Positions 1-64,000 of a stretch of 64,000 nucleotides of DNA are shown here, in pieces; position 1 is the first letter of the stretch, and each line of letters starts with the position of its first letter. The notes under the pieces were generated by a model, which worked only from the letters and a program-made list of their open reading frames with translations, had not been told where the DNA came from and ran no database searches. The translations under genes and the position numbers were made by a program. The stretch spans positions 536 through 64,535 of the forward strand of contig JAZSBE010000060.1 in the NCBI GenBank assembly GCA_045602215.1. Reading direction: 5' to 3'. Source of the stretch: Eubacteriales bacterium (GTDB lineage: Bacteria > Bacillota > Clostridia > Oscillospirales > CAG-272).

Positions 1-1
1 C

Positions 2-1285
2 GTCATCGGACGGGACGGCATTCCCTTTGAGGTGCAGATCCGTACCTGGGAAATGCATCACGTAGCGGAGTACGGTATCGCGGCGCATTGGAAATATAAA
101 TCGGGCGCGACCTCCAAGGAGGAGATGGATCAGAAGCTGGCGTGGATCGCAAGCCTGATCGAGACCGAGGAGGGAACCAAGGACTCCGAGGAGTTCATGG
201 ACGCCCTCAAGACCGACATCTTCCAGGACGAGGTCTTCGTCTTCACGCCTAAGGGAGATGTCATTGCACTTCCAAACGGATCCAACATCATCGACTTTGC
301 TTACGCCGTTCACTCGGCGGTGGGTAACAAGATGATCGGAGGAAAGATCAACGGTATGATCGTGCCGATCGACCGCGTTCTTCAGAACGGAGAGATCATC
401 GAGGTCCTCACGTCCTCCTCCTCGCGCGGTCCCAGCCGAGACTGGCTCAATATCGTCAAAACCTCTTCGGCGCGCGCCAAGATCCGCGCGTGGTTCAAGA
501 AGGAAAAGCGCGGCGACAATATTGCAATGGGACGTGCGGCGATTGAGGGAGAGATCCGTCGGCTGTGCGGAAAGAATATGCCCGGAGAGGCGCAGAGAGA
601 GGAAATTCTGCAGCCCATCAGCACGCGCTTTGGATACAACAGCATCGAGGATTTCTATGCCGCGATCGGTTACGGCGGACTGGCAATGTCCAAGATTCTC
701 AAGCGGCTTCAGGGCGAGTGCGCGAAGTTCATCCGAACCGATGAGGAGGAAACCGCTCCCATTCTGGTGGCAGAGCAGGTGCCGATCAAGCCCCTGCAGA
801 AGCATCAGAGATCCAATGGCGGCGGGGTTGTCGTGGATGGCGAGGCAGGATGCCTTGTGAAGTTTGCAAAGTGCTGCAATCCTCTGCCGGGAGACGAGGT
901 GATCGGCTTTGTGACCAAGGGCTTTGGAATCTCTATTCACAAAATGGATTGCCCGAACGTCAAGCAGGGAAGATTCAATCCCGAATACGTTGACCGCTGG
1001 AAGGCGGCACATTGGGATCTTCCTCACGGCAATGATAATCAAAGTATGTACGAGGCACTTCTGCAGATCCACAGCGACGACCGCATCGGTATGCTGGCGG
1101 ATATCACGGTGGCACTGGCGGATATGCGCGTGTCGATTTTGCAGGTGAACGTGGTCAGCCGAGGCGCGGATGAGGCGATCGTAAATCTGAAGGTCGGATG
1201 TAAGAATATCGATCACTATAACGCCATCGTTTCGAGATTGCGCGGACTCAACGGTGTGAATGACATTCTGCGCGGATTTGCATAA
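2..1285 (+). CDS. relA: RelA/SpoT-family (p)ppGpp synthetase/hydrolase, C-terminal part (5' end outside window)
   Basis: The frame is open to the window edge (..GRDGIPFEVQIRTWEMHHVAEYGIAAHWKYK, end of the synthetase domain). A TGS domain (VFVFTPKGDVIALPNGSNIIDFAYAVHS) and an ACT-like C-terminus follow. dtd comes next, as is usual in Firmicutes. Confidence 0.92.
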   Translation, partial: VIGRDGIPFEVQIRTWEMHHVAEYGIAAHWKYKSGATSKEEMDQKLAWIASLIETEEGTKDSEEFMDALKTDIFQDEVFVFTPKGDVIALPNGSNIIDFAYAVHSAVGNKMIGGKINGMIVPIDRVLQNGEIIEVLTSSSSRGPSRDWLNIVKTSSARAKIRAWFKKEKRGDNIAMGRAAIEGEIRRLCGKNMPGEAQREEILQPISTRFGYNSIEDFYAAIGYGGLAMSKILKRLQGECAKFIRTDEEETAPILVAEQVPIKPLQKHQRSNGGGVVVDGEAGCLVKFAKCCNPLPGDEVIGFVTKGFGISIHKMDCPNVKQGRFNPEYVDRWKAAHWDLPHGNDNQSMYEALLQIHSDDRIGMLADITVALADMRVSILQVNVVSRGADEAIVNLKVGCKNIDHYNAIVSRLRGLNGVNDILRGFA

Positions 1286-1321
1286 CCGTTTGATTGTTTT
1301 ACAGAAGGGAGAGAGCCGACG

Positions 1322-1780
1322 ATGAAGGCGGTGCTTCAAAGAGTTACACACGCAGAGGTTGAGGTGGACGGCAAGACCGTCGGAAGCTGCGGACAGGGAT
1401 TTCTGATCCTGCTTGGCGTCGCGCAGGGCGACACCGAACGGGAGGCGGAGCTTCTATGCAGAAAGATCGTGAATCTTCGTGTGTTTGAGGACGATGCGGG
1501 GAAGATGAACCGTTCGATTCTGGACGTGGACGGCGAGGCACTTGTGATTTCACAGTTTACGCTGATGGCAAACTGCCGACACGGAAACCGTCCCGACTTT
1601 ATGGCATCCGCCAAGCCGGACGTTGCAATCCCTTTGTACGAATATTTTAAGAAATTGGCAGCAGAGAGTATTCGACGTGTTGAATGCGGTATTTTTGGGG
1701 CAGACATGAAGGTCAGTCTCCTCAATGACGGCCCTGTTACCATTGTTTTGGATACCGATACTCTGAAGAAAGAAAAATAA
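1322..1780 (+). CDS. dtd: D-aminoacyl-tRNA deacylase
   Basis: 152 aa. N-terminus MKAVLQRV..A.V.VDGK..G....G.L.LLGV and the SQFTL motif are typical of Dtd. It sits directly downstream of relA. Confidence 0.92.
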   Translation: MKAVLQRVTHAEVEVDGKTVGSCGQGFLILLGVAQGDTEREAELLCRKIVNLRVFEDDAGKMNRSILDVDGEALVISQFTLMANCRHGNRPDFMASAKPDVAIPLYEYFKKLAAESIRRVECGIFGADMKVSLLNDGPVTIVLDTDTLKKEK

Positions 1781-1792
1781 AGGAAGTTTGCC

Positions 1793-3289
1793 ATGAGATT
1801 GATATTGGATGGAAACATCAACATATACTATGTTCAGACCCTTTGCATGATCTTTTTCCCCGGAGCCAAATTTGGGGCAACCGAGCAGGAGGATCCGAGT
1901 GCTCCTGAGCTGCGTCTGACGCTGACCGAGCAGGAGAACGGCATGGAAGCGACGGCGACCCTGACCGTGGACGGCAAGAGTGAGACGGCAACGAAGTTTT
2001 GGGAGTTTTCCGAGCATCATACCAATGAAAAAACGGCAAAGCTTGCTTGCGGCGCGGCAGTCATTGCGGCGTGCGGGTCCTTGCTTGGATACCGTCCCTC
2101 CTGGGGAATGCTGACGGGTGTGCGTCCCTCCAAGGTCGCGACGGAGCTGCTCCAGAGAGGCTGCAGCAAGACCAAGGTCAAGAAGATCCTGACGGCAGAA
2201 TACGGCGTGATCCCCAAGAAGGCATCGCTTGCCACCGACGTGGCGCTCGTGGAGCAGAAGATCATCGGAACGCCCGGAAAACGCGATTGCAGCGTTTATA
2301 TTTCGATCCCGTTTTGTCCGACGCGTTGCACCTATTGCTCCTTCGTTTCCTATACGTCGAAAAAGCTTTTGGATACGCTTCCCGATTATCTGGCACATCT
2401 CGTTGCAGATGTGCGCGCGACCTTTGCTAAGATCCGCGAATTGGGATTGAACGTCAAAACGGTCTATATCGGCGGCGGAACACCCACCATTCTCTCGGCG
2501 GATCAGCTCAGGCTTCTGTTGTCTACCGTCGCGGAGTGTACCGACGTGAGCTTGCTTGAGGAGTACACACTGGAATCGGGCAGAGCAGATACCATCACGG
2601 CAGAGAAATTTGCGGTTGCCAAGGAATACGGCGTTACACGAGTGTGCGTCAACGCGCAGTCTCTTTCGGATGAAGTGCTCCGCAACATCGGCAGAAGCCA
2701 CAATACAGAGGATTTTCTGCGCGCGTTTGAGATTGCAAGGGAATCCGGAATTTCGCAGATCAATACCGATCTGATCGTTGGATTGCCCGGGGATACCTTC
2801 AAGATCTTTTCTGCAGGCTTTGACAAGGTTCTTTCTCTCAGACCCGAAAACGTTACGGTACATACCTTCTGCGTGAAGAAGGCGTCGGAGATCCTGCGGC
2901 AGGACGGTCACGTCTATTCTTTGCGTGGAGGAGATGCAGGAAAGTGTGTGGACTATTCCCAGCTCAAGGCGATTCAGGAGGGCTACAAGCCTTACTATAT
3001 GTACCGTCAGAAGAATACGGTCGGGAACTATGAAAACGTGGGCTTTGCTCTGGAAGGCGCAGAATGTAAGTATAACGTATACATGATGGAGGAAGTGCAT
3101 TCCATTTTCGCGGCAGGCGCGGGCGCGGTTTCCAAGATGGTGAACTACAGTCCCGTCGGTGGCGGAAATCCCGTCATTGAGCGGTTGTTTTATCCCAAGT
3201 ATCCGTATGAGTACCTTCAGGACCAAAGCACCGCCGAAAAGCTGGAGAAGATGGAGCAATTCTACCGTCAACACCAATTGCTGAACTGA
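1793..3289 (+). CDS. Radical SAM protein, HemN/HemZ-like coproporphyrinogen dehydrogenase family
   Basis: 498 aa. CxxxCxxC radical-SAM motif (IPFCPTRCTYCSF), GGGTPT motif (YIGGGTPTIL), and HemN-type length and architecture. Confidence 0.8.
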   Translation: MRLILDGNINIYYVQTLCMIFFPGAKFGATEQEDPSAPELRLTLTEQENGMEATATLTVDGKSETATKFWEFSEHHTNEKTAKLACGAAVIAACGSLLGYRPSWGMLTGVRPSKVATELLQRGCSKTKVKKILTAEYGVIPKKASLATDVALVEQKIIGTPGKRDCSVYISIPFCPTRCTYCSFVSYTSKKLLDTLPDYLAHLVADVRATFAKIRELGLNVKTVYIGGGTPTILSADQLRLLLSTVAECTDVSLLEEYTLESGRADTITAEKFAVAKEYGVTRVCVNAQSLSDEVLRNIGRSHNTEDFLRAFEIARESGISQINTDLIVGLPGDTFKIFSAGFDKVLSLRPENVTVHTFCVKKASEILRQDGHVYSLRGGDAGKCVDYSQLKAIQEGYKPYYMYRQKNTVGNYENVGFALEGAECKYNVYMMEEVHSIFAAGAGAVSKMVNYSPVGGGNPVIERLFYPKYPYEYLQDQSTAEKLEKMEQFYRQHQLLN

Positions 3290-3335
3290 CAAAACGTCAG
3301 GTTCTGCCCGATGGATATCGGGAAGGAGGATGCTT

Positions 3336-4250
3336 ATGAAGAAGCATTACGAAGTGAAACCAAATCTGTCACATGACGAAATCACGCGCTTGATTTCCGC
3401 GGGCGAGCGCTATTTTGAGTCGCAGCTTGAGGAGATCTCAAGGTCGCTTTTGGAAAAAGCGGATCTGCATTTTCTCGGACTGACAGGACCAACCTGCTCG
3501 GGAAAAACGACGTCTGCAAATCTGCTCACCGATCTTCTGGAATCGCACGGAAAGCAGATTCACGTGATTTCGATTGACGATTTTTACTATGATAAGCCCC
3601 ATCTCTTGGAGATGACAAGAAAGAAGGGCGAGACCAAGCTGGATTACGATTCGGAGGAGACCATTGACATCTCCCTTCTGGAATCCTGTGTGGAGTCGCT
3701 CAGGGCAGGGAAGCGAACGAGGCTTCCGAAATTCAATTTTACAACGGGACTTCGCGAGGCAGGGGAGGAGATCCTTCCCTCTGCCAAGGACGTCTTTCTC
3801 TTTGAGGGGATCCAGGTTCTCTATCCCCGTGTGGATCGCATTCTGCGTAGCTCGCAGTATCAGAGTATCCACATCGCGCCCCAGTCCTCTATCGAGATCG
3901 GGGGAGAGGTCTTTGAGCCGAATGAAATCCGCTTGATGCGAAGGCTCGTCAGGGACTATCATTTCCGCAACGCCGAGCCGGAGTTTACCTTTACTATCTG
4001 GCAAAGTGTGCGGGACAACGAGGAAAAACTGATCTTTCCGAACGTGCATTTGTGTGACTACAAAATCGACTCAACTATGCCGTACGAGATCGGTATTTTG
4101 AAACCCTATCTGGAGAACATTCTGCCAAGGGTTACAAGCGATCCCGTACACGCTAAGCAGGCAAGCTCCATTTTGGCAGAGCTTGAGAACGTGCAAGCAC
4201 TCCCGTCAGATCTGATCCCTCAAAATTCACTGTACAAGGAATTTATTTAA
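3336..4250 (+). CDS. Uridine kinase/phosphoribulokinase-family nucleoside kinase
   Basis: P-loop GLTGPTCSGKTT followed by ISIDDFYYD, as in Udk-like kinases. The ATG at 3336 lies 8 nt after AAGGAGGA; the ORF track starts 6 nt earlier, at 3330. Confidence 0.7.
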   Translation: MKKHYEVKPNLSHDEITRLISAGERYFESQLEEISRSLLEKADLHFLGLTGPTCSGKTTSANLLTDLLESHGKQIHVISIDDFYYDKPHLLEMTRKKGETKLDYDSEETIDISLLESCVESLRAGKRTRLPKFNFTTGLREAGEEILPSAKDVFLFEGIQVLYPRVDRILRSSQYQSIHIAPQSSIEIGGEVFEPNEIRLMRRLVRDYHFRNAEPEFTFTIWQSVRDNEEKLIFPNVHLCDYKIDSTMPYEIGILKPYLENILPRVTSDPVHAKQASSILAELENVQALPSDLIPQNSLYKEFI

Positions 4251-4252
4251 CG

Positions 4253-5545
4253 ATGAAATTATTACTCAAAAACGCGACGTTGCTCCCCGAGTACGGCTTT
4301 GCAGATCGGCGCGTAAACGTATTGATTAAGGATAAGAAAATCTACGGAATTACAGAAGTTCTGCCGGATGATTTCGTGGCGGACGAGGTGGTAGATTGCG
4401 GCGGTAATCTGCTGATTCCCGCGTTTTACAACGCGCACTGTCACGCGGCAATGACCCTTTTCCGAGGATACGGCGAGGATCTCCCGCTCCAGCGGTGGCT
4501 TGAAGAGAAGATCTTTCCCGCAGAGGAGCATCTGACCTTCCGCAGTGTCTATCACGGAACGATGCTGGCGATCGCGGAGATGCTGAAATCGGGTATCGCG
4601 TCCTTCTCGGATATGTATATGTTTGAGGACGCGGTCGCGGAGGCGGTTCTTGCCAGCGGCATCAAGGCGAATCTCTCCAGATCTTTGGTCTCCTTCGATC
4701 CGAACGTGGATATGAGCCAGGAAAACCGTATGGTCGAGGCGATCCGCCTGGCAGAGTGGTATCACGGCATCGATGACGGCAGGATCCTCGTGGATTTCTC
4801 CCTTCACGCCGAATACACCAACATCCCCAAGGCCTGCGAATACGTCGCGGAGATTGCAAAGAGATTCAAAACGGGTATGCAGATCCACCTTTCCGAAACC
4901 GAGAAGGAGCACATGGACTGCATCGGCAGATGGGGTAAGACTCCTACGGAGTTTTTCCGAGACACGGGTGTTTTGGACGTCCCAACAACGGCGGCGCACG
5001 GCGTTTGGCTTCAGGATAGCGATCTTCCCATTCTCGCAGAAAAGAAGGTTACCATCGCGCACAACCCCGTGAGCAATCTCAAGCTCGGAAGCGGCGTGAT
5101 GCCTCTGAAAAAGCTGATGAATGCAGGGATCAACGTTGCGCTCGGAACGGATGGCGTGGCATCAAACAACCGCTTGGATGTTCTCCGTGAGCTTCAGACG
5201 GCGGCGATCCTGCACAAGGGTGTGAACCGAGATCCTGCCTGCCTCACGGCAAGAGAGGTGTTCCCCTTGGCGACGCGGAACGGCGCGATAGCGCAGAGAA
5301 GAGGGGATTGCGGAGAGATCAAGGTCGGCAATCGCGCGGATCTGGTGCTCCTCGACCGCAACACGCTACATAACGTCCCGTGCTTTGACGATTATGCAAT
5401 GATCGCCTACAGCGCAGAGCGAAGCGACGTACGAATGACCATGGTCGATGGACGCATACTTTACCGAAACGGTGAGTATACTTCCATTGATGAGGAACGG
5501 ATGCGATTTGAATGCCGCGAGACGTTTGCTCATTACTTTGAGTAA
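4253..5545 (+). CDS. mtaD: Amidohydrolase, 5-methylthioadenosine/S-adenosylhomocysteine deaminase type
   Basis: 430 aa. Metal-binding HxH (FYNAHCHAAMTLFRGYGEDLPLQRWL), later HLSET and GTDG motifs typical of MtaD/TrzA-family deaminases. Confidence 0.85.
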   Translation: MKLLLKNATLLPEYGFADRRVNVLIKDKKIYGITEVLPDDFVADEVVDCGGNLLIPAFYNAHCHAAMTLFRGYGEDLPLQRWLEEKIFPAEEHLTFRSVYHGTMLAIAEMLKSGIASFSDMYMFEDAVAEAVLASGIKANLSRSLVSFDPNVDMSQENRMVEAIRLAEWYHGIDDGRILVDFSLHAEYTNIPKACEYVAEIAKRFKTGMQIHLSETEKEHMDCIGRWGKTPTEFFRDTGVLDVPTTAAHGVWLQDSDLPILAEKKVTIAHNPVSNLKLGSGVMPLKKLMNAGINVALGTDGVASNNRLDVLRELQTAAILHKGVNRDPACLTAREVFPLATRNGAIAQRRGDCGEIKVGNRADLVLLDRNTLHNVPCFDDYAMIAYSAERSDVRMTMVDGRILYRNGEYTSIDEERMRFECRETFAHYFE

Positions 5546-5561
5546 ACGGCGGTGAACGGAA

Positions 5562-7196
5562 ATGGTGGAAAGCAAGAATACAGCAAGAAAAAGCTTCTTT
5601 TCGGGCGTGCTGTTGTTATCGCTTTCCACCGTTCTGGTTAAGGTCGTCGGATTCGTTTATAAGATCCCCATGCTCTCCTATCTCGGATCGGTGGGAATGG
5701 GGTATTTTCATTCGGCGTATGAGATTTACGCCATGTTCTGCGTGATTGCAACCGCAGGACTTCCGGTAGCGCTCTCCCTATTGATTTCCGCCGCTCTGGC
5801 GCGAGAGGATCACACGCGTGTGAGGAAAATCTTTCAAACGGGGATCAAGGTCTTTTTTGTTGTTGGACTGGCAGGGAGCGCAATCATGATCGCATTGGCA
5901 CCGGCGTTCTGCTGCATGATTCAAAGCCAAAACGCCTACGACTGTATTTTGGCGATTGCGCCGACCGTTTTCTTCGTCTGCCTTTCCTCTGCGTATCGCG
6001 GATATTTTCAAGGATATCAGAGAATGATGCCGACGGCGGTCTCGCAGCTGATCGAGGCAGTTGGAAAATTGATCTTCGGGCTGTTGTTTGCCCGCATCGC
6101 ATTACAAAGAGGCATGGAACCTCCCAAAATCGCGGCGGCGGCAGGATGGGGATTGACGCTCGGAACCGCGTTTTCTGCGGTTTATCTGATGATCGAAAAG
6201 GCTCGGTTTGATCGACGGGAGAAGAAACGGTTGTGTGCTCTTGAGCAAACCGTGATCGCTTCTCCGTCGCCGATTTTATCTCCGCTTGCAAGACTTGCGA
6301 TCCCCATGACGCTGGGGGCATCGGCGGTGAGTCTGACAAAGCTGATTGATATGACCATGATCCTGCGCCGATTGCAGTCGATCGGTCTGACCGAAATTGC
6401 GGCAAACGAGATTTACGGGAGCTATACCACCCTGGCTCTCTCCATCTACTCCTTGTTGCCTTCCTTGGTGGGGACCATTGCTTTGCCGCTGATCCCGATT
6501 CTGTCCTCTGCGATCGAGGTCGGAGATCGGGAAAGGCAGAGAAGTATGATCCGCACGTCTTACCATCTGACCACGATGCTGGCGATTCCTGCGGCGCTTG
6601 GCGTATCGGCCTTTGCAAGACCGATCCTTTCCCTGCTGTTTGGAAGGGAAGCCGAGGCGGTCGAGCAGGCGGCTCCGCTTTTGTCGATGCTGGGCGTCTC
6701 GATCTTTCTCTCCTGCATGATTGCCGCCAGCAATTCGGTCCTGCACGCATATCGCTCGGTCAACCGTCCGATTCTATCCATGCTTGCAGGGGCGGTCGTA
6801 AAGGTAGTGTCGGCATATTTTCTCATTGGAATCCCATCGGTCGGGATTCTGGGAGCTCCCATCAGTACCTTTGCGTGCAATCTCACTGTTGTTGCGCTCA
6901 ACCTTTTCTTTGCAGCAAGATTGCAGAAGATTGACGATCTGATCGCGGTGTTCGGAAAGCCCCTTGCGGCGTCTATTCCTGCCGTGGGGATTCCGTTTTG
7001 TCTGTATCAGTTGTTCACGATGCAGTTCGGAGAAAGTATGGCCCTGAGCGTAGGCGCGCTTTCTCTCGTAGTTGTTTTGTATGCTTTTTTCGCTTGCCTT
7101 TTGGGGGTAATCACCTCGGAGGATCTGGCGTCTCTTCCCATGGGCAATCAAATTGCCGGATTATTTACGAAAATTCATCTGCTTCGCGCGGATTGA
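5562..7196 (+). CDS. MOP-superfamily flippase (YabM/SpoVB/MurJ-like polysaccharide biosynthesis protein)
   Basis: 544 aa polytopic membrane protein. It sits immediately upstream of mazG-yabO-yabP-yabQ-divIC, the position of yabM in Bacillus. Confidence 0.75.
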   Translation: MVESKNTARKSFFSGVLLLSLSTVLVKVVGFVYKIPMLSYLGSVGMGYFHSAYEIYAMFCVIATAGLPVALSLLISAALAREDHTRVRKIFQTGIKVFFVVGLAGSAIMIALAPAFCCMIQSQNAYDCILAIAPTVFFVCLSSAYRGYFQGYQRMMPTAVSQLIEAVGKLIFGLLFARIALQRGMEPPKIAAAAGWGLTLGTAFSAVYLMIEKARFDRREKKRLCALEQTVIASPSPILSPLARLAIPMTLGASAVSLTKLIDMTMILRRLQSIGLTEIAANEIYGSYTTLALSIYSLLPSLVGTIALPLIPILSSAIEVGDRERQRSMIRTSYHLTTMLAIPAALGVSAFARPILSLLFGREAEAVEQAAPLLSMLGVSIFLSCMIAASNSVLHAYRSVNRPILSMLAGAVVKVVSAYFLIGIPSVGILGAPISTFACNLTVVALNLFFAARLQKIDDLIAVFGKPLAASIPAVGIPFCLYQLFTMQFGESMALSVGALSLVVVLYAFFACLLGVITSEDLASLPMGNQIAGLFTKIHLLRAD

Positions 7197-7211
7197 CTGT
7201 TTGAGGGATAT

Positions 7212-7940
7212 ATGAATCAAAAAGAAACGATTGAAGCGTTGCTTCAAAAAAAGAGCTATCAATTTGACGATCTGAAGGCGATCATGGCGATTTTGAGATC
7301 TGACGGCGGATGTCCGTGGGATCGCGAGCAGACACACGAAAGCATTCGCTCCTGCATGATCGAGGAGACCTACGAGGTGATCGAGGCGATCGATACCGAG
7401 AACACCTCGCTTCTTCGTGAGGAGCTTGGGGACGTTCTCTTTCAGATTATGTTCCATTCCCAGATCGAATCCGAAAAAAATGAATTTTCGGTGGATGATG
7501 TGGTCAATGATATCTGTGTGAAGATGATCCACCGTCACCCGCACGTTTTTATGCAGGGGCAGGTGCTGAGGAGCGCGCAGGACGTCGTGGAGCGCTGGGA
7601 GCGGATCAAGGTCGAGGAGAAGCAAAGGAAGACGACGGCGTCTCGTCTGCGATCCATTCCTCCTATGCTGCCTGCGCTGATGCGAGCGCAAAAGGTTTCG
7701 TCAAAGGCGGGATTGACGCAGCTCGAATCGGACGGTGAAAGAGAGATCTGCAGGCTCGTCGATTCGCTTTTGAACGCTGGGGAAGAGGGAAGGACGGAAG
7801 CCCTTGGAGAGCTTCTGATGAAGCTCTCGATTTGGGCGGATGCGAAGGAAATTGACGCCGAATTTGCACTCGGACAAGCCGTCGAACGTCAAATTCAAGA
7901 AATTGAGAAAAAAGAGTGTCAAATTTGTGAAAAAAATTGA
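7212..7940 (+). CDS. mazG: Nucleoside triphosphate pyrophosphohydrolase MazG
   Basis: GGCPWDREQTHESIRSCMIEETYEVIEAID and REELGDVLFQ motifs. MazG domain only; there is no N-terminal methylase domain. Confidence 0.9.
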   Translation: MNQKETIEALLQKKSYQFDDLKAIMAILRSDGGCPWDREQTHESIRSCMIEETYEVIEAIDTENTSLLREELGDVLFQIMFHSQIESEKNEFSVDDVVNDICVKMIHRHPHVFMQGQVLRSAQDVVERWERIKVEEKQRKTTASRLRSIPPMLPALMRAQKVSSKAGLTQLESDGEREICRLVDSLLNAGEEGRTEALGELLMKLSIWADAKEIDAEFALGQAVERQIQEIEKKECQICEKN

Positions 7941-7969
7941 TTTTTTTATCAAAATATATGGAAAACCTC

Positions 7970-7998
7970 TTGCAAAACGCCTGATTATATGGTAAAAT
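7970..7998 (+). promoter_or_regulatory. Candidate sigma-A promoter of hup
   Basis: TTGCAA (7970-7975), 17-nt spacer, TAAAAT (7993-7998), about 37 nt upstream of the hup ATG. Confidence 0.4.
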
Positions 7999-8034
7999 AA
8001 ACACATAAAAATAAAAAATAAGGAGAATTTTCCC

Positions 8035-8310
8035 ATGAAAAAAGCAGAACTCATTGAGAAGATCGCAAAAGAGACCGGTATGACCAAGAAGGACGTTACC
8101 GCAGTTTGTGATGCACTGGTTGCATCCATCGCTGACGTAATGGCAGCAGGAGATTCCATTCAGCTTTCCGGCTTTGGAACCTTCTCTTCCAAGGTTCGTG
8201 CAGCTCGCACCGGCAGAAATCCCCAGACCGGCGCTGCGATCGAGATTCCCGAGAGCCGTCTGGCAGCTTTCAGCGCAAGCAAGACCCTCAAGGAGAAGCT
8301 CAACGGCTGA
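8035..8310 (+). CDS. hup: DNA-binding protein HU
   Basis: 91 aa. MKKAELIEKIAKETGMTKKDV...GFGTF..K.RAARTGRNPQTG..I.I is canonical HU. Strong RBS AAGGAGA. Confidence 0.95.
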   Translation: MKKAELIEKIAKETGMTKKDVTAVCDALVASIADVMAAGDSIQLSGFGTFSSKVRAARTGRNPQTGAAIEIPESRLAAFSASKTLKEKLNG

Positions 8311-8316
8311 TTTTGA

Positions 8317-8559
8317 ATGAGGCTTGATAAATTTCTTAAGGTTTCCAGAATCATCAAACGTCGCACCGTTGCCAACGAGGCTTGTGATGCCGCCCACGTG
8401 ACGGTAAACGGCAGACAGGCAAAGGCGTCCTATGACGTCAAGGAGGGCGATGTGATCGAGGTGACCTTTGGGCAGAGAACGCTCAAAATCCGAGTCCTGG
8501 ACGTAAAAGAACATACGCTCAAGGCTGATGCGTCGAATCTTTACGAGGTTCTATCCTGA
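8317..8559 (+). CDS. yabO: S4-domain RNA-binding protein (YabO/Hsp15-like)
   Basis: 80 aa. MRLDKFLKVSRIIKRRT.A......G.V.VNG is an S4 motif. Conserved position before yabP. Confidence 0.85.
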   Translation: MRLDKFLKVSRIIKRRTVANEACDAAHVTVNGRQAKASYDVKEGDVIEVTFGQRTLKIRVLDVKEHTLKADASNLYEVLS

Positions 8560-8620
8560 GAGGAATAAATTCTTGCGCTGTGACATATGGTAGACCAACC
8601 TGATTTTTGGGAGGGATACT

Positions 8621-8905
8621 ATGAACACCGAGAAACACAGTTCCACACAAACGCTGTCGCTCACAGACAGAAAGTCTTTGGATTTGAACGGAGTGAATGA
8701 CGTGATTCGCTTTGACGAGGAGGGAGTAGTGCTTTCTACGGTTTGCGGAACGCTGACTGTGGAAGGCACTTCTCTCCATGTTAGAGTCCTGAATTTGGAG
8801 GAAGGGAAGGTCGAAATCGACGGAAAGGTCGATGCTTTGCTATATTTCGATGCGACCGAGGACGGCGGATCTAAGCGCGGTCTGTTTTCCAAGCTCTTTC
8901 ATTAA
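8621..8905 (+). CDS. yabP: Sporulation protein YabP
   Basis: 94 aa. The L.L.DRK.L.L.GV..V..FDE..VVL.T..G.L.V.G..LH pattern is typical of YabP. Synteny with yabQ and divIC. Confidence 0.85.
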   Translation: MNTEKHSSTQTLSLTDRKSLDLNGVNDVIRFDEEGVVLSTVCGTLTVEGTSLHVRVLNLEEGKVEIDGKVDALLYFDATEDGGSKRGLFSKLFH

Positions 8906-8911
8906 AAAAAG

Positions 8912-9559
8912 ATGACGGTATCGCAGACGCAGCTTGCCCTTCTGTATCTCTGTTCGATTTTCATGGGGGCGTCCTTGGGATTGCTCTACGACGGCTTTCG
9001 GATCGCGAGAATTTTTCTGGGAGAGCATTTTTCAAAGGTTGCAAACCGATTTGAGGCGGTCGATCTCCCCCTGATCGGCGCGCCCAAAAAACCAAAAAGC
9101 AGAAATAAGCTGAGAGCGATTTTCCTTTTCGTCAGCGATTTTTTGTTCTGCATCATCGCATCTGTGGCTTTGATCCTGCTTTTTTATCAGATGAATCACG
9201 GAAAGATTCGCTTTATGACCTTTGTTTTTGCGGGGGCAGGGTTTTATCTGTATCGCTTTACCATTGGAAAACTGGTCATGGCATGCTCGGAGACCGTTGC
9301 GTTCGTTCTGCAGACGGCTGTGAGGTACGGTTGCTTTTTCGTCTGTTTTCCATTCAAATGGTTTGCGCGAAAGGTGTATCACCTCATAAAAGCGATCGTC
9401 AGAAAGCAAACGGAGAAACGGATGAAGCGGATTCGGGTTCGCTATACCGCGTATCAGCTGGCGCATCCCGAGTCGATCATAGGCGCGGCTTTGCCAAAGG
9501 AAGAAAAAAAGAAAGGAGTACGGTACCGTGGAAGAAAAAAAGAGGCAATTCAGCCTTAG
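8912..9559 (+). CDS. yabQ: Spore cortex biosynthesis protein YabQ-like membrane protein
   Basis: 215 aa with several TM segments and a basic C-terminal tail, immediately after yabP. Confidence 0.7.
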   Translation: MTVSQTQLALLYLCSIFMGASLGLLYDGFRIARIFLGEHFSKVANRFEAVDLPLIGAPKKPKSRNKLRAIFLFVSDFLFCIIASVALILLFYQMNHGKIRFMTFVFAGAGFYLYRFTIGKLVMACSETVAFVLQTAVRYGCFFVCFPFKWFARKVYHLIKAIVRKQTEKRMKRIRVRYTAYQLAHPESIIGAALPKEEKKKGVRYRGRKKEAIQP

Positions 9560-9821
9560 TCTGTTGGTCAGAATTTTTCTGGCTGTCATTGTGGTCGTCT
9601 CCCTTGCCGTATTCGTGAGCAGCGTGATGCGCTATAATGAGCTTCGCGCAGAGCAAGAGGAGCTGGAAGCGACCAAGGCAGAGCTGATCGAGGAAAAAGA
9701 GGAGCTCGTGGAGCTTTCCGATTCAAAGGGAACAGAGAAATTTGTCGTAAAGATGGCAAGAAGGTTCTGGAACTTGTTTTTCCCCGATGAGGAAGTATAC
9801 TACAACGATAGAAATTCGTAA
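9528..9821 (+). CDS. divIC: Septum formation initiator (DivIC/FtsB family)
   Basis: 97 aa. One N-terminal TM helix, then a coiled coil (ELRAEQEELEATKAELIEEKEELVEL). GTG start 10 nt after AAAGGAG. Overlaps the yabQ 3' end. Confidence 0.75.
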   Translation: MEEKKRQFSLSLLVRIFLAVIVVVSLAVFVSSVMRYNELRAEQEELEATKAELIEEKEELVELSDSKGTEKFVVKMARRFWNLFFPDEEVYYNDRNS

Positions 9822-9836
9822 AGAAAGATTGTGACC

Positions 9837-10316
9837 ATGGCAGAGAAGAAAAAAGAAGCACAAAAGATCGTAGCGCAGAACAAAAAGGCGTGGCACGATT
9901 ATTTTGTAGAGGAAAAGTATGAGGCGGGCGTGGCGCTTTGCGGCACCGAGATCAAGAGCATCCGTCGGGGAGCAGTGAACCTCAAGGATTCCTACTGTTC
10001 CTTTGACAAGGGCGAGATGTTTGCGACCGGCGTGCATATCAGTCCTTATGAGCAGGGAAACCGCTTCAATCACGAGCCTCTCAGAGACAAAAAGCTCTTG
10101 ATGCACAAGAGAGAGATCATGAAGCTTCAGGGACTCGTGCAGCAAAAGGGATATACGCTGATCCCCTTGTCGCTTTATTTTTCGGGAAGCTTTGTGAAAA
10201 TGGAGATTGGACTTTGCAGAGGTAAAAAGCTGTACGATAAGCGAGACGCCGATGCAGAGAGAGCGGCAAACCGAACTATGGATCGGCATATGAAGGACAG
10301 CCGATACGAGGAATAA
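9837..10316 (+). CDS. smpB: SsrA-binding protein SmpB
   Basis: KIVAQNKKAWHDYFVEEKYEAGVALCGTEIKSIR.G..NLKDSY is canonical SmpB. An in-frame GTG at 9831 is an alternative start. Confidence 0.93.
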   Translation: MAEKKKEAQKIVAQNKKAWHDYFVEEKYEAGVALCGTEIKSIRRGAVNLKDSYCSFDKGEMFATGVHISPYEQGNRFNHEPLRDKKLLMHKREIMKLQGLVQQKGYTLIPLSLYFSGSFVKMEIGLCRGKKLYDKRDADAERAANRTMDRHMKDSRYEE

Positions 10317-10356
10317 GGGACGGTCGAAATTTCCATATATTTGCGGTTGTTTTTTC

Positions 10357-10385
10357 TTGACAAAGAAGAGAAAATCGGATATAAT
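10357..10385 (+). promoter_or_regulatory. Candidate sigma-A promoter of ssrA
   Basis: TTGACA (10357-10362), 17-nt spacer, TATAAT (10380-10385), about 70 nt upstream of the mature tmRNA 5' end. Confidence 0.6.
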
Positions 10386-10456
10386 AGAAAAGCAAATCTG
10401 CGCGAGGAGACGCGTGGATTGCCATGCGACGGATTCCAAGCGATTCCGCCCCGAAT

Positions 10457-10848
10457 GGGGGTGCAATGGTTTCGACGGGGATTCTGAGGCAAGATAAGCG
10501 TGGCGAGCCGGGTAATCTCGAAAACTGCCTAAACTTAAAAAATAAACGACAACAATTACGTTGCTATGGCTGCCTAAGTTTTGCGCTTCGGCGTAAAACT
10601 TGGCGGTGCCGTGACCTGCGGGTCACCCGTTCCTCCGCGGAGGACTGCGACTGCGGACTGAACGTCATCTGAGCAGTGAACTTGCATCGGGGTTTCGCCC
10701 TTGAACCGATCAAGCACAAAAGGGCTACCGAGCGGTGGAGTGTGTCTGTTCACGCCTCCAATCGGGAAATCAAAATAACAGACTGTCCACGAAGAAAGTT
10801 TTGTCAAGGGGTTTTCGGACATGGGTTCGATTCCCATCATCTCCACCA
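10457..10848 (+). ncRNA. ssrA: tmRNA (transfer-messenger RNA)
   Basis: - 5' GGGGGTGCAATGGTTTCGACGGGG resembles the E. coli GGGGCUGAUUCUGGAUUCGACGGG.
- 5' GGGGGTG pairs with 3' CATCTCC before ACCA, including the G3:U pair.
- T-arm ATGGG-TTCGATT-CCCAT.
- The tag frame ends ..AAC GAC AAC AAT TAC GTT GCT ATG GCT GCC TAA (..NDNNYVAMAA*, stop at 10575-10577).
- It sits directly after smpB. Confidence 0.9.
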
Positions 10849-10895
10849 AAAGAGAATGGCTGGCACATCGTGCCAGCCATTCTCTTTTGGTGGAG
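10841..10895 (+). terminator. ssrA terminator, a 26-bp perfect inverted repeat that includes the tmRNA 3' end
   Basis: CTCCACCAAAAGAGAATGGCTGGCAC (10841-10866), loop ATC, GTGCCAGCCATTCTCTTTTGGTGGAG (10870-10895). A TTTT run lies inside the right arm. Confidence 0.7.
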
Positions 10896-10897
10896 CT

Positions 10898-11014
10898 AAT
10901 TCGCTACGCGAATTGAACCCCGCAAATTCGCAGAATTTGCCGAGGAACGCGCGTGATGAAGGGGGCTTAAGGTTTGATAAAATTAAGGCGCGCGTTTGGG
11001 TTCAGATTCCCATC
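10898..11014 (+). repeat. Structured repeat unit U1 (H0 + H1 + S2 + pseudo ssrA T-arm)
   Basis: - H0: aattcgc-tac-gcgaatt, 10898-10914.
- H1: gcaaattc-gca-gaatttgc, 10922-10940.
- S2: acgcgcg 10947-53 paired with cgcgcgt 10989-95, 35-nt loop.
- 5 nt, then tgggttcagattcccatc at 10997-11014. The genuine ssrA T-arm is tgggttcgattcccatc at 10822-10838. Confidence 0.65.
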
Positions 11015-11135
11015 CTGCGCAGATCGAACCCCGCGAATTTCAAAGCAACGCTTTGAAATTACGCCAGTGCGTGCGCTTAAATAGAAGCGAAAAAATTTGC
11101 AAAACAGGAGCGCACGCGTGGTTTCAGATTCCCCA
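11015..11135 (+). repeat. Structured repeat unit U2 (H1 + S2 + degenerate pseudo T-arm)
   Basis: - H1: aatttcaaagc-aac-gctttgaaatt, 11036-11060.
- S2: gcgtgcgc 11069-76 paired with gcgcacgc 11110-17, 33-nt loop.
- 5 nt, then ttcagattcccca at 11123-11135.
- It shares the gaaccccgcRaatt block with U1. Confidence 0.6.
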
Positions 11136-11136
11136 T

Positions 11137-11868
11137 TTATTGCTTTTTCATCTGTCTGAGGAACAGGAGCACCGCGATCGCAAGGGCGACGACGGCATAT
11201 CCGAGTACCCAGAAGAGGTGCGGGAATATTTCTCCGAAATTTCCTGAGAGCACTGCGCGCTCCAGCTCTACCGCGTGTACGAAGGGAAGGGCGTAGGCGA
11301 TCTTCTTGAACGTGCCGCCCACCAGCTCCAGATCAAACCACGTGCCCGACAGCCACGCCGAGAGGTTTGTCAGCAGCGCGCCGCAGATTCCTCCGACCTG
11401 CTTGTCATTTAAGATGCTTCCAAAGAGCAATCCAAGCGCGATGAAGAGAACCGAGATGGGAATGATAAAGAGAACTGCCAGCAGAACGTTGACCGTGATC
11501 TCAAGCCCGAGAATGAATGCCACCAGATAGCAAATGATACTCTGCGCCACCGCAAAGGGAACGATCGGCAGAGTGTAGCCAAGGATAAAATCGATCGGGC
11601 GGAGAGGCGTGGTGTAGAGTCTTTGAAGCAGCGAGCTGCCTCTGTCCTTTGAGATCAGGAATGCGGAAAAGAGAGTCATAAAGGAGAGCCCGAAGACCGT
11701 GATGCCGGGAGTCAGGTGCGCGATCTCAAAGAGGGGAACCGGCACGTTTGCCTGAATGGCGCTCAAAAGGAAAATCAAAACGAGAGGGAATCCAAGACCA
11801 AAGCATACCGTTAAGGGATCGCGAAGGATTTCCTTGGTGTTTCTGTTTGCAAACGTAAGCATTTTCAT
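11137..11868 (-). CDS. ABC-2 type transporter permease
   Basis: 243 aa with about 6 TM segments. Its start overlaps the stop of the upstream ABC ATPase gene. Confidence 0.85.
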   Translation of the reverse strand: MKMLTFANRNTKEILRDPLTVCFGLGFPLVLIFLLSAIQANVPVPLFEIAHLTPGITVFGLSFMTLFSAFLISKDRGSSLLQRLYTTPLRPIDFILGYTLPIVPFAVAQSIICYLVAFILGLEITVNVLLAVLFIIPISVLFIALGLLFGSILNDKQVGGICGALLTNLSAWLSGTWFDLELVGGTFKKIAYALPFVHAVELERAVLSGNFGEIFPHLFWVLGYAVVALAIAVLLFLRQMKKQ

Positions 11869-12593
11869 TGTGCTCCCCCCTTTACGATGCGGACGAACGC
11901 CTGTTCAAAGCTGTCCGTTTCTGCCAATCGCTTGATCTCTTCTGCAGTGTCGCATACGAGAAGCCTTCCGTCCTTCATGATGGCGATGCGGTCGGAGAGC
12001 GCCTCGGCCTCCTCCATATAATGCGTTGTTAAAATGATGGTAACCTTACCCTTCAGGGCGCGGATCATATCCCAAAGATCGCTCCGCGCGATGACGTCAA
12101 GTCCAAGCGTTGGCTCGTCAAGAAAGAGAATTTTCGGCTCGCTGATCAGCGCCATGGCGATGCTGAGCCTGCGTTGCCAGCCGCCCGACAGCTTTCCTGC
12201 CTTTCTGTCAAGCACGCTCTCCAAACCGAGCAGGGCCGTAAGCTCCTCGATTTTTTTGTTCCGTTTGTCCTTTGTAAAGCCGTGAACGCCGCACATCAGC
12301 TCAAGATTTTCTCGAGCAGAAAGCCCGGGAGCTACCGCAGTCTCCTGCGGAGATACGGCGATAAGAGCCTTGACGTCAGTGGTATCCTTGCAGATGCTTT
12401 TGCCAAGCAGAAGGGCGTCTCCGTTCGTTGGCGCGGTCAGGCAAGAAAGCATTTTGATGGTTGTGGTCTTTCCTGCGCCGTTGACCCCGAGAAGGGAAAA
12501 GAGCTCTCCCTCCTTGATTGACAGAGACAAATTGTCAACGGCGATCACGTCCTTGTAGTGCTTGGTCAGGGATTTGATTTCGATTGCGTTCAT
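11865..12593 (-). CDS. ABC transporter ATP-binding protein
   Basis: Walker A GVNGAGKTT, signature LSGGWQRRL, Walker B ILFLDEPT. Confidence 0.9.
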   Translation of the reverse strand: MNAIEIKSLTKHYKDVIAVDNLSLSIKEGELFSLLGVNGAGKTTTIKMLSCLTAPTNGDALLLGKSICKDTTDVKALIAVSPQETAVAPGLSARENLELMCGVHGFTKDKRNKKIEELTALLGLESVLDRKAGKLSGGWQRRLSIAMALISEPKILFLDEPTLGLDVIARSDLWDMIRALKGKVTIILTTHYMEEAEALSDRIAIMKDGRLLVCDTAEEIKRLAETDSFEQAFVRIVKGGAQ

Positions 12594-13162
12594 TGTTTTT
12601 CCTCCTTGGATAGATGCCTTGCGCGGATTCCTTGATAAACGTCGGTCAGCATATTGCTGATCAGATCCGAGTCAAGGGCTAAAAAGGACGTGGCAAGCAT
12701 GGTTCCGATGCCGTGCACACAGGTCCACGTTTCCAGATGCATAAGCATTGCCGTCTCTCTTGTGACTCCGTTTGCCTGCATGATCAGTTTGATTGATTCC
12801 TCAAAATCAGAGGACAACAGGGAAGTGTCCTCCTCGCTTCTGTCACGCATGAACAAAAGCTTGAACAGCTCCTTTTCATCCTTGGCAAAACGCACGTACG
12901 CCATTCCGAATGCCTTGTATTGCGGATATTTTCCGCTTTCCACCTCGCTTTTGATGAAGCTGAGGTAGTGATCGTAAGCAGCCAGAATGACCGTCTGTTG
13001 CAATTCCTCCATACCCTCAAAATTGGAAAAGATGGGTTGCGTGGAGCAATTCAGTTCTGCTGCGATCGTTCTGGCGTTGATGGCTTCCGTGCCGCTTTTT
13101 CGCACTAAATTTAATGTGGTATTAATAATGTCCTCTTTTGTGATTTTTACCTTTGGCGGCAT
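12590..13162 (-). CDS. TetR/AcrR-family transcriptional regulator
   Basis: 190 aa with an N-terminal TetR HTH (II.TTLNLVRKSG.EAINARTIAAELNCSTQPIFSNF). First gene of the TetR-ABC-permease operon. Confidence 0.9.
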   Translation of the reverse strand: MPPKVKITKEDIINTTLNLVRKSGTEAINARTIAAELNCSTQPIFSNFEGMEELQQTVILAAYDHYLSFIKSEVESGKYPQYKAFGMAYVRFAKDEKELFKLLFMRDRSEEDTSLLSSDFEESIKLIMQANGVTRETAMLMHLETWTCVHGIGTMLATSFLALDSDLISNMLTDVYQGIRARHLSKEEKQ

Positions 13163-13236
13163 ATTTAACCTCCATAATATATCAAGCGTTATATAACCAA
13201 TGATATCTTAACACAGAAAAATGAGTTTGTCAATAG

Positions 13237-13273
13237 AAAAATGCAGAAACATAAAAAATGTTTCTGCATTTTC
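13237..13273. terminator. Bidirectional hairpin terminator (3' of ruvB)
   Basis: atgcagaaacat (13241-52), loop aaaaa, atgtttctgcat (13258-69), flanked by an A-run and a T-run. It begins 4 nt after the ruvB stop. Confidence 0.6.
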
Positions 13274-13276
13274 TTT

Positions 13277-14341
13277 TTATTCTTCCCCAAACATCTTTAT
13301 CTGCTCGGAGGGGGTAGGCTTTGCCGCGTGGAAGGGGATTCCCAGATGCTCGTAGGCAAGACGGGTGACGCAACGGCCTCTGGGGGTGCGGCTGAGATAA
13401 CCAATCTGCATCAGATAGGGCTCGTAAACGTCCTCCAGCGTGATGGCTTCCTCGCCAACGGTCGCGGCAAGTGTTTCAAGACCGACGGGACCACCGTCGT
13501 AGAATTTGATGATGGTCTCCAGCATCCGTCTATCGGTGTTGTCCAGCCCTAACTGGTCGATCTCCAGCTTGGTCAGGGCAAAGTTTGCAATGTCGGAGTC
13601 GATTTTTCCGTCTCCCATAACCTGTGCGAAGTCACGCACGCGCTTGAGCAGACGGTTTGCAATACGGGGCGTACCGCGCGAACGGCTCGCGATCTCCATC
13701 GCACCGTCGTCCGAGATCTCCATACCAAGGATCCCTGCGCTGCGGCGCACGATCTCTGCCAGTTCCTCGGGCGTGTAAAGCTCCAGCTTCATCAGCACGC
13801 CAAAGCGATCGCGCAGAGGGGTGGTCATTTGTCCTGCACGCGTGGTCGCGCCGATCAAGGTGAATTTGGGCAGATCAATTCGAATACTGCGGGCAGACGG
13901 GCCTTTTCCGATGATGATATCCAGCGCGTAATCCTCCATTGCGGGGTAGAGGATCTCCTCCACCGAGCGGGAAAGACGGTGGATCTCGTCAATGAAGAGC
14001 ACGTCTCCCTCATTGAGGTTGGTCAGGATCGCCGCAAGATCTCCCTGCTTTTCAATGGCAGGGCCGGAGGTGATACGGATGTTCACGCCCATTTCATTGG
14101 CGATGATGTTGGAAAGGGTGGTCTTCCCAAGACCGGGAGGGCCGTAAAGCAGAACGTGATCCAAAGGATCGTTTCTACCCTTGGCGGCGTCTATATAAAC
14201 CTTCAGAATGTCCTTGACCTTCTCCTGTCCGATGTAATCCTCCAGACGTTTGGGCCGAAGCGTGACCTCGCTGTCGGCATCCTCTGCCGTGTAGGAGGTG
14301 TTCAGGATTCGGTTCTCAAAATCAAATTCATTGCTATCCAT
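13277..14341 (-). CDS. ruvB: Holliday junction branch migration helicase RuvB
   Basis: [16 protein letters not shown]...[13 protein letters not shown]...LFIDEIHRL is canonical RuvB. Confidence 0.97.
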
Positions 14342-14367
14342 GGGGCATCAAACGCTCCTTTCTTTTA

Positions 14368-14994
14368 TCAGAATTTCATGAGCTTTTTCAGAGATACGCG
14401 AATGATCTCCTCAAGCTCGAGGGATGCAGTGTCCACGTCCTTCAGGACACTCATTGCCTCGGCGCGGGAATATCCCAAAACGACCAGTGCGTCGACCGCT
14501 TCGCTGAGCTTTCCGCGACCTTGCGGAGCGGCAACCGATGCGGTGGAATCGTCGATCTGGGGCAGTGCGCCTCCCGTTTCCTTCATCATCTTGTCCTTGA
14601 GCTCGAGAATGACACGAGCAGCCGTCTTCGGACCGATTCCGTTCGCTTTTGCAATGGTTTTGCGGTCATCGGTGCATACGGCAAGGGCAAATTTCTCGGG
14701 GGTGAGCAGGGAAAGGATGGAGATTGCCGCCTTGGGGCCGACGCCCGAAACCGAGATCAGCATCTTAAAGGAGGAAAGCTCCGCCTGCGTTGCAAATCCA
14801 AACAGCTCGATATCGTCCTCACGAACGGCAAGATAGGTGAAGAGCTTGACTGTGGGAGGATTGTCGTAGGAGCGCGGGGGCATTGCGTCATAGGTGGTTC
14901 CGCTGACGGTAAGCTTGTAGCCAATCCCTCCGACGTCAAGGACGGCGAGGTTGGATTCAAGATGCATCAATTTTCCGCTGATATAGTAAAACAT
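14368..14994 (-). CDS. ruvA: Holliday junction DNA-binding protein RuvA
   Basis: MFYYISGKL......LAVLDVGGIGYKL.VS and the HhH region LISVSGVGPK.A..IL. Confidence 0.93.
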   Translation of the reverse strand: MFYYISGKLMHLESNLAVLDVGGIGYKLTVSGTTYDAMPPRSYDNPPTVKLFTYLAVREDDIELFGFATQAELSSFKMLISVSGVGPKAAISILSLLTPEKFALAVCTDDRKTIAKANGIGPKTAARVILELKDKMMKETGGALPQIDDSTASVAAPQGRGKLSEAVDALVVLGYSRAEAMSVLKDVDTASLELEEIIRVSLKKLMKF

Positions 14995-15000
14995 ACGAGA

Positions 15001-17964
15001 TTATGCCTTCTTTCTTCGAAGTGATTTTTTCTTCTTTTGATCTCCCTCCGGTACGGAAACGACCGCGCGAAGGAAGGGCTTTTTCTTCATGATGGGCTCC
15101 AGTGTCACCAGTGCAAGATAAGTTGTCAAGAAGACGCCCGATATGATGCCGCCAACAAGGAGAACGTTGGGGCTGTACACGAGACTGACGTCGTGTGTTT
15201 CGCCCGCTTCTCCTTCAATGTAGAATGCGACCACAGATCCAAGCGCCTTGACAGGCTCAACCTCTTTGCCGTCTACCGTGATGCGCCAACCCTGATCGTA
15301 GGCGAGGGTGGTCATGACCAGCTCCTTCTCGCGTGATGCGGTGAAGGTTCCCGTGAAGGAATCCTCGGTGTAATCGGTCACGATCAGCTGATCCTCAGAA
15401 AGTCGAGCCATGACGTCCTCAAATACGTCTCTGTCAATGTAGTACAGGCTGGGCTCATCATAGAAATAGTAGAGCCCGTTTCCTTTTGTTTTAGTGCGGA
15501 GAGACAGTTTTGTGCCCTCCTGCTGTACGCCGAGAGAGATGATTCGGAGGGTCTCGTGTCCGCCAAAGCTTCCGTAGCTCTTGCCTTCCCGCGCACTCAT
15601 ATCATAAAGTGCCAAAGAGACCTCTCTGGGGTAGTTGGTGGGCATATAATAGTAGAGCTCGGCATTGGTGGGCATATCGAAGGAGTAGGTGAGGGTGCGG
15701 GTGATTCCGTCTCCGTCCTCAAAGGTATAGCAAATGTGCCCCTCGGCATAATAAGGATCATTCAGTCCTTCCGACGTAACGGAAACGTCCTGCACGGGAA
15801 CAAAGACCTGCACGGTCTCGGTTTCTCCCAACATCGCGGTCACGATCGCGTTCAGACGCTCGAAGGGAGAATGATAATCATCTGCGTATTCTGCGCGGCG
15901 AACCGTTTCGTCGATGCCGAGCAGTTGATTGAGCCATGCTTTTCCTTTTGAAATGGCATCGCCGATCTCATCTGCGTTCGGTTCGGTGTTTTCAGGCTTG
16001 GTAACGGTCGAATCTTCCTCTGTCTTCGGGAGGTATCCGAGGTTAAAGTTCAGCAAATCGTCGCTCACACCGTAGGCGATCGAAAGGGCATACGGATTGA
16101 GATATGCTTGATATTTGTCGGTGGATGCGTAGGGATCGTAATATTGATCCAACTCGTTAAAATACTGATCGGCAATGACGTATTTGATACCCAAAAGGGA
16201 GTCGCTCACGGGTGTTCCGCCAAGGTATTTTGACCAGTGTGACTCGGATGCGTATCCCATTTTTTGAAGGAACTTTACGGTTTCCTGATTGAGCGTGGAG
16301 GTCGAGCCGGACAGTCCGCGCATCTTGAGTGCCATATTGTCGTTGATCTTTCGGAACATGGTCTTTTCCATGCGGTAAAAGGAATCGTCGCTCTCCTGAA
16401 CCAGATCAACAATGGGGCGCACGTCTTTAAGATAGTTGTTGTAGGTGCTGTATTTGGTGTAGACCACGTCATTGTGGAGGGAATTCATATTGCAAAGACC
16501 GTTGACAAGCATTTCCGCGCAGACAACGACCGTCAGAAGAATACAAACTGCCGTTTTGCTCTTATATGCCTGGATCAAACCGAGGACACAGAGATACAAG
16601 AGGATCGTTAGGATCGAGAACCAGATGCAGGTCAGCTTGTTCGGCTGAACAAAGGCACCGTCATTGTAGCTCTGCAAATACAGACAGACCAAGCCGAGAA
16701 TTGCGCCAGCTCCAATCACAACGCGCAGACGGTAGGATTCAAATGCGATGAGCGCACGGCAGGCAAGCGTGCAAAGATAGAAGCAGAGCATGAAGCTGTA
16801 GCGGTAGTTGAGCCAGTTGGGCTGTTGGAATCCGTGCCAAAGAAGGTCAAGCACCGTGACAGAAAAGCTTGCAAGGAAAATTGCGATGAAGATTGCCGAG
16901 CAGATCTTCTGGCGAATGGAGAATTTTCTGGATATAAAATATGCAGGCAGTAAAAGCAGAGTCAGAACACCGCAATACACGAAGGGGTGTCCCTCGGGAC
17001 GAACGGTGTCGAATGAGCTGGGGAGGAATTTGTAGAGAAGATCCCGAATGCCGAGCGTAAAGCCCCAGTCCCAGCTTGGATCGGAAAAGGTGCTCTTTCC
17101 GAAATTCAGAGAGTAGTAGGCGCACAGGAGAATGACGGCGGAAATTCCGACGGCAAGTACGGAGTAGAACGCCATACGGAGGAGAGACTTCAAAAAGTGA
17201 AACCGCTCGCCGAATGGGTTGTTCTCCTGATCCTTTCCGTGACCGATATAGTACAGGAAAAAGTAGAAGAAGCAGTAGATACATACCATGTATCCGATAT
17301 AGAAGTTGCTGAAGAGTGTGATGGCAAGGAAAAGGGTATAGAGCTTGAATTTTCCGTGCTTGATCAGAGATTCAATTCCAAGCGTAATCAGGGGCAGCCA
17401 CATCATGGCGTCGATCCACATGGTGTTGTGCTGTTGGACGATTCCGTAGCTGCAGAGCGCGTAGCAAATCGAGAAAATGACGATTGCGTAGGGGCGGCGG
17501 TCGGTAGACGTTTTGTGCATATAATAGCCAAAGGTCAATCCGCAGAGCGCCGTTTTGATCAGAAAGAGAACCAAAAGTCCCTCAAGCATCCGCGCGGTCG
17601 GGAACAGGCATACAATGAAAGAAAGGGGACTGGAGAGATAGTAGGCGTACATGCCCATAAATTCTCCGCCCATGGCGCGGGCAAAGGAGTAGAGCAGGCT
17701 GGCGTCTCCTCTTGCAAAATTGCGAAGCGCCTCAAAAAACCATACGTACTGTCCGTTGAGGTCCAAGACCAGCACACTTCCGTCGCCAAACGGATGGATT
17801 CCGCGCAGAAAATACATCAGATAGCAGAGCAGTGCGGGAATCAACGCGCAAAGCGCAAGGTAGCCGTATTCTTCGAAAAAGCCTTTCTTTTGAGACCTTG
17901 AATATCCAAAATTTCCGAGTAACCCTTTTGGAGGGTTGAAAAGAGAATTGGAGCTTGACATCAA
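15001..17964 (-). CDS. YfhO-family polytopic membrane protein (glycosyltransferase-C-like)
   Basis: 987 aa. The N-terminal half has many TM helices and the YfhO-like start (HPFGDGSVLVLDLNGQYVWFFEAL..SLLYSF...GGEFMGMYAYYLSSP). A large extracytoplasmic domain and a terminal TM helix follow. Confidence 0.8.
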   Translation of the reverse strand: MMSSSNSLFNPPKGLLGNFGYSRSQKKGFFEEYGYLALCALIPALLCYLMYFLRGIHPFGDGSVLVLDLNGQYVWFFEALRNFARGDASLLYSFARAMGGEFMGMYAYYLSSPLSFIVCLFPTARMLEGLLVLFLIKTALCGLTFGYYMHKTSTDRRPYAIVIFSICYALCSYGIVQQHNTMWIDAMMWLPLITLGIESLIKHGKFKLYTLFLAITLFSNFYIGYMVCIYCFFYFFLYYIGHGKDQENNPFGERFHFLKSLLRMAFYSVLAVGISAVILLCAYYSLNFGKSTFSDPSWDWGFTLGIRDLLYKFLPSSFDTVRPEGHPFVYCGVLTLLLLPAYFISRKFSIRQKICSAIFIAIFLASFSVTVLDLLWHGFQQPNWLNYRYSFMLCFYLCTLACRALIAFESYRLRVVIGAGAILGLVCLYLQSYNDGAFVQPNKLTCIWFSILTILLYLCVLGLIQAYKSKTAVCILLTVVVCAEMLVNGLCNMNSLHNDVVYTKYSTYNNYLKDVRPIVDLVQESDDSFYRMEKTMFRKINDNMALKMRGLSGSTSTLNQETVKFLQKMGYASESHWSKYLGGTPVSDSLLGIKYVIADQYFNELDQYYDPYASTDKYQAYLNPYALSIAYGVSDDLLNFNLGYLPKTEEDSTVTKPENTEPNADEIGDAISKGKAWLNQLLGIDETVRRAEYADDYHSPFERLNAIVTAMLGETETVQVFVPVQDVSVTSEGLNDPYYAEGHICYTFEDGDGITRTLTYSFDMPTNAELYYYMPTNYPREVSLALYDMSAREGKSYGSFGGHETLRIISLGVQQEGTKLSLRTKTKGNGLYYFYDEPSLYYIDRDVFEDVMARLSEDQLIVTDYTEDSFTGTFTASREKELVMTTLAYDQGWRITVDGKEVEPVKALGSVVAFYIEGEAGETHDVSLVYSPNVLLVGGIISGVFLTTYLALVTLEPIMKKKPFLRAVVSVPEGDQKKKKSLRRKKA

Positions 17965-17974
17965 ATAAATCCTT

Positions 17975-18178
17975 TCAGTTCTGTGTGGTGGGGGAGAGCA
18001 TCTGCTTGATCGCTTTCTCCAGCTTGATTCGTTCCATGGTCATGTCTCTGCCGCAGGATTCGCAAATGATACGAACCTCCGATCCCACACGGACGATCCG
18101 AAAAACGTCTCCACCGCAGGGGTGCTTTTTCTTGAGCTTGATCCGATCGTTTGGTTGAAGCTTTATAATGGACGGCAT
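17975..18178 (-). CDS. DUF951-family small protein (YyzM-like)
   Basis: 67 aa. LKKKHPCGGDVFRIVRVGSEVRIICESCGRDMTM matches my memory of the DUF951 pattern (HPCG..W.I.R.GADI...C..C). Confidence 0.7.
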   Translation of the reverse strand: MPSIIKLQPNDRIKLKKKHPCGGDVFRIVRVGSEVRIICESCGRDMTMERIKLEKAIKQMLSPTTQN

Positions 18179-18313
18179 ATGTGTTTTCCCCTCCTTTTGG
18201 CGGTGTGAGCTACGTTTTTGTAATAATTATTTATATTATAACATAAAAAAGTCAGACTGTAAACTAAAAATGCTTTTTTTACTGCTTTTTTTCGAAAAAA
18301 AACGAAGAATGAT

Positions 18314-18342
18314 TTGACTTTCACAAGGAAAGGTGATATAAT
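18314..18342 (+). promoter_or_regulatory. Candidate sigma-A promoter of ruvC
   Basis: TTGACT (18314-19), 17-nt spacer, TATAAT (18337-42). Confidence 0.55.
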
Positions 18343-18376
18343 ATAGGATGGATTGCTATAGGAATGGATGGGATTT

Positions 18377-18883
18377 ATGCGAATACTTGGAATTGACCCA
18401 GGTCTTGCCATCGTAGGATGGGGGATCGTGGATTACGAAAAATCAAAATTTCATACCGTTGCCTACGGCGCGCTTCGCACGCAGGCAGGGCTTTGCACCG
18501 AGGAGCGGCTTGAGCTGATCTACAAAGGGATGTGCGAGCTGCTGGAAAAATATCGCCCCGATGCGATCTCGATTGAGGAATTATTCTTCAACACCAACAT
18601 CACCACCGGTATCCGCGTGGCGGAGGCAAGGGGGGTACTGTTGCTTGCGGCAAGGCAATTTGGCGCGGAGATTCAGGAATACACCCCCTTGCAGGTCAAG
18701 CAGGCGGTGGTTGGATATGGTCGCGCCGAGAAGAAGCAGGTCATGTCGATGGTGACGATGCTGCTCGGGCTGAAGGAAACACCCAAGCCCGACGATACGG
18801 CAGACGCGCTCGCGCTTGCGATTTGTCACGCGCACAGCGGCGGCTCTCGCTTGGCGAATTATTACAACAAGAGCACCATTTAG
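18377..18883 (+). CDS. ruvC: Crossover junction endodeoxyribonuclease RuvC
   Basis: MRILGIDPGLAIVGWGIVD is the canonical RuvC N-terminus. The ORF track starts 9 nt earlier, at 18368. Confidence 0.93.
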   Translation: MRILGIDPGLAIVGWGIVDYEKSKFHTVAYGALRTQAGLCTEERLELIYKGMCELLEKYRPDAISIEELFFNTNITTGIRVAEARGVLLLAARQFGAEIQEYTPLQVKQAVVGYGRAEKKQVMSMVTMLLGLKETPKPDDTADALALAICHAHSGGSRLANYYNKSTI

Positions 18884-18900
18884 AAAACGAGGAGAAGGAT

Positions 18901-19764
18901 ATGTGGGGAGCAGATAACTGGAAGGACTACGAGTTATTAGATACATCGGACGGAGAGAGATTGGAGAGATGGGGAGATTTGATCCTTATTCGACCCGATC
19001 CGCAGATCATTTGGAAGAACGTGGCGCGTCATCCTGCGTGGAAGCGCGCGGACGGCGTTTACCGCCGCTCAAAATCCGGCGGCGGAGGATGGGTCAAGAA
19101 CGACCTTCCGCAGGCGTGGAACATCTCCTACGGAGATCTGAAATTCGTTTTGCGTCCGATGGGATTCAAGCATACCGGACTTTTCCCTGAGCAGGCGGCA
19201 AACTGGGATTGGTTTGGCGGACTGATCCGTGAGGCAAACCGCCCCATCAAGGTGCTCAATCTCTTTGCCTATACGGGTGGCGCGACGGTCGCGGCGGCAA
19301 AGGCGGGAGCCTCCGTCGTTCACGTGGATGCCGCCAAGGGAATCGTTGCGCAGGCGAAGGAAAACGCCGCGTTGTCGGGGCTTTCGGATGCGCCCATCCG
19401 CTATATCGTGGATGACTGTAAAAAGTTTGTGGAAAGAGAGATCCGTCGCGGAAACCGATACGACGGCATTATCATGGATCCGCCTTCCTACGGCAGAGGT
19501 CCCGGGGGAGAGGTCTGGAAGCTGGAGGAAAGCATCGACGAGCTGATCACCTTGGCGTCTCAGCTTTTGTCGGATGAGCCCCTGTTCTTCCTCGTGAACT
19601 CTTACACGACGGGGCTGTCTCCCCTTACCATGAGCTACATCATGGATCTCAAGATCCGTCAACGATTTGGCGGACGGATCGAATCGGGCGAGCTTGGACT
19701 GCGCGTGACGCAAACGGGCGCATACCTGCCTTGCGGCGCAAGCTCACGCTGGTTTGCAAAATGA
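18901..19764 (+). CDS. Class I SAM-dependent (rRNA-type) methyltransferase
   Basis: Motif I LNLFAYTGGATVAAAKAG and DPPSYGRG are typical of RlmI/YwbD-like methyltransferases. The ATG at 18901 follows GGAGAAGGA; the longer track ORF overlaps ruvC. Confidence 0.8.
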   Translation: MWGADNWKDYELLDTSDGERLERWGDLILIRPDPQIIWKNVARHPAWKRADGVYRRSKSGGGGWVKNDLPQAWNISYGDLKFVLRPMGFKHTGLFPEQAANWDWFGGLIREANRPIKVLNLFAYTGGATVAAAKAGASVVHVDAAKGIVAQAKENAALSGLSDAPIRYIVDDCKKFVEREIRRGNRYDGIIMDPPSYGRGPGGEVWKLEESIDELITLASQLLSDEPLFFLVNSYTTGLSPLTMSYIMDLKIRQRFGGRIESGELGLRVTQTGAYLPCGASSRWFAK

Positions 19765-19788
19765 TGATCTGAGAAAGGAACTCCTATT

Positions 19789-20652
19789 TTGACTGAGTCT
19801 GAATTGTTTATTCATGCGGAGCATTTGTGCTTCTTTTACGAGGACGATACAAGGCATCCTGCCGTGAGAGATATTTCTTTGGATATTCGGCGCGGAGAAT
19901 ACGTTGCGATCCTTGGACACAACGGATCGGGAAAATCCACCTTTGCAAAGCTTCTCAATCAAATTCTTGAGCCGACGTCGGGCAAGCTCGTGGTCGGAGG
20001 GGTCGATCTGACCTCGAGTGAACTGACCGAGGAGGAGCTTCTGGCGCACAGACGCCGCGTGGGAATGGTTTTCCAGAACCCCGATAATCAGTTGGTTGCG
20101 ACCTTGGTTGAGGAGGACGTTGCGTTCGGGCCCGAAAATCTCGGCGTGCCGCTCCCCGAGCTGCGGGAGAGGGTAGACCGCGCGTTGGAAACGGTGGGGA
20201 TGACCGAATTTGCCTCTCGCGAGCCCCATCACCTGTCGGGCGGACAGAAGCAGCGCGTGGCGATCGCAGGCGTCATTGCCATGATGCCCGAATGTATCAT
20301 CTTTGACGAATCGACTGCAATGCTCGATCCGCTTGGACGGCGAGAGGTTCTGGACACCATTTCCACCCTGAACCGTGAGCATGGGATCACCATTCTCAAC
20401 ATCACCCACTATATGAACGAGGCGGCGCTCGCTGACCGCGTAGTCGTGGTCAACGACGGCGAGATCATCATGGACGGAACACCCGACGAGGTGTTTGCAA
20501 GACGGGATGAGCTCAGACTCGTGGGACTTGAGGTCCCGCAGTGCTCGGAAGCGATTCACCGCTTGCGCGCTGCAGGGATTGTGCTGGATGGAAAGGGGCT
20601 TTCCACGGTCGAGACTTGCGCCGATCAGATCCTGAGGGCGTTTGGAAAGTGA
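19789..20652 (+). CDS. ecfA1: Energy-coupling factor transporter ATPase EcfA1
   Basis: Walker A GHNGSGKST, FQNPDNQ, LSGGQKQRVAIAG, IIFDEST. TTG start. First gene of the ecfA1-ecfA2-ecfT-truA cluster. Confidence 0.9.
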   Translation: MTESELFIHAEHLCFFYEDDTRHPAVRDISLDIRRGEYVAILGHNGSGKSTFAKLLNQILEPTSGKLVVGGVDLTSSELTEEELLAHRRRVGMVFQNPDNQLVATLVEEDVAFGPENLGVPLPELRERVDRALETVGMTEFASREPHHLSGGQKQRVAIAGVIAMMPECIIFDESTAMLDPLGRREVLDTISTLNREHGITILNITHYMNEAALADRVVVVNDGEIIMDGTPDEVFARRDELRLVGLEVPQCSEAIHRLRAAGIVLDGKGLSTVETCADQILRAFGK

Positions 20653-20682
20653 TCCGCAAAAACGAAAGGAACCGTTTGGTGA

Positions 20683-21648
20683 ATGGATAAAATTGTTTTA
20701 GAAAAGGTTTCATATATTTACGGCGAGGGAACTCCCTTTGAGAGCCGCGCGTTGGATGACGTGAGCCTTTCCATCAAGGAAGGGAAGATTACGGGTATCA
20801 TCGGGCACACGGGCTCGGGAAAGTCCACCATGATGCAGCTTCTCAACGGTCTGACCAAGCCAACGGAGGGAAAGGTTTTCCTCGACGGACAGGACATCAA
20901 TATTGAGTGGAAGGACGCGATTGCGCAATGGTCGGAGCTGCCGGCATATTCCGATTTGAAGCCGAGGCAGAGGAAAAAGGCGATCCGTGAGGAGATCAAG
21001 CGCCGCCGACGCGAGCTTTGCTTCCGCGTGGGACTGGTGATGCAGTATCCCGAGTATCAGTTGTTTGAGGAAACCGTTTATAAGGATATTGCGTTTGGCC
21101 CGACGAATATGGGACTTTCCTCAGAGGAGATCGACAAGCGCGTGCGTGAGGCGGCTCGTTTCACGGGGATCGCCGACGCGTGGTTGGATAAATCTCCGTT
21201 CGATCTTTCGGGTGGACAGAAACGCCGCGTGTCGATCGCAGGCGTGATGGCAATGAGACCTGATGTGCTGGTTCTTGATGAGCCCGCGGCAGGGCTTGAC
21301 CCCAAGGGAAGACGGCAGATCTTTGATACGGTGGTGGAATATCAGAAGCAGACGGGTACGACCGTTCTGATCGTCAGCCACAGTATGGAGGATATGGCGC
21401 AGTATTGCGATGAGATCGTGGTGCTCTCAAACGGAAAAATCATTCTGCAGGGAGATCGCGAGGCGGTTTTCTCGCAGTCGGAGCTTCTTGAGCAGGTGGG
21501 ACTGGATATCCCGCAGATCACGCGCTTGACGGCAATTTTGCGCGAGGGCGGGATCGAGCTTCCCAAAAACATTTATACGGTTGATCGCGCAGTCGAGCTT
21601 CTGTGCGAGCAATATGCCATTTTGAAGGACAAAGGAAGTCATATATGA
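20683..21648 (+). CDS. ecfA2: Energy-coupling factor transporter ATPase EcfA2 (with internal basic insertion)
   Basis: GHTGSGKST, QYPEYQLFEETV, LSGGQKRRVSIAG, LVLDEPAAGLD. About 40 extra residues lie between the Walker A region and the Q-loop. Confidence 0.9.
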   Translation: MDKIVLEKVSYIYGEGTPFESRALDDVSLSIKEGKITGIIGHTGSGKSTMMQLLNGLTKPTEGKVFLDGQDINIEWKDAIAQWSELPAYSDLKPRQRKKAIREEIKRRRRELCFRVGLVMQYPEYQLFEETVYKDIAFGPTNMGLSSEEIDKRVREAARFTGIADAWLDKSPFDLSGGQKRRVSIAGVMAMRPDVLVLDEPAAGLDPKGRRQIFDTVVEYQKQTGTTVLIVSHSMEDMAQYCDEIVVLSNGKIILQGDREAVFSQSELLEQVGLDIPQITRLTAILREGGIELPKNIYTVDRAVELLCEQYAILKDKGSHI

Positions 21649-22469
21649 AAAATATTGCATTTGGGCAATACTATCCCGTGGATTCTGTGATTCACCGCAT
21701 GGATCCGAGAGCAAAGGTCGTGATGGCGATGCTTTATATCGTTTGCACCTTCATCTGCAAAAACACCTTTGCTTTTGCGCTTCTGTCGGTAGTGACCGTG
21801 ATCTCGGTGCTCTTCAGCCGCATTCCCTTGAAGACGGTTTTGCAGAGCATCAAGCCATTGCTCTTTATTTTGATTCTGACCTCGTTTATCAACGTTTTTA
21901 TGACGTCGGGAGAGCATCTTTTGACCCCCGAGCATTGGCGTGTCAAAATATATGAAGAGGGGCTCTGGAACGCCTTGTTTATGGTGCTGCGAATCGTCGC
22001 GCTTCTGATCTCTACAGGCGTGTTCCTCTCCTTTACGACGACACCGATCGCGCTGACCGATGCCATGGAGCAGCTTTTGTCTCCGCTGAAAAAAATCCGC
22101 GTTCCCGTTCACGATATCGCCATGATGACCACCATTGCCATGCGCTTTATTCCGACCTTGATGGAGGAGACCGAAAAGATCATGAATGCGCAAAAATCCA
22201 GAGGCGCGAATTTTCAGAGCGGCGGACTTGTACAGAGAGCAAAGGCGTTGTTGCCTGTTTTCATTCCACTCCTCAGCTCTGCCTTCAAGCGCGCAGACGA
22301 ATTGGCAAACGCCATGGATTGCCGTTGCTATAACGGCGGAGAGGGAAGAACCAAGCTCAAGGTTCTGCATCTTCAAAGCTCCGATATCGTTGGCGTGATC
22401 CTGATCGTGATTTTGGGTGTCGGAATTGTGGCCTTGAACCGAGTTGGAATCGGTTATACGATGAGATGA
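21645..22469 (+). CDS. ecfT: Energy-coupling factor transporter transmembrane protein EcfT
   Basis: Starts MKNIAFGQYYPVDSVIHRMDPR.K in an ATGA overlap with the ecfA2 stop. Polytopic protein of CbiQ/EcfT type. Confidence 0.9.
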   Translation: MKNIAFGQYYPVDSVIHRMDPRAKVVMAMLYIVCTFICKNTFAFALLSVVTVISVLFSRIPLKTVLQSIKPLLFILILTSFINVFMTSGEHLLTPEHWRVKIYEEGLWNALFMVLRIVALLISTGVFLSFTTTPIALTDAMEQLLSPLKKIRVPVHDIAMMTTIAMRFIPTLMEETEKIMNAQKSRGANFQSGGLVQRAKALLPVFIPLLSSAFKRADELANAMDCRCYNGGEGRTKLKVLHLQSSDIVGVILIVILGVGIVALNRVGIGYTMR

Positions 22470-22470
22470 T

Positions 22471-23268
22471 ATGAAGATATTGATTAAAATTGCCTATGAC
22501 GGCTCCGCTTATTGCGGATATCAGGTGCAGCCCAACGGTGTGACCGTTCAGCAAAGGCTGAATGAGGCGGCAGAGGCTGTCTTCGGCTATCCCTGCGATA
22601 TCGTTGGGTGCAGCCGTACGGACAGCGGCGTTCATGCGATGGAGTTTTGTGCGACCGTGGCGAAAAAGGGGCAGGAGAATCTGCAGACCTCCATCCCGAT
22701 TGAAAGGATCCCCTTGGCAATGTCCGCCCATCTTCCCGCGGATATCAGCGTTTACGATGCTACGTGGGTGTCGGACGCCTTTCACGCGCGGTATGACGTG
22801 ATGCAAAAGGAATATCTCTATCGCATTTATAACCGCCCCGTTCGCTCTCCCTTTGAGGAGGGGAGATCCTGTCATTTGCCGAAGCGATTTTCAAACGAGG
22901 ATCTTCGGAGAATGCAGGAGGCGGCAAAATGCTTTGTTGGAGAGCATGATTTCACCTCCTACATGGCGCAGGGGTCAAAGATCACCGACTGTGTCAGGAC
23001 GATCACCGAGTCTGAGGTGACGCGTGAGGGGGACGTGATCCTTTACCGCGTTCGCGCAAATGGCTTTTTGTATCATATGGTGCGGATCCTGACGGGAACC
23101 TTGGTCGCGGTTGGCGAGGGAAAGCTTTTCCCTGCTGACATTCCGTCCGTGACCGAAGCAAGAAACAGAGCACTGGCGGGCATTACGATGCCGCCGGAGG
23201 GCTTGTATCTTCACCGTGTGATCTACCCCGAGGACTGCTTGCGCTCGGATTGGGAGGGAAGACCTTGA
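22471..23268 (+). CDS. truA: tRNA pseudouridine(38-40) synthase TruA
   Basis: IAYDGS.Y.GYQ.QPNG.TVQ..L and GCSRTDSGVHA (catalytic Asp). Canonical position after ecfT. Confidence 0.93.
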   Translation: MKILIKIAYDGSAYCGYQVQPNGVTVQQRLNEAAEAVFGYPCDIVGCSRTDSGVHAMEFCATVAKKGQENLQTSIPIERIPLAMSAHLPADISVYDATWVSDAFHARYDVMQKEYLYRIYNRPVRSPFEEGRSCHLPKRFSNEDLRRMQEAAKCFVGEHDFTSYMAQGSKITDCVRTITESEVTREGDVILYRVRANGFLYHMVRILTGTLVAVGEGKLFPADIPSVTEARNRALAGITMPPEGLYLHRVIYPEDCLRSDWEGRP

Positions 23269-24482
23269 AGACGTTTGAAAAGAAAAGGCGGTCATCACAG
23301 AAAACGCCGATTGATCTCTCTGCTCCACAAAATGAGTACTACGAGGCGGTCTCGGAACGGTGCGGGGCAGTTCAGGTCTTCTTGTATCTGATCCTTTTGG
23401 CGTTCGTTGCCGTGTCCTTCCTGATGAATACCGATCTGATCACCTATCAGAATCTCTATTATTTCGTAAAGGATCTTAATGCGGCGACCGAGACGGTGGA
23501 CGTATTGCACACCGATTCGATCAGTTATCCCACCGATACCTCCCAAAGCTTTGCGCTTTACCGCCAAGGGCTTGCGGTGGCGGGGAACACATCCGTTACC
23601 ATTTTCACGGCATCGGGGAGACAGACGGTGAGCCAGAACGTGCAGTATCAGAATCCTGTTGCGGTTGGCACGGGAAAGTATCTGTTGGTCTACGAGCTGG
23701 ACGGAACGTCATATTCCTTGTATAATTCCTATACGCAGATTCATACGGGAAAGACAGAGTCTCCCATTCGCTGTGCGACGATGTCTGATTGCGGAATGTA
23801 CGCCATCGTGACCGAATCGGAGGAATACGCCTCGGTGGTCAGGCTTTACAGCAGAAGCTTTGAGCCCATCAACCAATATCGCTACAACGGATACGTGACC
23901 GACGTTGCGATCAACGCAAAGGGAACCTATCTTTCGGTTCTGATGACCCGCATGGAAAACGGCGCGCTCGTGACGGGCTTGAACGTCTACGAGCCTAAAA
24001 AGGATACCATACACGCGCAGTATGAGATCGGAAACGGACTTGGCGTTCGCTGCGGATTCACCGATTCGGATGTTGTCACGGTTTTGAGCGGAGACGGCGT
24101 TTATTCGGTGTCGGTTGGTGGAAAACTGATTTCGGAATACCGCTTTGAAGGAAAAAATATTAAGGGGTTTGATCTGTCGGATGACGGGTGCGCCGTGGTC
24201 TTGAAAGGAAACGGAAGCATCACCGATCAACAGGTCGTCATCTTCGATAAGAAGGGAAAAATCAAGCATCAGAGCGAGGTTGAGCAAACGGTGCAATCGG
24301 TCGTTGTAAACAACGGAAACGCTTATCTGATGTGTTCCGACGGACTTCTGCGGATTCAGGGCGCAGACGGACATCGGACGTTTGTCAACTGTGTAACGGA
24401 AGGACGCGTCCTTCTTGTAACAAATGAGGGGCGAGCGATGCTTTGCTCGCCGCAAAAGGCTACTTATGAAAACTTTACTTAA
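23265..24482 (+). CDS. Conserved hypothetical membrane-anchored protein (single N-terminal TM, beta-rich extracytoplasmic domain)
   Basis: There is no ATG near the 5' end. The TTG at 23265 lies 8 nt after GGGAGGG and overlaps the truA TGA (cTTGAag). One TM helix (VQVFLYLILLAFVAVSFLM). The remainder is repetitive and beta-strand-like. I recognise no family signature. Confidence 0.55.
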   Translation: MKTFEKKRRSSQKTPIDLSAPQNEYYEAVSERCGAVQVFLYLILLAFVAVSFLMNTDLITYQNLYYFVKDLNAATETVDVLHTDSISYPTDTSQSFALYRQGLAVAGNTSVTIFTASGRQTVSQNVQYQNPVAVGTGKYLLVYELDGTSYSLYNSYTQIHTGKTESPIRCATMSDCGMYAIVTESEEYASVVRLYSRSFEPINQYRYNGYVTDVAINAKGTYLSVLMTRMENGALVTGLNVYEPKKDTIHAQYEIGNGLGVRCGFTDSDVVTVLSGDGVYSVSVGGKLISEYRFEGKNIKGFDLSDDGCAVVLKGNGSITDQQVVIFDKKGKIKHQSEVEQTVQSVVVNNGNAYLMCSDGLLRIQGADGHRTFVNCVTEGRVLLVTNEGRAMLCSPQKATYENFT

Positions 24483-24503
24483 GACTTGAGAGGAGTTGTA
24501 ATT

Positions 24504-25208
24504 ATGCAATTGTTTGACTGGCTGTTTTTGGGATTTGGAATTTTGCTCATCGCGATCTGTGCAAAAAGAGGTTTTTTGCTTACCCTTTTGAAATTCTTCA
24601 AAATGATTCTGTCTGTTCTGGCGGCAAGCCTGCTGGGGAGCAAGGTCGGTGCGTTTTTTGGAGAAAAAATCTTCAATCCGATCATTCGCAAGTCGGTTTA
24701 TGAAACGGTCAACCGTGTTTATGAGAGCACCACAGAGGAGCTTGGCTCAAAGGTGAGCGCAGAAGTTCTTCCCAAGTATCTGCAGACCGACGCAATGCGC
24801 GAGAAATTGGATTCCCTTGAGGGAAGCGGCGAGGAGCTGGTGAACTCAGTGACCGATACCGTTTCCGGCGCAATCTCCTCGGTCGTGTGCGGCATTGTCG
24901 GCTTTGTTCTCACGTTCGTGTTGGCGTTCTTGCTTCTTTCCGTCGTCTATATCGTCATCAAGAACATGAGAAGCTCGTATCAGACCTTTGGCGTTGCAGA
25001 CTCGGTTTGCGGCGGTATTTTGGGCTTTGTTTTTGCGTTTGCTGTGTTGTTGTTCGCAGGCTCGCTCCTCAAGTTCTTCCTTGGCAATCAGCCTCTCTAC
25101 ACAGATTCCACCATCGTAAAATTCTTTGGTGAATCCGACCTGCTTGACTCCCTCAAATTCCTTGATCCCGGAGAAATGCTCAAGAATTTGGCGGAATCAA
25201 AGGTCTGA
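24504..25208 (+). CDS. cvpA: CvpA-family membrane protein
   Basis: MQLFDWLFLGFGILLIAICAKRGFLLTLLKF is a CvpA-like N-terminus, with 4 TM segments. The ATG at 24504 lies 8 nt after GAGAGGAG. Confidence 0.7.
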   Translation: MQLFDWLFLGFGILLIAICAKRGFLLTLLKFFKMILSVLAASLLGSKVGAFFGEKIFNPIIRKSVYETVNRVYESTTEELGSKVSAEVLPKYLQTDAMREKLDSLEGSGEELVNSVTDTVSGAISSVVCGIVGFVLTFVLAFLLLSVVYIVIKNMRSSYQTFGVADSVCGGILGFVFAFAVLLFAGSLLKFFLGNQPLYTDSTIVKFFGESDLLDSLKFLDPGEMLKNLAESKV

Positions 25209-25270
25209 ATGACTTGATTTGATCGCTTATTTATCAGAAAGGATCCGAACGTTCGGAAATTTCATTTTTT

Positions 25271-27592
25271 ATGACCATGTGTTCAAAGTGCCACAAGCGT
25301 GTGGCAGTCGTTTTTATGACAAAGATGGAGAACGGCGAAAAAACCACCAAGGGCTTTTGCATCAAGTGTGCAAAGGAGTTTGGCGTACCCGTTGACAATA
25401 TCATGGGAAACATGATCGAGCAGCTCGGGATCTCTCCCGAGCAGCTTGAGAGCGCGGAAAATGATCTGATGGCGATGCTTGGGGGAGATGCTAATCTTCC
25501 TTCCGAGTGCGACGACAACGAGGAGGGCGGCGCGCCTGCGATCGATCTTCCGAAGATTTTCCGCGATTCCGGGCTTGTGCAGATGAACGGCGGAAACGTC
25601 GATTCGAGCATCCCTCAGAACGAGAAGACAAAGGATAAGAAAAAGGCAAAGGAAGAAAAGAAGCTGAAGTTTCTGACTACCTATTGCCGCAATTTGACAC
25701 GCTTTGCGCGAGAGGGAAAGCTGGATAACATCATCGGCAGAGACAAGGAATTGGCTCGTGTGATCCAGATCCTTTGCCGCCGTCAGAAGAACAATCCCTG
25801 CCTGATCGGCGAGCCGGGCGTTGGTAAAACCGCTATTGCTGAGGCTCTGGCGATCCGAATTGCGGCGGGAAACGTGCCCTACAAGCTGAAGAACAAGGAG
25901 ATCTACCTTGTGGATATGACGGCTCTGGTTGCAGGAACGCAGTTCCGCGGTCAGTTTGAGTCGCGTATTTTGGGACTTCTCTCTGAGGTTCATGCGGTTG
26001 GAAACGCGATCCTCGTGATTGACGAGGTTCACAACATCGTCGGAACGGGCGAGGCAGAGGGAAGCGTCAATGCTGCAAACATCCTTAAGCCCGCGCTCTC
26101 TCGCGGAGAGGTGCAGGTCATCGGCGCAACCACCCTGACCGAATACCGCAAATATATCGAGAAGGATACGGCGCTTGAGCGCCGCTTCCAGCCTGTGACG
26201 GTTGAGGAGCCGAGCATTGAAGATGCCGTTGAGATGCTGCAGGGCATCAAGCACTATTACGAGGAATACCACGGTGTCGTCATTCCCGATGAGATTTTAA
26301 GACGTACGGTCATTCTCTCGGAGAGATATATTACCGACCGTTTTCTGCCCGACAAGGCGATAGACCTTTTGGATGAGGCGGCGTCCTTCCTCTCGCTTTC
26401 CTCGGCAGAGCTGAACGAGACCTACTCCATTCGTGACCGTCTGCTCGTTCTCAAGGATCAAAGGGAAACGTTGGAAGCAGAGGTGGCAGGCAGTGAGACT
26501 ACGGAGGATCAACGGTACGAGGAGCTTTCCAAGATCCGTTCGGAGGAGCTCCGACTTTCCGCAAAGCTTGACGAGCTGGAGCCGAGAACCCGCGAGATCC
26601 TTTTGACCGAAAATGAGATCGCAAACGTGATCGAGCTTTGGACGGGTGTTCCTGCTACCAGCATTACCGAAAACGAATTTGAAAAGATTGATCAGCTTGA
26701 GGAAAGACTTCGCAGTCGCATTGTCGGTCAGGATCAGGCTGTGAGTGCGGTCGCGCGCGCCATCAAGAGAAACCGCGCGGGAATCTCCTACAAGAGAAAG
26801 CCGGTATCCTTTATTTTTGCAGGTCCTACGGGCGTTGGGAAAACAGAGCTTGTCAAGACGCTCGCAAACGATCTTTTCCATTCTCCCGAGACGCTGATCC
26901 GATTGGATATGTCCGAGTTTATGGAGAAGCATTCGGTTTCCAGAATCATCGGAGCCCCTCCCGGATACGTCGGATACGACGAGGCGGGACAGCTGACCGA
27001 AAAGATCCGTCGCAGACCCTATTCGATCGTGTTGTTTGATGAGATCGAAAAGGCGCACCCCGACGTTCTGAACGTGCTTTTGCAGATCCTCGATGACGGA
27101 AGAATCACTGATGCAAGAGGCAAGACGGTGAATTTTGAGAACACCGTAATCATTATGACCACCAATGCAGGATCGGACAGATCCTCTGCGATGGCGGGAT
27201 TCGCATCCGACGGTCAGAATGCGCGTGAGGCGCAGACCGAAAAGGCGCTCTCGAGCTTTTTGCGTCCCGAATTCCTCAACCGAGTTGACGAGATCATCAC
27301 CTTCCGCGCTTTAACCGAGGAGGATTTTGCCCGCATTGCCGAGATCATGCTTGGCGAATTGCAGATCGCTCTGGGCGAGAAGGGCATCCGCTTGGAGTAT
27401 TCCAAGGAGGCGGCTGCTCTGATTGCCAAAAACTCCTATTCGCAGAAGTTTGGCGCGCGGAATATGCGCCGCTATATTCAGCGTGAGGTGGAGGATCGCT
27501 TGGCGGAGCTGATTATTTCGGATTATCAAAAGAAGTTCACGGTGGCATCGGTAAAGGCAGACGGCGATCGCCTGCAGATTACCTGCCTGTAA
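25271..27592 (+). CDS. clpE: Class I Clp/Hsp100 AAA+ ATPase, ClpE-like (N-terminal C4 zinc ribbon, no Clp_N repeats)
   Basis: Two AAA modules ([15 protein letters not shown] and [17 protein letters not shown]), a coiled-coil middle domain, and N-terminal CSKCHK...x21...CIKCAK. Confidence 0.85.
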
Positions 27593-27598
27593 CAAAAA

Positions 27599-30217
27599 AT
27601 GAAACAAGAAAAAAGAAATTGGCATCGGCTGACGGGGGAGGAAGCCCTCCGTCAGCTTGGAAGCAGCGCGGCGGGGCTCTCCGGCAAGGAGGCAAGCCTT
27701 CGCCTGAAAAGAAGAGGGAGCAATCCATTGTTTGATTTGCCTCAGGGCAAGGCAACCTTGCTCCGAAAACTGCTGACCGATCCCGCACTTCTGACCTTTG
27801 TGCTTGTGCTGGTGTTGACGGCGTGCTTTTCGGAGCTTTTTTCTGCTGTTTCCACGTGTTTGCTTTTTGCAATATGGGGAATCTACATCGTTTGCCATCT
27901 TTTACGCGTTGACCGAGGGCGAGATCTGCTCGGGCTTTGCACGATCCCGACCGTGACGGTGTTGCGGGGAGGAAAAAGACTGACGGTATCTGCCGCGAAC
28001 GTGGTAGTGGGCGACGTGATCCTGCTTCGCACGGGCGACGTCGTGCCCGCAGACTGCAGATTGCTCTCTGCCGCAGATATGAAGGTTCGATTCACCGTTC
28101 CGACCGGAATGGGGGACGGCAGGGAAACCTTGATTCAGGACAAAAAATCGGATACGGTCTACCCATACAACTGCGAGACCGTTACGCCAAACTATGAGAA
28201 TCTCGTTTATGCAGGATCGGAAATCCTGCGCGGATACGGAAGGGCGGTCGCGTTTGCCGTAGGCAAGGAGACGCTTTTGGGTCAAACGGGAGATGTCATG
28301 CGGATGGACAGACTTGAAAAGGATGCGAAGCTCGTTTCAAATTTGCATCCGTATTTCAAGTTTATGGGCATTTTTGTCCTGATGCTGCTCTTTCCGCTTG
28401 GACTGATCGCGCTTTTGGCTTCACCGGAGTCCCAGAGCGGAATGCGCGTGTTCTTGCCGATCTGCGCGTGGGTGGCTTCTGCCTCTGCAATTTTGCCCTA
28501 TTGTTATCTTCAAATTATTACCTACCACGGCGTGAGATCCTTATTTGCGCAAAACAGTGGCGGAAACGGATCGGTTTTGAAATCAACAAAGGCGATCGAT
28601 CAAATTCCGATGCTGACTGACCTCGTTCTGGTCGGTCGGGCGCCGCTTTCTGACGGACAGATCCATTTTGAAGCAGGCTTTTCGGGCGAAGGACTTCTGG
28701 AGGGAGATGCGCTTGCACCGCTCTGTGAAGCATTTTGCCTGTTGGATGATGCCAAACGCAGCTTACCTGATCTCTTTGACGCGCCTCTGCGACGGGAAGA
28801 GCCATATCTTCGGGAGCTGGTCACGGCGTGCGAATTTGACAGAGAAGCCCTGAAGCTCCGCACGAAGAAATGCGAGCTTTTCCGAGGCAAGCAGGAGCAG
28901 ATCCTTGACGTTGAGAGCACGAGCGGATCTTTCAGACTGCGCTTTTACCATACCGCGGCATCTCTATTTGGATGTGGAGACTATTTGAAGCAGAGCGGTG
29001 AGCGAGCGACCTTGGACAGCCGTGTGCGATCGGAATATCAAAGCTTTGTATCAGAGGCGTTTCGCCTTGGCAGACGAGTCGTAACCGTTGTAAAGGAAGT
29101 GCGGGGGCAGGTATTCCTTGTGGGATGCCTTGTCGGAAAGGAGGGCTTCCTGCCAAACGTCGGCAGAACGGTTTCGGAGCTTGAGCGCAAGGGCGTTCGT
29201 GTTAGCTTATTTTTGAAGGACAACTCGGCCACCGATCGCGCCTATGCCGATGCGTGGATGCCCGATGCAAAAAAGACCTTTGCGTCGGATGGGAGCCACC
29301 TTTCCGATTTGGATCATTCGTCAGAGGTCTTCTTCGGATATTCCGGACGGGAGATTGCAGAATATATTCGCAGATTGAAGAAAAAAGGCAGAGTGGTTGG
29401 CGTCATGACCGCCGAGGCCGATTGCCGTCCCTTGCTCTCCTGCGCCTCGGTTTCGGTGGCGTGCGAGCGTTATTCGGGCTCTCCCGAGGAATCGGAATGT
29501 ATTCCTGTGTTGAGACGCGAGGCGGACGCTCTCGTTGCCAGAGCCTCGGAGCGAGGCGGGGGACTTGGATCGGTTGCATACGCGATTGACGTTCTTCGCG
29601 CAACCGCCGTCAAAGTGAAGGCGTTCTTTGCGTGCTTTTTTGCGCTCAGAATCCTGCAAACCGCATGTTTGGTGCTTTCTTTGGTGAGCGGAATAGGGGC
29701 GATTCCGCCGTTTGCCCTCGTTGGCGTGACTTTTCTTGCCGACTGCGTTTTGCTGGCGCAGGTCTTGCGAGCGTCAAATTGCTCCGAGAAAACAGGTTTT
29801 GCCGCCTTCGTCGATCTTCAAAATCCCATAGCCTTTTTCCGATCTAAACGCCTGTGGCTAAGTACAGTCATTTTCGCCGCAGGACTGATCCCGATCGTCG
29901 CAATCCTCTATCATATCGGGGTATTGTCGCTCGGAAACGGCTACGCATTGATCCTTTTGGGAATGCTCACCTCGGAAATCTTATTCATTTTGAAGGGCGT
30001 TCGCGGAGGAAGACTCGGAAAAACGGGTGTGATCCGCTTGTCTCTCTTTATATTTCCGATGCTTTTGATTCTTTTGCTGTCAGCCTTGATTCCGACGGTT
30101 GGCACTTTGGCGGAGCTCGGCGGATGGAGCTTGGCAGGAGTTGCGATTCTGCCGGCGATCCCTCTGCTCGGAATCGTGTCGCTCCTCTTTGCAAAAAAAG
30201 AAGATTGCGGAAACTAA
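27599..30217 (+). CDS. P-type (P2-like) cation ATPase homologue lacking all catalytic signatures
   Basis: - Cation_ATPase_N-like start (WHRLTGEEALRQLGSSAAGLSGKEASLRLKRRGSNPL).
- A-domain scaffold (VTVLRGGKRLTVSAANVVVGDVILLRTGDVVPADCRLL; NLVYAGSEILRGYGRAVAFAVGKETLLGQ).
- About 10 TM segments.
- DKTGT, TGES, PEGL, DPPR and GDGxND are all replaced.
- The ORF is intact at 872 aa. Confidence 0.75.
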   Translation: MKQEKRNWHRLTGEEALRQLGSSAAGLSGKEASLRLKRRGSNPLFDLPQGKATLLRKLLTDPALLTFVLVLVLTACFSELFSAVSTCLLFAIWGIYIVCHLLRVDRGRDLLGLCTIPTVTVLRGGKRLTVSAANVVVGDVILLRTGDVVPADCRLLSAADMKVRFTVPTGMGDGRETLIQDKKSDTVYPYNCETVTPNYENLVYAGSEILRGYGRAVAFAVGKETLLGQTGDVMRMDRLEKDAKLVSNLHPYFKFMGIFVLMLLFPLGLIALLASPESQSGMRVFLPICAWVASASAILPYCYLQIITYHGVRSLFAQNSGGNGSVLKSTKAIDQIPMLTDLVLVGRAPLSDGQIHFEAGFSGEGLLEGDALAPLCEAFCLLDDAKRSLPDLFDAPLRREEPYLRELVTACEFDREALKLRTKKCELFRGKQEQILDVESTSGSFRLRFYHTAASLFGCGDYLKQSGERATLDSRVRSEYQSFVSEAFRLGRRVVTVVKEVRGQVFLVGCLVGKEGFLPNVGRTVSELERKGVRVSLFLKDNSATDRAYADAWMPDAKKTFASDGSHLSDLDHSSEVFFGYSGREIAEYIRRLKKKGRVVGVMTAEADCRPLLSCASVSVACERYSGSPEESECIPVLRREADALVARASERGGGLGSVAYAIDVLRATAVKVKAFFACFFALRILQTACLVLSLVSGIGAIPPFALVGVTFLADCVLLAQVLRASNCSEKTGFAAFVDLQNPIAFFRSKRLWLSTVIFAAGLIPIVAILYHIGVLSLGNGYALILLGMLTSEILFILKGVRGGRLGKTGVIRLSLFIFPMLLILLLSALIPTVGTLAELGGWSLAGVAILPAIPLLGIVSLLFAKKEDCGN

Positions 30218-30266
30218 ATCTCTCCCATCGCATATCATTTAATAAGAATGATAGGGAGGTTCGGTC

Positions 30267-30563
30267 ATGAAACGATACAGTACCTCGGAGCTTCGATGCT
30301 TGGAAATTGTGAATACCTGCGACGGGGCAAAGCTCGGACGCGCGTCGGATTTTGAATTTGAGGCGGACGGCGATTGCACGAAGATCACCGCGCTCATTAT
30401 TCGCGGGAGAGGCGGGATCTTCGGCTTTGGATGCGAGGAGGATCTTCGGATCCCATGGTGCAACGTGCGGTGCATCGGAGAGGATATTATTTTGGTTGAA
30501 TTGTCCACGCAGGACTGTGATTGCTGCTGCCGACCGAGAAAACGGTTCGGCAGAAGATTCTAA
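30267..30563 (+). CDS. ylmC: YlmC/YmxH-family sporulation protein (PRC-barrel)
   Basis: 98 aa. LRCLEIVNTCDGAKLGRASDFEFE......ALIIRGRGGIFGFG.EEDL.IPW..V.CIGEDIILVE is typical of YlmC/YmxH. Confidence 0.85.
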   Translation: MKRYSTSELRCLEIVNTCDGAKLGRASDFEFEADGDCTKITALIIRGRGGIFGFGCEEDLRIPWCNVRCIGEDIILVELSTQDCDCCCRPRKRFGRRF

Positions 30564-30566
30564 AAA

Positions 30567-30603
30567 AGAGCGGGTGTGTTTCCAAGTGAAACACACCCGC
30601 TCT
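30567..30603. terminator. Bidirectional terminator between ylmC and glnS
   Basis: agagcgggtgtgtttc (30567-82), 5-nt loop, gaaacacacccgctct (30588-603), with an A-run and a T-rich flank. Confidence 0.7.
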
Positions 30604-30610
30604 GTCTATT

Positions 30611-32260
30611 TCATTTCTTGGGGAAGCTGTCCTTGAGTCCGACGATGCGGTTAAAGGTGTTGGGATACTTGGTATCCTTGCAGAAATAACCGGTGCGAAC
30701 GAACTGGAACTGCTCGCCCTCCTTGGCGTCAGCCAACAAAGGCTCCACAAAGCAGTGCTCCAGCTTGACCAGGGAATCGGGATTGAGATAATCGTTGTAG
30801 GTCTTGTCCTCGGGAATATCGTTGACGTTCTCGATGGCAAAGAGCTTGTCGTAGAGCATCAAGGTCGTCTCGACCGCATACTTTGCGGAGAGCCAGTGAA
30901 CCGTGCCCTTGACCTTGCGTCCGTCCACGGGATTGCCGTTTCCGGTTTCGAGGTCTGCGGTGCAACGGATTTCGCGGATGCTGCCGTCCTCGTTCTTGAC
31001 GATCTCGTTGCAACGAACGATATACGCTCCCATCAGACGAACCTCTCCGTCGGGCTTGAGACGGAAGAACTTGGGAGGCGGAACCTCTGCAAAATCGTCC
31101 TGATCGATATAGATCTCTCTCGTAAATGCAACCTTACGCGTGCCTGCCTCGGGATTCTGAGGATTGTTGGAGACCTCAAAGAACTCCTCGCGGTCCTCGG
31201 GGTAGTTGGTAATGACCAACTTGATGGGCTTTTGCACGCAGATGCGGCGGAGAGCGGTCTGGTTGAGCTCCTCACGAATGCAGTGCTCCAAAAGACCGAT
31301 ATCAACGAGGCTATCTGCCTTTGATACGCCTGCGCGGGACACGAAATCAAAGATGGATGCAGGGGTATATCCGCGTCTGCGGAGCGCGCAGAGGGTGGGA
31401 AGTCTGGGATCGTCCCAGCCGTCTACCATGTTGTTCTCCACGAGATAACGCAGATAACGCTTGGACATGACAGTGTTCGTCACGTTCAGTCTTGCAAACT
31501 CTCTCTGCTTGGGCTTGGGATCAAATCCGATGTTGTCAATCACCCACTCGTAGAGGGGGCGGTGATTCTCAAACTCCAGTGAGCAAAGGGAATGCGTGAT
31601 TCCTTCCAAAGCGTCCTGAATAGGGTGCGCGTAGTCATAAAGGGGATAGATGCACCACTTGTTGCCCTGGCGGTGGTGATCGGTGTGAACGATGCGGTAG
31701 ATCGCAGGGTCACGCATATTCATATTGGGGCTTGCCATGTCGATCTTGGCGCGAAGGGTGTGCGTTCCGTCTGCAAACTCGCCGTTCTTCATGCGCTCAA
31801 AGAGGTCGAGGTTTTCTTCCACAGAGCGGTCGCGGTAGGGGGAGTTCTTTCCGGGCTCGGTGAGCGTACCGCGGTATTCTCTCATCTCCTCAGCGGTCAG
31901 ATCGCATACGAACGCTTTGCCGTCCTTGATGAGTTGAATCGCAAACTCATAGCACTTATCAAAGTAATCGGAGCCGTAGAAGATACCACCCGAGGGCGTT
32001 GCGCCAAGCCAGCAAAGATCGCGGTAGATCGCTTCAACGTACTCGTTGTCCTCCTTGGCGGGGTTGGTGTCGTCGTAACGGAGATTGAACAGACCGTTGT
32101 ATTTCTGCGCCACCTGATAGTTGATCATGATCGCCTTTGCAGAGCCGATGTGGAGATATCCGTTGGGCTCGGGAGGAAAGCGCGTGTGGATCTTGGTCTC
32201 GGGCGCGCGCGCCAGATCCTCGTCAATAATATCGTGTATAAAATTCTTTTCGATTTCCAT
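30611..32260 (-). CDS. glnS: Glutamine--tRNA ligase
   Basis: IHTRFPPEPNGYLHIGSAKAI..N......YNG.FNLRYDDTNP..E and VMSKR (KMSKS) are canonical GlnRS. 549 aa. Confidence 0.95.
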   Translation of the reverse strand: MEIEKNFIHDIIDEDLARAPETKIHTRFPPEPNGYLHIGSAKAIMINYQVAQKYNGLFNLRYDDTNPAKEDNEYVEAIYRDLCWLGATPSGGIFYGSDYFDKCYEFAIQLIKDGKAFVCDLTAEEMREYRGTLTEPGKNSPYRDRSVEENLDLFERMKNGEFADGTHTLRAKIDMASPNMNMRDPAIYRIVHTDHHRQGNKWCIYPLYDYAHPIQDALEGITHSLCSLEFENHRPLYEWVIDNIGFDPKPKQREFARLNVTNTVMSKRYLRYLVENNMVDGWDDPRLPTLCALRRRGYTPASIFDFVSRAGVSKADSLVDIGLLEHCIREELNQTALRRICVQKPIKLVITNYPEDREEFFEVSNNPQNPEAGTRKVAFTREIYIDQDDFAEVPPPKFFRLKPDGEVRLMGAYIVRCNEIVKNEDGSIREIRCTADLETGNGNPVDGRKVKGTVHWLSAKYAVETTLMLYDKLFAIENVNDIPEDKTYNDYLNPDSLVKLEHCFVEPLLADAKEGEQFQFVRTGYFCKDTKYPNTFNRIVGLKDSFPKK

Positions 32261-32278
32261 AACTAAAGTCCTTTCTGA

Positions 32279-33964
32279 TCAAAGAGCTGCGATCGCGCGC
32301 AGGATGCGCTCGCGAACACGGTCCTCGCCGATGATCTGCATCACCGTGTAAAGATCGGGGGCGTTGAGCTTACCCGTGACTGCCACGCGCAAAAACATAC
32401 TCACGTCCGCCACGTTTCCGCGGAATGCCTCGGGGGTTGCCTTGTATGCCTTCATGTCGGAGGCGTATCCAAGGCTCTCGGCAATTGCCTTCACCTTGTC
32501 AAACCACGCGTTCATATCGTCAGCGGGAGAGTAGGTTGCAAGGAAGCCTTCAAGCGCCGCCTTAATATCAGCGCGGTCGAATTTTTCGTCGTAGGTATCC
32601 ACCGTTGCAAAGAGATCGTCATAGAAGAATGCCATATAGGGGCGCACGTCGGTCCAGGTCGCAAAATCCTTGCGGGGCTTCTTGCCGCCTCTGCCGATCG
32701 CGAGAATGGATTTGGTGTAATCGGGATCAGCCGTGAAATATTTGAAAAACTCGGGATCGTTGACGCTTGCCCAGTCAGCCACCTGCTCGTAGACCTCGTC
32801 GGCACTCATGCGGCAGAGCACGTTTTTGCTCACGTCGTTGAGCTTGTTGAAGTCGAACAGGCATCCCGAGGTGCTCATCTTCTTGATGTTGAAGGGGAAC
32901 TCAGTGTAGGGCTTGTCTGCGTTCTGCATATGCCACTCCTCGTAGTTGGAGTTGAGAAGCGTCATCACGTACTCGCAAACAGCGGCAGGGGAATAGCCCA
33001 TGCGGCTGTAATCGTCCATATTCGCGCCCATATCGCGCTTGGAAAGCTTTTTCTTGTTTCCGTTCTCGTCCAGTCTCATGATCTGCGCGATATGCATATA
33101 CTTTGGAAGCTTGAATCCGAGATAGCGGAAAAGCATCAGATGCTTTGCAAGGCTGGGGAGCCACTCCTCGCCGCGAATGACGTGCGTGGTGCCCATCAGA
33201 TGATCGTCGACGGCGTGTGCGAAGTGGTAGGTGGGGATTCCGTCACTCTTGAGAAGAACAAAGTCCTCGTCGTTTTCGGGAATCTCCAGCTTGCCCTTGA
33301 TGAGATCGGTGAAGGGAACCTTCTTGTTTGGATCTCCGTCTGCCAGCAAGCGAAGAACGAAGGGATTTCCTACATTCAGGTTCTCCTGAATCTCCTCCAT
33401 GGTAATGGATCTCTGCTTTTGCTGCTCCAGGCGGCGCGCCTCCTGTTCGCCCTCCCAGTCCTTTGCCTTGATCTCTGCCTTCTTGTCGACGGCGTTCAGA
33501 GCCTCCAGCTCCTCCTTGGTGGTGAATACGGGATAAGCCTTTCCTTCCTTGACAAGCTGCTTTGCATAGACGTGGTAGATCGGGCCTCTCTGACTTTGCT
33601 TGTAGGGGCCGTAGCTTCCTTGGTCGCAGACCATACCGTCAGGGCCGAGGATCGCGCCCTCGTCAAAGTGGATTCCGTAGTGCGCGAGGGTCTTGATCAG
33701 TCCCTCTGCCGCTCCCTCCACCTCACGCTTGGCATCGGTGTCCTCGATGCGGAGATAGAACACGCCGCCGCTCTGGTGTGCCAGACGTTCGCCGATCGTG
33801 GTGGGAAAAAGTCCGCCGAAATGTACAAAGCCCGTGGGGCTGGGGGCAAATCGGGTCACCTTTGCGCCCTCGGCAAGCTGTCGCGGAGGATATTTGTTCT
33901 CCATATCGGCAGGTGTTTCGGTTACGTTCGGGAACAGAAGATCTGCAAGCAATTCAAAGTCCAT
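32279..33964 (-). CDS. gltX: Glutamate--tRNA ligase (long ~560-aa form)
   Basis: VTRFAPSPTGFVHFGG...YLRIEDTD.KRE, SDG.PTYHFAHAVDDHLM, KLSKR. Confidence 0.93.
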   Translation of the reverse strand: MDFELLADLLFPNVTETPADMENKYPPRQLAEGAKVTRFAPSPTGFVHFGGLFPTTIGERLAHQSGGVFYLRIEDTDAKREVEGAAEGLIKTLAHYGIHFDEGAILGPDGMVCDQGSYGPYKQSQRGPIYHVYAKQLVKEGKAYPVFTTKEELEALNAVDKKAEIKAKDWEGEQEARRLEQQKQRSITMEEIQENLNVGNPFVLRLLADGDPNKKVPFTDLIKGKLEIPENDEDFVLLKSDGIPTYHFAHAVDDHLMGTTHVIRGEEWLPSLAKHLMLFRYLGFKLPKYMHIAQIMRLDENGNKKKLSKRDMGANMDDYSRMGYSPAAVCEYVMTLLNSNYEEWHMQNADKPYTEFPFNIKKMSTSGCLFDFNKLNDVSKNVLCRMSADEVYEQVADWASVNDPEFFKYFTADPDYTKSILAIGRGGKKPRKDFATWTDVRPYMAFFYDDLFATVDTYDEKFDRADIKAALEGFLATYSPADDMNAWFDKVKAIAESLGYASDMKAYKATPEAFRGNVADVSMFLRVAVTGKLNAPDLYTVMQIIGEDRVRERILRAIAAL

Positions 33965-33994
33965 AGTGTTGATTCCTTTTCTATATTCGAGTAA

Positions 33995-34609
33995 TTAAAA
34001 GGCAAGAGCTTGGTCGAGCGCGGGACCGAGTGTCGCCAAGGTGCCGTGCCCGGGATAAATGGGGAGAGATTGGGGAAGTGCTCTCATATTACGAAGCGTT
34101 TGAAGCAGGATTGCTTCATCTCCGCTATAGAGATCGGTTCTTCCTCTGCCCACGTCAAAGAGGGTGTCTCCCGTCAGAAGAAGGTCGTTGTTGCACAAGT
34201 AGCAAACGCTTCCCGCCGTGTGTCCTGGAGTGTGAATGACGCGAATCGTTTCCTCTCCGAGCGTCAGGATTTCGCCCGATTTGAGCGATCGTTCGGGCGC
34301 GCGGTAGCTTTGATCCATGCGGAAGAAATAGTAAAAGGCATTCTTTCGCGAATCGGCAGGAAGCTCTGCGTCCGCCTCGTGAATCAACACGGGGGCACCG
34401 GTCAGATCTCGGAGCGAATCGATCGAAACGATGTGATCGAAGTGCCCGTGCGTGAGCAGGATATAATCGAGCGTTGCGCCGTTCTGCTCAAGGACATTCA
34501 GAATCTGGTCTGCCCGTGGACTTGGATCCACTACCGCGGCGTGACTACCGCTTTGAAGGATATAACAGTTGGAGCCCCAAGAGCCGGGATAAAGCGTTAC
34601 GATCCGCAT
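33995..34609 (-). CDS. MBL-fold metallo-hydrolase (hydroxyacylglutathione hydrolase-like)
   Basis: LLTHGHFDH and TPGHTAGS motifs. The ATG at 34609 follows AAAGGAGAGAGG; the ORF track starts 21 nt upstream, at 34630. Confidence 0.85.
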   Translation of the reverse strand: MRIVTLYPGSWGSNCYILQSGSHAAVVDPSPRADQILNVLEQNGATLDYILLTHGHFDHIVSIDSLRDLTGAPVLIHEADAELPADSRKNAFYYFFRMDQSYRAPERSLKSGEILTLGEETIRVIHTPGHTAGSVCYLCNNDLLLTGDTLFDVGRGRTDLYSGDEAILLQTLRNMRALPQSLPIYPGHGTLATLGPALDQALAF

Positions 34610-34707
34610 ACCTCTCTCCTTTGTTTTCATAATACATTATTATATCACAGATCCTTTGGATTGTCTATCCTTTTTTTGATATTTTCATCATTTTTTTTGC
34701 AAAATCA

Positions 34708-34735
34708 AAAACCGCCGATCAGTGTCGGCGGTTTT
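34708..34735 (-). terminator. Rho-independent terminator of the xerC-like gene
   Basis: aaaaccgccga / tcggcggtttt stem. On the minus strand a U-rich tract (tttttgattttg) follows. Confidence 0.6.
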
Positions 34736-34774
34736 GTGGGAAGGAATCGGAAATCTCTCTTTTAAGGGTTACCT

Positions 34775-35779
34775 TTATTTCGTCTTCTTACGTGAGGAGA
34801 GGGGATTGTGAGACATGGCGTCCTCGATGCTCCGATTCGATACGTGTGTGTAAATTTGCGTGGTGTTGAGCTGCTCGTGACCGAGAATCTCCTTGAGCAC
34901 CCGAACGTCAACATTTCCGCTTTGATACATCAAGGTCGCCGCGGTGTGACGAAGCTTGTGAACCGAGTAGTGCTTGGCTTCAAGACCTGCAAGCTTGAGG
35001 TATTTGTAGATCATCCATTGGACGGTTTTTACGCTCATGCGTTGCTCCAGGCGGCTGAGAAAGACGCCCTTGTCCTTGATAGAGGCATACTGCGCGCTTT
35101 TTCGAATGGTGAGGTAGGCGCCAAGCGCATCTTGACAGGCTTGGTTCAAATATACGATACGCTCCTTGCTTCCTTTACCCGTGACGCGAATGGAGCGGAG
35201 CTGAGGGTCGATGTCTCCCAGGTTGATCCCGACCAGCTCGGAAACACGCATCCCGCAGTTGAGGAAAAGGGTGACGATGGCATAGTCTCTTACGCGGAAA
35301 GGGGATTCGCGGTCGTTTTCAATCGCGTCGAGAAGCGCCTCGGATTCCTCAAGCGTGAGATATTTGGGGAGTGATTTTTTTGGTTTGGGGGAATCCATAT
35401 CCGCCGTGGGATTGTACTCCAGATAGTGGCGCTTGGAGACCAGATACTTGTAAAGAGAGCGGAGAGAGGACAGTTTGCGCGAGCGCGCCGCCCATTGATT
35501 GCCTCTTTGCTGGTTTGCATAAAACAGGAAATCGTAAATTTCCTCGGCACGAATTTTCCCGAGACGCTCCAGCCCGATCGAGCTGACGTCGATTTGATTA
35601 AATTCCTCCGACGCGGGATCAATGCCGTATTCCTTGGAGAGAAGATAGCGGAAAAAGGTGCGAAGATCCAACAGGTATTCCTGAACGGTTTTCTGCGAGC
35701 ACCCCTGCAGGGAAAGCTTGTAGGAGGCATATTCCTGAATCAGCGGAGAAAATTCATTTGGAGAAATCAGTTGTGCCAT
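34775..35779 (-). CDS. xerC: Tyrosine site-specific recombinase, XerC/XerD family
   Basis: 334 aa. N-terminal SAM-like core-binding domain. Catalytic HKLRHTAAT (HxxR) and LGHEQLNTTQIYTHV (H...Y). Confidence 0.85.
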   Translation of the reverse strand: MAQLISPNEFSPLIQEYASYKLSLQGCSQKTVQEYLLDLRTFFRYLLSKEYGIDPASEEFNQIDVSSIGLERLGKIRAEEIYDFLFYANQQRGNQWAARSRKLSSLRSLYKYLVSKRHYLEYNPTADMDSPKPKKSLPKYLTLEESEALLDAIENDRESPFRVRDYAIVTLFLNCGMRVSELVGINLGDIDPQLRSIRVTGKGSKERIVYLNQACQDALGAYLTIRKSAQYASIKDKGVFLSRLEQRMSVKTVQWMIYKYLKLAGLEAKHYSVHKLRHTAATLMYQSGNVDVRVLKEILGHEQLNTTQIYTHVSNRSIEDAMSHNPLSSRKKTK

Positions 35780-35876
35780 TCCGTCGGCCTCCCTTCGTCT
35801 TTTTTGTGATCTACTATCATTTTACATCTTTTTTGAAGGGATTGGTTGATAAATTGTAAATTTTTGCGTCGATCGG

Positions 35877-35905
35877 TTGATTTTTATCTTTTTTTTCGGT
35901 ATAAT
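35877..35905 (+). promoter_or_regulatory. Candidate sigma-A promoter
   Basis: TTGATT (35877-82), 17-nt spacer, TATAAT (35900-05), 70 nt upstream of the 35975 CDS. Confidence 0.45.
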
Positions 35906-35974
35906 GATGGAGTCAAAGCCACCAAATTCTGAATGGATCAAGATTCTCCCGTCGGGAGAAAAGAGAGGTAATTT

Positions 35975-36565
35975 ATGAAGGATTTTTTGAAATCAAGATC
36001 ATACGATATGGTCAAGATGTTTCTCAATCAGTTTGCAATTGCCATTTTTGGCGTCGGTCTTGCCTTCGCAGCAGGAAAGGCAGGGAATCCCGTTCTCAGA
36101 AACGTCAGCAGTGCTTTTTCGATTCTGTTCTATCTCTTCCTTCTCTACGTTATGACGTGGGAGATCGGCTTTTCTGACAAGACGGGAGTGGATCTCGGAA
36201 AAAAGAAGCGCGATCCGCTGATGGGGCTTTGGATCTCTCTTTGCGCCAACGTTCCGAATTTTCTGTTTGCAATTCTGATCTCGCTTGCCGCTTGGTTCAA
36301 CGTTCCGCTTTTCAGTAAATTGGGTGCGGTTGCAAGTGGGGCCGCCGTTCTGCTCGAAGGTATGTACACAGGGCTTCTTGCCAACCATGTGTGGGGAAAT
36401 CCCCTCAATTCTTACTGGTGGATCTATTTTCTGATCCCAATTCCTGCTCTGATCACCTGCACGGTCGCTTACTTGCTTGGTCTGAAGGATAAGAAGTTCA
36501 CGCGCCTCTTTGACGTGCCGTATCCCGAATCTGACAGAGAGCCCAAAGGAAAAAAGAAAAATTGA
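35975..36565 (+). CDS. Hypothetical integral membrane protein
   Basis: 196 aa with about 5 TM segments and a basic C-terminal tail. RBS AGAGAGG. I recognise no family signature. Confidence 0.6.
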   Translation: MKDFLKSRSYDMVKMFLNQFAIAIFGVGLAFAAGKAGNPVLRNVSSAFSILFYLFLLYVMTWEIGFSDKTGVDLGKKKRDPLMGLWISLCANVPNFLFAILISLAAWFNVPLFSKLGAVASGAAVLLEGMYTGLLANHVWGNPLNSYWWIYFLIPIPALITCTVAYLLGLKDKKFTRLFDVPYPESDREPKGKKKN

Positions 36566-36576
36566 CCGATATCAAC

Positions 36577-36619
36577 CAACCGTTTCTCCGTCTTGCGGCG
36601 AGAGGGCGGTTGTTTTTTT
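36577..36619 (+). terminator. Rho-independent terminator
   Basis: caaccgtttctccg / cgagagggcggttg stem (with G:U pairs), followed by TTTTTTT. Confidence 0.6.
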
Positions 36620-36713
36620 GACAGAAATTTGCATTTGTCGGTAAAATCGGCAAAGAAACAAGTAAATTCTTCTATAAAAAATGCATTCGGTCTGTGAAAA
36701 AAGGGAAATCGTG

Positions 36714-36742
36714 TTGACTTTTTTGATTAGAAGTGATATAAT
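36714..36742 (+). promoter_or_regulatory. Candidate sigma-A promoter of the sugar transferase gene
   Basis: TTGACT (36714-19), 17-nt spacer, TATAAT (36737-42). Confidence 0.55.
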
Positions 36743-36818
36743 GAGAGATAATATATGATGTCTTGTACATTGCGCTTCATCTTGGGAATATCAAGCAGAG
36801 GACAGAGCAGGAGATCAT

Positions 36819-37553
36819 ATGGAAACATCGGCAAGAACGAGCGGTGTGGGCTTTGAAAAGTCTGCTGAGGGAATCGATGGGATCGTGGATCCGTTGATGG
36901 AATATCCCGATTCCTTCTACGAGAGCTTTATCGTGGAATTTAAGCCCAATCAGGAAACGTGCTTTCTTTACGTTTTTTTCAAGAGACTGTTTGACGTTGT
37001 GGCGTCTGCGAGTTTGCTTGCCTTGCTGTTTCCGCTTATGCTGGCTTTGGCGATTGCCGTCAGATTGGATTCAAAAGGGCCTGCGATCTTCGTACAGAAT
37101 CGCGTGGGGAAGGACGGGAAGGCTTTTCGCTTTTACAAATTCCGTTCCATGCGAACCGATGCGCCAAGGGATTGTGCCACGTCAAGGCTGGAGAATCCCG
37201 AACAGTATCACACCAGGATCGGACGCGTTCTTCGCCGCCTTTCCTTGGATGAGTTGCCTCAGTTGTTTTGCGTTCTGGTCGGTACGATGTCCTTCGTGGG
37301 CTACCGTCCGCTGGTCTTGACCGAGGAAAAATGCAACGATATGAGAGCGCGGCTGGGTGTCTTTGCGGCACGCCCCGGCATTTCCGGCTACGCGCAGATT
37401 CGAGGCAGGGACGACGTGTATTACAAGAACAAGGCAATTATGGACGCCTATTACGTCAAGCACGCAAGTCTTGGATTCGATCTGAAAATTTTGCTTCGGA
37501 CCGTTTGGGTGGTTCTCAGACGCGACGGTAACCGCGACAACAAAAAAATATAA
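36819..37553 (+). CDS. Undecaprenyl-phosphate sugar phosphotransferase (bacterial sugar transferase, WbaP/EpsL-like)
   Basis: KRLFDVVASASLLALLFPLMLALAIAVRLDSKGPAIFVQNRVGKDGKAFRFYKFRSM and LDELPQL....GTMS.VG.RP. Confidence 0.88.
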   Translation: METSARTSGVGFEKSAEGIDGIVDPLMEYPDSFYESFIVEFKPNQETCFLYVFFKRLFDVVASASLLALLFPLMLALAIAVRLDSKGPAIFVQNRVGKDGKAFRFYKFRSMRTDAPRDCATSRLENPEQYHTRIGRVLRRLSLDELPQLFCVLVGTMSFVGYRPLVLTEEKCNDMRARLGVFAARPGISGYAQIRGRDDVYYKNKAIMDAYYVKHASLGFDLKILLRTVWVVLRRDGNRDNKKI

Positions 37554-37581
37554 AATAATTTTTCTACAGAGGAGAACTACA

Positions 37582-38418
37582 ATGAAGGTAATGGACAGCG
37601 CATTCGCAAAAGGCTTTGTGAAATTTGCAGATGACGGATGGCAGCTTCGCTATCACGAGAGAAACGGCGGAAATCTTTCCTACCGCATTCCTGCCGAGGA
37701 GATCGACTCGGTTCGCGAGGAGCTTGATTTCACACGGGATTTTGCTCCCATCGGAACAGAGGTTCCCGCTCTCGCAAACGAATTTTTCATGGTAACGGGA
37801 TCCGGAAAGTATTTTTCCAACGTACTGGCAAACCCTGAGGACAACTGCTGCATTATTGAGATCGACGGTGAGGGTAAGAATTACCGCATCGTTTGGGGAC
37901 TTGTAGGCGGCGGCAGACCCACCAGCGAGCTTCCCACCCACCTGATGAACCACGAGGTGAAGAAGATTGCGTCGGGCGGAAAGAGCCGCGTGATTTATCA
38001 CTGCCATCCCGTCAACGTAATCGCGCTGAGCAGCGTGCTTCCCCTGACGGATAAGGCGTTCACCCGCGCGCTTTGGAGAAATATGACCGAGTGTCCGATT
38101 GTATTCGGCGAGGGCGTTGGCGTTGTTCCGTGGATGGTCTGCGGCGGCAGAGAAATTGCGGTTGCAACGGCAGAGAAGATCAAGAAGTATAACGTCGTCA
38201 TCTGGGCTCAGCACGGTATTTTCTGCTCGGGCAGCGATTTTGACGAGACCTTCGGATTGGCACATACCGTTGAAAAGAGCGCGGAAATTTACGTAAAGAT
38301 CGCATCTATGACCGGTGGTGCAACCTTACATCAAACCATCACCGACGACAATATGAGAGAGCTGCAGAGCCTTGCAACCTCCTTTGGCGTCACGATTTCG
38401 CCTGAATTTTTGGATTGA
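37582..38418 (+). CDS. rhaD: Class II aldolase, rhamnulose-1-phosphate aldolase-like
   Basis: 278 aa. ...DDGWQLRYHERNGGNLSYRI parallels E. coli RhaD (..W.KGWDERNGGNLTLRL). H-x-H metal ligands (YHCHP). Confidence 0.75.
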   Translation: MKVMDSAFAKGFVKFADDGWQLRYHERNGGNLSYRIPAEEIDSVREELDFTRDFAPIGTEVPALANEFFMVTGSGKYFSNVLANPEDNCCIIEIDGEGKNYRIVWGLVGGGRPTSELPTHLMNHEVKKIASGGKSRVIYHCHPVNVIALSSVLPLTDKAFTRALWRNMTECPIVFGEGVGVVPWMVCGGREIAVATAEKIKKYNVVIWAQHGIFCSGSDFDETFGLAHTVEKSAEIYVKIASMTGGATLHQTITDDNMRELQSLATSFGVTISPEFLD

Positions 38419-38462
38419 TTCCAAGGAGAATAAAATATCCTTTGGGAAAGGAGCTTTTTCAA

Positions 38463-39341
38463 ATGAAGTATTTTGTTTTGTACAACCCGATCTCCGGAAA
38501 CGGATTCGGACAGAGCCGCGTGAATGATTTGAAGACGATCTTGACAGATGGCGAGTTGTCCTTCTGTGACGTCAGAGAAGTCGGGGATATGGAGGCTTTC
38601 TTGAAGGGGATTTCCGACGCGGACGCATTGATTTTGGCAGGTGGTGACGGAACGCTCAACCGTTTTGTCAATGATACCGACGGTATGACTCTCCCCGAGC
38701 GGTTTTACTATTTTCCGACGGGAACAGGAAACGATTTTCTCCGTGACGTGACGCCCGATGAGCGCGGTTTGGTTCTTATGACGCCCTACGTCAAGGATCT
38801 TCCGACCGTGACTGTTCAAGGAAAATCCTATCGTTTTATCAACGGAATCGGATATGGAATCGACGGCTATTGCTGTGAGGTTGGCGACGAGCTGCGAAAG
38901 ACCAGCACGAAGCCGATCAACTATACATCAATTGCAATCAAGGGGCTGTTGTTCTACTACAAGCCGACGCACGCGACCGTGACCGTGGACGGAAAAACGT
39001 ACGAGTTTGAAAAGGTATGGCTCGCGCCCACGATGAAGGGCAGATTTTACGGCGGCGGTATGATGGTCACGCCCGATCAGGATCGTTTGAATCCGACGAG
39101 AGAGCTTTCGGTTTGCGTGTTGCACGAATCCGGCAAGCTGAAGACACTCTGTGTGTTCCCGTCTATTTTTAAGGGGGAGCACGTCAAACACAAGGAGATC
39201 TTCACCATGCTTCGCGGACACGAAATCACCGTAAAATTCGACCGCCCCGTGGCACTTCAGATTGACGGTGAAACCGTGCTTGGTGTAACCGAGTATTCCG
39301 TTTGCTCCGGCGTGCCCGCAAAGGAACCCGTGACAGTCTAA
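38463..39341 (+). CDS. Diacylglycerol/lipid kinase family protein (YegS/BmrU-like)
   Basis: MKYFVLYNPISGNG, ILAGGDGTLNRFVN and GTGNDF motifs. The ATG lies 9 nt after GAAAGGAG. Confidence 0.85.
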   Translation: MKYFVLYNPISGNGFGQSRVNDLKTILTDGELSFCDVREVGDMEAFLKGISDADALILAGGDGTLNRFVNDTDGMTLPERFYYFPTGTGNDFLRDVTPDERGLVLMTPYVKDLPTVTVQGKSYRFINGIGYGIDGYCCEVGDELRKTSTKPINYTSIAIKGLLFYYKPTHATVTVDGKTYEFEKVWLAPTMKGRFYGGGMMVTPDQDRLNPTRELSVCVLHESGKLKTLCVFPSIFKGEHVKHKEIFTMLRGHEITVKFDRPVALQIDGETVLGVTEYSVCSGVPAKEPVTV

Positions 39342-39364
39342 ATAAAAACAAAGAGGTAGTGCAG

Positions 39365-40174
39365 ATGATTCTGAACGTCATTTTCGTTCTTTTATCTCTG
39401 ATCGCATCGGGCGCAGTCTGCTTTTGCGGTCAAGGCTTTCATCCGGCATGGCTCTTGCTGGTGATTCCCGCGTTTTACGTGGGAATCGCTCTGCTTTATT
39501 TTGCGATTTTGCTTTTGGTGTCCTTGATGATGCCCAGAAGAGCGCCGAAAAAGATCAGCAAGGTGTGCCGTTTCATTATTTGGTTTTCTCTCAGATGGCT
39601 GATGCTTGTGATGGGAATCCGCATTCGACTGACGGGGAAGGAAAAGCTCCCCGACTGTCCTTGCGTGCTCGTGAGCAATCACCGCTCGGACTTTGATCCC
39701 ATGACCGTTCTGGCGGCTCTGAATAAGCGAAAGCTTGCCTACATTTCCAAGGAGGGAAATTTCAAAATTCCGATCGTCGGTCCCTTTATCCGACAGGCGG
39801 GATTCGTTGGGATTGACCGTGGAAACGGCATCCGTGCGGTTCGCACCCTGCAAGCGGCGGCAGACCGCATGAAGAGTGAGGGCGTAGATATCGGAATTTA
39901 TCCCGAGGGAACGCGCAGCAAAACCGGAAAGCTTTTGCGCTTCAAGACGGGTGCCTGCTATCTGGCACAGCTTGCCAATGCTCCCATCGTTATCATGACT
40001 ACGCAGGGAACCGAGAAGATCTCAAAGAGATTTTTGTTTTCTCCCATTGTGGTTGAGCTGAACATCATTGAGGTGATCGACCGCGAGCGTGTCAATTCTA
40101 CCTCCCAGAATGAATTGACCGATTATATTCGACAGGTCGTCGCATCCAATCTGCCTCCCGAAGAAGAGGCTTGA
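39365..40174 (+). CDS. plsC: 1-acyl-sn-glycerol-3-phosphate acyltransferase
   Basis: N-terminal TM helices, HxxxxD motif (VSNHRSDFDP), and the YPEGTRS motif. Confidence 0.85.
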   Translation: MILNVIFVLLSLIASGAVCFCGQGFHPAWLLLVIPAFYVGIALLYFAILLLVSLMMPRRAPKKISKVCRFIIWFSLRWLMLVMGIRIRLTGKEKLPDCPCVLVSNHRSDFDPMTVLAALNKRKLAYISKEGNFKIPIVGPFIRQAGFVGIDRGNGIRAVRTLQAAADRMKSEGVDIGIYPEGTRSKTGKLLRFKTGACYLAQLANAPIVIMTTQGTEKISKRFLFSPIVVELNIIEVIDRERVNSTSQNELTDYIRQVVASNLPPEEEA

Positions 40175-40204
40175 GAACGTTTTCCCTTGGAGGAGCTTGC
40201 TTGT

Positions 40205-41038
40205 ATGGTACACTATCCAAAATGTAATCTTCATACCCATACATCCTTCTGCGATGGAAAAGATGCGCCTCTGGCCATCGTGCGCGAAGCGATCCGAGGT
40301 GGGCTGCAGATCCTTGGCTTTTCGGGGCATTCCCATACGGCGTTTGACCCGGGCTATTGCATGACGCCCGAATCGACGAGAGCCTACCGCGACGAGATCG
40401 AGCGGCTCAAAAAGATTTATGGGGAACAGATCCGTATTCTGTGCGGAATCGAGCAGGACCTTTACACTGAGGAGCAGGCAAGCGGGTTCGATTATGTCAT
40501 CGGCTCGGTTCACTACGTTTTGCGGGACGGGAGGTATCATCCGGTCGATCTTTCGCCGGAAGCTACTTTGCAAACCGTGAAGGAATGCTTTGGCGGTGAC
40601 TTTTACCGATATGCGGCGGCGTATTATGAGACTGTAGCGCAGCTTCCCAAGCAAACAGGCTGTGATATCATCGGACACTTTGATCTGATCGAAAAGTTTA
40701 ACGAAGAGGATCGGATGTTTGCGACAGACGAGTACCGCTACCGTCGCCCTATGATGGATGCGCTGGATGAATTGCTCAAGCATGACGTGATGTTTGAAAT
40801 CAACACGGGAGCAATGGCGAGAGGCTATCGGAGTGTTCCGTATCCCTCCCCCTACGTGCTCAGACGGATCGCGGAAAAGCGGGGAAGGGTCGTGTTGAAC
40901 TCGGACGCCCACACGAAGGAAGCGCTGACGTATGGCTTTGAGGATGCCGTTCGGTATGCGAGATCCTGCGGGATCGGCGGGTTTGCCGTGCCGACCGAGC
41001 GCGGTTGGGAGATCTTGCCGCTCAATTCCAAGAGATGA
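40205..41038 (+). CDS. PHP-domain phosphatase, HisJ (histidinol-phosphatase) family
   Basis: CNLHTHTSFCDGKD and GFSGHSH are PHP metal-binding motifs. The ATG at 40205 lies 10 nt after GGAGGA. Confidence 0.8.
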   Translation: MVHYPKCNLHTHTSFCDGKDAPLAIVREAIRGGLQILGFSGHSHTAFDPGYCMTPESTRAYRDEIERLKKIYGEQIRILCGIEQDLYTEEQASGFDYVIGSVHYVLRDGRYHPVDLSPEATLQTVKECFGGDFYRYAAAYYETVAQLPKQTGCDIIGHFDLIEKFNEEDRMFATDEYRYRRPMMDALDELLKHDVMFEINTGAMARGYRSVPYPSPYVLRRIAEKRGRVVLNSDAHTKEALTYGFEDAVRYARSCGIGGFAVPTERGWEILPLNSKR

Positions 41039-41093
41039 CCCGAAAAAATTGCAAAAAAACGCGTGAAACACAATCGTTTTTTTGCAAAAGAAC

Positions 41094-41122
41094 TTGACAA
41101 CAATTTGAAAATATGCTATACT
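41094..41122 (+). promoter_or_regulatory. Candidate sigma-A promoter of the L-box/dap operon
   Basis: TTGACA (41094-99), 17-nt spacer, TATACT (41117-22), 16 nt before the riboswitch P1. Confidence 0.6.
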
Positions 41123-41137
41123 GGCATATATAAATAT

Positions 41138-41297
41138 GATAGAGGCGCATTTTGAAATGAGTACCGAGCGTGTCAAAGCCTTCGCAGGGCGTTGCGGTTG
41201 GGAAAGGTTCGGATGCCGAAGACGGTCGAGGCGAAAGATCGGTCTGGCAGAACGTGAGAACATCCGTTATGCTGTCGCAGAAATGCGGAGAGCTATC
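41138..41297 (+). promoter_or_regulatory. Lysine riboswitch (L-box) aptamer
   Basis: GATAGAGGCGC...GAGTA...GCCGAAG...TGG...GCTGTC...GGAGAGCTATC are the conserved L-box blocks. P1 is GATAG/CTATC. It lies upstream of the lysine biosynthesis genes. Confidence 0.85.
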
Positions 41298-41344
41298 CTT
41301 CTTCACAGAGATTTGCTCCGATCGGGCAAGGAGATCAGTGAACT

Positions 41345-41383
41345 GGCAGAGCCGCATTCGAACTATGGGCTCTGCCTGTTTTT
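41345..41383 (+). terminator. Riboswitch expression-platform terminator
   Basis: ggcagagcc (41345-53) paired with ggctctgcc (41368-76), followed by tgttttt, 39 nt before the dapA ATG. Confidence 0.7.
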
Positions 41384-41421
41384 GCGGACAGAGCAATCTC
41401 AAACAGAAAGGAAACACAAAC

Positions 41422-42330
41422 ATGAACGAAAAGAAAACCGTCTTCAGAGGTGCCGCAAGCGCACTGGTAACTCCCCTTAACGAGAACGGAGTAGACTATC
41501 CCGCATTGGAGAAACTGATCGAATGGCAGATTGAGAAGGGAATCAACGCCCTCGTCACCTGCGGTACGACCGGCGAGGCTTCTACCCTGACCGATGAAGA
41601 GCACCGCGAGGTCATTCGCTTTACGGTAGAGAAGACGAGAGGCAGAGTTCCGGTCATTGCAGGAACGGGATCGAACGATACCGATTATGCGATCGAGCTG
41701 ACCAAGTACGCTTGCGAGGTTGGCGCGGACGCCGTTCTGGTTGTAACGCCTTACTACAACAAGGCAACGCAGAAGGGACTGATTCAGTCCTTTACGGCAA
41801 TTGCCGACGTCAGCACGAAGCCCGTGATCCTCTACAACGTTCCTTCCAGAACAGGTTGTAACATTCTTCCCGCAACGGCATCCGTTCTTGCTGATCATCC
41901 TATGATCGTGGGCATCAAAGAGGCAAGCGGTAACATTTCTCAGATTGCCGAGCTTGCAGCGGCTGTGAGAGGTCGTATGGGTATCTATTCGGGTAATGAC
42001 GATCAGATCGTTCCCGTGCTTTCCTTGGGCGGTATCGGCGTGATTTCGGTGCTCTCCGACATTATGCCTGCCGAGACAGTTGAGATGTGTGATAAGTTCT
42101 TCCGCGGAGATATTGCGGGAAGCACCAAGCTTCAGCTCGATCTCTTGCCCGTGATCTCTGCTTTGTTCAGCGAGGTCAACCCCATTCCCGTCAAGGCAGC
42201 GTCTGCTGCAATGGGACTTTGTGAGAACTACGTTCGCCTGCCTCTGACCGTGATGGAGCCCGAGCATGAGGCGAAGATGATTGCAGTTATGAAGAAATGG
42301 AATTTGATCCCCGAGGGAGGAAACGCTTAA
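41422..42330 (+). CDS. dapA: 4-hydroxy-tetrahydrodipicolinate synthase
   Basis: FRGAASALVTPLNENG.VDY..L..LIEWQI..G...LV.CGTTGE. The N-terminal extension in the track ORF (from 41170) covers the riboswitch and is spurious. Confidence 0.95.
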   Translation: MNEKKTVFRGAASALVTPLNENGVDYPALEKLIEWQIEKGINALVTCGTTGEASTLTDEEHREVIRFTVEKTRGRVPVIAGTGSNDTDYAIELTKYACEVGADAVLVVTPYYNKATQKGLIQSFTAIADVSTKPVILYNVPSRTGCNILPATASVLADHPMIVGIKEASGNISQIAELAAAVRGRMGIYSGNDDQIVPVLSLGGIGVISVLSDIMPAETVEMCDKFFRGDIAGSTKLQLDLLPVISALFSEVNPIPVKAASAAMGLCENYVRLPLTVMEPEHEAKMIAVMKKWNLIPEGGNA

Positions 42331-43082
42331 TGGAGATTCTCATTTGCGGAATCGGAGGCAGAATGGGAAGAGAGGTCGCCTCTCTGACTATGGCGGGATG
42401 CAGAGGCTCTCGCCCCGTGGCAGGATTTGATATTCTGCCGGTGGATACGAGAGATTTTCCAAGCTATACCGACTGGAATGCGGTGTGTGAGACGCCCGAT
42501 TGCATCATTGATTTTTCCCATCACTCGGGAACCGAGGCGATGCTCTCCTTCGCTGTTGCAAAGAAGATCCCCGTCGTGCTTTCCACGACCGGTCACACCG
42601 AGGAGGAGCTGGCTTGTATTCAGGCTGCCGCAAAGCAGATTCCGATCTTCTTCTCGGCAAATATGTCTGTCGGCGTAGCGCTTTTGGCAGAGCTTGCCAA
42701 GAAGACGGCAAAGGCGATGCCCGATGCGGAAATCGAGATCATTGAAAAGCATCACAACCGCAAGCTGGACGCTCCCAGCGGAACGGCACTGCTTCTTGCA
42801 GAGGCGATCCGTACTGTGCGAAAGGGCGCAAAGCTGATTTTCGGAAGATACGGACAGGGCAAGCGCGATCCCGATGAGATCGGAATCCACGCCATCCGAA
42901 TGGGAAATATCGTCGGAGATCACGAGATCATCGTGGGAACCGATACCCAGACCATCACCCTGCGCCACGAGGCGCATAGCCGTGCACTCTTTGCAGAGGG
43001 CGCGGTTTGCGCGGCAGAATTTCTGATCCAGCAGCCTGCAGGACTTTACAATATGCAGGATTTCCTGAATTTTGCCGACTGA
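42330..43082 (+). CDS. dapB: 4-hydroxy-tetrahydrodipicolinate reductase
   Basis: MEILICGIGGRMGREV (NAD-binding start) and EIIEKHHNRKLDAPSGTA. TAATG overlap with the dapA stop. Confidence 0.9.
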   Translation: MEILICGIGGRMGREVASLTMAGCRGSRPVAGFDILPVDTRDFPSYTDWNAVCETPDCIIDFSHHSGTEAMLSFAVAKKIPVVLSTTGHTEEELACIQAAAKQIPIFFSANMSVGVALLAELAKKTAKAMPDAEIEIIEKHHNRKLDAPSGTALLLAEAIRTVRKGAKLIFGRYGQGKRDPDEIGIHAIRMGNIVGDHEIIVGTDTQTITLRHEAHSRALFAEGAVCAAEFLIQQPAGLYNMQDFLNFAD

Positions 43083-43094
43083 GGAGTACGAAAG

Positions 43095-43952
43095 ATGAAA
43101 ATTCCTTTTACCAAGATGCATGGCATCGGAAATGACTATATTTACGTAAATTGCATGGAAAAAGAGCTGGACGACCCCAACCGCGTGTCCTTCGTGATGT
43201 CTCCGAGACACTTTTCGGTGGGCGCAGACGGACTTGTGATGATCTGCTCCTCCGAGATCGCCGACGCAAAGATGAGAATGTTCAATGCGGACGGCAGTGA
43301 GGGAAAAATGTGCGGAAACGCCATTCGTTGCGTTGGAAAGTATCTGTATGACAACGGCATCGTTTCCAAGGAGAAGCTGAGCATCGAAACGCTTTCGGGT
43401 ATCAAGTATCTCAGCCTCAACGTCGAGAATGGAAAGGTCAAGTCGGTCGAGGTCGATATGGGCAAGGCGATCCTGACCCCTGCCGATATCCCCGTTGTTT
43501 TTGACGGAGAGCGCATGATTGATCAGCCTGTTGAGGTCAACGGCGGCGTATACCGTCTGACGGCTGTTTCTATGGGAAATCCCCATGCCGTTACCTTTGT
43601 GGACGACGTGGATTCTCTGGATCTTGAGAAGATCGGCCCCAATTTTGAAAACCTTGCAATTTTTCCCGACCGTGTGAACACAGAGTTTGTTCGCGTGATT
43701 GATTCCAAGACGCTTCAGATGCGCGTTTGGGAGCGCGGAAGCGGCGAGACCTACGCCTGCGGCACGGGTGCTTGCGCGACTGTCGTAGCGGCGGTTCTGA
43801 ACGGAATTTGCCCCATGGATACCCCCATCACCGTTCGCTTGCGCGGCGGAGATCTTAAAATTGTATGTGAGAGCGATATGCGCGTGCTGATGACAGGACC
43901 CGCACAAAAGTCTTATGAAGGAGTGTTTGACTATGAAGATTCGGATCAATGA
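43095..43952 (+). CDS. dapF: Diaminopimelate epimerase
   Basis: FTKMHGIGNDYIYV, the MCGNAIRC catalytic Cys, and ACGTGA for the second Cys. Confidence 0.93.
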   Translation: MKIPFTKMHGIGNDYIYVNCMEKELDDPNRVSFVMSPRHFSVGADGLVMICSSEIADAKMRMFNADGSEGKMCGNAIRCVGKYLYDNGIVSKEKLSIETLSGIKYLSLNVENGKVKSVEVDMGKAILTPADIPVVFDGERMIDQPVEVNGGVYRLTAVSMGNPHAVTFVDDVDSLDLEKIGPNFENLAIFPDRVNTEFVRVIDSKTLQMRVWERGSGETYACGTGACATVVAAVLNGICPMDTPITVRLRGGDLKIVCESDMRVLMTGPAQKSYEGVFDYEDSDQ

Positions 43953-45114
43953 GCATTTTGGAGAGATTAAGGAAAGCTATCTGTTTTCCGACATTGCAAA
44001 GCGCGTCAAGGCGTACAGCGCGGCTCATCCCGAGCAAAAGATCATTCGTTTGGGAATCGGCGACGTGACCCTTCCTCTGACCGAGTCGGTAATCGAGGCG
44101 ATGCACCGCGCGGTCGACGAGATGGCGGAGTCCAAGACCTTCCGTGGATACGCTCCCGAATACGGCTACGATTTTCTGCGCGGCGCGATCGCAGATTACT
44201 ATGCGCGCATGGGTGTTGCGCTTGACGCAGAGGAGATCTTCGTCAGCGACGGCGCCAAGAGCGATATCGGCAATATGGTGGATATTCTTGGCGACAACGA
44301 TATTCTGATCCCCGATCCCGTTTATCCCGTTTACGTAGACAGTAACCTGATGAGCGGACGCAAGGCGACCCTGCTTGAGGCAAACGCAGAGAATGGATTT
44401 TTGCCCATGCCTGCAGGAATTGAGGAGAAGGCTTGGCTGATCTATCTTTGCTCCCCCAACAATCCTACGGGAGCGGTCTACAACCGTGAGCAGTTGACCG
44501 AGTGGGTGGGTTTTGCAAACCGCACCGGATCGCTGATCCTGTTTGACTCCGCTTACGAGTCCTATATCAAGGGCGATTATCCGCACTCTGTTTACGAGAT
44601 CGAGGGCGCGCGCTCCTGCGTGATCGAGATCTGCAGTCTTTCCAAGACCGCGGGCTTTACCGGTACCCGTTGCGGTTGGACGGTGCTTCCCGCAGAGCTT
44701 GAGGCGAACGGTGTCAAGCTTGCAAAGCTTTGGGCAAGACGTCAGGCGACCAAGTTTAACGGCGTTCCTTACGTCGTTCAGAGAGCGGCAGAGGCGGCGG
44801 TTTCCGAAAAGGGACACGCCGAGGCAATGGAATGTGTCGGATATTATATGGAAAATGCAAGAATTCTGGCTGAGTTCCTCAGAGAAAAGGGAATTTGGTT
44901 CACGGGCGGAGAGAACTCTCCCTACCTGTGGCTGCGTTGCCCGAACGGAATGGGCTCTTGGGAGTTCTTTGATTACTTGCTGGAAAACGCGCAGATCGTT
45001 GGTACTCCCGGCGAGGGATTCGGAAAGTGCGGAGAGGGATATTTCCGCCTGACCTCCTTCGGTACGCGTGAGTCTACGATCGAGGCGGTAGAACGCCTGC
45101 GCTGCTTGCTTTGA
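43933..45114 (+). CDS. dapL: LL-diaminopimelate aminotransferase
   Basis: INEHFGEIKESYLFSDIAKRV....HPEQKIIRLGIGDVTLPL, GY.PEYGYDFLR.AI and SLSKTAGFTG (PLP Lys). The ATG at 43933 follows AAGGAG. Confidence 0.88.
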   Translation: MKIRINEHFGEIKESYLFSDIAKRVKAYSAAHPEQKIIRLGIGDVTLPLTESVIEAMHRAVDEMAESKTFRGYAPEYGYDFLRGAIADYYARMGVALDAEEIFVSDGAKSDIGNMVDILGDNDILIPDPVYPVYVDSNLMSGRKATLLEANAENGFLPMPAGIEEKAWLIYLCSPNNPTGAVYNREQLTEWVGFANRTGSLILFDSAYESYIKGDYPHSVYEIEGARSCVIEICSLSKTAGFTGTRCGWTVLPAELEANGVKLAKLWARRQATKFNGVPYVVQRAAEAAVSEKGHAEAMECVGYYMENARILAEFLREKGIWFTGGENSPYLWLRCPNGMGSWEFFDYLLENAQIVGTPGEGFGKCGEGYFRLTSFGTRESTIEAVERLRCLL

Positions 45115-45122
45115 GGTGAATT

Positions 45123-46421
45123 ATGATTTGTGAAAATCTTTCGGTAAACGAGAAGGGGAATCTTTGCATCGGCGGGATGGATACCGTTGAGCTTGCAAAG
45201 AAGTATGGCACACCTCTTTACGTGATGGACGAAGATCGCATCCGCGAGCGTTGCCGCACGTATATGACCGCCATGAAGGAGGCGTTTGGTGAATCTGCGC
45301 TTCCGCTTTACGCCGGAAAGGCTGCTGCTTTCCGTCACATCTACCGTGTGATGAGAGAGGAGAACATGGGAATCGACGTGGTTTCGTCGGGCGAGATCTA
45401 CTCGGCGGCTTCGGTGGATTTCCCGATGGAAAGAGCGTATTTCCACGGAAATAACAAGACGGATGCTGACATTGCTTACGCGATGGAGCATGGCGTGGGC
45501 ACATTCGTTGTAGACAACAACGAGGAGCTTTACGCGGTGGATCGCATTGCAGGCGAGAGAGGGATCAATCAGAAGATCCTCATCCGTATCACCCCCGGAA
45601 TCGACCCTCATACCTATGAGGCGGTCTCTACCGGGAAGGTGGATTCCAAATTCGGTAACGCCATTGAAACAGGCGCGGCAGAGCAGATCGTATCCAATGC
45701 GCTCACCCTCAAGAACATTACGCTGATGGGCTTCCACTGCCACGTTGGATCTCAGGTTTTTGATTCCGACATCTATCTCCGCGCGTGTGCGATTATGCTG
45801 GATTTCTCGGCGCAGATGAAGGCAAAATTCGGATATGAGATCCGCGAGCTGGGTCTTGGCGGCGGATACGGTGTTCGCTACCTTGAGGAGCATCCCATCA
45901 TCGATATTCCTGCGAATATCCGTCAGGTCGGTGCGGCGTTCAAGGCACAGTGCGAGAGCCTTGGTCTGACACCTCCCGCGGTTCGTATGGAGCCGGGCAG
46001 AAGCATCGTTGCCGATGCAGGTCTGACGCTTTATACCGTTGGAACCGTGAAGCGGATCCCCGGCTACAAGAACTACGTTTCGGTGGACGGCGGCATGACC
46101 GACAATCCTCGCTTTGCGCTCTACCAGTCTCCCTACACGGCGTATATTGCAAACCGCATGAATGAGCCTGCGGGTATGCGCGCGTCGGTGGTTGGAAGAT
46201 GCTGCGAGAGCGGAGACATTCTTCAGGAGAACGTTGCGGTTCCCGAGACAACCGAGCGTGGCGATATTGCCGCAGTTCTGACCACGGGAGCATATAACTA
46301 TGCGATGTCGATGACCTATAACCGCATTCCGCGCCCTGCAATGGTTATGGTCGCAGGCGGCGAGGACAAGCTCATCATTCGCCGCGAATCCTACGAGGAT
46401 CTTTGCAGAAACGAGCTGTAA
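45123..46421 (+). CDS. lysA: Diaminopimelate decarboxylase
   Basis: L.IGG.D...LA.KYGTPLYV.DE..IR, YAGKA, GFHCHVGSQ, EPGRSIVA, GAYNY. Confidence 0.93.
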   Translation: MICENLSVNEKGNLCIGGMDTVELAKKYGTPLYVMDEDRIRERCRTYMTAMKEAFGESALPLYAGKAAAFRHIYRVMREENMGIDVVSSGEIYSAASVDFPMERAYFHGNNKTDADIAYAMEHGVGTFVVDNNEELYAVDRIAGERGINQKILIRITPGIDPHTYEAVSTGKVDSKFGNAIETGAAEQIVSNALTLKNITLMGFHCHVGSQVFDSDIYLRACAIMLDFSAQMKAKFGYEIRELGLGGGYGVRYLEEHPIIDIPANIRQVGAAFKAQCESLGLTPPAVRMEPGRSIVADAGLTLYTVGTVKRIPGYKNYVSVDGGMTDNPRFALYQSPYTAYIANRMNEPAGMRASVVGRCCESGDILQENVAVPETTERGDIAAVLTTGAYNYAMSMTYNRIPRPAMVMVAGGEDKLIIRRESYEDLCRNEL

Positions 46422-46435
46422 AACAGATCAAGAAA

Positions 46436-46468
46436 AGAGGACAGAAAAACATCTCTGTCCTCTTTTTG
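46436..46468 (+). terminator. Rho-independent terminator of the dap-lysA operon
   Basis: agaggacaga (46436-45) paired with tctgtcctct (46454-63), followed by TTTTT. Confidence 0.7.
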
Positions 46469-46608
46469 ATCACCACGGACACCACTGTTTTTTCTAAAGA
46501 GATTTATTTGACAAAATATGAAGAATTTTTGCGTGCATTAACAAAATGTTCACCAAATATTCACTTGGGTGTGTTAAAATGAGAAAAAACACAAAGGAGA
46601 ACCGATAT

Positions 46609-47481
46609 ATGAGAGAAGAACATAAGGGCAAAATGAAGATCCTGATCGCTTTTGGGGTTTTGTTTTTGGTTGTCGCGATCCTCTTGGCACTTATTTTCCT
46701 GGATAGCAAAAAGTCGTACACCGTAGAATTTGACTTGAATGGCGGTACGCTTTTGGGCGGATCCTTGGTGCAGCGTGTTTTGCAGGGGCAGGATGCCGTT
46801 CCGCCGTCTGTTGTAAAGGATGGCGCATATCTGCGCGGCTGGAGCGCATCCTATCGCAAAATTACAAAAGATATCGTAATCGAGGCTATTTGGGAGTACG
46901 AAACGACCGCAGGTATTATTTATTCGGATAGCGAAAGTCAAAATTTTGTTGAAATTGAAAGGGCATACGAACTTTTGACCGGAGACGTCTATCTGGGCGC
47001 GTATTACAATGACAAGAAGGTGCTTGGCATTCTTGACGGCGCATTCAAGGACTGCAGAGGCGTCACGAGAGTCTATTTGCTTGACGGTCTGGTCAAGATT
47101 GGAGATCATGCGTTTGATAACTGCGTCTCCTTGACGGAAATCGAAGTTCCTGAAACGGTTATACGCATCGGGGGATATGCATTCGTCAATTGTTCGGATC
47201 TTGAAAAATTGACCTTGAACGAGGGGCTTTGGGAGATCGGTGAGTGTGCTTTTGCCGGATGCACGGGTCTGACCGAGGTGATTCTGCCCGAAAGCGTGAT
47301 CACCATTGAGGCAAACGCCTTTATGGGATGCACGGATCTTGTGATCAAGACCACGATTCCGCAGGAGGAATGGCCCGAGAGCTGGGCGGAAGGGTGGTAC
47401 GGTGACGCCACCGTTGAAGTTATCGAGGTCGAAGATGAAGCCGCAGCTGAAGAAGAGGATGAAGGGAAGGGTGATCGCTGA
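46609..47481 (+). CDS. Membrane-anchored BspA-type leucine-rich-repeat protein with Listeria-Bacteroides-type repeat
   Basis: N-terminal TM helix. YTVEFDLNGGTL...GW (Flg_new/InlB-B-like repeat). LRR_5-style repeats follow (I.DHAFDNCVSLTEIEVPETV..IG.YAF.NCS.L). Acidic C-terminal tail. The ATG at 46609 follows AAGGAGA. Confidence 0.75.
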   Translation: MREEHKGKMKILIAFGVLFLVVAILLALIFLDSKKSYTVEFDLNGGTLLGGSLVQRVLQGQDAVPPSVVKDGAYLRGWSASYRKITKDIVIEAIWEYETTAGIIYSDSESQNFVEIERAYELLTGDVYLGAYYNDKKVLGILDGAFKDCRGVTRVYLLDGLVKIGDHAFDNCVSLTEIEVPETVIRIGGYAFVNCSDLEKLTLNEGLWEIGECAFAGCTGLTEVILPESVITIEANAFMGCTDLVIKTTIPQEEWPESWAEGWYGDATVEVIEVEDEAAAEEEDEGKGDR

Positions 47482-47483
47482 TT

Positions 47484-48269
47484 ATGCATATGATGCAAAT
47501 GCTCGGCGGTCTGTCGTTGGTCTTCTTTGTCGCTTTGTTTTTGATGTGCTTCTTCCGAGAGAAGCTGAAACATCCGCTTGTCAATCCGCTGTTTTTGATT
47601 GTGTGTGCGGTGTTTTTCTTCTGCTGGAACTATGCCGCCTACGAGCGCGGATGGCTTGAGGATGGCTTCATGACCCTTGAGAACATCAGCCCTTATATTT
47701 GCACGGTGATTCTTTTTACGCCGTTTCTGAGTGAAAAGCTCAGGGGCTTTGCTTACTCTGCCATTGCTTTTTTTGGCTTTGGAATGTTCCTTGCTCTTTA
47801 TATCAGCCCGGGTGAACAATATTTCATAAGCCATGTCTACACCGCCACCTTTATGCACATCAGTGAGGCGGCTTGCCACCTGATCATGGCTTTGTACGGG
47901 TTCTATCTGATTTTGGTCGGCAGGGTCAAGCTGACATGGATCAGCTTTGGAAAAGCTGTGGTTTTTGCGTACGCCTCCATAGGTTTTGGCGTGTTTCTCA
48001 ACTGGTGCTTCCACCTTGCCAACTTCGGCATGAATATGTACGGTGATTATTCCATCTACTTCCTCAGAATTTTCGGAAGCTTTGAGGGTACCTTTGTGGC
48101 TTACCTGCTTGGCGTTTTGGGAACACTCGTTATGGGATTTCTCATTGGGATCTTCCTTGATTGGTTTTCCAGACCCAAAGAGACGGCGAACAACGTCATT
48201 GAGGACGGTACCATCGAGGATGCCGCAACGGAGAACGGTATAACGGAAACTGACACAACGGAAAATTAA
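47484..48269 (+). CDS. Hypothetical integral membrane protein
   Basis: 261 aa with about 7 TM segments and an acidic T/E-rich C-terminus. It starts 3 nt after the LRR gene. I recognise no family signature. Confidence 0.6.
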   Translation: MHMMQMLGGLSLVFFVALFLMCFFREKLKHPLVNPLFLIVCAVFFFCWNYAAYERGWLEDGFMTLENISPYICTVILFTPFLSEKLRGFAYSAIAFFGFGMFLALYISPGEQYFISHVYTATFMHISEAACHLIMALYGFYLILVGRVKLTWISFGKAVVFAYASIGFGVFLNWCFHLANFGMNMYGDYSIYFLRIFGSFEGTFVAYLLGVLGTLVMGFLIGIFLDWFSRPKETANNVIEDGTIEDAATENGITETDTTEN

Positions 48270-48369
48270 ACGAAAAGATCTTATAACCGGCGCAATGCTC
48301 CCAACGGAGGATCGCGTCGGTTTCGTTTATCTTTTCGGAGTGGGATTTTTTATTTTGGCAAAAAATCTC

Positions 48370-48398
48370 TTTACAAAGTTTATTTGATATGATATAAT
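48370..48398 (+). promoter_or_regulatory. Candidate sigma-A promoter of the rsuA-like gene
   Basis: TTTACA (48370-75), 17-nt spacer, TATAAT (48393-98). Confidence 0.5.
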
Positions 48399-48434
48399 AA
48401 AGAGGTAGAAAGATGAGAGAGGGGAGGCGTTTGA

Positions 48435-49145
48435 ATGCGATTGGATCGGTTGCTTTCCGAATGTAAAATTGCAACCCGAACCGAGGCGGTAAAGGCGTGT
48501 CGGGCAGGACTTGTTACGGTCAACGGAACGGTCGCTCGCAAGTCGGATCAACAGGTTGATCCCGAGCGGGATCGCATCGTGTTCTCGGGTGAATCCGTGG
48601 AATATCGGAAGTTTTTCTATATTCTATTGAACAAGCCCGACGGCTATATCAGCGCGACCGAGGACGGTAAAGATCCCGTTGTGACCGAGCTTTTACCCGA
48701 AAAGTACCGCAAAATGGGCTTGTTTCCCTGCGGACGGCTGGACAAGCACACGCTCGGGTTGATGCTTCTGACAAACGACGGCGCGCTCTCTCACAGATTG
48801 CTTGCTCCCAAGAGCCACGTGACCAAGAGCTACGGCTTTTCGGTCCGCTTTTCGCTCTCGGCGGAGGACGTCAGCCGACTGGAGGCGGGGGTGGATATCG
48901 GGGATTACGTGACCAAGCCCTGTCGGGTGGAGCTTCGCTCCGAAACGGAGGGCGTGATCTTTATCACCGAAGGAAAGTATCATCAGATCAAACGCATGAT
49001 GGAGGCGGTCAACAACCGCATCACCTATCTGGAACGGTTGACCTTCGGACCGCTCTCGCTGGACCCCGCGCTTGACCGAGGGGACTGGAGACTCTTGACC
49101 GATGAAGAGGAAAAGGCGCTTTTGGATGCCACAAAAAGGAAATAA
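48435..49145 (+). CDS. rsuA: Pseudouridine synthase, RsuA/RluB family
   Basis: S4 domain (MRLDRLLSE....RTEA......G.V.VNG) and the catalytic GRLDKHTLGLMLLTNDG. Confidence 0.88.
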   Translation: MRLDRLLSECKIATRTEAVKACRAGLVTVNGTVARKSDQQVDPERDRIVFSGESVEYRKFFYILLNKPDGYISATEDGKDPVVTELLPEKYRKMGLFPCGRLDKHTLGLMLLTNDGALSHRLLAPKSHVTKSYGFSVRFSLSAEDVSRLEAGVDIGDYVTKPCRVELRSETEGVIFITEGKYHQIKRMMEAVNNRITYLERLTFGPLSLDPALDRGDWRLLTDEEEKALLDATKRK

Positions 49146-49166
49146 GTTAGAAAGGTTTTTCATTGT

Positions 49167-51323
49167 ATGAACATGATTGAGACGATTGCGGCGGAGTTTG
49201 GACTGAAGGTCGATCAGGTCGAGAAGACGGTCGCATTGATTGACGAGGGCAACACCATTCCTTTTATTGCGCGTTACCGTAAAGAGGTGACGGGAAGTCT
49301 GGACGATAGCGTGTTGCGTGATCTTAACGACCGCTTGAATTTTTTGAGAAATTTGCAAAAGCGCAAGGAAGAGGTGTCGGCGCTCATTACCGCGCAGGAC
49401 AAGATGACACCCGAGATCCAAGCGGCAATTGATGCAGCCAAGACCATCACCGAGGTGGACGATATTTATCGCCCCTTCCGTCCTCACAGAAAGACGCGCG
49501 CGTCGGTTGCAAGAGAGAAGGGACTGGAGCCTCTTGCAGAGCTTTTGCTGGCTCAAGAGCCTTCGTACACCCCCTCGATTGACGAGCAGGCGGCTGCTTT
49601 CATTGATGAAGAAAAGGGTGTTGGCAGCATAGAAGAGGCCCTTCAGGGCGCAAGAGATATCATCGCAGAGGATATCTCGGACAATGCAGAGTACCGCAAG
49701 GAGATCCGCGCGCTGACCTTCGCAAACGGAACGCTCAACGCGCGCAATGCCAAGGACGAGGATTCGGTTTACGCGCAGTATTACGAGTATTCCGAGCTTC
49801 TTAAAAAGGTTCTGCCGCATCGCGTTTTGGCGCTCAACCGTGGCGAAAAGGAAGAGTTTTTGAAGGTCTCGATTTCGGTCGAGGAAAACATCGTTCTGCA
49901 GGGACTTCGCGCAAGGATCCTTCTCGGAAACGGCAGTCCTGCTACTGAGCACGTGGCAATGGCGCTGACCGACAGCTATCAGAGATTGATCGCTCCCTCC
50001 ATTGAGAGAGAGATCAGAAGCGACATTTTTGACAACGCCTGTGAGGGCGCAATCAAGGTCTTTGCCGACAACCTCAGCCACCTTTTGATGCAATCGCCCT
50101 TGAAAGGGAAGACAGTTTTGGGATTCGACCCCGGTTATGCGCACGGCTGCAAGCTTGCGGTGGTTGACAAGATCGGAAAGGTTATCGACACGGGCGTGAT
50201 CTATCCCGTCAAGCCTCGTGAGGAGATCGAAAAGAGCAAGCGGATCGTCAAGCAGATGATCACGAAGCACGGCGTTGACGTGATTGCGATCGGAAACGGT
50301 ACGGCGTCCAAGGAAAGCGAGATCTTTATTGCAAATCTCATCAAGGAGATTGACAGAGACGTAAAATACATCGTTGTAAGCGAGGCGGGTGCATCCATTT
50401 ATTCTGCCTCCAAGCTGGCGGCGGAGGAATTTCCCGAGTTTGACGTCATGCAGAGAAGCGCGGTTTCGATTGCAAGACGTCTGCAGGATCCTCTGGCAGA
50501 GTTGATCAAGATCGATCCGAAGGGAATCGGTGTCGGACAGTATCAGCACGATATGAAGCAGGCAAGACTTGACGAGGCACTCGGCGGTGTGGTTGAGGAT
50601 TGCGTAAACTCGGTTGGAGTTGACATCAATACGGCATCCTTCTCGCTCCTCGCGCATATTGCGGGAATCAATTCCACGTCGGCGAAGAACATCGTTCGCT
50701 ACCGTGAGGAAAACGGAGAATTTTCCTCGCGCGCACAGCTTTTGAAGGTACCGAGAATCGGCGCGAAGGCATACGAGCAGGCGGCTGGATTTTTGCGCGT
50801 GCCGGGAGGCAAGAACATTCTTGACAACACAGGCGTACATCCCGAATCCTATGAGGCTGCTGAAAAGCTTCTCGAGCTCTTTGGTTATACCAGAGAGGAC
50901 GTGAAGGCAGGCAATCTCAAGGAACTTGGCAAGAAGGTGGAACAGATGGGCGCGCGCTCGGTTTGCGAGAAGCTCGGCATCGGCTTGCCGACCTTGGAAG
51001 ACATCGTGTCGGAACTGCAGAAGCCCGGACGCGACATTCGTGATACGCTTCCGCCTCCCGTTCTCAGAGATGACATTCTCAGCCTTGAGGATTTGAAGCC
51101 TGATATGGAGCTGACGGGAACCGTCAGAAACGTCATTGACTTCGGCGCGTTCGTTGACATCGGCGTGCATCAGGACGGATTGGTTCACATTTCCCAGCTC
51201 TCGGATCGCTTTGTAAAGCATCCGTCCGAGGTTGTGAAGGTAGGGGACATCGTCACCGTCTGGGTCATCAGCGTTGACGTTCAAAAGAAGAGAATTGCAC
51301 TCAGAATGAAGAAAAAAGCTTAA
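49167..51323 (+). CDS. tex: Tex-like transcription accessory protein (S1 RNA-binding)
   Basis: 718 aa. The N-terminus ...V.LIDEGNTIPFIARYRKE.TG.LD is diagnostic for Tex. YqgF/HhH middle region and a C-terminal S1 domain (G.V.NV.DFGAFVDIG.HQDGLVHIS). Confidence 0.92.
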   Translation: MNMIETIAAEFGLKVDQVEKTVALIDEGNTIPFIARYRKEVTGSLDDSVLRDLNDRLNFLRNLQKRKEEVSALITAQDKMTPEIQAAIDAAKTITEVDDIYRPFRPHRKTRASVAREKGLEPLAELLLAQEPSYTPSIDEQAAAFIDEEKGVGSIEEALQGARDIIAEDISDNAEYRKEIRALTFANGTLNARNAKDEDSVYAQYYEYSELLKKVLPHRVLALNRGEKEEFLKVSISVEENIVLQGLRARILLGNGSPATEHVAMALTDSYQRLIAPSIEREIRSDIFDNACEGAIKVFADNLSHLLMQSPLKGKTVLGFDPGYAHGCKLAVVDKIGKVIDTGVIYPVKPREEIEKSKRIVKQMITKHGVDVIAIGNGTASKESEIFIANLIKEIDRDVKYIVVSEAGASIYSASKLAAEEFPEFDVMQRSAVSIARRLQDPLAELIKIDPKGIGVGQYQHDMKQARLDEALGGVVEDCVNSVGVDINTASFSLLAHIAGINSTSAKNIVRYREENGEFSSRAQLLKVPRIGAKAYEQAAGFLRVPGGKNILDNTGVHPESYEAAEKLLELFGYTREDVKAGNLKELGKKVEQMGARSVCEKLGIGLPTLEDIVSELQKPGRDIRDTLPPPVLRDDILSLEDLKPDMELTGTVRNVIDFGAFVDIGVHQDGLVHISQLSDRFVKHPSEVVKVGDIVTVWVISVDVQKKRIALRMKKKA

Positions 51324-51530
51324 ATTCGGTTGATATCTTAATATATTAAAATCGCAAAAGAGGAATTGGCCGAAAAGAACATGTCTGTTTGTGCAAGATG
51401 TATAAATATAAGAATGCAATTTTGGGCAATTACCCTCTTCCATTTTTACGAAAAATTTGGTACAATTATATACGATGAAAATAATGTCTACAAGCTATAT
51501 TGCAAGGAGACACAGGAGGAAAATACAAGT

Positions 51531-52646
51531 ATGGCAAGTTTATCTCTGAAGCATATTTACAAGAAGTATCCCGGCGGCGTTACTGCAGTATCCGACTTCA
51601 ACCTGGAGATCAAGGACAAGGAGTTCCTGGTTCTCGTAGGACCTTCCGGTTGCGGTAAGTCCACCACTCTGCGTATGATCGCAGGTCTGGAGGAGATCTC
51701 CGAGGGTGAGCTCCGCATCGGCGACCGTTTGGTAAACGACGTTGCTCCTAAGGATCGTAAGATCGCGATGGTGTTCCAGAACTACGCTCTGTATCCTCAT
51801 ATGTCCGTGTTTGAGAACATGGCATTCGGTCTGAAGCTGAGCAAGGTTCCGAAGGACGTCATCAAGAAGAAGGTTGAGGACGCAGCTCGCGTGCTCGACA
51901 TCACCCACCTGCTTGACCGTAAGCCGAAGGCTCTCTCCGGTGGTCAGAAGCAGCGTGTTGCTCTCGGACGTGCAATCGTTCGTAACCCTGAGGTATTCTT
52001 GCTTGACGAGCCGCTTTCCAACTTGGACGCAAAGCTTCGTGCTGCGATGAGAACCGAGTTGACCAAGCTTCACAACCGCGTTGAGACCACCTTCGTATAC
52101 GTAACGCACGACCAGGTAGAGGCTATGACCATGGCTACCAGAATCGTCGTTATGAAGGACGGTCTGATTCAGCAGGCTGACGCTCCTCAGAAGCTCTACG
52201 ACGAGCCCGTAAATATGTTCGTTGCAGGCTTTATCGGAACGCCTCAGATGAACTTCATGGAAGGTAAGCTTGAGGAGAAGGACGGCGCGCTGTACTTCGT
52301 TTACGAGGGCAACTACCTCAAGATGCCCGAGGACAAGGCAAAGGCTCCCGAGCTTCAGGAGTACATTGGCAAGGAGGTATTCGGCGGTCTCCGTCCCGAG
52401 TGTATCTTTGACGATGAGCAGAACCTTGAGAAGCATGCTGACGCAGCGTTCGATACCGACGTTGACGTAACCGAGTTGATGGGCGCTGAGATTTATCTGT
52501 ACCTCAACGTTGGAGAAGAGGGCAAGCTGATCGCTCGCGTTTCCTCCAGATCCAAGACTCGCGCAGGCGACAAGATCAAGGTTGCTTTCGATATGACCAG
52601 ACTTCATATCTTTGATAAGGATACCGAGCGTTGCGTTCTGCACTAA
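51531..52646 (+). CDS. msmX: Carbohydrate ABC transporter ATP-binding protein (MsmX/MalK/UgpC type), orphan
   Basis: L.L.HIYKKYPGG..AV.DFNL.I.D.EF.V.VGPSGCGKSTTLRMIAGLE, LSGGQ.QRVA.GRA and a C-terminal regulatory/TOBE domain. The ATG at 51531 follows AGGAGGA. Confidence 0.9.
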   Translation: MASLSLKHIYKKYPGGVTAVSDFNLEIKDKEFLVLVGPSGCGKSTTLRMIAGLEEISEGELRIGDRLVNDVAPKDRKIAMVFQNYALYPHMSVFENMAFGLKLSKVPKDVIKKKVEDAARVLDITHLLDRKPKALSGGQKQRVALGRAIVRNPEVFLLDEPLSNLDAKLRAAMRTELTKLHNRVETTFVYVTHDQVEAMTMATRIVVMKDGLIQQADAPQKLYDEPVNMFVAGFIGTPQMNFMEGKLEEKDGALYFVYEGNYLKMPEDKAKAPELQEYIGKEVFGGLRPECIFDDEQNLEKHADAAFDTDVDVTELMGAEIYLYLNVGEEGKLIARVSSRSKTRAGDKIKVAFDMTRLHIFDKDTERCVLH

Positions 52647-52660
52647 TCGGTATGATAAAA

Positions 52661-52692
52661 AGGCATCGCGGATACTCCGCGATGCCTTTTTG
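52661..52692 (+). terminator. Rho-independent terminator
   Basis: aggcatcgcgga (52661-72), loop tac, tccgcgatgcct (52676-87), followed by TTTT. Confidence 0.75.
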
Positions 52693-52878
52693 GTGTTTTG
52701 GAGTGCAAATCACAATATTTTTGACCGAAATGGGAAATATTTTTAACAAAAATCACGAAAATTTTCAAAAAACTATAGATTTTTTCTACATAATGTAGTA
52801 TAATGTATTTGTTGTGTGTTGCAATTCAGAATGCAACGGTGAAAATGACGAAAAACAAGTTAGGAGGCTGCTTGAATT

Positions 52879-53373
52879 ATGAAGAAGAAACTGACGATGG
52901 TCGAGTTTCACGGGACCAAAGAGCAAGAAGAGGCTTTGCTGAAGGTCATTGAAAAGCATATCGGAGAAAAGGGCTCCATGATGCCGATCCTTCAGGAGGC
53001 GCAGGAGATCTACGGTTATCTTCCGATTGAGGTTCAGAAGATCATCGCTGACAAGACCGGTGTTTCCCTCGAGGAGATCTTTGGAATCGTGTCTTTCTAT
53101 GCTCAGTTCAAACTGAATCCCGACGGTCAGTACGCGATTGCCGTTTGTCTGGGAACCGCTTGCTACGTAAAGGGATCGGGAGACATTATCGAAAAGATTT
53201 CCGAGCGACTCAACGTTCCGATCGGAAGCACGTCGGCTGACGGCAAGTATTCCATTGAGGCAACCCGTTGCATCGGTGCGTGCGGACTGGCTCCTGTTCT
53301 GACCGTGAACGGCGAGGTTTACGGAAGACTGACCGTTGATGACGTTGACGGTATTCTTGCAAAATACATCTGA
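52879..53373 (+). CDS. hydC: [FeFe]-hydrogenase small subunit HydC (NuoE-like, thioredoxin-like [2Fe-2S])
   Basis: 164 aa. MPILQEAQEIYGYLP, VCLGTACYVKG and CIGACGLAPV are NuoE-type motifs. Confidence 0.88.
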   Translation: MKKKLTMVEFHGTKEQEEALLKVIEKHIGEKGSMMPILQEAQEIYGYLPIEVQKIIADKTGVSLEEIFGIVSFYAQFKLNPDGQYAIAVCLGTACYVKGSGDIIEKISERLNVPIGSTSADGKYSIEATRCIGACGLAPVLTVNGEVYGRLTVDDVDGILAKYI

Positions 53374-53421
53374 TCTTTCGGGATCTGTGATTTATAATAA
53401 AGAGAGAGAGGAACCGAATTT

Positions 53422-55347
53422 ATGATATCTTTGGTTGAACTTGAAAAGATCAGAGAAACAATGAAGGAATCTTTGATTCTTCGAAACGATAATAAGGACG
53501 TCAAGGCGGGTGGAGACAGCAAGGTTCGCGCACATGTTTTGTGCTGCGGCGGAACCGGCTGTACGTCTTCCGGAAGCCCCAAGATTCAGGCTGCGTTTGA
53601 GTCTGAAATCGCAAAGCAGGGCCTTTCCGAGGAGATCAAGGTGATCCAGACCGGATGCTTTGGACTTTGCGCGCTTGGTCCTGTCGTCATCGTGTATCCC
53701 GGCGGAACCTTCTACAGCAACGTAACCGTTGAGGACGTTGCAGAGATCGTTTCCGAGCATCTGGTGAACGGACGGGCTGTCGAGAGATTGGTCTACAACG
53801 ACGTTGCAGATGCTGACGTGGTAGAGGATGCACACTATTCCTTGAATGATACGATTTTCTATAAATCTCAGTACCGTCTGGCACTCCGTAACTGCGGTGT
53901 GATCGACCCTGAGAACATTGACGAGTACATCGGTAGAGACGGATATAAGGCACTTGGCAAGGTGCTGACCGAGATGACGCCCGATCAGGTTATCGAGACC
54001 ATTCTGGCATCCGGACTTCGCGGACGCGGCGGCGCAGGATTCCCCACGGGTATGAAGTGGAAGTTTGCCTCCGGCAACCGCGGCAACGTTCAGAAGTACG
54101 TTTGCTGTAACGCGGACGAGGGTGACCCCGGCGCGTTCATGGACCGTTCCGTGCTGGAGGGGGACCCCCACGCATTGATCGAGGCAATGGCGATCGCAGG
54201 CTATGCGATCGGAGCAGATCAGGGTTACGTTTACGTTCGTGCAGAGTATCCCATCGCCGTAAACCGTCTGAAGATCGCGATTGAGCAGGCAAAAGAGAAG
54301 GGACTTCTCGGTGAGAATATTTTCGGAACCGGATTCAACTTTGATTTGGACATCCGTTTGGGCGCAGGCGCCTTCGTGTGCGGTGAGGAGACCGCTCTGA
54401 TGACCTCTATCGAGGGTAACAGAGGTGAGCCTCGTCCCCGTCCTCCGTTCCCGGCTGTCAAGGGTCTGTTTGGCAAGCCTACCGTTTTGAATAACGTGGA
54501 AACCTATGCAAACATTCCGCAGATCATTCTCAACGGCGTGGAGTGGTTCACAAGCATCGGAACCGAGAAATCCAAGGGTACGAAGGTCTTTGCGCTTGGC
54601 GGAAAGATCAAGAACACCGGTCTTGTTGAGGTTCCTATGGGTACCACGCTCCGTCATATCATCGAGGAGATCGGCGGCGGTATCCCGAACGGAAAGCAGT
54701 TTAAGGCAGCGCAGACCGGCGGACCCTCCGGCGGATGCATTCCTTCTCACTTGATCGATACCCCCATCGACTACGATAACCTTTTGGAGATCGGTTCGAT
54801 GATGGGATCGGGCGGACTCATCGTCATGGATGAGGACAACTGTATGGTTGACATCGCTCGCTTCTTCCTGGAGTTCACGGTTGACGAGTCCTGCGGAAAG
54901 TGCACGCCTTGCCGAATCGGAACCAGAAGATTGCTTGAGATTCTGGATAAGATCATTGAGGGTAAGGGCGAGATGGAGGATCTTGATCGCCTCGAGGAGC
55001 TCTCCAACTACATCAAGTCCGCATCCCTTTGCGGACTGGGTCAGACCGCTCCGAACCCCGTGCTTTCCACGCTTCGCTACTTCAGAGATGAATATATCGC
55101 GCACATCGTGGACAAGAAGTGTCCGGCAGGCGTATGCAAGAAGCTGATTCGCTTCAGCATCGACGCCGACAAGTGTATCGGTTGCGGTATGTGCGCAAGA
55201 AATTGTCCTGCAGACGCCATTCGCAAGACTACTTACGTGGCTCCCGGTCACAAGCTGCCGTCTCTTGAGATTGATCCCGCAAAGTGCGTGAAGTGCGGAG
55301 CTTGTCTGGATTCTTGTAAGAAGATCAAGGCGATTTCCAAGGGCTAA
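53422..55347 (+). CDS. hydB: [FeFe]-hydrogenase flavoprotein subunit HydB (NuoF-like)
   Basis: N-terminal [2Fe-2S] domain, GLRGRGGAGFPTGMKWKF (FMN/NADH site), ESCGKCTPCR (N3-type cluster), and a C-terminal 2x[4Fe-4S] region (CIGCGMCARNCP, CVKCGACLDSC). Confidence 0.9.
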   Translation: MISLVELEKIRETMKESLILRNDNKDVKAGGDSKVRAHVLCCGGTGCTSSGSPKIQAAFESEIAKQGLSEEIKVIQTGCFGLCALGPVVIVYPGGTFYSNVTVEDVAEIVSEHLVNGRAVERLVYNDVADADVVEDAHYSLNDTIFYKSQYRLALRNCGVIDPENIDEYIGRDGYKALGKVLTEMTPDQVIETILASGLRGRGGAGFPTGMKWKFASGNRGNVQKYVCCNADEGDPGAFMDRSVLEGDPHALIEAMAIAGYAIGADQGYVYVRAEYPIAVNRLKIAIEQAKEKGLLGENIFGTGFNFDLDIRLGAGAFVCGEETALMTSIEGNRGEPRPRPPFPAVKGLFGKPTVLNNVETYANIPQIILNGVEWFTSIGTEKSKGTKVFALGGKIKNTGLVEVPMGTTLRHIIEEIGGGIPNGKQFKAAQTGGPSGGCIPSHLIDTPIDYDNLLEIGSMMGSGGLIVMDEDNCMVDIARFFLEFTVDESCGKCTPCRIGTRRLLEILDKIIEGKGEMEDLDRLEELSNYIKSASLCGLGQTAPNPVLSTLRYFRDEYIAHIVDKKCPAGVCKKLIRFSIDADKCIGCGMCARNCPADAIRKTTYVAPGHKLPSLEIDPAKCVKCGACLDSCKKIKAISKG

Positions 55348-55365
55348 GAAAGGGGAATTGTGAAA

Positions 55366-57120
55366 ATGGATATGATTCAGGTTACAATTAACGGCGTGGT
55401 GTATTCCGTTCCTGCAGGCTCTACCGTTCTGGAAGCGGCAAGAGTAGCAAACATTGATATTCCTACGCTGTGTTATTTGAAGGATATTAACGAGATCGGC
55501 GCGTGCCGTCTGTGTCTTGTAGAGGTTTCCGAAAAGCGCGGTGCTACTATGGGCCCGTTCCGTATGGTTACGGCTTGCGTGTATCCCTGTACCGACGGTA
55601 TGGAGATCAAGACCAACACCCCCAAGATCACGGCTTCGCGCAAGATGAACTTGGAGCTGTTGCTCTCCAATCACGATCAGAAGTGCCTCTCCTGCGTGCG
55701 CTCCACCAACTGTGAGCTGCAGACTCTGTGCCGTGAGTACGGCGTAGATCAGTCTCGCTTCAAGGGTGTTGTGAATCAGTACGAGATCGACGATAAGACG
55801 CCTATCATCCGCGACAACAACAAGTGCGTGCTTTGCCGCAGATGTGTTGCAACGTGCGCAAAGATCCAGGAGATCGGTGTCATTGGCGCGAACAACCGTG
55901 GATTTGATACTTACGTAGGCTCTGCGTTTGAGCAGGCGCTTGAAAGCACCTCCTGCATCAACTGCGGTCAGTGTATCGTGGCTTGCCCCGTAGGTGCGCT
56001 CTATGAAAGAGATGACACCGATAAGGTGTTTGAAGCATTGGCAGATCCTAAGAAGCACGTGATGATTTGCACCGCTCCTTCGGTTCGCGCACAGCTTGGC
56101 GAGTGCTTCGGCTACGAGCCCGGTACCGACGTGGAGGGCAAGATGGTTGCCGCTCTGAAGGCGCTTGGCTTTGACGGTGTATACGATATGAACCTCACCG
56201 CTGACCTGACCATCGTTGAGGAGGCAAACGAGCTGATCGGAAGAATCCAGAACAACGGAACGCTTCCCATGATCACCTCTTGCTCGCCCGGATGGATCAA
56301 GTATTGCGAGCATTACTTCCCGGATTTTGTGGACAATCTTTCCACCTGCAAGTCTCCTCAGCAGATGTTCGGTGCGGTCGTGAAGACCTATTACGCGCAG
56401 AAGATGGGCTGGGATCCCGCAGATATCGTGATGGTTTCCGCAATTCCTTGTACCGCAAAGAAGTTTGAGGTTGGACGTCCCGATCAGTCTGCTGCAGGCG
56501 TTCCCGACGTGGATTATGCAATCACCACCCGTGAGGTTGGCAGAATGATTCAAAAGGCGGGCATCAACTTCCGCGCGCTTGCAGACGCGGCGTTTGACGA
56601 TCCCTTTGCGATCGGTTCGAGCGCAGGCGCGATCTTCGGCGCAACCGGAGGCGTTATGGAGGCGGCTCTCCGCTATGCGGCTGAGGTTATTCTCGGCAAG
56701 AAGCTGGAGAAGATCGACTTTGCAGAGGTTCGCGGTGTTGAGGGAATCAAGACTGCTTCCTACAAGCTTGGTGATCTGACCGTTAACGTTGCGGTTGCCT
56801 CCAGTACAGGTATGGCAAAGAAGCTCCTTGAGAAGGTGAAGAAGGGCGAGCTTGACGTTCAGTTCATTGAGATCATGGGGTGTCCCGGCGGATGCGTCAA
56901 CGGTGGCGGTCAGCCGATCCAGCCTGCAAAGGTTCGCATGAATATGGATCTTCGTGCGGTTCGCGCGGCGGTTCTTTACAACGACGATGCGACCTCCGAG
57001 TTGCGTAAGTCGCAGGATAACCTCGCGGTTCAGAAGCTCTATGACGAGTTCTTTGAGAAGCCCAACAGTCATAAGGCTCACGAGATTCTCCATACCTCCT
57101 ACATCAAGAGAGGACTTTAA
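55366..57120 (+). CDS. hydA: [FeFe]-hydrogenase catalytic subunit HydA (M3, CpI-like architecture)
   Basis: - N-terminal [2Fe-2S], His-ligated cluster (HDQKCLSCVRSTNCELQ) and 2x[4Fe-4S].
- H-cluster motifs: L1 TSCSPGW (non-canonical), L2 IPCTAKKFE, L3 EIMGCPGGCVNGGGQP.
- An in-frame GTG at 55360 is an alternative start. Confidence 0.92.
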   Translation: MDMIQVTINGVVYSVPAGSTVLEAARVANIDIPTLCYLKDINEIGACRLCLVEVSEKRGATMGPFRMVTACVYPCTDGMEIKTNTPKITASRKMNLELLLSNHDQKCLSCVRSTNCELQTLCREYGVDQSRFKGVVNQYEIDDKTPIIRDNNKCVLCRRCVATCAKIQEIGVIGANNRGFDTYVGSAFEQALESTSCINCGQCIVACPVGALYERDDTDKVFEALADPKKHVMICTAPSVRAQLGECFGYEPGTDVEGKMVAALKALGFDGVYDMNLTADLTIVEEANELIGRIQNNGTLPMITSCSPGWIKYCEHYFPDFVDNLSTCKSPQQMFGAVVKTYYAQKMGWDPADIVMVSAIPCTAKKFEVGRPDQSAAGVPDVDYAITTREVGRMIQKAGINFRALADAAFDDPFAIGSSAGAIFGATGGVMEAALRYAAEVILGKKLEKIDFAEVRGVEGIKTASYKLGDLTVNVAVASSTGMAKKLLEKVKKGELDVQFIEIMGCPGGCVNGGGQPIQPAKVRMNMDLRAVRAAVLYNDDATSELRKSQDNLAVQKLYDEFFEKPNSHKAHEILHTSYIKRGL

Positions 57121-57129
57121 TACCAAAAT

Positions 57130-57165
57130 GGGTGCCGCAACTTCTTGCGGCACCCGCTTTGGTTT
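57130..57165 (+). terminator. Rho-independent terminator of the hyd operon
   Basis: gggtgccgcaa (57130-40) paired with ttgcggcaccc (57145-55), followed by gctttggtttg. Confidence 0.65.
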
Positions 57166-57204
57166 GTGCAAATTGCCAAAAATAAAAAAAGTAGCAGAAA
57201 AGCA

Positions 57205-57233
57205 TTGAAAGATTTTGCATTTTGTGATATGAT
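57205..57233 (+). promoter_or_regulatory. Candidate sigma-A promoter
   Basis: TTGAAA (57205-10), 17-nt spacer, TATGAT (57228-33). Confidence 0.45.
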
Positions 57234-57301
57234 ATATTAGAAGAAATATATCACGTATGCAGATATCTGGAATGTGAGAGTAAAGGTATTGGAGGACATA
57301 G

Positions 57302-57946
57302 ATGATGTCAGAAATTTCTGTTCAATTTAAGAACCAGCTCAACGGCTACAATAAGAGCGAGGTTGACCTGCTTTTGAAGAAGATCGAGGGCGAGCTTCAG
57401 CAGAGAGCTGCTACCATTGACGCAATGCAGCAGCAGATTGCAGGACTTGAGGGCAAGCTCGAGGAGGCTCTTACCCCTCAGACCGTCGAGGCTGCGGAGA
57501 AAATTGAACTTTATGACAAGCTGATGAAGAAGATGGACGGCGACTTCAGAAATCTTCTTGCACCCGCGCAGGCAAAGGCAAAATCCATTGAGGAGAAGGC
57601 ACTGTCTGATTACGAGGTTCGCATGAGCCAGGCAAGAGAGGCTGCTGACGGCATTTACGAGATGGCGGTTGACCGCATTGCCGACGTTGTGGACGCAAAC
57701 ATGGACCGTCTGTACGGACTTTTGGACGATTATATCTACTCCAAGTCTCTCGCAGGTCGTTTTGAGGCGTTCTGCGAGTCCTGCAATATTGCATCCATGA
57801 AGGTTGCATCCGGCATCGTTGCAGCTGCAAAGATTCCCGGAAGAGCGGCGCGCGTTGTCAGCAAGAAGGTTCAGAACGCGATCGAGCAGCTTGAGGAAGC
57901 GGAAAATACATACGGTTGTTGCGAAGATGGAGAGTGCGATCTCTGA
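57302..57946 (+). CDS. DivIVA-domain coiled-coil protein
   Basis: The N-terminus F...L.GYNKSEVD.LL..IE.EL is the DivIVA-domain signature. The remainder is coiled coil. Cys-rich C-terminal end (CCEDGECDL). Confidence 0.7.
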   Translation: MMSEISVQFKNQLNGYNKSEVDLLLKKIEGELQQRAATIDAMQQQIAGLEGKLEEALTPQTVEAAEKIELYDKLMKKMDGDFRNLLAPAQAKAKSIEEKALSDYEVRMSQAREAADGIYEMAVDRIADVVDANMDRLYGLLDDYIYSKSLAGRFEAFCESCNIASMKVASGIVAAAKIPGRAARVVSKKVQNAIEQLEEAENTYGCCEDGECDL

Positions 57947-57987
57947 TTTTCGTTTGTGAATAACACCTTGGAAAGTGATGGTACGCT

Positions 57988-58872
57988 ATGAATATCGGTG
58001 AAAAAATTCGTTCTTTGCGAGTTGCAAAGCTCATGACGCAGTCAGAGCTTGCCGGTAATCAGATCACCCGAAATATGCTTAGTTGCATTGAAAACGGGAG
58101 CGCGCAACCATCACTTTCTACCATTTTATACATCGCAAAGGCGTTGAACGTGCCGGTCGGTTTTCTCCTGGCAGAGGAAGGCGATGAGCTTGTTTATCAG
58201 AAAATGAGCGGACTTCCGAACATCAAAAGGGCATATCGCGCAGGAGATTGGACGGGATGTCGTAGCCTTTGCCTTTCGTCCTGCCCGGATCCTGACGATG
58301 AGATTCGGCTGATTCTTGCCAACTGTGATCTTGAAATTGCAAAATCCCTTTTTTGGGAAGGGAAGATCCGTCAAGCCTGCCGCTTTTTTGATGAGGCAAT
58401 GCTCTATGCGGCGGATACCATCTATCCTGCAGAGCATATTCATGCCGAGGCAGAGGTCTACTTCCGCTATATGGAGCGGATCTCGCCTATGCTGTATTCC
58501 GACGTGCTGGACGATGGGGCGAAAAGGTCTGTTGTTTGTGTCAACGCCTTTTTTCAGTATATGATTGCATTGGAGGCGCTGGAAAACGGAGATGAGATTC
58601 CCGCAAAGCATTTTTCCGAGGTTTATTCGGAGGAATCCTTCTTTTGCTCGCATCTACACGTAAAATGCTTGATGAATCAAAGCAAATTCGGAGAGGCAAA
58701 AGATGCTCTCATGACCCTTTTAGAGGAAGAGATCTTGCTCAACGAGATCAGTCTTTTGGCGATCTTGAGCGATCTAGAGATCTGTTGCAGAGAGATCGAG
58801 GATTTCAAGGGCGCATACCGTTATTCCAACGAGCGTGTACAGCTTTTGGAAAAGCTGTTGAGAGAAAATTAA
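57988..58872 (+). CDS. XRE-family HTH regulator with a ~230-aa helical-repeat (TPR-like) C-terminal domain
   Basis: HTH IGEKIRSLRVAKLMTQSELAG..ITRNMLSCIENG...PSL.T..YIAKALNVPVGFLL. The remainder is predicted all-helical repeats. Confidence 0.8.
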   Translation: MNIGEKIRSLRVAKLMTQSELAGNQITRNMLSCIENGSAQPSLSTILYIAKALNVPVGFLLAEEGDELVYQKMSGLPNIKRAYRAGDWTGCRSLCLSSCPDPDDEIRLILANCDLEIAKSLFWEGKIRQACRFFDEAMLYAADTIYPAEHIHAEAEVYFRYMERISPMLYSDVLDDGAKRSVVCVNAFFQYMIALEALENGDEIPAKHFSEVYSEESFFCSHLHVKCLMNQSKFGEAKDALMTLLEEEILLNEISLLAILSDLEICCREIEDFKGAYRYSNERVQLLEKLLREN

Positions 58873-58902
58873 AAAAGAAGATGCGTTTGCATCTTCTTTT
58901 TT
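58871..58902. terminator. Bidirectional terminator
   Basis: aaaaaagaagatgc / gcatcttctttttt hairpin between convergent genes. Confidence 0.6.
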
Positions 58903-58904
58903 CG

Positions 58905-59099
58905 TTATATTTGCTTTTGTACGCTCTTATATTCGTCATAAAAACGATAGTATGGGCAAGTTCTCGTGCTGCCGGATAAAAAGCGAACCATTTCGTCTTC
59001 GTCCAGATTCACACTGCACTCGTAGTCCTCGTACTCTTCGTTATAATCATAGAATACGCAGGTCTCACACGTTCCTGCTTGCTTTTTTTCGATTGTCAT
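58905..59099 (-). CDS. Small acidic 4-Cys protein, conserved hypothetical
   Basis: 64 aa. CETC...x13...C...x19...C, rich in D, E and Y. Strong RBS AAGGAGG 5 nt upstream of the ATG. Confidence 0.6.
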   Translation of the reverse strand: MTIEKKQAGTCETCVFYDYNEEYEDYECSVNLDEDEMVRFLSGSTRTCPYYRFYDEYKSVQKQI

Positions 59100-59203
59100 C
59101 GCGCACCTCCTTGAGGGGATATCTCATTATACACGATTCTGACCCAAAAGTAAAGAAGATGTCGAAATTTTTGACAACTTTTTTGTTTTTTCTGAAAAAA
59201 CTC

Positions 59204-59232
59204 TTGCAATTTCAAAAAATGTATGCTATAAT
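59204..59232 (+). promoter_or_regulatory. Candidate sigma-A promoter of tRNA-Val
   Basis: TTGCAA (59204-09), 17-nt spacer, TATAAT (59227-32), 13 nt before the tRNA 5' end. Confidence 0.55.
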
Positions 59233-59245
59233 ATCCCCGTTGCAT

Positions 59246-59302
<57 letters not shown>

Positions 59303-59322
<20 letters not shown>

Positions 59323-59404
59323 AAAAAAGAATCCCAACACGCTGTGTTGGGATTCTTTTTTTGCTGAAAATCATCGAAACGATGGTCTCCGCAAATCTCG
59401 CAAA
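59303..59404 (+). repeat. Direct repeat copy 1 (tRNA-Val T-loop-to-CCA + terminator + 42 nt)
   Basis: 102 nt. It recurs at 59479-59581. It includes the tRNA terminator hairpin gaatcccaacac-gct-gtgttgggattc. Confidence 0.9.
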
Positions 59405-59478
59405 GCGAGATTATGCCAAGGCGCGCGATGAGATGAAACGTAGGTTAAGCACAGAATCAAAACGCGCGCATAAGTTCA
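59405..59478 (+). repeat. 74-nt junction segment, homologous to ssrA-downstream units U1/U2
   Basis: It completes hairpin H1 (aatctcgc-aaa-gcgagatt, 59394-59412). S2 is gcgcgcg 59421-27 paired with cgcgcgc 59463-69, with a 35-nt loop. Then 5 nt, then ttca. Confidence 0.65.
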
Positions 59479-59581
59479 GAGTCTCCCTGTTTCCACCAAA
59501 AAAAGAATCCCAACACAGCGTGTTGGGATTCTTTTTTTTGCTGAAAATCATCGAAACGATGGTCTCCGCAAATCTCGCAAA
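59479..59581 (+). repeat. Direct repeat copy 2 (pseudo 3' end of tRNA-Val + terminator copy + 42 nt)
   Basis: 103 nt, identical to copy 1 except that the hairpin loop is agc instead of gct and there is one extra T in the T-run. Confidence 0.9.
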
Positions 59582-59595
59582 ACCGTAGTAATGTG

Positions 59596-59624
59596 TTGAT
59601 TTTTTCCTTTGTGTGTGATATAAT
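59596..59624 (+). promoter_or_regulatory. Candidate sigma-A promoter of the nitroreductase gene
   Basis: TTGATT (59596-601), 17-nt spacer, TATAAT (59619-24). Confidence 0.5.
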
Positions 59625-59665
59625 AACCATATAAATGACAAAAAGCCGCAAAAAGGAGAGTAAAA

Positions 59666-60187
59666 ATGGATTTTGAAAAACTGATTGCAGAGCGATATTC
59701 TGTGCGTAGCTTCAAACCCGAGCATTTGCCGCAGGATGTGATAGATAAGATACTGAATGCAGCTCACAAAGCACCTACGGGATGTAATAAGCAGCCGCAA
59801 AGGATTCTCGTTTTGAACACGGATGAATCAGTTGAAAAACTCAAAGCCTGCACCAGAAGCCATTTTTGTGCGCCGACGGCTATGCTGGTTTGTCATAACA
59901 GGGAGGAAAGCTGGGTAAGACGATACGACGGCGCGCTTTCTTCTCCTGTGGACGCGGTCATCGTCACAACGTATTTGATGCTTGCTGCCGAAAACGAGGG
60001 TGTCGGTTCTTGCTGGGTGATGAGCTTTGATCCCGTTGCCATGCGCGAGGCGTATCATATCCCTGATCATATGGAACCGGTCGCCTTGCTTGTGATGGGA
60101 TATCCTTCGGATGATGCCAAGCCCCTTGATATGCATTTTCAGTCGCGCCCAATTGAGGAGACTGTCTTTTATGAGGACTTCCAATAA
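59666..60187 (+). CDS. Nitroreductase-family protein
   Basis: 173 aa. RYSVRSFKPE.L......IL.AAH.APTG.N.QP is typical of the nitroreductase fold. Confidence 0.88.
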   Translation: MDFEKLIAERYSVRSFKPEHLPQDVIDKILNAAHKAPTGCNKQPQRILVLNTDESVEKLKACTRSHFCAPTAMLVCHNREESWVRRYDGALSSPVDAVIVTTYLMLAAENEGVGSCWVMSFDPVAMREAYHIPDHMEPVALLVMGYPSDDAKPLDMHFQSRPIEETVFYEDFQ

Positions 60188-60197
60188 ATTCAATTCG

Positions 60198-60237
60198 AAA
60201 AAAGGCTCGGTCTGCTGTGTCAGACCGAGCCTTTTTT
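60198..60237. terminator. Bidirectional terminator
   Basis: aaaaaaggctcggtctg / cagaccgagcctttttt hairpin between convergent genes. Confidence 0.7.
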
Positions 60238-60245
60238 CGATATCT

Positions 60246-61340
60246 TTAAGCATTTTTCGTAATGGTTCCGTTGGTACAAACAACCGAGTAGTTGCCCGTC
60301 TGGTTGTCCCAAAGATTGATCTTGTGTACGGCAACCCATTCCGCGGTCGTACCGCCAAACTGAATGGTGGTCAGCGCGGTGCATCGGTCAAAGGCTCTCT
60401 CGGAGAGGAGCTTTACCGTAGAGGGCAGGGTGATGGTGGTGAGCTTGCTGCAATCTGCGAAAACAGCCTGCAAAACGTAGCGAGTATCCGCGCGGAGCGT
60501 ATATTCGGTTACGGTCTTGTCGGGAATGTCGCACAGAATCAGATAAGGATTTTCATCGTTTCCAAGATAGTGCGCGCCGTCCACCTCGGTTTTTGTAAGC
60601 GCGGAGCATCCAAAGAATACGTCCTCTCCGATCTCGGTGAGTTGATCAAAGAGCTGAACTTTTTTCAGCTTGCTGCAGTAGCGGAAGGCTCTTTCGCCGA
60701 GAGAGGTGAGCTCACGCGGAAGGGTAATCTCCTCAAGCGCGTAGCAGCATGCAAATGCGGCGTGTCCGATCACGCGGACTGCCGAGCCGAACTGAATCGT
60801 TGTCAGTTTATCACAACTGTAGAACGCGCTCTCCGAGACGGTATGCACACCGTTGCCGATCGTCACGCTTGCGAGAGTATCACAGTCACTGAACGCGCGC
60901 TCCCCCAGGGAAATGACGGAGTTCGGAATGATGACCTCGGTGATCCTGTCGCAATCGTCAAAGGCAAGATTTCCGATAACGGTTATGCCCTCGGGAATCG
61001 AAAGGGAAGTGATTTCCTTGCACCCCTTAAACGCACTGTCTGCAATCACGCGAACGGGCAGATCCTTGAAGGTTGTGGGGATGGTCAGCTCTTTCTGTTG
61101 ATTTTTCGTAAACCCAACGACCGCATAGTATTTGTCTCCGCTCTTTTCGGTGTAAAGGCGGAGGTTCAAGGTGCGATCAAACGTCTCGATCTCACCGACC
61201 TTGATGTCAGAGCCGGTGGAAGTGCCGTCAGCTCCAACGACGGGGGTGGATTGATCGTCTGTTTCGTTTTTGCAGGAAACCATCGTCATGGAGAGAATGG
61301 TTGTCAGGATGAGTAATATGGTAAGAATCTTGCGTTTCAT
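60246..61340 (-). CDS. BspA-type leucine-rich-repeat lipoprotein
   Basis: Lipoprotein signal (MKRKILTILLILTTILSMTMVSC), then about 9 LRR_5-type repeats (IP..V..IG..AF..C..L..I.). Confidence 0.8.
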   Translation of the reverse strand: MKRKILTILLILTTILSMTMVSCKNETDDQSTPVVGADGTSTGSDIKVGEIETFDRTLNLRLYTEKSGDKYYAVVGFTKNQQKELTIPTTFKDLPVRVIADSAFKGCKEITSLSIPEGITVIGNLAFDDCDRITEVIIPNSVISLGERAFSDCDTLASVTIGNGVHTVSESAFYSCDKLTTIQFGSAVRVIGHAAFACCYALEEITLPRELTSLGERAFRYCSKLKKVQLFDQLTEIGEDVFFGCSALTKTEVDGAHYLGNDENPYLILCDIPDKTVTEYTLRADTRYVLQAVFADCSKLTTITLPSTVKLLSERAFDRCTALTTIQFGGTTAEWVAVHKINLWDNQTGNYSVVCTNGTITKNA

Positions 61341-61380
61341 AGTTCCTCCGAGTGATAAAGATAGGGAAAGGCTTGTCCTG

Positions 61381-62157
61381 TCACGGACGAAGCGATTCCG
61401 GGGATACGTTGTACGCGCGCTCGAATTGCTTGACGAAGTAAGCGTGATCGCGGAATCCGCATGCCGCCTCGATTTCCGAGATCGGCAGATCGGTTTCCGT
61501 CAGCAACGCTTTTGCGCGCTCCAGCTTTTTGTGATTGACGTATTGAATGGGCGTGCAACCGTATTGCTTCTGGAAAAGCGCTCGGAAATAGGTTTCGCTG
61601 ATGCCCGAAAGTGCGGCAATTTGCCCGATGTTGAGCTTTTTGTCCGAAAAATGGCGTTCCAAGTAGGCCACGGACGGACGAATTTTCTCCTCTTGCAGAG
61701 CCTGTCGGTTTCCGTCTGCCGTGTTTCTGCTCAATTCATGGAGAATACCGTAAAAATCGGTCAGCATCGAGCATTCCGACGAAATGGAGCGAGGCTTTGC
61801 ACATTCCAATGCAAAATGCAGAAAACGGTTCTTCAGACGCGAGGGAGCAGAGCTTGTCACGAGAGAAAGGTTGAGCGTGGAATTTTCCGTTTCGCATTGC
61901 TCAAATTCCATAATGATGACAGACCCACCTGTTTCGGTCTCCGACGAAAGAGAACACCCGCGCGGAAGAAACAATACGCTCCCATGGGTTGCGCGAAGAA
62001 GGATTTCCTCGGTTGCGTATGTGACCTCTGCATTCTCGTGATAAATGATGACGTCGTTTTCCGCGTAAAATCGTTTCTTGCCGCCAGACCACTGTTTTGC
62101 GCCGCATTGATTCGTGAAGCGCATCACGCGAGGGCATTTTGAAAAAGGGAATGACAT
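61381..62157 (-). CDS. AraC-family transcriptional regulator (cupin + HTH)
   Basis: C-terminal AraC HTH (IGQIAALSGISETYFRALFQKQYGCTPIQY....KL..AK.LL..T.L.ISEIA..CGF.D..YF.K.F). Confidence 0.88.
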   Translation of the reverse strand: MSFPFSKCPRVMRFTNQCGAKQWSGGKKRFYAENDVIIYHENAEVTYATEEILLRATHGSVLFLPRGCSLSSETETGGSVIIMEFEQCETENSTLNLSLVTSSAPSRLKNRFLHFALECAKPRSISSECSMLTDFYGILHELSRNTADGNRQALQEEKIRPSVAYLERHFSDKKLNIGQIAALSGISETYFRALFQKQYGCTPIQYVNHKKLERAKALLTETDLPISEIEAACGFRDHAYFVKQFERAYNVSPESLRP

Positions 62158-62159
62158 CG

Positions 62160-62714
62160 TTATCTCTCCGTCTCAACGGTCAGCGTGTGATACGTGCCGC
62201 CGTCGAGATCTTTCCAGGAGAAGGTCTGATCCTCCAGGATCATGTAGCTATGGCAGGATTGCTCCTTTGGAATGGAAAGAGAGCCGGGGTTGAGATAATA
62301 AAAATCATCATGACGCTTCCACGCGGGAATGTGCGTGTGGCCGCACAGAAGAAGGTCTCCTTTTTTGAAGGGAGGGGGATTCTCTTCGGAGTGGTGATGC
62401 CCGTGGGTTGCAAAGATGCGAAGCCCGTTCACGCACAGCCATGCGTAATCGGCAAGAACAGGGAACCCAAGAACCATTTGATCGACCTCTGCCTCACAGT
62501 TTCCTCTCACGCAAAGCAGATCGCAGGAAAGGGCGTTCAGCATCTCGATGACTTTCTTGGGCGCATAATCGCGCGGAAGATCGTTTCGAGGCCCGTGGTA
62601 AAGAAGATCGCCAAGAAGGAGCACCTGATCGGGGGCTTCCTTTTTGATGGCGTCGATCAATTTCTCGCAGTAATACGCAGAGCCGTGGAGGTCTGATGCG
62701 ATAAAAAGCTTCAT
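62160..62714 (-). CDS. YfcE/MJ0936-family metallophosphoesterase
   Basis: MKLFIASDLHGS, LLGDLLYHGPRN, VRGNCE, THGH and GHTH motifs. The ATG at 62714 follows GAAAGGA; the ORF track starts 15 nt upstream. Confidence 0.85.
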   Translation of the reverse strand: MKLFIASDLHGSAYYCEKLIDAIKKEAPDQVLLLGDLLYHGPRNDLPRDYAPKKVIEMLNALSCDLLCVRGNCEAEVDQMVLGFPVLADYAWLCVNGLRIFATHGHHHSEENPPPFKKGDLLLCGHTHIPAWKRHDDFYYLNPGSLSIPKEQSCHSYMILEDQTFSWKDLDGGTYHTLTVETER

Positions 62715-62814
62715 AAAGAATCCTTTCAAAATAAACTTTCTTCTATTATATCTTCAAAAGTGATTTTTGTCAAGAAAAAACGCGTTTGAGAGCGTTTTTT
62801 TTCTTTGATATCTA

Positions 62815-62843
62815 TTGACAAAACGGCGGTATATGTGTATAAT
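62815..62843 (+). promoter_or_regulatory. Candidate sigma-A promoter
   Basis: TTGACA (62815-20), 17-nt spacer, TATAAT (62838-43), 32 nt before the ATG at 62875. Confidence 0.55.
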
Positions 62844-62874
62844 TGTATACAGATGTACAAAGGAGGTCTGAACA

Positions 62875-64000
62875 ATGCTTGAAATTTCCAATAAGACCAA
62901 TTTACTGGAGCAAAAAAACTACAAATATTCGCTGCAGGACGTGGCAGAGCCCAATCTGTACCGCGACGTGTATCCTTATACCGAGGTTCCGCGCATCGCC
63001 TTTAACCACCGCCGTGTGCCGCTCGGAATGCCCGAGGATATCTGGATCACCGATACGTCCTTCCGCGACGGACAGCAGTCTGTGGAGCCGTACACGGTTC
63101 AGCAGATCGTAGATCTTTATAAATTGATGTCCCGCTTGGGAGGTCCTTACGGAATCATTCGTCAAACCGAATTTTTCGTTTACAGCAAGAAGGATCGCGA
63201 TGCGATTGCAAAATGTCAGGAGCTTGGACTCAAGTTTCCGGAGATTACCACCTGGATCCGCGCCAGCAAGGAGGACTTCAAGCTGGTTCGCGACCTTGGA
63301 ATCCGTGAGACGGGAATTCTGGTCTCTTGCAGCGACTATCACATCTTTAAGAAAATGAAGATGAGCAGAAGTGAGTGTATGAACCATTATCTGGCGACCG
63401 TTGCCGAGGCGTTTGAGGCGGGAGTTATGCCGAGATGTCACCTTGAGGATATCACGAGAGCGGATTTCTACGGCTTCGTGGTACCTTTCGTAAACGAGCT
63501 GATGAAGATGTCGCAGGATGCAAAGATCCCCGTTCGGATTCGCGCCTGCGATACCATGGGATACGGCGTGCCGTACCCGGAGGTTGCACTTCCCAGAAGC
63601 GTACCCGGTATTATCTACGGCTTGCAGCACTATTCTGACGTTCCCAGCGAGATGCTGGAATGGCACGGACACAACGACTTCTACAAGGCGGTTACCAACG
63701 CGACCACCGCATGGCTCTACGGCGCCAGTGCCGTGAACTGCTCCTTGCTTGGTATCGGAGAGCGCACGGGTAACATTCCGCTTGAGGCGATGATTATGGA
63801 GTACGCATCGCTGCGCGGATCCCTCGACGGCATGGATACGACCGTCATCACAGAGATCGGAGATTACTTCCGTCGCGAGATCGGCTACACAGTGCCGCCC
63901 ATGACGCCTCTGGTGGGCAGAAACTTCAACGTGACCCGCGCGGGTATTCACGCGGACGGTCTGCTCAAGGACGAGGAGATATACAATATCTTCGATACAA
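62875..64000 (+). CDS. HMGL-like (homocitrate / 2-isopropylmalate / Re-citrate synthase family) enzyme, 3' end outside window
   Basis: This ORF is missing from the ORF track because it has no stop inside the window. AGGAGG lies 8 nt before the ATG. My own translation reads MLEISNKTNLLEQKNYKYSL...IWITDTSFRDGQQS...HLEDITRAD...WHGHNDF...GIGERTGN. These are pyruvate-carboxyltransferase (DRE-TIM) motifs. Confidence 0.75.
   Translation, partial: MLEISNKTNLLEQKNYKYSLQDVAEPNLYRDVYPYTEVPRIAFNHRRVPLGMPEDIWITDTSFRDGQQSVEPYTVQQIVDLYKLMSRLGGPYGIIRQTEFFVYSKKDRDAIAKCQELGLKFPEITTWIRASKEDFKLVRDLGIRETGILVSCSDYHIFKKMKMSRSECMNHYLATVAEAFEAGVMPRCHLEDITRADFYGFVVPFVNELMKMSQDAKIPVRIRACDTMGYGVPYPEVALPRSVPGIIYGLQHYSDVPSEMLEWHGHNDFYKAVTNATTAWLYGASAVNCSLLGIGERTGNIPLEAMIMEYASLRGSLDGMDTTVITEIGDYFRREIGYTVPPMTPLVGRNFNVTRAGIHADGLLKDEEIYNIFDT

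Follow-up and report, generated by a model that had tools for sequence, protein, structure and literature searches.

Integron attC sites carry the R″ and R′ boxes RYYYAAC and GTTRRRY and a conserved extrahelical base, and their cassettes stand beside intI and attI. Elements that integrate into tRNA and tmRNA genes (tDNA) leave a signature described as a regenerated target together with a displaced fragment (PMC4383910). A CIME is a decayed ICE or IME that retains attL and attR and no longer has its genes for integration and transfer (PMC5704250). Here we set against these systems two structured units behind ssrA, the tmRNA gene, in a 64-kb window (the whole stretch of DNA that was analysed). 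They belong to an apparently undescribed family of gene-less, three-stem modules of about 100 nt behind tRNA and tmRNA genes of gut Clostridia; a literature search returned no description of it. The modules look like miniature integrated mobile elements.

The ssrA locus and its two units

The ssrA gene is followed by an extended terminator, a small hairpin, the two units and a convergent permease gene.

10357..10385, + strand: ssrA promoter, TTGACA, 17 nt, TATAAT (consensus match 12/12)
10457..10848, + strand: ssrA (tmRNA gene), tag DNNYVAMAA (ARAGORN; Rfam RF00023, 161.8 bits)
10823-10835, + strand: ssrA T-arm GGGTTCGATTCCC, within ssrA
10836..10900, unstranded: extended terminator palindrome after ssrA, arms of 31 nt, 94% complementary, loop of 3 nt
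10898..10914, unstranded: small hairpin AATTCGC-TAC-GCGAATT in the gap between terminator and unit 1 (sequence; seen in the fold)
11137..11868, − strand: convergent ABC-2 permease, the flanking gene, whose 3′ end contacts unit 2 (Pfam PF01061)

The terminator had been recognized in an earlier, sequence-only reading of this DNA, which overlooked that its stem extends over the tmRNA 3′ end CTCCACCA and an inverted copy of that end, TGGTGGAG (10888-10895); the extended palindrome folds as single-stranded DNA with z = -13. Each of the two units, U1 and U2, opens with an inverted copy of the T-arm (GAATYGAACCCC), which pairs with a 3′ pseudo T-arm (GGGTTC-A-GATTC) to give a closed three-way junction with a hairpin, H1, and a GC-rich stem, S2.

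10910..10921, + strand: U1, 5′ strand of the closing stem P1, GAATTGAACCCC, inverted T-arm copy (inverted repeat with the true T-arm; pairs with 10998-11009 in MFE folds)
10922..10940, + strand: U1, hairpin H1, GCAAATTC/GAATTTGC, 10922-10929 with 10933-10940 (inverted repeat)
10946..10996, + strand: U1, S2 GC stem AACGCGCG/CGCGCGTT, 10946-10953 with 10989-10996 (inverted repeat; family covariation)
10998..11014, + strand: U1, P1 3′ strand and junction, GGGTTC, extra A (11004), GATTCCCATC (sequence)
11022..11032, + strand: U2, P1 5′ strand GATCGAACCCC (inverted repeat with the true T-arm; MFE fold)
11033..11064, + strand: U2, hairpin H1, AATTTCAAAGC/GCTTTGAAATT, 11036-11046 with 11050-11060 (inverted repeat)
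11069..11117, + strand: U2, S2 stem-loop, GCGTGCGCT/AGCGCACGC, 11069-11077 with 11109-11117 (inverted repeat)
11120..11136, + strand: U2, P1 3′ strand and junction, GGTTTC, extra A (11126), GATTCCCCAT; adjoins the permease stop codon (sequence)

The sequence-only reading had described two degenerate tandem units, each made of H1, S2 and a tail. Both units are real, and all of the H1 and S2 hairpins lie where it placed them, but its borders were out of phase, being better drawn at 10910-11011 and 11022-11133, and its architecture, correct as far as it went, lacked the 5′ inverted T-arm copies (GAATTGAACCCC, GATCGAACCCC) and the closing stem. The tail bears out its description: after each S2, whose strands in U1 enclose an A/T-rich loop of 35 nt, 5 nt are followed by the T-arm-like block TTCAGATTCCC (U1 11001-11011; U2 11123-11133), and U1 TGGGTTCAGATTCCCATC (10997-11014) equals the ssrA T-arm TGGGTTCGATTCCCATC (10822-10838) with one additional A, at 11004. 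The pseudo T-arm in which each unit was said to end comes from the ssrA 3′ end, as a fragment that was displaced or duplicated; GATTCCCATC in U1 is that displaced end in truncated form, the copy of the gene 3′ end being cut to 10 nt in both units.

U1 and U2 can be aligned only at their ends (25 nt at 80% and 24 nt at 83% identity), and Tandem Repeats Finder reports no tandem repeat in the U1/U2 region, from which we conclude that the units are degenerate, with interiors too diverged to register. Neither they nor the other units of the family contain an ORF. The comparison of two units within the window is weak evidence alone; the real support comes from the family.

A family behind tRNA and tmRNA genes

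The window contains a third, diverged member, behind its tRNA-Val gene, so that both of its tRNA-type genes (2/2) carry a module.

59246..59322, + strand: tRNA-Val(CAC), anchor of the third family member (ARAGORN)
59377..59485, + strand: third unit, diverged, behind the tRNA-Val terminator (59323-59362) (model R1, 31.6 bits, E = 6e-5; sequence)
59474..59498, + strand: GTTC, extra A (59478) and GAGTCTCCCTGTTTCCACCA, identical to the tRNA-Val 3′ end (sequence)
59499..59583, + strand: second terminator copy, then a further unit truncated inside H1 (sequence)

Here the repeats match the local T-arm (GAACTC/GAGTTC), and the two terminator copies differ solely in that the second has its loop inverted (AGC versus GCT). 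The array resembles a 1.4-copy tandem duplication; the segment as a whole is inverted between strains, and the site is filled in all strains examined.

Members were collected with a pattern scan and a covariance model (R1). The pattern fixed GAACCCCGC and TTCAGATTCCC, so part of the invariance of both blocks stems from the search itself. For the permease, ATPase, RuvB and nitroreductase of the window there is no exact database record, and close homologues served instead. In the genome scan, 33 matches, about 26 of which, by our estimate, would be expected by chance, included true members at 10 Clostridia/Oscillospiraceae loci; a JGI metagenome scan gave only four loci, two of them redundant with MAGs. 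With the members added from the metagenome scan and from strain contigs, the family, whose hosts are MAGs of Oscillospiraceae and other Clostridia, exceeds 25 copies and is spread over at least 12 genomes.

Every member with a readable upstream flank shares the strand of a tRNA or tmRNA gene and stands about 60 nt downstream of it, and none of these was found elsewhere. Five gene types act as anchors: tRNA-Gly(CCC), tRNA-Glu(CTC), tRNA-Glu(TTC), tRNA-Val(CAC) and tmRNA. The units had been tied to ssrA, which does carry them; they also follow the tRNA-Gly, tRNA-Glu and tRNA-Val genes, each with the 3′ end of its own gene. The usual order starts from the gene and its terminator, runs through the inverted T-arm, H1, S2 and a T-arm with extra A, and ends in a copy of the gene's 3′ end and a second, different terminator. 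The sequence that follows TTC-A is the 3′ end of the anchor itself (GTCATCTGCTCCA for Gly, GGATGGGTCACCA for Glu in L007, GAGTCTCCCTGTTTCCACCA for Val and ATCATCTCCACCA for tmRNA), 20-25 nt long in L019, L020, L031, L007, L050 and the window's tRNA-Val array. All collected members have the extra A except one weak member, which has an extra G. The terminal inverted repeats measure 12-14 bp, are perfect in L008, L022 and L031, and are flanked by no short direct duplication of the target-site type.

The collected members hold no cargo between gene and unit. A stretch of 1.4 kb between the two units of L020 was considered as module cargo and rejected on comparison with L035, which shows it to be an insertion into the terminator loop. 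That insertion contains a membrane-protein ORF and an ABC-ATPase fragment.

Insertion at the T-loop

Empty and filled sites could be compared directly. In the prophage contigs L051 and L054 the host flank TATGAAGAACATAA lies directly behind the ssrA end; in L050 about 200 extra nt precede the same flank, comprising a terminator, TGGTGGAA, a unit and GGTTC-A-GATTCCCATCATCTCCACCA. This comparison consists of one clean pair (L050 versus L051/L054). Among strains whose SmpB is identical or 96% identical, the terminators and units downstream of ssrA differ; the window has its units in the order a,b, L059-61 have them in the order b,a, and L043 has a b/a hybrid unit. The polymorphism among strains that the sequence-only reading had proposed to look for is therefore present in terminators, units, order and occupancy. 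From the filled and empty sites and the reshuffling among strains, we conclude that the module has been inserted at the T-loop, giving the gene a regenerated 3′ end in place of the old one, which is displaced. The suspected link of the units to integration at ssrA is thereby upheld; the folded architecture, which had been regarded as something apart from integration, belongs to the inserted module itself.

The junction has parallels in phages. A|GA recurs in three phage lineages, and one prophage integrase family uses A|GATTCC, as the modules do. A 379-aa tyrosine integrase (PF00589) occurs in a phage family whose attP reads ...GTGT-A-GATTCCCATCACTTCCACCA and belongs to a neighbouring prophage; no other integrase was seen. 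An H1/S2 architecture is absent from the P arm of the single phage family examined. A phage origin was considered and rejected. Of 50,697 phage records compared with the region by blastn, none gave more than short chance matches. Two pattern scans of viral contigs gave 0 and 0 matches, and the third returned one prophage's chromosomal flank, which led to the filled/empty comparison. These and the other searches found neither an excised form nor a cargo-bearing relative of the module.

Could the units be plain decay, the attR-side (P arm) remains of large islands or prophages whose hairpins are fossil terminators or protein-binding palindromes? The ssrA gene is an active integration hotspot in the species: sister strains carry a Kiwa-containing island directly after its CCA, another strain has an IS3-family transposase behind it, and in L050 a prophage attR adjoins the unit. 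In addition, the core-proximal GGGCGTTTGTGTA-GATTCCC of a phage attP is similar to GCGCGTTTGGGTTCA-GATTCCC in U1, and the window's two units are truncated. Yet one minimal architecture and size is common to all of the copies, which number more than 25, come from at least 12 genomes and stand at five gene types; no copy has cargo, and independent deletions would not arrive at shared borders every time. The pairing of H1 and S2 has been kept through many compensatory changes, and the Kiwa island, which sits upstream of pre-existing units, has its crossover elsewhere, at CTCCACCA. We regard decay as an unlikely explanation.

Proposed mechanism

We propose instead, at a probability of roughly 0.58, that U1 and U2 are decayed members of a class of ORF-less miniature integrative modules, inserted at the T-loop of tRNA and tmRNA genes and mobilized in trans by a putative tyrosine integrase. 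A complete module would measure about 180-200 bp and consist, in order, of a replacement gene 3′ end, from the GA of the T-loop on; a hairpin terminator; the gene 3′ end once more, inverted and degenerate, with its T-arm portion GAATC(N)GAACCCC conserved; hairpin H1; a GC-clamped S2 with an A/T-rich loop of 31-35 nt; and GGGTTC with the extra A. Insertion would regenerate the gene and push its old 3′ end and terminator downstream, the displaced end becoming the pseudo T-arm at the end of each unit. Tandem arrays would be built and reshuffled by repeated insertion and by unequal recombination between the conserved ends. Recombination may be conservative and site-specific, catalysed by a tyrosine integrase provided in trans (prophages with the same site are one possible source), in the manner of CIME mobilization. 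The two inverted T-arm copies might serve as core-type sites for the recombinase, or their folded stem might mimic the double-stranded T-arm target. As to which recombinase acts, and whether the structure works as DNA or as RNA, we infer. The array behind ssrA, which has lost its inner terminator together with the greater part of the two displaced 3′ ends, is probably inert. Against this reading stand the size of the circle, which at about 190 bp would be very small for recombination by an integrase, and the fact that the usual arm sites of integrases give no reason for hairpins of free sequence at fixed positions.

A conserved three-way junction

The hairpins exceed what chance would give: the fold of the 241-nt stretch has z = -4.5 for the + strand and -2.7 for the − strand, and none of 200 shuffles equalled it, so the shuffled controls that might have undone the sequence-only reading folded worse; together with the existence of the family they rule out a chance origin. 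Single units give z = -2.4 (U1) and -4.7 (U2) as RNA and -3.5 and -4.9 as single-stranded DNA, with covariance model scores of 67.8 and 84.4 bits. All 22 units tested fold into one three-way junction (z -1.9 to -8.7). Over 27 family members, compensatory changes occur in 6/8 pairs of S2 and 3/4 pairs at the base of H1, in agreement with the earlier suggestion of selection on structure rather than decay, and in P1 one pair changes from C-G to U-A in the tRNA-Val units. Paired cells amount to 92-95% in the family; shuffles reach 81-84% and slid controls 11-51%. Loop sequences are free, and no junction nucleotide is conserved across family members. The extra A faces A, G, T or nothing, depending on the member, and therefore has no uniform structural role.

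Fixed geometry with free sequence would suit folded single-strand recombination sites of the attC or CTX-attP kind, anchored on tRNA and tmRNA genes, in which the P1 stem would mimic a double-stranded T-arm for strand exchange by a tyrosine recombinase. We consider this improbable. If true, it would give each tRNA gene a small reshufflable array of structured 'cassettes', constitute a new class of structure-specified mobile DNA and explain the fast turnover of tRNA 3′ flanks and terminators.

A structured RNA is an unlikely candidate, whether as a read-through 3′ trailer of the tRNA or tmRNA (with, for example, processing controlled by T-arm pairing) or as a stabilizing 3′ UTR of the convergent gene. 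The strong stem covariation suits it, as does the ability of the 5′ strand to pair with either the true T-arm upstream or the pseudo T-arm downstream, a possible switch; in the window, unit 2 also adjoins the stop codon of the convergent ABC permease. Complete modules, however, lack a promoter of their own and are enclosed by a terminator on either side. The minus strand folds equally well or better in 15/22 units, with balanced G-U counts and no G-U strand bias, no junction nucleotide is conserved, and the loops are free. Copy number, order and presence vary at identical SmpB, unlike a housekeeping RNA. The units have no match near the Rfam gathering threshold, only T-arm-driven noise (region searched at E up to 10), and at the gathering score the 11 loci return tmRNA and tRNA only. 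Three narrower candidates were dropped: a ribozyme (hammerhead-like three-way junction), on account of the unconserved junction nucleotides; a tRNA-like minihelix, there being no 5′ acceptor strand ahead of the pseudo T-arm; and a promoter inside the S2 loop, since TTGACA, 16 nt, CAGAAT occurs in one member, L027 unit B, and most members have nothing similar.

Very little probability attaches to a transposase-driven MITE or REP-like element with terminal inverted repeats GGAATCNGAACCCC / GGGGTTCAGATTCC and a preference for tRNA 3′ flanks: the modules are small, structured, ORF-less and present in several copies per genome, with terminal inverted repeats of the 12-14 bp given above, but in the data collected there is no target-site duplication and no copy away from a tRNA or tmRNA gene, the right repeat continues into the local gene's 3′-end copy, the repeats vary with the local T-arm (GAACTC/GAGTTC at tRNA-Val), and the segment inserted in L050 includes a terminator and a duplicated 20-nt block. 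An in-situ, non-mobile origin, in which template switching at the terminator palindrome would carry the hairpin on into the tRNA 3′ end and local duplication would follow, would fit the tRNA-Val locus, with its GCT/AGC loop inversion, inverted segment and 1.4-copy tandem look, but is highly improbable given that H1-junction-S2 interiors are homologous over unrelated genes and genomes (GCCAAG and the GCGCG stem occur in Val and tmRNA units), that the extra A is common to all but one weak member and that terminators of the same gene are wholly different between strains.

Implications

If the integrative-module reading is confirmed, the modules, gene-less and about 190 bp long, would be among the smallest integrative elements known to us, and site-specific integration in tDNA would gain a MITE-like, non-autonomous tier. 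Island finders seek integrases and larger sizes, and such modules are therefore missed. Modules that carry their own terminators would account, in these gut Clostridia, for tRNA terminators and 3′ flanks that may be wholly different from strain to strain where the neighbouring proteins are identical. With its free sequence and fixed geometry, the three-way junction would be a compact candidate for a structure-dependent recombination site. A module also marks the true ancestral 3′ end of its gene and so aids the mapping of islands, the Kiwa defence island behind ssrA of sister strains among them.

Comparison with known systems

Like REP/BIME and MITE repeats, the modules are small, palindromic, ORF-less and multi-copy, and such repeats are often found between convergent genes. 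They have the terminal inverted repeats of a MITE (GAATC(N)GAACCCC and GGGGTTCAGATTC), but neither target-site duplications nor dispersal to unrelated sites: they stand strictly at tRNA and tmRNA 3′ ends, and their ends copy the local gene. Without G-U or folding bias, they do not behave as a strand-specific structured RNA.

With integron attC sites and the single-stranded attP of CTX phage they have in common two short inverted boxes about 100 nt apart around a structured interior of free sequence, a crossover inside the box stem and a folded stem that would reproduce a double-stranded target, here T-arm DNA; as with attC, arrays beside an anchor site are reshuffled. They are nevertheless not attC sites: the boxes GAATCNGAAC and GTTCAGATTC do not fit RYYYAAC/GTTRRRY, the extrahelical base is inconsistent between members, there are no ORF cassettes, and no Xer link was found.

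CIMEs come closer, in that both have att-like flanking repeats, no recombinase and a tandem arrangement with other elements at tRNA 3′ ends; attL/attR-like ends are kept without integration or transfer genes, and the L050 module lies beside a prophage attR. In contrast to CIMEs, the modules are uniform and minimal, show no traces of decayed genes and have an internal structure under selection.

Islander-type tDNA islands and prophages likewise insert in the 3′ part of the gene and supply a replacement 3′ end; they leave a displaced 3′ fragment at the far end and accumulate in tandem at one gene (PMC4383910). The modules show the intact gene with its displaced 3′ repeat and precise presence or absence, and a prophage family has the same attP junction, A|GATTCC. 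They differ from such islands in having, at about 190 bp, no ORF and hence neither an integrase nor any other gene of their own, in a non-core part folded as a conserved three-way junction, which an inverted copy of the target T-arm closes, and in the use of one module architecture for five different genes.

Hairpin units behind ssrA form three-way junctions

Two hairpin-rich units, U1 and U2, occupy the gap from the ssrA terminator to the stop codon of a convergent ABC-2 permease gene, as a sequence-only reading had described; every hairpin it listed was found where it had been placed.

Features around ssrA in the window
9837–10316, SmpB (PF01668), upstream of ssrA
10357–10385, ssrA promoter, perfect sigma-70 type
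10457–10848, ssrA, the next gene after SmpB
10836–10900, ssrA terminator, a palindrome with 31-bp arms
10910–11011, U1 (unit a)
11022–11133, U2 (unit b)
11137–11868, convergent, ABC-2 permease (PF01061)

The terminator stem takes in the final eight tmRNA bases (CTCCACCA), an inverted copy of which, TGGTGGAG, lies within it at 10888–10895. The shuffle control proposed by that reading gave a folding z of −4.5 for the U1–U2 stretch, none of 200 dinucleotide shuffles equalling the real fold.

Its description of the units holds for the hairpins but had overlooked an inverted T-arm copy at the 5′ end of each unit (GAATTGAACCCC at 10910–10921 in U1 and GATCGAACCCC at 11022–11032 in U2). The partner of each copy is the pseudo T-arm at the 3′ end of the same unit, GGGTTC-A-GATTC, so that each unit is a three-way junction of this closing stem (P1), a short hairpin (H1) and a GC stem with an A/T-rich loop (S2). 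The junction is predicted for U1 and U2 as RNA and as single-stranded DNA, on both strands, and all 22 units tested fold alone to the same form (z −1.9 to −8.7). In alignments fitted to the structure, with the P1 blocks fixed beforehand by the search pattern, 92–95% of cells are paired, versus 81–84% in shuffles and 11–51% in slid controls, and compensatory changes occur in six of the eight S2 pairs and three of the four modelled H1 pairs. Sequence is conserved only in the two P1 strands and the GC opening H1; the S2 loop is held in length (31–35 nt) and free in sequence, and the base opposite the extra A varies among members. The fold is equally good on both strands, with no G–U bias. This counts against a strand-specific RNA; a role at the DNA level would be in keeping with it but is not proved by it.

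A module family anchored at tRNA and tmRNA genes

The pattern GAACCCCGC-N70–95-TTCAGATTCCC, run on 185,579 species genomes, returned 33 loci, with about 26 expected by chance on our own estimate; ten are true relatives with the same architecture, all in Clostridia/Oscillospiraceae MAGs. The proposed covariance-model scan for copies beyond the window pair also succeeded: a model built from 18 units, R1, scored U1 at 67.8 and U2 at 84.4 bits and brought in further members from tandem arrays, strain contigs and one prophage flank. No Rfam family matched the units, and we found no description of the module family in the literature.

Location is the decisive clue to this family. All members with a readable upstream flank lie about 60 nt 3′ of a tRNA or tmRNA gene, on the same strand, the genes being tRNA-Gly(CCC), tRNA-Glu(CTC), tRNA-Glu(TTC) and tmRNA. 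With R1 a third, diverged window member was found at 59377–59485, 3′ of tRNA-Val(CAC), so that both tRNA-type genes of the window carry a unit. The full layout runs from the gene through a terminator hairpin, about 15 nt in which the acceptor strand seems to recur, inverted and degenerate, then GAATC(N)GAACCCC, H1 and S2 to GGGTTC, the extra A, a copy of the gene's own 3′ end (from the GA of the T-loop to CCA) and a second, different terminator.

The tRNA-Val region of the window (59323–59583) comprises a terminator, a unit, GTTC-A with the exact tRNA-Val 3′ end, a terminator copy and a second unit broken off inside H1. The unit ends track the tRNA-Val T-arm (GTTC-A-GAGTCTCCCTGTTTCCACCA), and the two terminators differ solely in an inverted loop, GCT versus AGC (a 'flip-flop'). 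Sister strains, in which terminator and unit variant differ strain by strain, have GAACTC in the 5′ strand and GAGTTC in its partner, the sole compensatory change seen in P1. The segment holding a DUF6472 ORF, tRNA-Val and the module, flanked by an HTH gene and a nitroreductase gene, is inverted in these strains (L064–L067 versus window 58873–59665); the sequence 3′ of the unit in L067 (GAATCATC...) does not resemble tRNA-Val.

Several loci have further peculiarities. In the MAG L007, the tRNA-Glu(CTC) that precedes the module (4554–4628) carries GGGTACGATCCCC, an unusual T-loop, and the displaced copy behind the unit the usual GATTCCC; the variant may reflect an error in the MAG or a 3′ end supplied by the module. 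A second conserved multi-hairpin element follows modules in three MAGs (L007, about 4810–4960; L019; L031), beyond the terminator that follows the displaced tRNA 3′ end; it begins TATCCAAG-loop-CTTGG, continues in repeated (T)ATCAT(C/T) blocks with variable hairpins between them and ends in GACTTGATGA. At another locus (L020, 2745–4140), an insert of about 1.4 kb with a 184-aa membrane-protein ORF and an ABC ATPase fragment lies in the loop of a terminator between two units; this terminator is intact in L035.

Filled and empty sites and a phage attP

A prophage family in IMG/VR encodes a 379-aa tyrosine integrase (PF00589 and PF14659) and has the attP ...GGGCGTTTGTGT-A-GATTCCCATCACTTCCACCA-ATATCC... 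(L052, L053, L055). As in the units, an A lies directly 5′ of the T-loop-derived core GA in three lineages of this family; the P arm of the phage examined has neither H1 nor S2. In two contigs (L051 and L054), the host flank TATGAAGAACATAA.ATAGATATTCTTCG directly follows the attR core, whereas in L050 about 200 extra nt precede this common flank, consisting of a terminator, TGGTGGAA, a unit (31 bits) and GGTTC-A-GATTCCCATCATCTCCACCA. This comparison shows that the 3′ end behind a unit is the original one and that the module went in on its upstream side.

Strain variation behind ssrA

Among contigs with SmpB identical or 96% identical to that of the window, a comparison that the sequence-only reading had suggested, differences begin right behind ssrA.

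Arrangements behind ssrA
Window: own terminator, units a and b
L040, L027: other terminator, other units
L043: third terminator; one unit with H1 of b and junction and S2 of a
L059–L061: unit order b, a, plus a partial third unit
L062, L063 (neighbouring species): truncated unit only
L038, L039, L041, L047, L048: defence island between ssrA and the old CTCCACCA-terminator-unit block

The island, of more than 8 kb, starts directly behind the ssrA CCA in hosts whose SmpB is identical to that of the window, and carries Kiwa (KwaA, KwaB), DUF6809, an S8 peptidase and an ABC/AAA_21 ATPase. The right-hand junction, ...CTGCTCCACCA, comes before the window-type terminator and units, showing that the island integrates at the extreme ssrA 3′ end; because this crossover differs, the units are older than the island. 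In L059 the island right end lies about 290 nt upstream of the units.

U1 and U2 are contiguous, with no terminator in between, and each retains 10 nt of displaced 3′ end. Compared with L059, the window lacks about 230 nt between unit 2 and the permease, including a 59-aa ORF; a small ORF of 59–62 aa occupies this place in L059 (5760–5939) and L062 (5757–5945), and its loss brought unit 2 against the permease stop codon. The window units are best regarded as the compacted and probably inert remains of an array whose turnover continues in the species.

In L045, a strain whose SmpB is 94% identical (tmRNA tag DNDYVAMAA, T-loop TTCGACT), an IS3-family transposase with rve domains (3637–4764) separates ssrA from the first unit. 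A conserved block, TCAAATT(C/T)GGT(C/T)(A/G)CACTTGCCAATAAGA, with a hairpin, recurs in three genomes, 20–50 nt behind the displaced ssrA 3′ end in L043 and L045 and before the second terminator in L027; it may be what originally flanked ssrA, or may itself belong to the module.

Proposed mechanism and alternatives

The feature is probably a miniature, structured, non-autonomous tDNA-integrating module. It is conserved, lacks ORFs and lies strictly at tDNA, where the gene 3′ end is regenerated and the old one displaced; its tandem arrays vary by strain in order and composition, its junction is common to real phage attP, and its three-way junction is maintained. The sequence-only interpretation, selection on structure at a site of repeated integration, was correct within its limits, though it did not cover everything.

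Insertion would proceed by conservative site-specific recombination. The crossover would fall 3′ of the extra A, within the shared GATTCCC...CCA block, and the putative enzyme is a tyrosine integrase acting in trans. The inverted T-arm copies may serve as recombinase sites, or the stem they form may imitate the double-stranded target. At about 190 bp, a circle would be very small for recombination of this type; this is a difficulty for the proposal, as are the lack of H1 and S2 in the P arm of the phage examined and the inconstant base opposite the extra A. A further difficulty is that pattern scans of viral contigs detected no excised form, autonomous partner or cargo-bearing relative of the module. 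In a route without a minicircle, the module would join a prophage or island by accretion, hitch-hike with it through the outer att site and later be left behind. We consider it doubtful that the units are attC-like folded-DNA recombination sites anchored on tRNA genes.

It is likewise doubtful that they are decay products of large islands, an explanation consistent with an integration hotspot that leaves unaccounted for both the compensatory changes and the uniformity of the minimal architecture behind five types of gene. Less probable again is a functional RNA, which stem covariation would fit, as would the two possible partners of the 5′ strand (true or pseudo T-arm), but against which stand the terminators on either side, the symmetry of the two strands, the freedom of the junctions and the polymorphism among strains. 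Palindrome-mediated inversions clearly occur at these loci, yet a purely local origin through template switching is very improbable, as unit interiors are homologous across genes and genomes; a transposase MITE, failing on target-site duplication and on dispersal, deserves equally little credence.

As a tDNA-integrating module, the feature has counterparts among known systems. Integration into tDNA by tyrosine integrases is known to regenerate the target and displace a fragment (PMC4383910), as the modules do. CIMEs are defined by att sites that are kept and a recombinase that has been lost, and the modules, with att sites and no recombinase, fit this definition (PMC5704250).

Follow-up and report, generated by a model that had tools for sequence, protein, structure and literature searches.

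A catalytically dead P2-type ATPase homologue encoded directly behind a ClpE-like unfoldase gene in uncultured gut Clostridia

The analysed window, a stretch of 64,000 nucleotides of contig JAZSBE010000060.1 from a member of the Eubacteriales (assembly GCA_045602215.1), contains a run of co-directional genes on the forward strand. Genes for a DUF5711 protein (23250..24482, forward strand; Pfam PF18975, 2.6e-27) and a CvpA-like (colicin V production) membrane protein (24486..25208, forward strand; Pfam PF02674, 6.2e-12) precede the gene of a Clp/Hsp100 unfoldase (25271..27592, forward strand), the stop codon of which occupies 27590-27592. Behind it lies an open reading frame of 872 amino acids (27599..30217, forward strand) encoding a homologue of P2-type ATPases, which is referred to as the pseudo-pump in the following. 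The last co-directional gene (30267..30563, forward strand) encodes a 98 amino acid PRC-barrel protein of the YlmC/YmxH family, which scores 61.9 bits with the NCBIfam model TIGR02888 (cut-off 44.2). A hairpin with a 16-bp stem (30567..30603, no strand assigned) is a candidate bidirectional terminator between ylmC and the convergent glnS. The presence of Spo0A and SpoIVA suggests that the genome likely comes from a spore-former. Besides these, the genome encodes ClpC and a P2 pump, both canonical, and both genes of the Clp/pseudo-pump pair are therefore extra paralogues. A defence-system reading of the locus was rejected, as PADLOC matched no family to the pseudo-pump, CvpA, DUF5711 or YlmC.

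The upstream gene encodes a ClpE-like class-I unfoldase of 773 amino acids with two AAA+ modules (Pfam AAA, AAA_lid_9, AAA_2 and ClpB_D2-small). It resembles ClpE of Bacillus and Lactococcus in these two modules, in a zinc ribbon that replaces the Clp_N domain and in an x-G-F tripeptide reminiscent of the ClpP loop. The zinc ribbon is of the C4 type (Cys4, Cys7, Cys30 and Cys33 in MTMCSKCH...FCIKCAKEF; 25280..25369, forward strand), and residues 3-38 match the McsA profile. ClpE-type features found in the protein are CxxC-x22-CxxC, GEPGVGKT, a string of 12 residues (letters not shown), DEIEKA and the AGF loop; the second Walker A motif, GPTGVGKT, is intact like the first. The A-G-F tripeptide of the second AAA+ module (residues 642-644; 27194..27202, forward strand) belongs to a putative ClpP-docking loop, as judged by analogy with ClpA, ClpC and ClpX. 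Both CxxC pairs are kept and x-G-F is invariant in 61/61 orthologues, in which the surrounding loop is otherwise variable. Intact Walker motifs, the invariant x-G-F and the presence of ClpP in the genome make the Clp protein look active and ClpP-coupled. Orthologues are present in 140 of the 151 genomes of the order.

Six nucleotides, CAAAAA (27593..27598, forward strand), separate the Clp stop codon from the start of the pseudo-pump gene and contain no Shine-Dalgarno sequence; both the spacing and the lack of an own ribosome binding site had been described before and were verified in the sequence. No terminator-like site was detected at this junction in the window, the sole strong hairpin being located 3' of ylmC. 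Across the family, the distance between the two genes ranges from -4 to 100 nt (median 15.5), and in several lineages stop and start codons overlap as ATGA or TGATG. The co-transcription suggested by the original prediction thus gains comparative support from small gaps, overlapping codons and the missing junction terminator. We infer that the pseudo-pump gene is transcribed together with the zinc-ribbon unfoldase gene, and in this genome its translation is probably coupled to that of the Clp gene.

A re-check of the 872-codon frame found zero internal stops. Pfam matches in the protein are limited to Cation_ATPase_N and E1-E2_ATPase, the models Hydrolase, Cation_ATPase and Cation_ATPase_C giving no match, and with 28.4 bits the protein stays below the cut-off of 62.3 of NCBIfam TIGR01494. 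Sequence similarity to P2 ATPases is recognisable over residues 9-308 (phmmer E 2.4e-17). The AlphaFold2 model (pLDDT 84.3, pTM 0.83) bears out the proposed full-length likeness to P2-type cation ATPases and the roughly ten transmembrane helices: it has the complete P2-type fold with exactly ten helices, and Foldseek aligned the whole chain with SPCA1, MgtA, SERCA and LMCA1 (E ~1e-32, TM-score 0.6-0.68, ~930 aligned columns). In this model, the P-type architecture of N-terminal helices, A, P and N domains and ten-helix membrane domain is kept entire. The actuator-domain barrel (residues 116-278; 27944..28432, forward strand) is recognised by Pfam PF00122, E1-E2_ATPase, with 5.5e-21. Secondary structure in the model and the whole-chain Foldseek alignment delimit the cytoplasmic P- and N-like domains, which are degenerate (residues 316-655; 28544..29563, forward strand); neither the Hydrolase (HAD) nor the Cation_ATPase model of Pfam recognises this region, the fold of which is nevertheless kept. 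TM5-TM10 (residues 656-872; 29564..30214, forward strand) form the least constrained part of the protein, as seen in model helices, alignment and dN/dS. The A-domain barrel is the best-conserved part family-wide, with 22 of 127 positions conserved to at least 80% in 142 sequences; this conservation mostly reflects the A-domain structural core, a feature of active pumps as well.

The original prediction held that every catalytic motif of the pump is replaced, and all strings that it quoted were found in the protein. The motif equivalences were tested in three ways, namely by a MAFFT alignment with four active ATPases, by BLASTP comparison with the canonical P2 ATPase that this genome encodes and by fold comparison. 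Gly346, encoded by GGT at 28634..28636 (forward strand), stands where DKTGT has its phosphorylated Asp, exactly as had been proposed, and lies within LVLVGRAPLSD (28622-28654). BLASTP pairs CSDKTGTLTQN of the genome's own pump with LVGRAPLSDGQ, TGES with TGMG, IPEGL with ILPYC, DPVRP with EGFLP and MITGDH with LFLKDN. In the A domain, TGES is changed to TGMG (residues 169-172, 28103-28114, in both MAFFT and BLASTP; TGMGDG spans 28103-28120), and the Glu required for dephosphorylation is absent; the residues at this site vary across the family. EGFL is located at 29141-29152 and LFLKD, at the position of MITGD, at 29207-29221. The string TAEADCRPLL is present in place of the hinge motif, and its coordinates are 29408-29437, the range 29405-29431 given previously being off by 3-6 nt. 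HAD motifs II-IV (TGD, the conserved Lys and GDGxNDxP) are missing, with LFLKD and TAEADCRPLL standing there; the alignments further show replacement of the TGD Thr, the equivalent of Lys684, both Asp residues of GDGxND and the Lys of KGAPE. DKTG is absent from the entire pseudo-pump, and neither 64 related loci nor another 89 representatives contain it. A misaligned Asp or DKTGT-like motif had been named as the finding that would overturn the prediction; none was placed at the phosphorylation site by any alignment or fold comparison, and none is present there in about 140 family members.

The ion-binding site has been altered in a similar way. The Ca2+ ligands of P2A pumps, namely the M4 Glu of PEGL, Asn and Glu in M5 and Asn, Thr and Asp in M6 (SERCA numbering), are replaced at five of six positions in M4, M5 and M6. 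In M4, ILPYCY (28490..28507, forward strand) replaces IPEGLP, so that the ion-binding Glu becomes Ile, and the alignments pair Asn and Glu of M5 with Arg and Gln; the M6 residue Asp715 is the sole canonical ligand left, and this Asp is largely kept in the family. With five of six ligands replaced and an Arg in M5, canonical ion binding by the window protein is unlikely. Judged by its residues, the pseudo-pump must be regarded as incapable of forming an aspartyl-phosphate intermediate or of dephosphorylating one, and equally of canonical Mg-ATP binding or of cation coordination at the canonical M4/M5/M6 site. It is very improbable that the protein is still an enzyme that uses unconventional residues, e.g., Asp352 of SDGxxH as an alternative nucleophile. 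Asp352 is 85% conserved across the family, and Asp414, Asp643 and Gly654-Gly655 are conserved inside the subfamily of the window protein; however, the model places Asp352 in a strand leading into the N domain and not where the first strand of the P domain ends, which is the site of the HAD nucleophile. Moreover, the replacement of all the residues listed above, from the TGES Glu to the KGAPE Lys, speaks against such an activity, as does the Pro found at the Asp position in deeper clades.

The original prediction regarded the gene as a maintained pseudo-enzyme and named an elevated dN/dS as a sign of the contrary. The overall dN/dS is 0.117-0.128 and thus far from neutral, and it is below 0.4 in every domain: values are 0.04-0.11 in the A barrel and the N-like domain, 0.05-0.31 over the whole P/N-like region and 0.14-0.22 in TM5-TM10, the cytoplasmic headpiece being the most constrained part of the protein. 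The frame is open in 17/17 matches in the genomes of relatives, and all 14 copies adjoining Clp in the sampled genomes of the order are open and of full length, except for one (G171) that ends at a contig edge after 684 amino acids. The pseudo-pump has an evolutionary rate about tenfold that of the adjacent Clp gene (dN/dS 0.01-0.06), as might be expected of a decaying pseudogene that is still open by chance; this explanation is hardly credible, as it is refuted by the low dN/dS and the conserved open frame, and the confident structure prediction and some 100 representatives of common architecture also stand against it. Synonymous divergence is low at the gene's 5' end; an antisense gene was considered as the cause and rejected, since the antisense ORF at 27311-27898 is oddly composed and broken in two related loci (L021 and L003).

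With about 100 clusters (50% identity) in a set of 1.84 billion representative proteins, the family is small, and DKTG is absent from every cluster; its almost invariable place behind Clp is seen in uncultured gut Clostridia. A phmmer search with residues 320-660 retrieved no more than 100 representatives, which share the architecture of the pseudo-pump and are 815-945 amino acids long. In a tree built from 32 dead and 21 active ATPases, the two groups fall on either side of a single branch (SH-aLRT support 100%). This shows a single origin of the family from an active pump; purifying selection has kept it ever since.

A missing linkage to the Clp gene had likewise been named as a possible refutation. 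The zinc-ribbon Clp gene is located directly upstream in 63 of 64 distinct pseudo-pump loci, the exception (L046) having a different ORF of 560 amino acids there, and in none of 35 loci with a DKTG-bearing pump. Homologues with as little as about 20% identity still show this adjacency. Different genes follow the pair (glnS/gltX, rpsB-tsf, pfl and others), but the Clp-pump junction itself is preserved; ylmC follows the pseudo-pump in the clade of the window and in some distant clades, and was not detected beside it in families f8 and f17. The dependence is one-way: the pseudo-pump is tied to Clp, but Clp is common throughout the order without it. Clp orthologues without a pseudo-pump were found in 27 of 30 sampled families, and the pseudo-pump is confined to one Clp subclade, in which 7 of 22 members lack it after about four losses. 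Large ORFs behind pump-free Clp genes encode, e.g., a large polytopic membrane protein, an S9-peptidase-like protein or a glycoside-phosphorylase-like protein; they were considered as further-decayed pumps and proved unrelated on reading the sequences. No residue or indel in Clp separates pump-linked from pump-free orthologues, and an adaptation of Clp to the pseudo-pump was rejected on this ground. A sporulation-specific role was also dropped because presence of SpoIVA and pseudo-pump are not correlated: SpoIVA is found in 5/5 clade members without the pseudo-pump and is missing from one complete pump-bearing genome (G045), in addition to the distribution of ylmC in f8 and f17.

The linkage itself can be read in more than one way. 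A DUF5711 homologue lies upstream of Clp in nearly all of 60 sampled genomes of the order, and the CvpA-like gene is syntenic in related loci, so that a block DUF5711-(CvpA)-Clp encodes Clp together with membrane proteins throughout the order; part of the pump linkage may therefore be inherited gene order. It is accordingly a real, if lesser, possibility that the pseudo-pump has an independent membrane function and shares only its regulation with Clp, the location in the Clp operon being due to one stress or developmental regulon or to inherited order. In this reading it would sense cations or the state of the membrane, offer ions a passive path, have a structural role in the membrane, or pair with the active P2 pump of the cell as its regulatory subunit. 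Dead paralogues commonly regulate active relatives, and canonical P2 ATPases are present in every carrier checked; the E. coli MgtA dimer among the best structural matches, the retained M6 Asp, and a Clp that is unchanged where the pump has been lost fit in as well. However, the Clp adjacency in nearly all loci despite changing downstream genes and the overlapping codons argue against mere co-regulation, the pseudo-pump gene never adjoins an active pump gene, and the loss of ion ligands makes canonical ion binding unlikely.

The reading favoured here, albeit tentatively, is that the pseudo-pump acts as a non-catalytic membrane partner of ClpE-ClpP, i.e., as an anchor, adaptor or substrate gate, as the gene linkage suggests; that Clp is encoded in company with membrane proteins across the order fits this reading. 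The cytoplasmic headpiece would provide a docking or regulatory surface that recruits ClpE(-ClpP) to the membrane or, alternatively, would offer membrane-associated substrates to it; the energy would be supplied by the Clp motor and not by the pseudo-pump, which would be an accessory of the Clp machine and not required for Clp. The anchor, adaptor or sensor idea of the original prediction is tempered by the occurrence of Clp without the pump in most of the order and by the lack of a Clp feature that tracks the pump. Further points against the partner reading are the order-wide gene block, the deviating locus L046 and a family-wide conservation that mostly concerns an A-domain core also found in active pumps. 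Genes of Clp partners frequently adjoin that of the ATPase, as in ctsR-mcsA-mcsB-clpC or in the case of MecA. The strict one-way dependence on Clp would also suit a dedicated substrate or timer, i.e., a regulated ClpE-ClpP target whose controlled extraction or degradation acts as a switch, and a conserved cytoplasmic C-terminal R-T-[AGST]-K, which ends 37 of 112 family representatives and 0 of 85 active pumps, might be a recognition tag. This is quite unlikely, since the tail is absent from the window protein and its close relatives, and an 870 amino acid protein with ten transmembrane helices and a constrained headpiece would be uneconomical as a mere degradation target.

For the membrane partner, a precedent in concept is provided by Derlins and iRhoms, dead rhomboid proteases which cooperate with the AAA+ unfoldase p97/Cdc48 in ERAD and in which a dead membrane enzyme likewise forms a membrane platform for a cytosolic unfoldase. 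In contrast to the pseudo-pump, they differ in fold and domain of life, and any cooperation of the pseudo-pump with Clp is deduced solely from gene linkage. By this analogy, although it is rather unlikely, a motorless pump could serve as an intramembrane platform or lateral gate that passes membrane proteins or membrane-bound targets to cytosolic ClpE-ClpP, which would extract and degrade them; in these Clostridia, ClpE would then act as a protease for the quality control or remodelling of membrane proteins.

Few membrane enzymes have been studied as thoroughly as P-type ATPases, and to our knowledge pseudo-enzymes of this class are hardly known. A literature search for bacterial pseudo-P-type ATPases, ClpE with a P-type ATPase and DUF5711 returned nothing relevant. 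The same holds for ClpE/ClpC operons with a polytopic membrane protein or P-type ATPase homologue, of which we know no described case; no paper describing the Clp/dead-pump pairing was found, and the initial observation stands as a whole. Bacterial P2A Ca2+-ATPases such as Listeria LMCA1 (PDB 6zhf/9euq), SPCA1, SERCA and MgtA share whole-chain fold, domain order and ten helices with the pseudo-pump. Unlike in these enzymes, DKTGT, TGES, PEGL, DPPR, TGD, KGAPE, GDGxND and most ion ligands are all replaced, the Pfam HAD and C-terminal models fail to detect the protein, and its gene lies behind Clp and does not stand alone. The P4GC guanylate cyclases of alveolates and stramenopiles keep a P4-ATPase module, in some cases with altered DKTGT or LDGET (Cryptosporidium, P4GC-beta); the predicted structure is intact despite the changed phospho-Asp or A-domain Glu, and the module presumably serves another enzyme (PMC13466520). 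Loss of activity is not established for them, and GC-alpha requires its Asp (PMC7858053). They are eukaryotic, of the P4 (flippase) type and fused to the cyclase in cis, whereas the pseudo-pump is a stand-alone bacterial P2-type protein with an AAA+ unfoldase as neighbour. TMEM94/ERMA has a P-type-ATPase-like fold and a disputed status as a real pump (PMC12134183 against, PMC13322241 for); it is eukaryotic with an unrelated sequence context, while the loss of all motifs in the pseudo-pump is unambiguous.

The long retention of the full pump architecture without its catalytic residues indicates that the P-type fold has a second, non-pumping use, and the pair suggests that a ClpE-like motor has a non-enzymatic membrane partner not described so far. 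The near-obligate place behind the unfoldase gene yields the testable hypothesis that a soluble Clp machine is directed to the membrane, which would supply ClpE, a poorly understood Clp paralogue, with a partner. Finally, the decay of the motifs is graded, as LTG, the M4 Glu and PK(D/E)G survive in some clades and others have nothing left, and this series is a natural experiment that can show which regions of the fold remain important once catalysis is lost.

The open reading frame at 27599-30217 (+) encodes 872 residues without interruption and starts 6 nt (CAAAAA) after the stop codon of the 773-aa Clp/Hsp100 gene at 25271-27592; no Shine-Dalgarno sequence was found in this junction. The intact frame, the spacing and the lack of an own ribosome-binding site agree with the original prediction, and every peptide string cited there was located in the protein. 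The codon of Gly346 (GGT, 28634-28636) had been placed exactly, while one motif coordinate was shifted by 3-6 nt. The only Pfam profile HMMs to match were Cation_ATPase_N (residues 8-44) and E1-E2_ATPase (residues 116-278, 5.5e-21). Phmmer matches among PDB sequences, namely the Listeria Ca-ATPase LMCA1 (2.4e-17), MgtA, SPCA1 and SERCA, were likewise confined to residues 9-308. An AlphaFold2 model built from 25 family sequences (pLDDT 84.3, pTM 0.83) contains ten membrane helices, and Foldseek aligned the whole chain (about 930 columns) with SPCA1, MgtA, SERCA, Na,K-ATPase and LMCA1 (E about 1e-32, TM-score 0.6-0.68, identity 14-16%). Thus, the P and N domains, which escape detection by sequence methods, persist as folds in the model. 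Both its descent and its fold make the protein a P2-type ATPase, in line with the predicted scaffold of about ten transmembrane helices; the relatives closest to it, in sequence as well as in fold, are bacterial P2A Ca-ATPases.

The signature motifs had been described as entirely replaced, and this was confirmed by an alignment with four active ATPases and by BLASTP against the genome's own canonical P2 pump (882 aa, with all five Pfam domains), which agree with each other. At the phosphorylation site, CSDKTGTLTQN pairs with LVGRAPLSDGQ, and neither alignment restores a conserved Asp or DKTGT. TGES is replaced by TGMG, IPEGL by ILPYC, DPxRP by EGFLP, MITGDH by LFLKDN and TGDGVNDAPAL by TAEADCRPLL; KGAPE and the Lys684 equivalent are absent as well. 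Of the ion ligands, whose positions we take from SERCA numbering, the M6 Asp (D715) is the sole survivor, the M4 Glu being changed to Ile and the M5 Asn and Glu to Arg and Gln. With the NCBIfam model TIGR01494 the protein reaches 28.4 bits, below the cut-off of 62.3. Asp352 is conserved across the family; in the AlphaFold2 model, it lies on the strand that runs into the N domain, away from the nucleophile position. The protein therefore has the architecture of the P-type ATPase enzyme family but none of its catalytic attributes and, judged by its sequence, would be unable to function as a pump.

A word-indexed search retrieved about 30 clusters with only the two N-terminal Pfam domains (24-93% identity). 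An exhaustive phmmer search (E up to 1e-3) that took residues 320-660, the degenerate central domain, as its query gave exactly 100 matches among 1.84 billion representatives, nearly all near-full-length (about 815-945 aa) and aligned at the same position; DKTG or GDGxND occurred in none of the 89 new matches. In a maximum-likelihood tree (LG+C20 PMSF, quick search) including archaeal and diverse bacterial active ATPases, 32 dead and 21 active proteins were parted by one branch (SH-aLRT 100%), which fits a single origin of the dead-pump family, with long-branch attraction a possible cause of the separating branch. Deeper clades retain remnants: LTG stands for TGES and CDD or TDG for TGD, the M4 Glu is present, and PK(D/E)G.IT is kept, with Pro in place of the Asp; the catalytic motifs have decayed by degrees. 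Within the named genome collection, every carrier found is a metagenome-assembled genome. Some family members, among them P0016 and P0020 (loci L003 and L022), carry a Gly/Ala/Thr-rich insert of 60-150 aa that separates the ..ACD.. strand from the R.AD motif of the degenerate P domain (columns 740-850 of alignment A1), where a surface loop accepts large additions.

The dead pump is maintained and not decaying, as had been proposed. Its dN/dS was 0.128, 0.117 and 0.127 against relatives at 94% (dS 0.26), 82% (dS 0.92) and 76% identity, respectively, and the elevated ratio typical of a pseudogene was not seen. Values were 0.01-0.06 for Clp, 0.01-0.05 for GlnRS and GluRS, and 0.09-0.13 for DUF5711 and CvpA. 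Every domain is constrained, most strongly the A barrel (0.04-0.11) and the N-like domain (0.05-0.07) and most weakly TM5-10 (0.14-0.22). The frame was open in 17/17 matches in relatives' genomes and in all 14 Clp-adjacent copies of the order sample, which are full length except for that of genome G171, ended at 684 aa by the contig end. In three of three close comparisons, synonymous divergence of the first ~113 codons (27599-27937) was 3-5 times below that of the remaining gene (0.06-0.07 vs about 0.29, 0.25-0.40 vs about 1.0 and 0.42-0.58 vs 0.9-2.2). An antisense ORF overlying this region (27311-27898) does not resemble a conserved gene.

Linkage to the zinc-ribbon Clp gene held up in a scan of 185,579 species genomes supplemented by individually examined loci: the gene lies directly upstream of 63 of the 64 distinct loci that lack DKTG and have 700 nt or more of sequence on their upstream side, compared with 0/35 DKTG-bearing loci. 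The lone exception, a locus of a goat-colon Clostridia MAG (L046), has instead a 560-aa ORF (188-1870, +) without any Pfam match. The order DUF5711 - CvpA - Clp - dead pump was found in five of five individually examined contigs, usually with a small PRC-barrel gene behind it. The Clp stop and the start of the pump are -4 to 100 nt apart (median 15.5), with ATGA or TGATG overlaps in several lineages. Many other lineages have an own AAGGAG, so the missing Shine-Dalgarno sequence is a local trait of the window, compatible with termination-reinitiation. No terminator-like site occurs at the junction in the window; the sole strong hairpin (30567-30603, perfect 16-bp stem) separates ylmC from the convergent glnS, looks by its T-run like a minus-strand terminator and on the plus strand ends the Clp-pump-ylmC block.

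Established, then, is a non-catalytic protein of P-type ATPase fold that is kept by selection and whose gene stands in tandem with a ClpE-like gene. We tentatively propose, with a confidence slightly short of even, that it acts with this unfoldase at the membrane as an anchor, adaptor or substrate gate. Such a partnership would fit because constraint on the protein is strongest in its cytoplasmic headpiece, and because the Clp-pump junction stays while downstream neighbours change. It would also fit the setting of the Clp gene, whose orthologues occur in 140/151 sampled genomes and 30/30 families of the order, almost everywhere behind DUF5711 and usually also CvpA. This block (23250-27592 in the window), whose DUF5711 protein is membrane-anchored and beta-rich, is kept in almost all of the 60 genomes sampled across 30 families, so the ClpE-like gene habitually sits beside membrane-protein genes, dead pump or not. 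The conceptual analogue would be Derlin, a dead membrane enzyme serving the AAA+ unfoldase p97.

The dead pump itself follows Clp in three families only (f1, f8 and f17); large ORFs behind Clp in other families were rejected as unrelated proteins. In a quick-search Clp tree, 15/15 pump-linked Clps fall inside one clade of 22 (SH-aLRT 98%) together with seven pump-free members, which implies one gain and about four losses, and no Clp residue or indel tracking pump presence was found. Dependence is one-way, of the dead pump on Clp. This indifference of Clp to loss of the pump favours the main rival, an independent membrane role as a sensor or regulator of the active paralogue with only the operon shared, which we consider rather doubtful though a serious contender. 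A further possibility is that the dead pump is a substrate or timer. A subclade-specific C-terminal R-T-[AGST]-K (typically FFHRTAK-COOH; e.g., P0026, P0030, L005, L006), present in 37/112 dead-pump representatives but 0/85 active ATPases, may be a cytoplasmic recognition tag and is a lead for Clp recognition; however, the window protein lacks it and ends in AKKEDCGN (30194-30217). A sporulation-specific role was not supported.

For P-type ATPase modules that lack canonical residues, the closest precedents come from eukaryotes, namely the P4GC flippase modules (PMC13466520) and TMEM94/ERMA, which is disputed (PMC12134183, PMC13322241). Pseudo-pumps are not mentioned in a recent review that surveys the open questions in the P-type ATPase field (PMC10654040), and targeted literature searches found no bacterial case. 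In the Clp protein, a C4 zinc ribbon replaces Clp_N, the Walker motifs of both modules are intact, and an x-G-F tripeptide within a variable loop is invariant in 61/61 orthologues; ClpP is encoded elsewhere, adjoining ClpX. The genome also encodes a canonical ClpC with Clp_N repeats and UVR motif, so the ClpE-like unfoldase and the dead pump form a pair of extra paralogues. In the N-terminal region of Clp (residues 1-140, 25271-25690), three features behind the zinc ribbon are common to all orthologues: an MGIS.E(E/D)L segment, short and helix-like; an acidic stretch leading to the conserved motif G(R/G)(A/T)P(A/S)(I/L/F)D(L/F/I); and, ahead of the first AAA+ module, a linker rich in Lys. Together they resemble an N-terminal module, as yet uncharacterised, of the ClpE-like lineage.

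Follow-up and report, generated by a model that had tools for sequence, protein, structure and literature searches.

Gut Clostridia carry, behind their tRNA-Val and tmRNA genes, an undescribed family of small folded DNA/RNA units. In the window, by which we mean the whole stretch of 64,000 nucleotides that was analysed, a search with the core model and filters off returned three such modules only, and in 326 kb of related loci it returned only modules linked to a tRNA or tmRNA gene. The module is conserved in structure as well as in sequence, it is found only directly downstream of tRNA-Val and tmRNA genes, and its closing helix P1 and its tail track the T-arm of the gene that it follows. A full-text literature search found no description of such modules. 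We regard this descriptive account, taken as a whole, as very probably correct, and discuss below what the modules might do.

The repeat behind tRNA-Val and the module within it

The last 20 nt of tRNA-Val, reaching from G57 of the T-loop to the CCA end (GAGTCTCCCTGTTTCCACCA), occur exactly twice in the window with 3 mismatches allowed (0.01 matches expected). A sequence-only reading of this locus had reported that they open a block of 102 nt (59303-59404), composed of the 20-mer, a terminator hairpin and 42 further nt, which recurs at 59479-59581 as 103 nt. A repeat search confirmed this. It returned 59303-59362 and 59479-59538 with 95% identity, the only mismatches being those of the 3-nt loop (GCT vs AGC), and 59356-59404 and 59533-59581 with 100% identity, the latter pair being out of register by one position, as the T-run of the second block is one T longer. 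The reverse-complemented loop and the additional T, reported as the only two differences between the blocks, were both recovered in the repeat alignment. As DNA, the terminator hairpins T1 and T1' both have strong folds (-21.5 kcal/mol, z = -7.9, and -19.6 kcal/mol, z = -6.1, respectively), and weaker outer pairs of T1 (59314-59317 with 59366-59369) pull the acceptor 3' strand into the stem. The boundary of the repeat does lie inside the T-loop, as had been claimed, and was placed between C56 and G57. Copy 2 is preceded by AGTTC-A, in line with the earlier reading, so that homology to the T-arm extends leftwards by another 5 nt on the far side of a 1-nt insertion. As in classical attL/attR pairs, the 20-mer is a direct repeat of the 3' part of a tRNA that starts in the T-loop, and an equivalent repeat is present at the tmRNA gene.

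The 74 nt between the blocks (59405-59478) had been described as unrelated sequence. They are instead the 3' three-quarters of a conserved structured module that at least 13 genomes have at this position. Joined to the 42 nt on their 5' side, they make up a single conserved module of about 115 nt, a three-way junction in which P1 closes P2 and P3 (Table 1). In the Val module of the window P1 is degenerate, with 4 of 6 pairs. A simple tandem duplication, head-to-tail S-S from a single S, was rejected. The order is B(102)-X(74)-B(103) with unrelated sequence after it, and X resembles neither of the window sequences that flank the pair, the one ahead of the first B and the one past the second. 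Relative to the close strain L180, a simple duplication would also need conversion of the terminator T2 and an inversion. A coding reading was discarded as well, since the 75-aa ORF at 59361-59588 spans both repeat copies and the length of the P3 loop varies between relatives, not by threes. Inspection of the ORFs of at least 40 aa overlapping 59323-59478 revealed no plausible gene between the repeats: one runs through both copies, and the rest are antisense and overlap the nitroreductase gene. Exact look-ups of the window's nitroreductase, DUF6472, xre, ABC-2 permease and hydA proteins returned no record.

Table 1. Positions of the tmRNA-linked and Val-linked features in the window.
Feature	Position	Strand	Basis
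tmRNA (ssrA) gene; T-arm and 3' end GGGTTCGATTCCCATCATCTCCACCA	10457..10848	+	ARAGORN; Rfam RF00023 161.8 bits
tmRNA terminator hairpin; 31-nt arms include tmRNA 3' end (CTCCACCA with TGGTGGAG)	10836..10900	+	inverted repeat, 94% complementary
Module tm-1: core 10915-11003 (P1 GAACCC/GGGTTC), extra A 11004, tail GATTCCCATC 11005-11014	10915..11014	+	R1 40 bits; R2 64.8 bits; fold
Module tm-2: leader 11015-11025, core 11026-11125 (P1 GAACCC/GGTTTC), extra A 11126, tail GATTCCCCAT 11127-11136	11015..11136	+	R2 74.2 bits; folds
Bidirectional terminator between xre-family gene and DUF6472 gene; left inversion junction	58871..58902	.	
Promoter-like site upstream of tRNA-Val gene	59204-59232		
tRNA-Val(CAC) gene	59246..59322	+	ARAGORN; Rfam RF00005 63.9 bits
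20-mer copy 1, tRNA-Val 3' end	59303-59322	+	
Terminator hairpin T1: 20-bp stem, loop GCT 59341-59343, T-run	59321..59363	+	inverted repeat search; fold
Module leader (TTGCTGAAAA...), small hairpin P0 CATCG-AAA-CGATG at 59372-59384	59364..59383	+	alignment A1; DNA fold
Three-way-junction core, Val-linked	59384..59477	+	R2 model 71.5 bits, E 5.6e-19, filters off; folds; covariation counts
P1 5' strand GGTCTC, degenerate	59384-59389	+	
P2 hairpin	59391-59416	+	
P3	59421-59427 paired with 59463-59469	+	
P1 3' strand AAGTTC, T-stem/T-loop copy	59472-59477	+	
Extra nucleotide A between TTC and GAG of copied T-loop; bulge in extended P1	59478	+	
20-mer copy 2, module tail, displaced/pseudo tRNA 3' end	59479..59498	+	
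Terminator hairpin T1': T1 stem, loop AGC 59517-59519, one more T	59498..59538	+	repeat search; fold
Second module, truncated: leader, P1 5' strand, 5' half of P2, ends in P2 loop	59539..59581	+	sequence; L180 comparison
69 nt, no counterpart in L180 or other loci compared; right junction of strain-specific inversion	59582..59650	+	
Promoter-like site of nitroreductase gene	59596-59624		

Conservation of fold and copying of the resident T-arm

At least 13 genomes from gut and rumen Clostridia have the module downstream of tRNA-Val and its terminator, where one, two or three copies stand in tandem. Among the 34 genome loci fetched, the 20-mer recurs two to three times at a spacing of 168-176 nt in five, and six further loci contain a module with a shorter tail. 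The tails of terminal and single-copy modules measure only 7-14 nt. A tmRNA version of the module is found in two copies in the window (10915-11136) and in one copy each in two relatives. Here, P1 reads GAACCC/GGGTTC vs GAGCTC/GAGTTC at tRNA-Val, and the tail GATTCCC vs GAGTCTC. The strands of P1 change together with the T-arm of the gene followed. The variant T-loop GACTCCC of the tmRNA in locus L184 is mirrored by the module tail GACTCC; P3 of this module has changed as well, from AACGCGCG/CGCGCGTT to AATTTGCGCC/GGCGCAAATT. At the end of every module stands a copy of the resident T-arm, with one or two extra nucleotides (A, T or CT) after TTC.

Folded alone, 15 of 17 cores, the exceptions being those of the window and of L029, form P1 closing two arms, and in all but one of these 15 the arms are P2 and P3 as described. 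In alignment A3, 94.7% of 342 cells are paired and nine pairs have changed on both sides (34 cells). The covariation score was reached by none of 500 shuffles, and slid controls had 13-52% of their cells paired. The P2 stems are perfect hairpins of quite different sequence between modules. In 12 of 20 modules P1 is extended by pairing of the 5 nt before it with the first 5 nt of the tail, and this pairing skips exactly the insert, 1 nt or, where the insert is CT, 2 nt; the other eight are without this P1b extension. The resulting bulged 11-bp helix is seen in folds with DNA parameters. A conserved single-strand fold with variable sequence and extrahelical bases, a feature of attC type, is present in the modules. 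G-T pairs, seven of them in P1 alone, favour the top strand. Because the reverse complements fold about as stably, the strand argument is drawn from these G-T pairs only. GC skew is positive across the window, so that the top strand is there the template of the lagging strand.

Several known classes were considered for the module and rejected. No Rfam match at E <= 1 pointed to a ribozyme or riboswitch: in Rfam 15 only tRNA and tmRNA models reach the gathering score, and the other matches, mostly on terminator hairpins and flanking sequence, fall far below it. A tRNA-like RNA was dismissed because the acceptor 3' strand has no evident conserved 5' partner, and neither ARAGORN nor Rfam called one. 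A MITE with terminal inverted repeats is at odds with the lack of a target-site duplication and of dispersed copies. A guide-RNA-like arrangement of scaffold, 20-nt guide and terminator is weakened by the 7-14-nt tails and by the lack of a promoter.

Changes between close relatives

Close relatives vary in how many units they have, in the terminators and in orientation. L180, which is about 94% identical, has one module, L015 has two, and the window has one full and one truncated module. In L180, another terminator stands after the second 20-mer, and a second 42-nt segment is missing; the segment of the truncated module (59539..59581) is absent from this strain. The segment comprising the DUF6472 gene, the tRNA gene and the array is inverted in the window relative to both L180 and L015. 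At its left junction, the outer stem of the bidirectional terminator (58871..58902) matches terminator T2 of L180 and the inner 12 nt differ. Terminators within one array can be unrelated in sequence, as are Ta and Tb in L015 and the two terminators in L030, and units can be mosaic, that of L180 combining a Tb-like terminator with an Ma-like module. A flip of the hairpin loop was also found between L030 and L009.

The near-identity of the two copies had been read as the sign of a recent event or of ongoing homogenisation, and the comparison with L180 points to a recent event. Since L180 has one module, another second terminator and the opposite orientation of the segment, the near-identical copy in the window represents a recent event in an old dynamic array. 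The second 102-nt block is young: it was copied once the lineages of the window and L180 had parted, and it is associated with inversion of the segment. The suggested footprint of att-type recombination fared less uniformly. The locus does behave as a recombination hot spot at which the number of units varies, but neither an integrase nor a cargo element accompanies it. Nor was the predicted empty site (tRNA, terminator and ...ctcgcaaa|accgtag) seen, the closest relatives having the order tRNA-terminator-module-20mer-terminator.

Possible functions and origins of the modules

As our best reading, held tentatively and with slightly less than even confidence, we propose that the modules are non-autonomous units of recombination, small in size, whose single-stranded DNA folds so as to mimic the T-loop that they target. 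What the window contains is a short tandem array of T-loop-linked modules. One Val unit of about 172-176 nt comprises the tRNA copy from G57 to CCA, which keeps the gene intact, an intrinsic terminator, a short leader and the three-way junction of about 95 nt. In P1, GACTC-GAGCTC or GAACTC on the 5' side pairs with GAGTTC-N-GAGTC on the 3' side, so that both strands of positions 51-61 of the resident T-arm are rebuilt within one strand, with the one or two bulged nucleotides placed exactly at the C56/G57 junction. Such a unit would amount to a site-specific att site without cargo, and its folded top strand may present a duplex mimic of the T-loop target, much as integron attC sites and attP(+) of CTX phage do. 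A recombinase encoded elsewhere could insert, excise or amplify units at the T-loop. Between such events, slippage and recombination between 20-mers and palindromic terminators may give rise to changes in copy number, loop flips and inversions. For the change in copy number, slippage by itself would suffice, which tells against recombination units.

None of the arrays examined was found to adjoin a gene for a recombinase, transposase or integrase, and the proposed enzyme is therefore hypothetical. Pfam searches of 10 flanking ORFs detected no recombinase, a tblastn search of low sensitivity with the window's tyrosine recombinase against 368 kb of array loci returned nothing, and a link of the modules to the Xer-like recombinase at 34775-35779 could not be shown. 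The repeats enclose no cargo, only a terminator and the conserved module, and relatives differ by whole units. The large element that the sequence-only reading expected to carry the 74-nt segment was found neither in viral contigs and phage or plasmid records nor elsewhere in the 64 kb and the 326 kb. IMG/VR viral contigs scanned with four patterns contained no module, BLAST gave no match of the 74-nt region to phages or of a high-scoring module to phages and plasmids, and, among the matches listed for a metagenome pattern scan with GAGTTCWGAGTCTCCC, there were chance matches from unrelated environments and no module. An autonomous element with the same att region was likewise missing from the viral contigs scanned and from the phage and plasmid records. 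The collections searched thus held no free, plasmid-borne or phage-borne copy and no copy at a new kind of site, which speaks against recombination units. So do the eight of 20 modules that lack the P1b extension, the degenerate P1 of the window's own Val module, and L174, where a defence island follows the tmRNA gene with no module within 8 kb. Tyrosine recombinases, moreover, normally require identical overlap regions, and their classical mechanism does not explain the insert of 1-2 nt.

Comparison with known systems gives a mixed picture. attC sites are defined by the fold of one strand, with covarying stems, an extrahelical base near the crossover and the core sequence of the double-stranded partner site. 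Similarly, the module fold covaries, a bulged base lies near the putative crossover, and the paired region carries the core sequence of the target. Unlike attC, it has no RYYYAAC/GTTRRRY boxes; the sequence ...(T/A)A(A/T)AAC-GCGCG...CGCGC-GTT-TGAGTTC is off consensus beyond AAC/GTT. Integron cassettes are added at one fixed site to a tandem array of head-to-tail units, and the neighbour supplies what lies to the right of the crossover. Module units also stand in head-to-tail arrays at a fixed site and take their right part from the neighbouring unit. In contrast to integrons, no IntI gene adjoins the array, a tRNA gene stands at its start, a T-loop of tRNA or tmRNA takes the place of attI as target, and the units have no cargo ORF and form a three-way junction instead of one long bulged hairpin. 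To our knowledge, integrons are not known in Clostridia. In attP(+) of CTX phage and other Xer-exploiting elements (IMEX), which lack a recombinase of their own and integrate as tandem copies, two inverted segments of a folded single strand reconstitute the chromosomal target as a duplex that is irregular at its centre. The inverted segments of the module strand also rebuild the target with a bulge, no recombinase is encoded and tandem arrays occur, whereas the target is not dif and the unit is geneless and 172 nt long.

The ends of IS200/IS605 elements and of their miniature derivatives (PATEs) are folded single strands with subterminal hairpins that insert 3' of a short sequence and prefer the lagging-strand template. 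In IS200/IS605, the site is recognised by pairing with a short sequence 5' of the hairpin, and retargeting needs a compensatory change. P1 of the module shows such a change between tRNA-Val and tmRNA, and insertion would be 3' of G(A/G)GTTC. Unlike these elements, the module has no complementary guide at its left end and no tnpA or tnpB gene nearby, and its copies are not dispersed (all are linked to a tRNA or tmRNA gene in the 64 kb and 326 kb) though GAGTTC is a common hexamer. Islands and CIMEs at tRNA and tmRNA genes share with the modules the direct repeat from the T-loop, restoration of the gene by the inserted DNA, tandem units of which some lack recombination genes, and conserved sequence just upstream of displaced repeats. 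They differ from the geneless module units of 110-176 nt, with one or two extra nucleotides at the junction and a flank that is a covarying three-way junction containing the target's complement; the searches revealed no integrase-bearing element cognate to the module. The architecture of the array also fits a cis-mobilizable element, with putative flanking att sites and no recombination genes.

Genes for tRNA and tmRNA are classic landing sites of mobile DNA, and their known occupants are gene-carrying islands with an integrase of their own. The occupant described here is a cargo-less, structure-defined unit of 110-176 nt that holds a folded copy of its own apparent target and that compensatory changes seem to have redirected between two genes. 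Should it prove to be a recombination substrate, recognition of a T-loop target can be encoded in the fold of an element's DNA, which would be a simple natural case of a resettable integration site and would account for synteny breakpoints, inversion and gain of islands at these loci in Oscillospiraceae. With the closing helix being a bulged copy of the target, the choice between the T-loops of tRNA-Val and tmRNA would be set by base pairing within the element. Gut Clostridia might even practise programmable, structure-guided recombination, in which a cargo-less single-stranded DNA three-way junction of about 100 nt with a bulged target-copy helix is retargeted by compensatory changes and served by an unlinked enzyme. 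We consider this more far-reaching proposal possible, though rather unlikely; if true, it would extend an integron-like or IS608-like principle to T-loops, in a phylum where, as far as we know, integrons do not occur.

Alternatively, the module might be a structured non-coding RNA, made by read-through of the tRNA or tmRNA terminator. P1 and a T-arm-like hairpin (GAG-TTCNGAGT-CTC) would then be alternative structures, the RNA would act on maturation or turnover of the tRNA or tmRNA or on enzymes that bind the T-arm, and the arrays would arise passively by slippage. A compact three-way junction with compensatory changes is typical of RNAs, the G-U pairs are in every case on the strand co-oriented with the tRNA or tmRNA gene, internal units at tRNA-Val end in a gene-like manner with ...CCA followed by a terminator, and the module has been kept in many species beside two stable-RNA genes. 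The strong terminator that precedes each module immediately upstream (a 20-bp stem and T-run at tRNA-Val) and the finding of no promoter-like site between terminators and modules speak against an independent RNA gene. Moreover, tm-1 and tm-2 are without a terminator downstream, the tails of terminal copies are cut short, the acceptor 3' strand is unpaired with any 5' partner and no Rfam family matches. A role as RNA also leaves the coincidence of unit boundaries with recombination points unexplained. On balance an RNA appears unlikely to us; if it is one, it constitutes a new conserved RNA class tied to stable-RNA genes. With about 20 examples, an alignment and a covariance model, either reading can now be tested directly.

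RecA-independent slippage and template switching classically act on 20-nt direct repeats spaced by about 175 nt and on long perfect palindromes. The 20-mers and palindromic terminators suit such processes, and the loop flips, inversions and mosaic units observed are what they would leave behind. The array could accordingly be a passive by-product of an ancestral trailer with a T-arm-like segment, copies being made and removed by slippage, unequal crossing-over and gene conversion, and the module would have no function in recombination and at most that of a terminator or insulator. However, this does not explain why the structure, with its compensatory changes, is conserved in at least 13 genomes, why an independent tmRNA version matches that gene in P1, leader and tail, or why the insert of 1-2 nt at C56/G57 is constant. 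Terminators unrelated in sequence inside one array also oppose it, and B-X-B with a unique X is no simple head-to-tail duplication. We therefore find a purely passive origin improbable.

Slightly more improbable still is that the repeats represent the attL and attR sites left by a conventional tyrosine-integrase element (a prophage, an ICE or an island) after deletion of its interior, with a 74-nt scar remaining. The direct repeat from the T-loop through the 3' end would be expected of such an element, the module of L009 is full-tailed with no upstream tRNA, and the tmRNA 3' end is strain-variable, L174 having there an island that contains Kiwa. Random interior deletions, however, would not yield modules of equal length and fold in many species and at two genes. 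Neither an integrase pseudogene or ORF inside or beside the arrays nor an integrase-bearing element with the module turned up in any collection searched.

Finally, the source appears to be a metagenome-assembled genome, which might suggest that the second copy is a mis-joined repeat, but such an assembly artefact is very hard to credit when one copy has its loop inverted relative to the other and one T more, arrays of two to three units occur in independent assemblies from different assemblers, and a typical read pair is longer than the 102-nt repeat.

Module architecture and fold

The last 20 nt of tRNA-Val(CAC) (the 20-mer, from G57 of the T-loop to CCA), the terminator hairpin and 42 further nt make up a block that is found again downstream (table). 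As the sequence-only reading had described, the copies of 102 and 103 nt differ only in the 3-nt hairpin loop (reverse-complemented, GCT/AGC) and in one extra T in the T-run, which was confirmed by repeat search and sequence comparison. Allowing up to three mismatches, a search of the 64 kb finds the 20-mer exactly twice, against 0.01 expected matches. As AGTTC-A precedes the second copy, the T-arm homology runs on across a 1-nt insertion. The 74 nt between the blocks, previously taken for unrelated sequence, proved to form one element with the preceding 42 nt. This element, the module, is conserved in relatives.

A genome scan with the 20-mer yielded 34 loci; with one exception, they belong to Clostridia/Oscillospiraceae MAGs from gut or rumen. 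Five loci contain the 20-mer in two to three copies at a spacing of 168-176 nt. A module lies at the equivalent place in L001, L009, L010, L012, L015, L016, L017, L021, L028, L029 and L030 and in the related strain L180. The terminator is followed by a leader (TTGCTGAAAA...), the 5′ strand of helix P1 (GAGCTC or GAACTC) with one C, the P2 hairpin with the base GC(A/G)AAT...ATT(T/C)GC, a free interior and a short linker behind it, P3 (AACGCGCG and CGCGCGTT enclosing a ~33-nt loop), the P1 3′ strand GAGTTC with one or two extra nt (A, T or CT), and finally GAGTCTCCC..., which corresponds to the tRNA sequence starting at G57. In internal units, the 20-mer is complete and a new terminator comes after it; terminal units retain just 9-14 nt of the 20-mer. 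The second unit of L028 is shortened; it lacks the terminator, the P1 5′ strand and P2 and keeps a P3-like stem and GAGTTC-T-GAGTCTCCCTGTTTCCCACCA. The Val-type module of L009 is complete, including an entire 20-mer as its tail, yet no tRNA precedes it and its terminator is truncated on the 5′ side; next comes the start of an unrelated minus-strand gene, at 140 nt from the end of the contig. A rearrangement or the distal end of an island could account for this arrangement.

The module is a conserved, covarying three-way junction. RNAalifold predicted this fold from the aligned modules, and 15 of 17 cores folded alone as P1 closing two arms (exceptions: the window and L029), the arms being P2 and P3 as described in 14 of the 15. 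DNA parameters yielded an identical fold. In a 19-sequence core alignment, standard pairs accounted for 94.7% of the cells, and changes on both sides were found at 9 of 18 pairs (34 cells). The covariation score was reached by none of 500 column shuffles, and pairing fell to 13-52% when partners were slid by 1-3 columns. Every copy has a perfect P2 hairpin of 6-15 bp, the sequences being very different. G-T pairs (seven at a single P1 position) favor the tRNA-co-oriented strand, and reverse-complement folds are about equally stable. Given the positive GC skew across the whole window, the folding strand is the lagging-strand template.

Coordinates of features in the window and in related loci
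Sequence	Feature	Position	Strand
Window	tmRNA gene	10457-10848	
Window	tmRNA terminator hairpin region	10836-10900	
Window	Match of the first model (R1)	10890-11015	
Window	Two tandem tmRNA-linked modules	within 10893-11136 (cores 10915-11003, 11026-11125)	
Window	Xer-like tyrosine recombinase, 334 aa (Phage_integrase and N-terminal SAM-like domain)	34775-35779	-
Window	DUF6472-tRNA-Val-array segment	58881-59650	
Window	tRNA-Val(CAC) gene	59246-59322	
Window	First and second block	59303-59404, 59479-59581	
Window	tRNA-Val terminator hairpin region	59314-59370	
L180	DUF6472-tRNA-Val-array segment	9895-10559	
L015	DUF6472-tRNA-Val-array segment	1-720	
L028	Shortened second unit	6369-6470	
L009	Module without upstream tRNA	1-310	
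L184	IS3-family element	8961-10300	
L174	Strain-specific island	11012-18554	
L003	Distinct ~100-nt element	4222-4335	
L034	Distinct ~100-nt element	222-341	-
L033	Distinct ~100-nt element	5345-5475	-
L007	Distinct ~100-nt element	735-853	-
L014	Distinct ~100-nt element	53-110	
L020	Terminator and inverted tRNA 3′-end copy	~4782-4860	
L032	Terminator and inverted tRNA 3′-end copy	~2542-2620	

Modules linked to tmRNA

The R1 match is located directly behind the tmRNA gene and its terminator, where two modules, retargeted to the tmRNA T-arm, stand in tandem. P2 (CCGCAAAT..) and P3 (AACGCGCG..) retain the family motifs, with GAACCC/GGGTTC as P1 and A-GATTCCC... as tail, i.e. the tmRNA T-arm with a 1-nt insertion after TTC as in the Val modules. 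Among relatives found via SmpB, L182 has a single tmRNA-linked module with the tail GATTCCCATCATC. In L184, the tmRNA T-loop reads GACTCCC and the module tail GACTCC, and P3 reads AATTTGCGCC/GGCGCAAATT, with full compensation. The five nt 5′ of P1 (GACTC; GAATC at tmRNA) pair with the initial five nt of the tail in 12 of 20 modules, but only when exactly the inserted nucleotides are skipped (two for the CT insert of L009 and L030). Thus, the closing helix reproduces both strands of the resident T-arm positions 51-61 as 11 bp with a single bulge. P1, leader and tail co-vary with the resident T-arm, and the small insertion at C56/G57 is constant. A search with the core covariance model, filters off, returned no further modules elsewhere in the 64 kb, and all copies that it found in the related loci (326 kb) were t(m)RNA-linked; linkage is exclusive to the T-loops of tRNA-Val and tmRNA.

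Both terminator hairpins reach into the 3′ end of the encoded RNA. At tmRNA, CTCCACCA is paired with TGGTGGAG. In the tRNA-Val hairpin, TTTC of the acceptor 3′ strand (59314-59317) is weakly paired with GAAA of TTGCTGAAAA, and the main stem begins with CA of CCA. The conserved TTGCTGAAAA behind the terminator thus partly complements the end of the tRNA. At the 3′ end of tmRNA, relatives vary from strain to strain. An IS3-family element (rve transposase, 375 aa) in L184 lies directly after CCA, between gene and module. In L174, a strain-specific island coding for KwaA/KwaB (Kiwa defence), DUF6809, a peptidase_S8/DUF1611 protein and an ABC/AAA_21 ATPase begins immediately after CCA; it contains neither integrase nor module within 8 kb, and its distal end lies beyond the contig.

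Rearrangement of the Val arrays

Unit number and orientation vary among close relatives. The sister species L015 (90% identity over 7.3 kb) shows the order tRNA-Ta-Ma-20mer-Tb-Mb-20mer-Tc (T, terminator; M, module) followed by a convergent xre gene. L180, a ~94% identical strain with an identical HydB protein, has one module (tRNA-T1-M-20mer-T2, then xre); its T2 is of another type, and a second 42-nt segment is missing. Relative to both, a ~640-bp segment of DUF6472, tRNA-Val and array is inverted in the window, and xre, DUF6472 and tRNA-Val adopt four different relative orders and orientations in the clade (window, L180/L015, L011, L033). Homology between window and L180 ends at 58881/58905, within the xre terminator, and at 59539; to the right follow the extra 42 nt and 69 unmatched nt, the latter with the promoter-like site of the nitroreductase gene. 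These breaks and the absence of the extra 42 nt from L180 indicate that the second block, identical at 100 of 102 positions, is younger than the split from L180, in agreement with a recent event, which its near-identity had initially suggested alongside ongoing homogenisation. The window holds a recent intra-array copy, which arose with, or after, the inversion.

The arrangement of two blocks around 74 nt is not derivable from one simple head-to-tail duplication. Terminators inside one array can be sequence-unrelated (L015 Ta vs Tb; L030), the combinations of terminators with modules are mosaic, and a second loop flip was found (ATGTA in L030 vs TACAT in L009). Palindromic terminators are direct and inverted repeats of each other simultaneously and might thereby give rise to loop flips and inversions via recombination or template switching.

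Nature of the units and known systems

We tentatively regard the units as cargo-less, non-autonomous recombination units. As single-stranded DNA, the top strand would adopt a fold that mimics the target and would be processed by an unlinked enzyme, in the manner of integron attC sites, the CTX attP(+) hairpin or IS608 ends. Between such enzyme-driven events, the arrays may be altered by slippage and by palindrome-mediated rearrangement. No recombinase was found beside the arrays in any locus examined, and every species has its own set of flanking genes (surface proteins, AraC, GH4, FeoB, LysR and others). The Xer-like recombinase, the sole one among 10 of ~57 window ORFs scanned with Pfam, is encoded among housekeeping genes 24 kb from the array; it could not be tied to the arrays.

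That the module is a non-coding RNA made by read-through is compatible with the covariation and rather unlikely, given the strong terminator upstream and the lack of promoter-like sites between t(m)RNA terminators and modules; Rfam contained no matching RNA family. Passive slippage of a trailer is improbable, as it leaves conservation and retargeting unexplained. About as doubtful is the scar of a deleted conventional island, the attL/attR of a tyrosine integrase proposed by the sequence-only reading: one and the same scar would have to recur both at two different genes and across 13 or more genomes, and the collections searched yielded no parent element. Likewise, the module is absent from the searched viral contigs, phage records and plasmids, and the matches listed by a metagenome scan were chance hits. 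An assembly artefact is highly implausible because the two copies differ and similar arrays occur in independent assemblies.

By mechanism, the closest analogues of the presumed recombination units are attC/cassette arrays and the folded CTX attP, by location tandem tRNA/tmRNA islands and CIMEs. In contrast to integrons, the modules are devoid of IntI and R boxes; unlike tRNA/tmRNA islands they lack integrase and cargo, and unlike miniature derivatives of IS200/IS605 they have no dispersed copies. As each known class fails on a tested defining feature, the modules may represent a novel form of structure-defined, tRNA-targeting recombination site.

Other species carry a distinct, conserved ~100-nt element with several covarying hairpins directly at the tRNA-Val CCA, with no intervening terminator. 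It has no Rfam match and is bounded by 22-nt direct repeats (TTCCACCAGCGGGCAGTGCCCG) in L003. Two module-free species (L020 and L032) have the tRNA 3′ end a second time, inverted (GGTGGAAACAGGGAG(ACTC)), behind the tRNA-Val terminator; the result is a long palindrome centred on the terminator loop.
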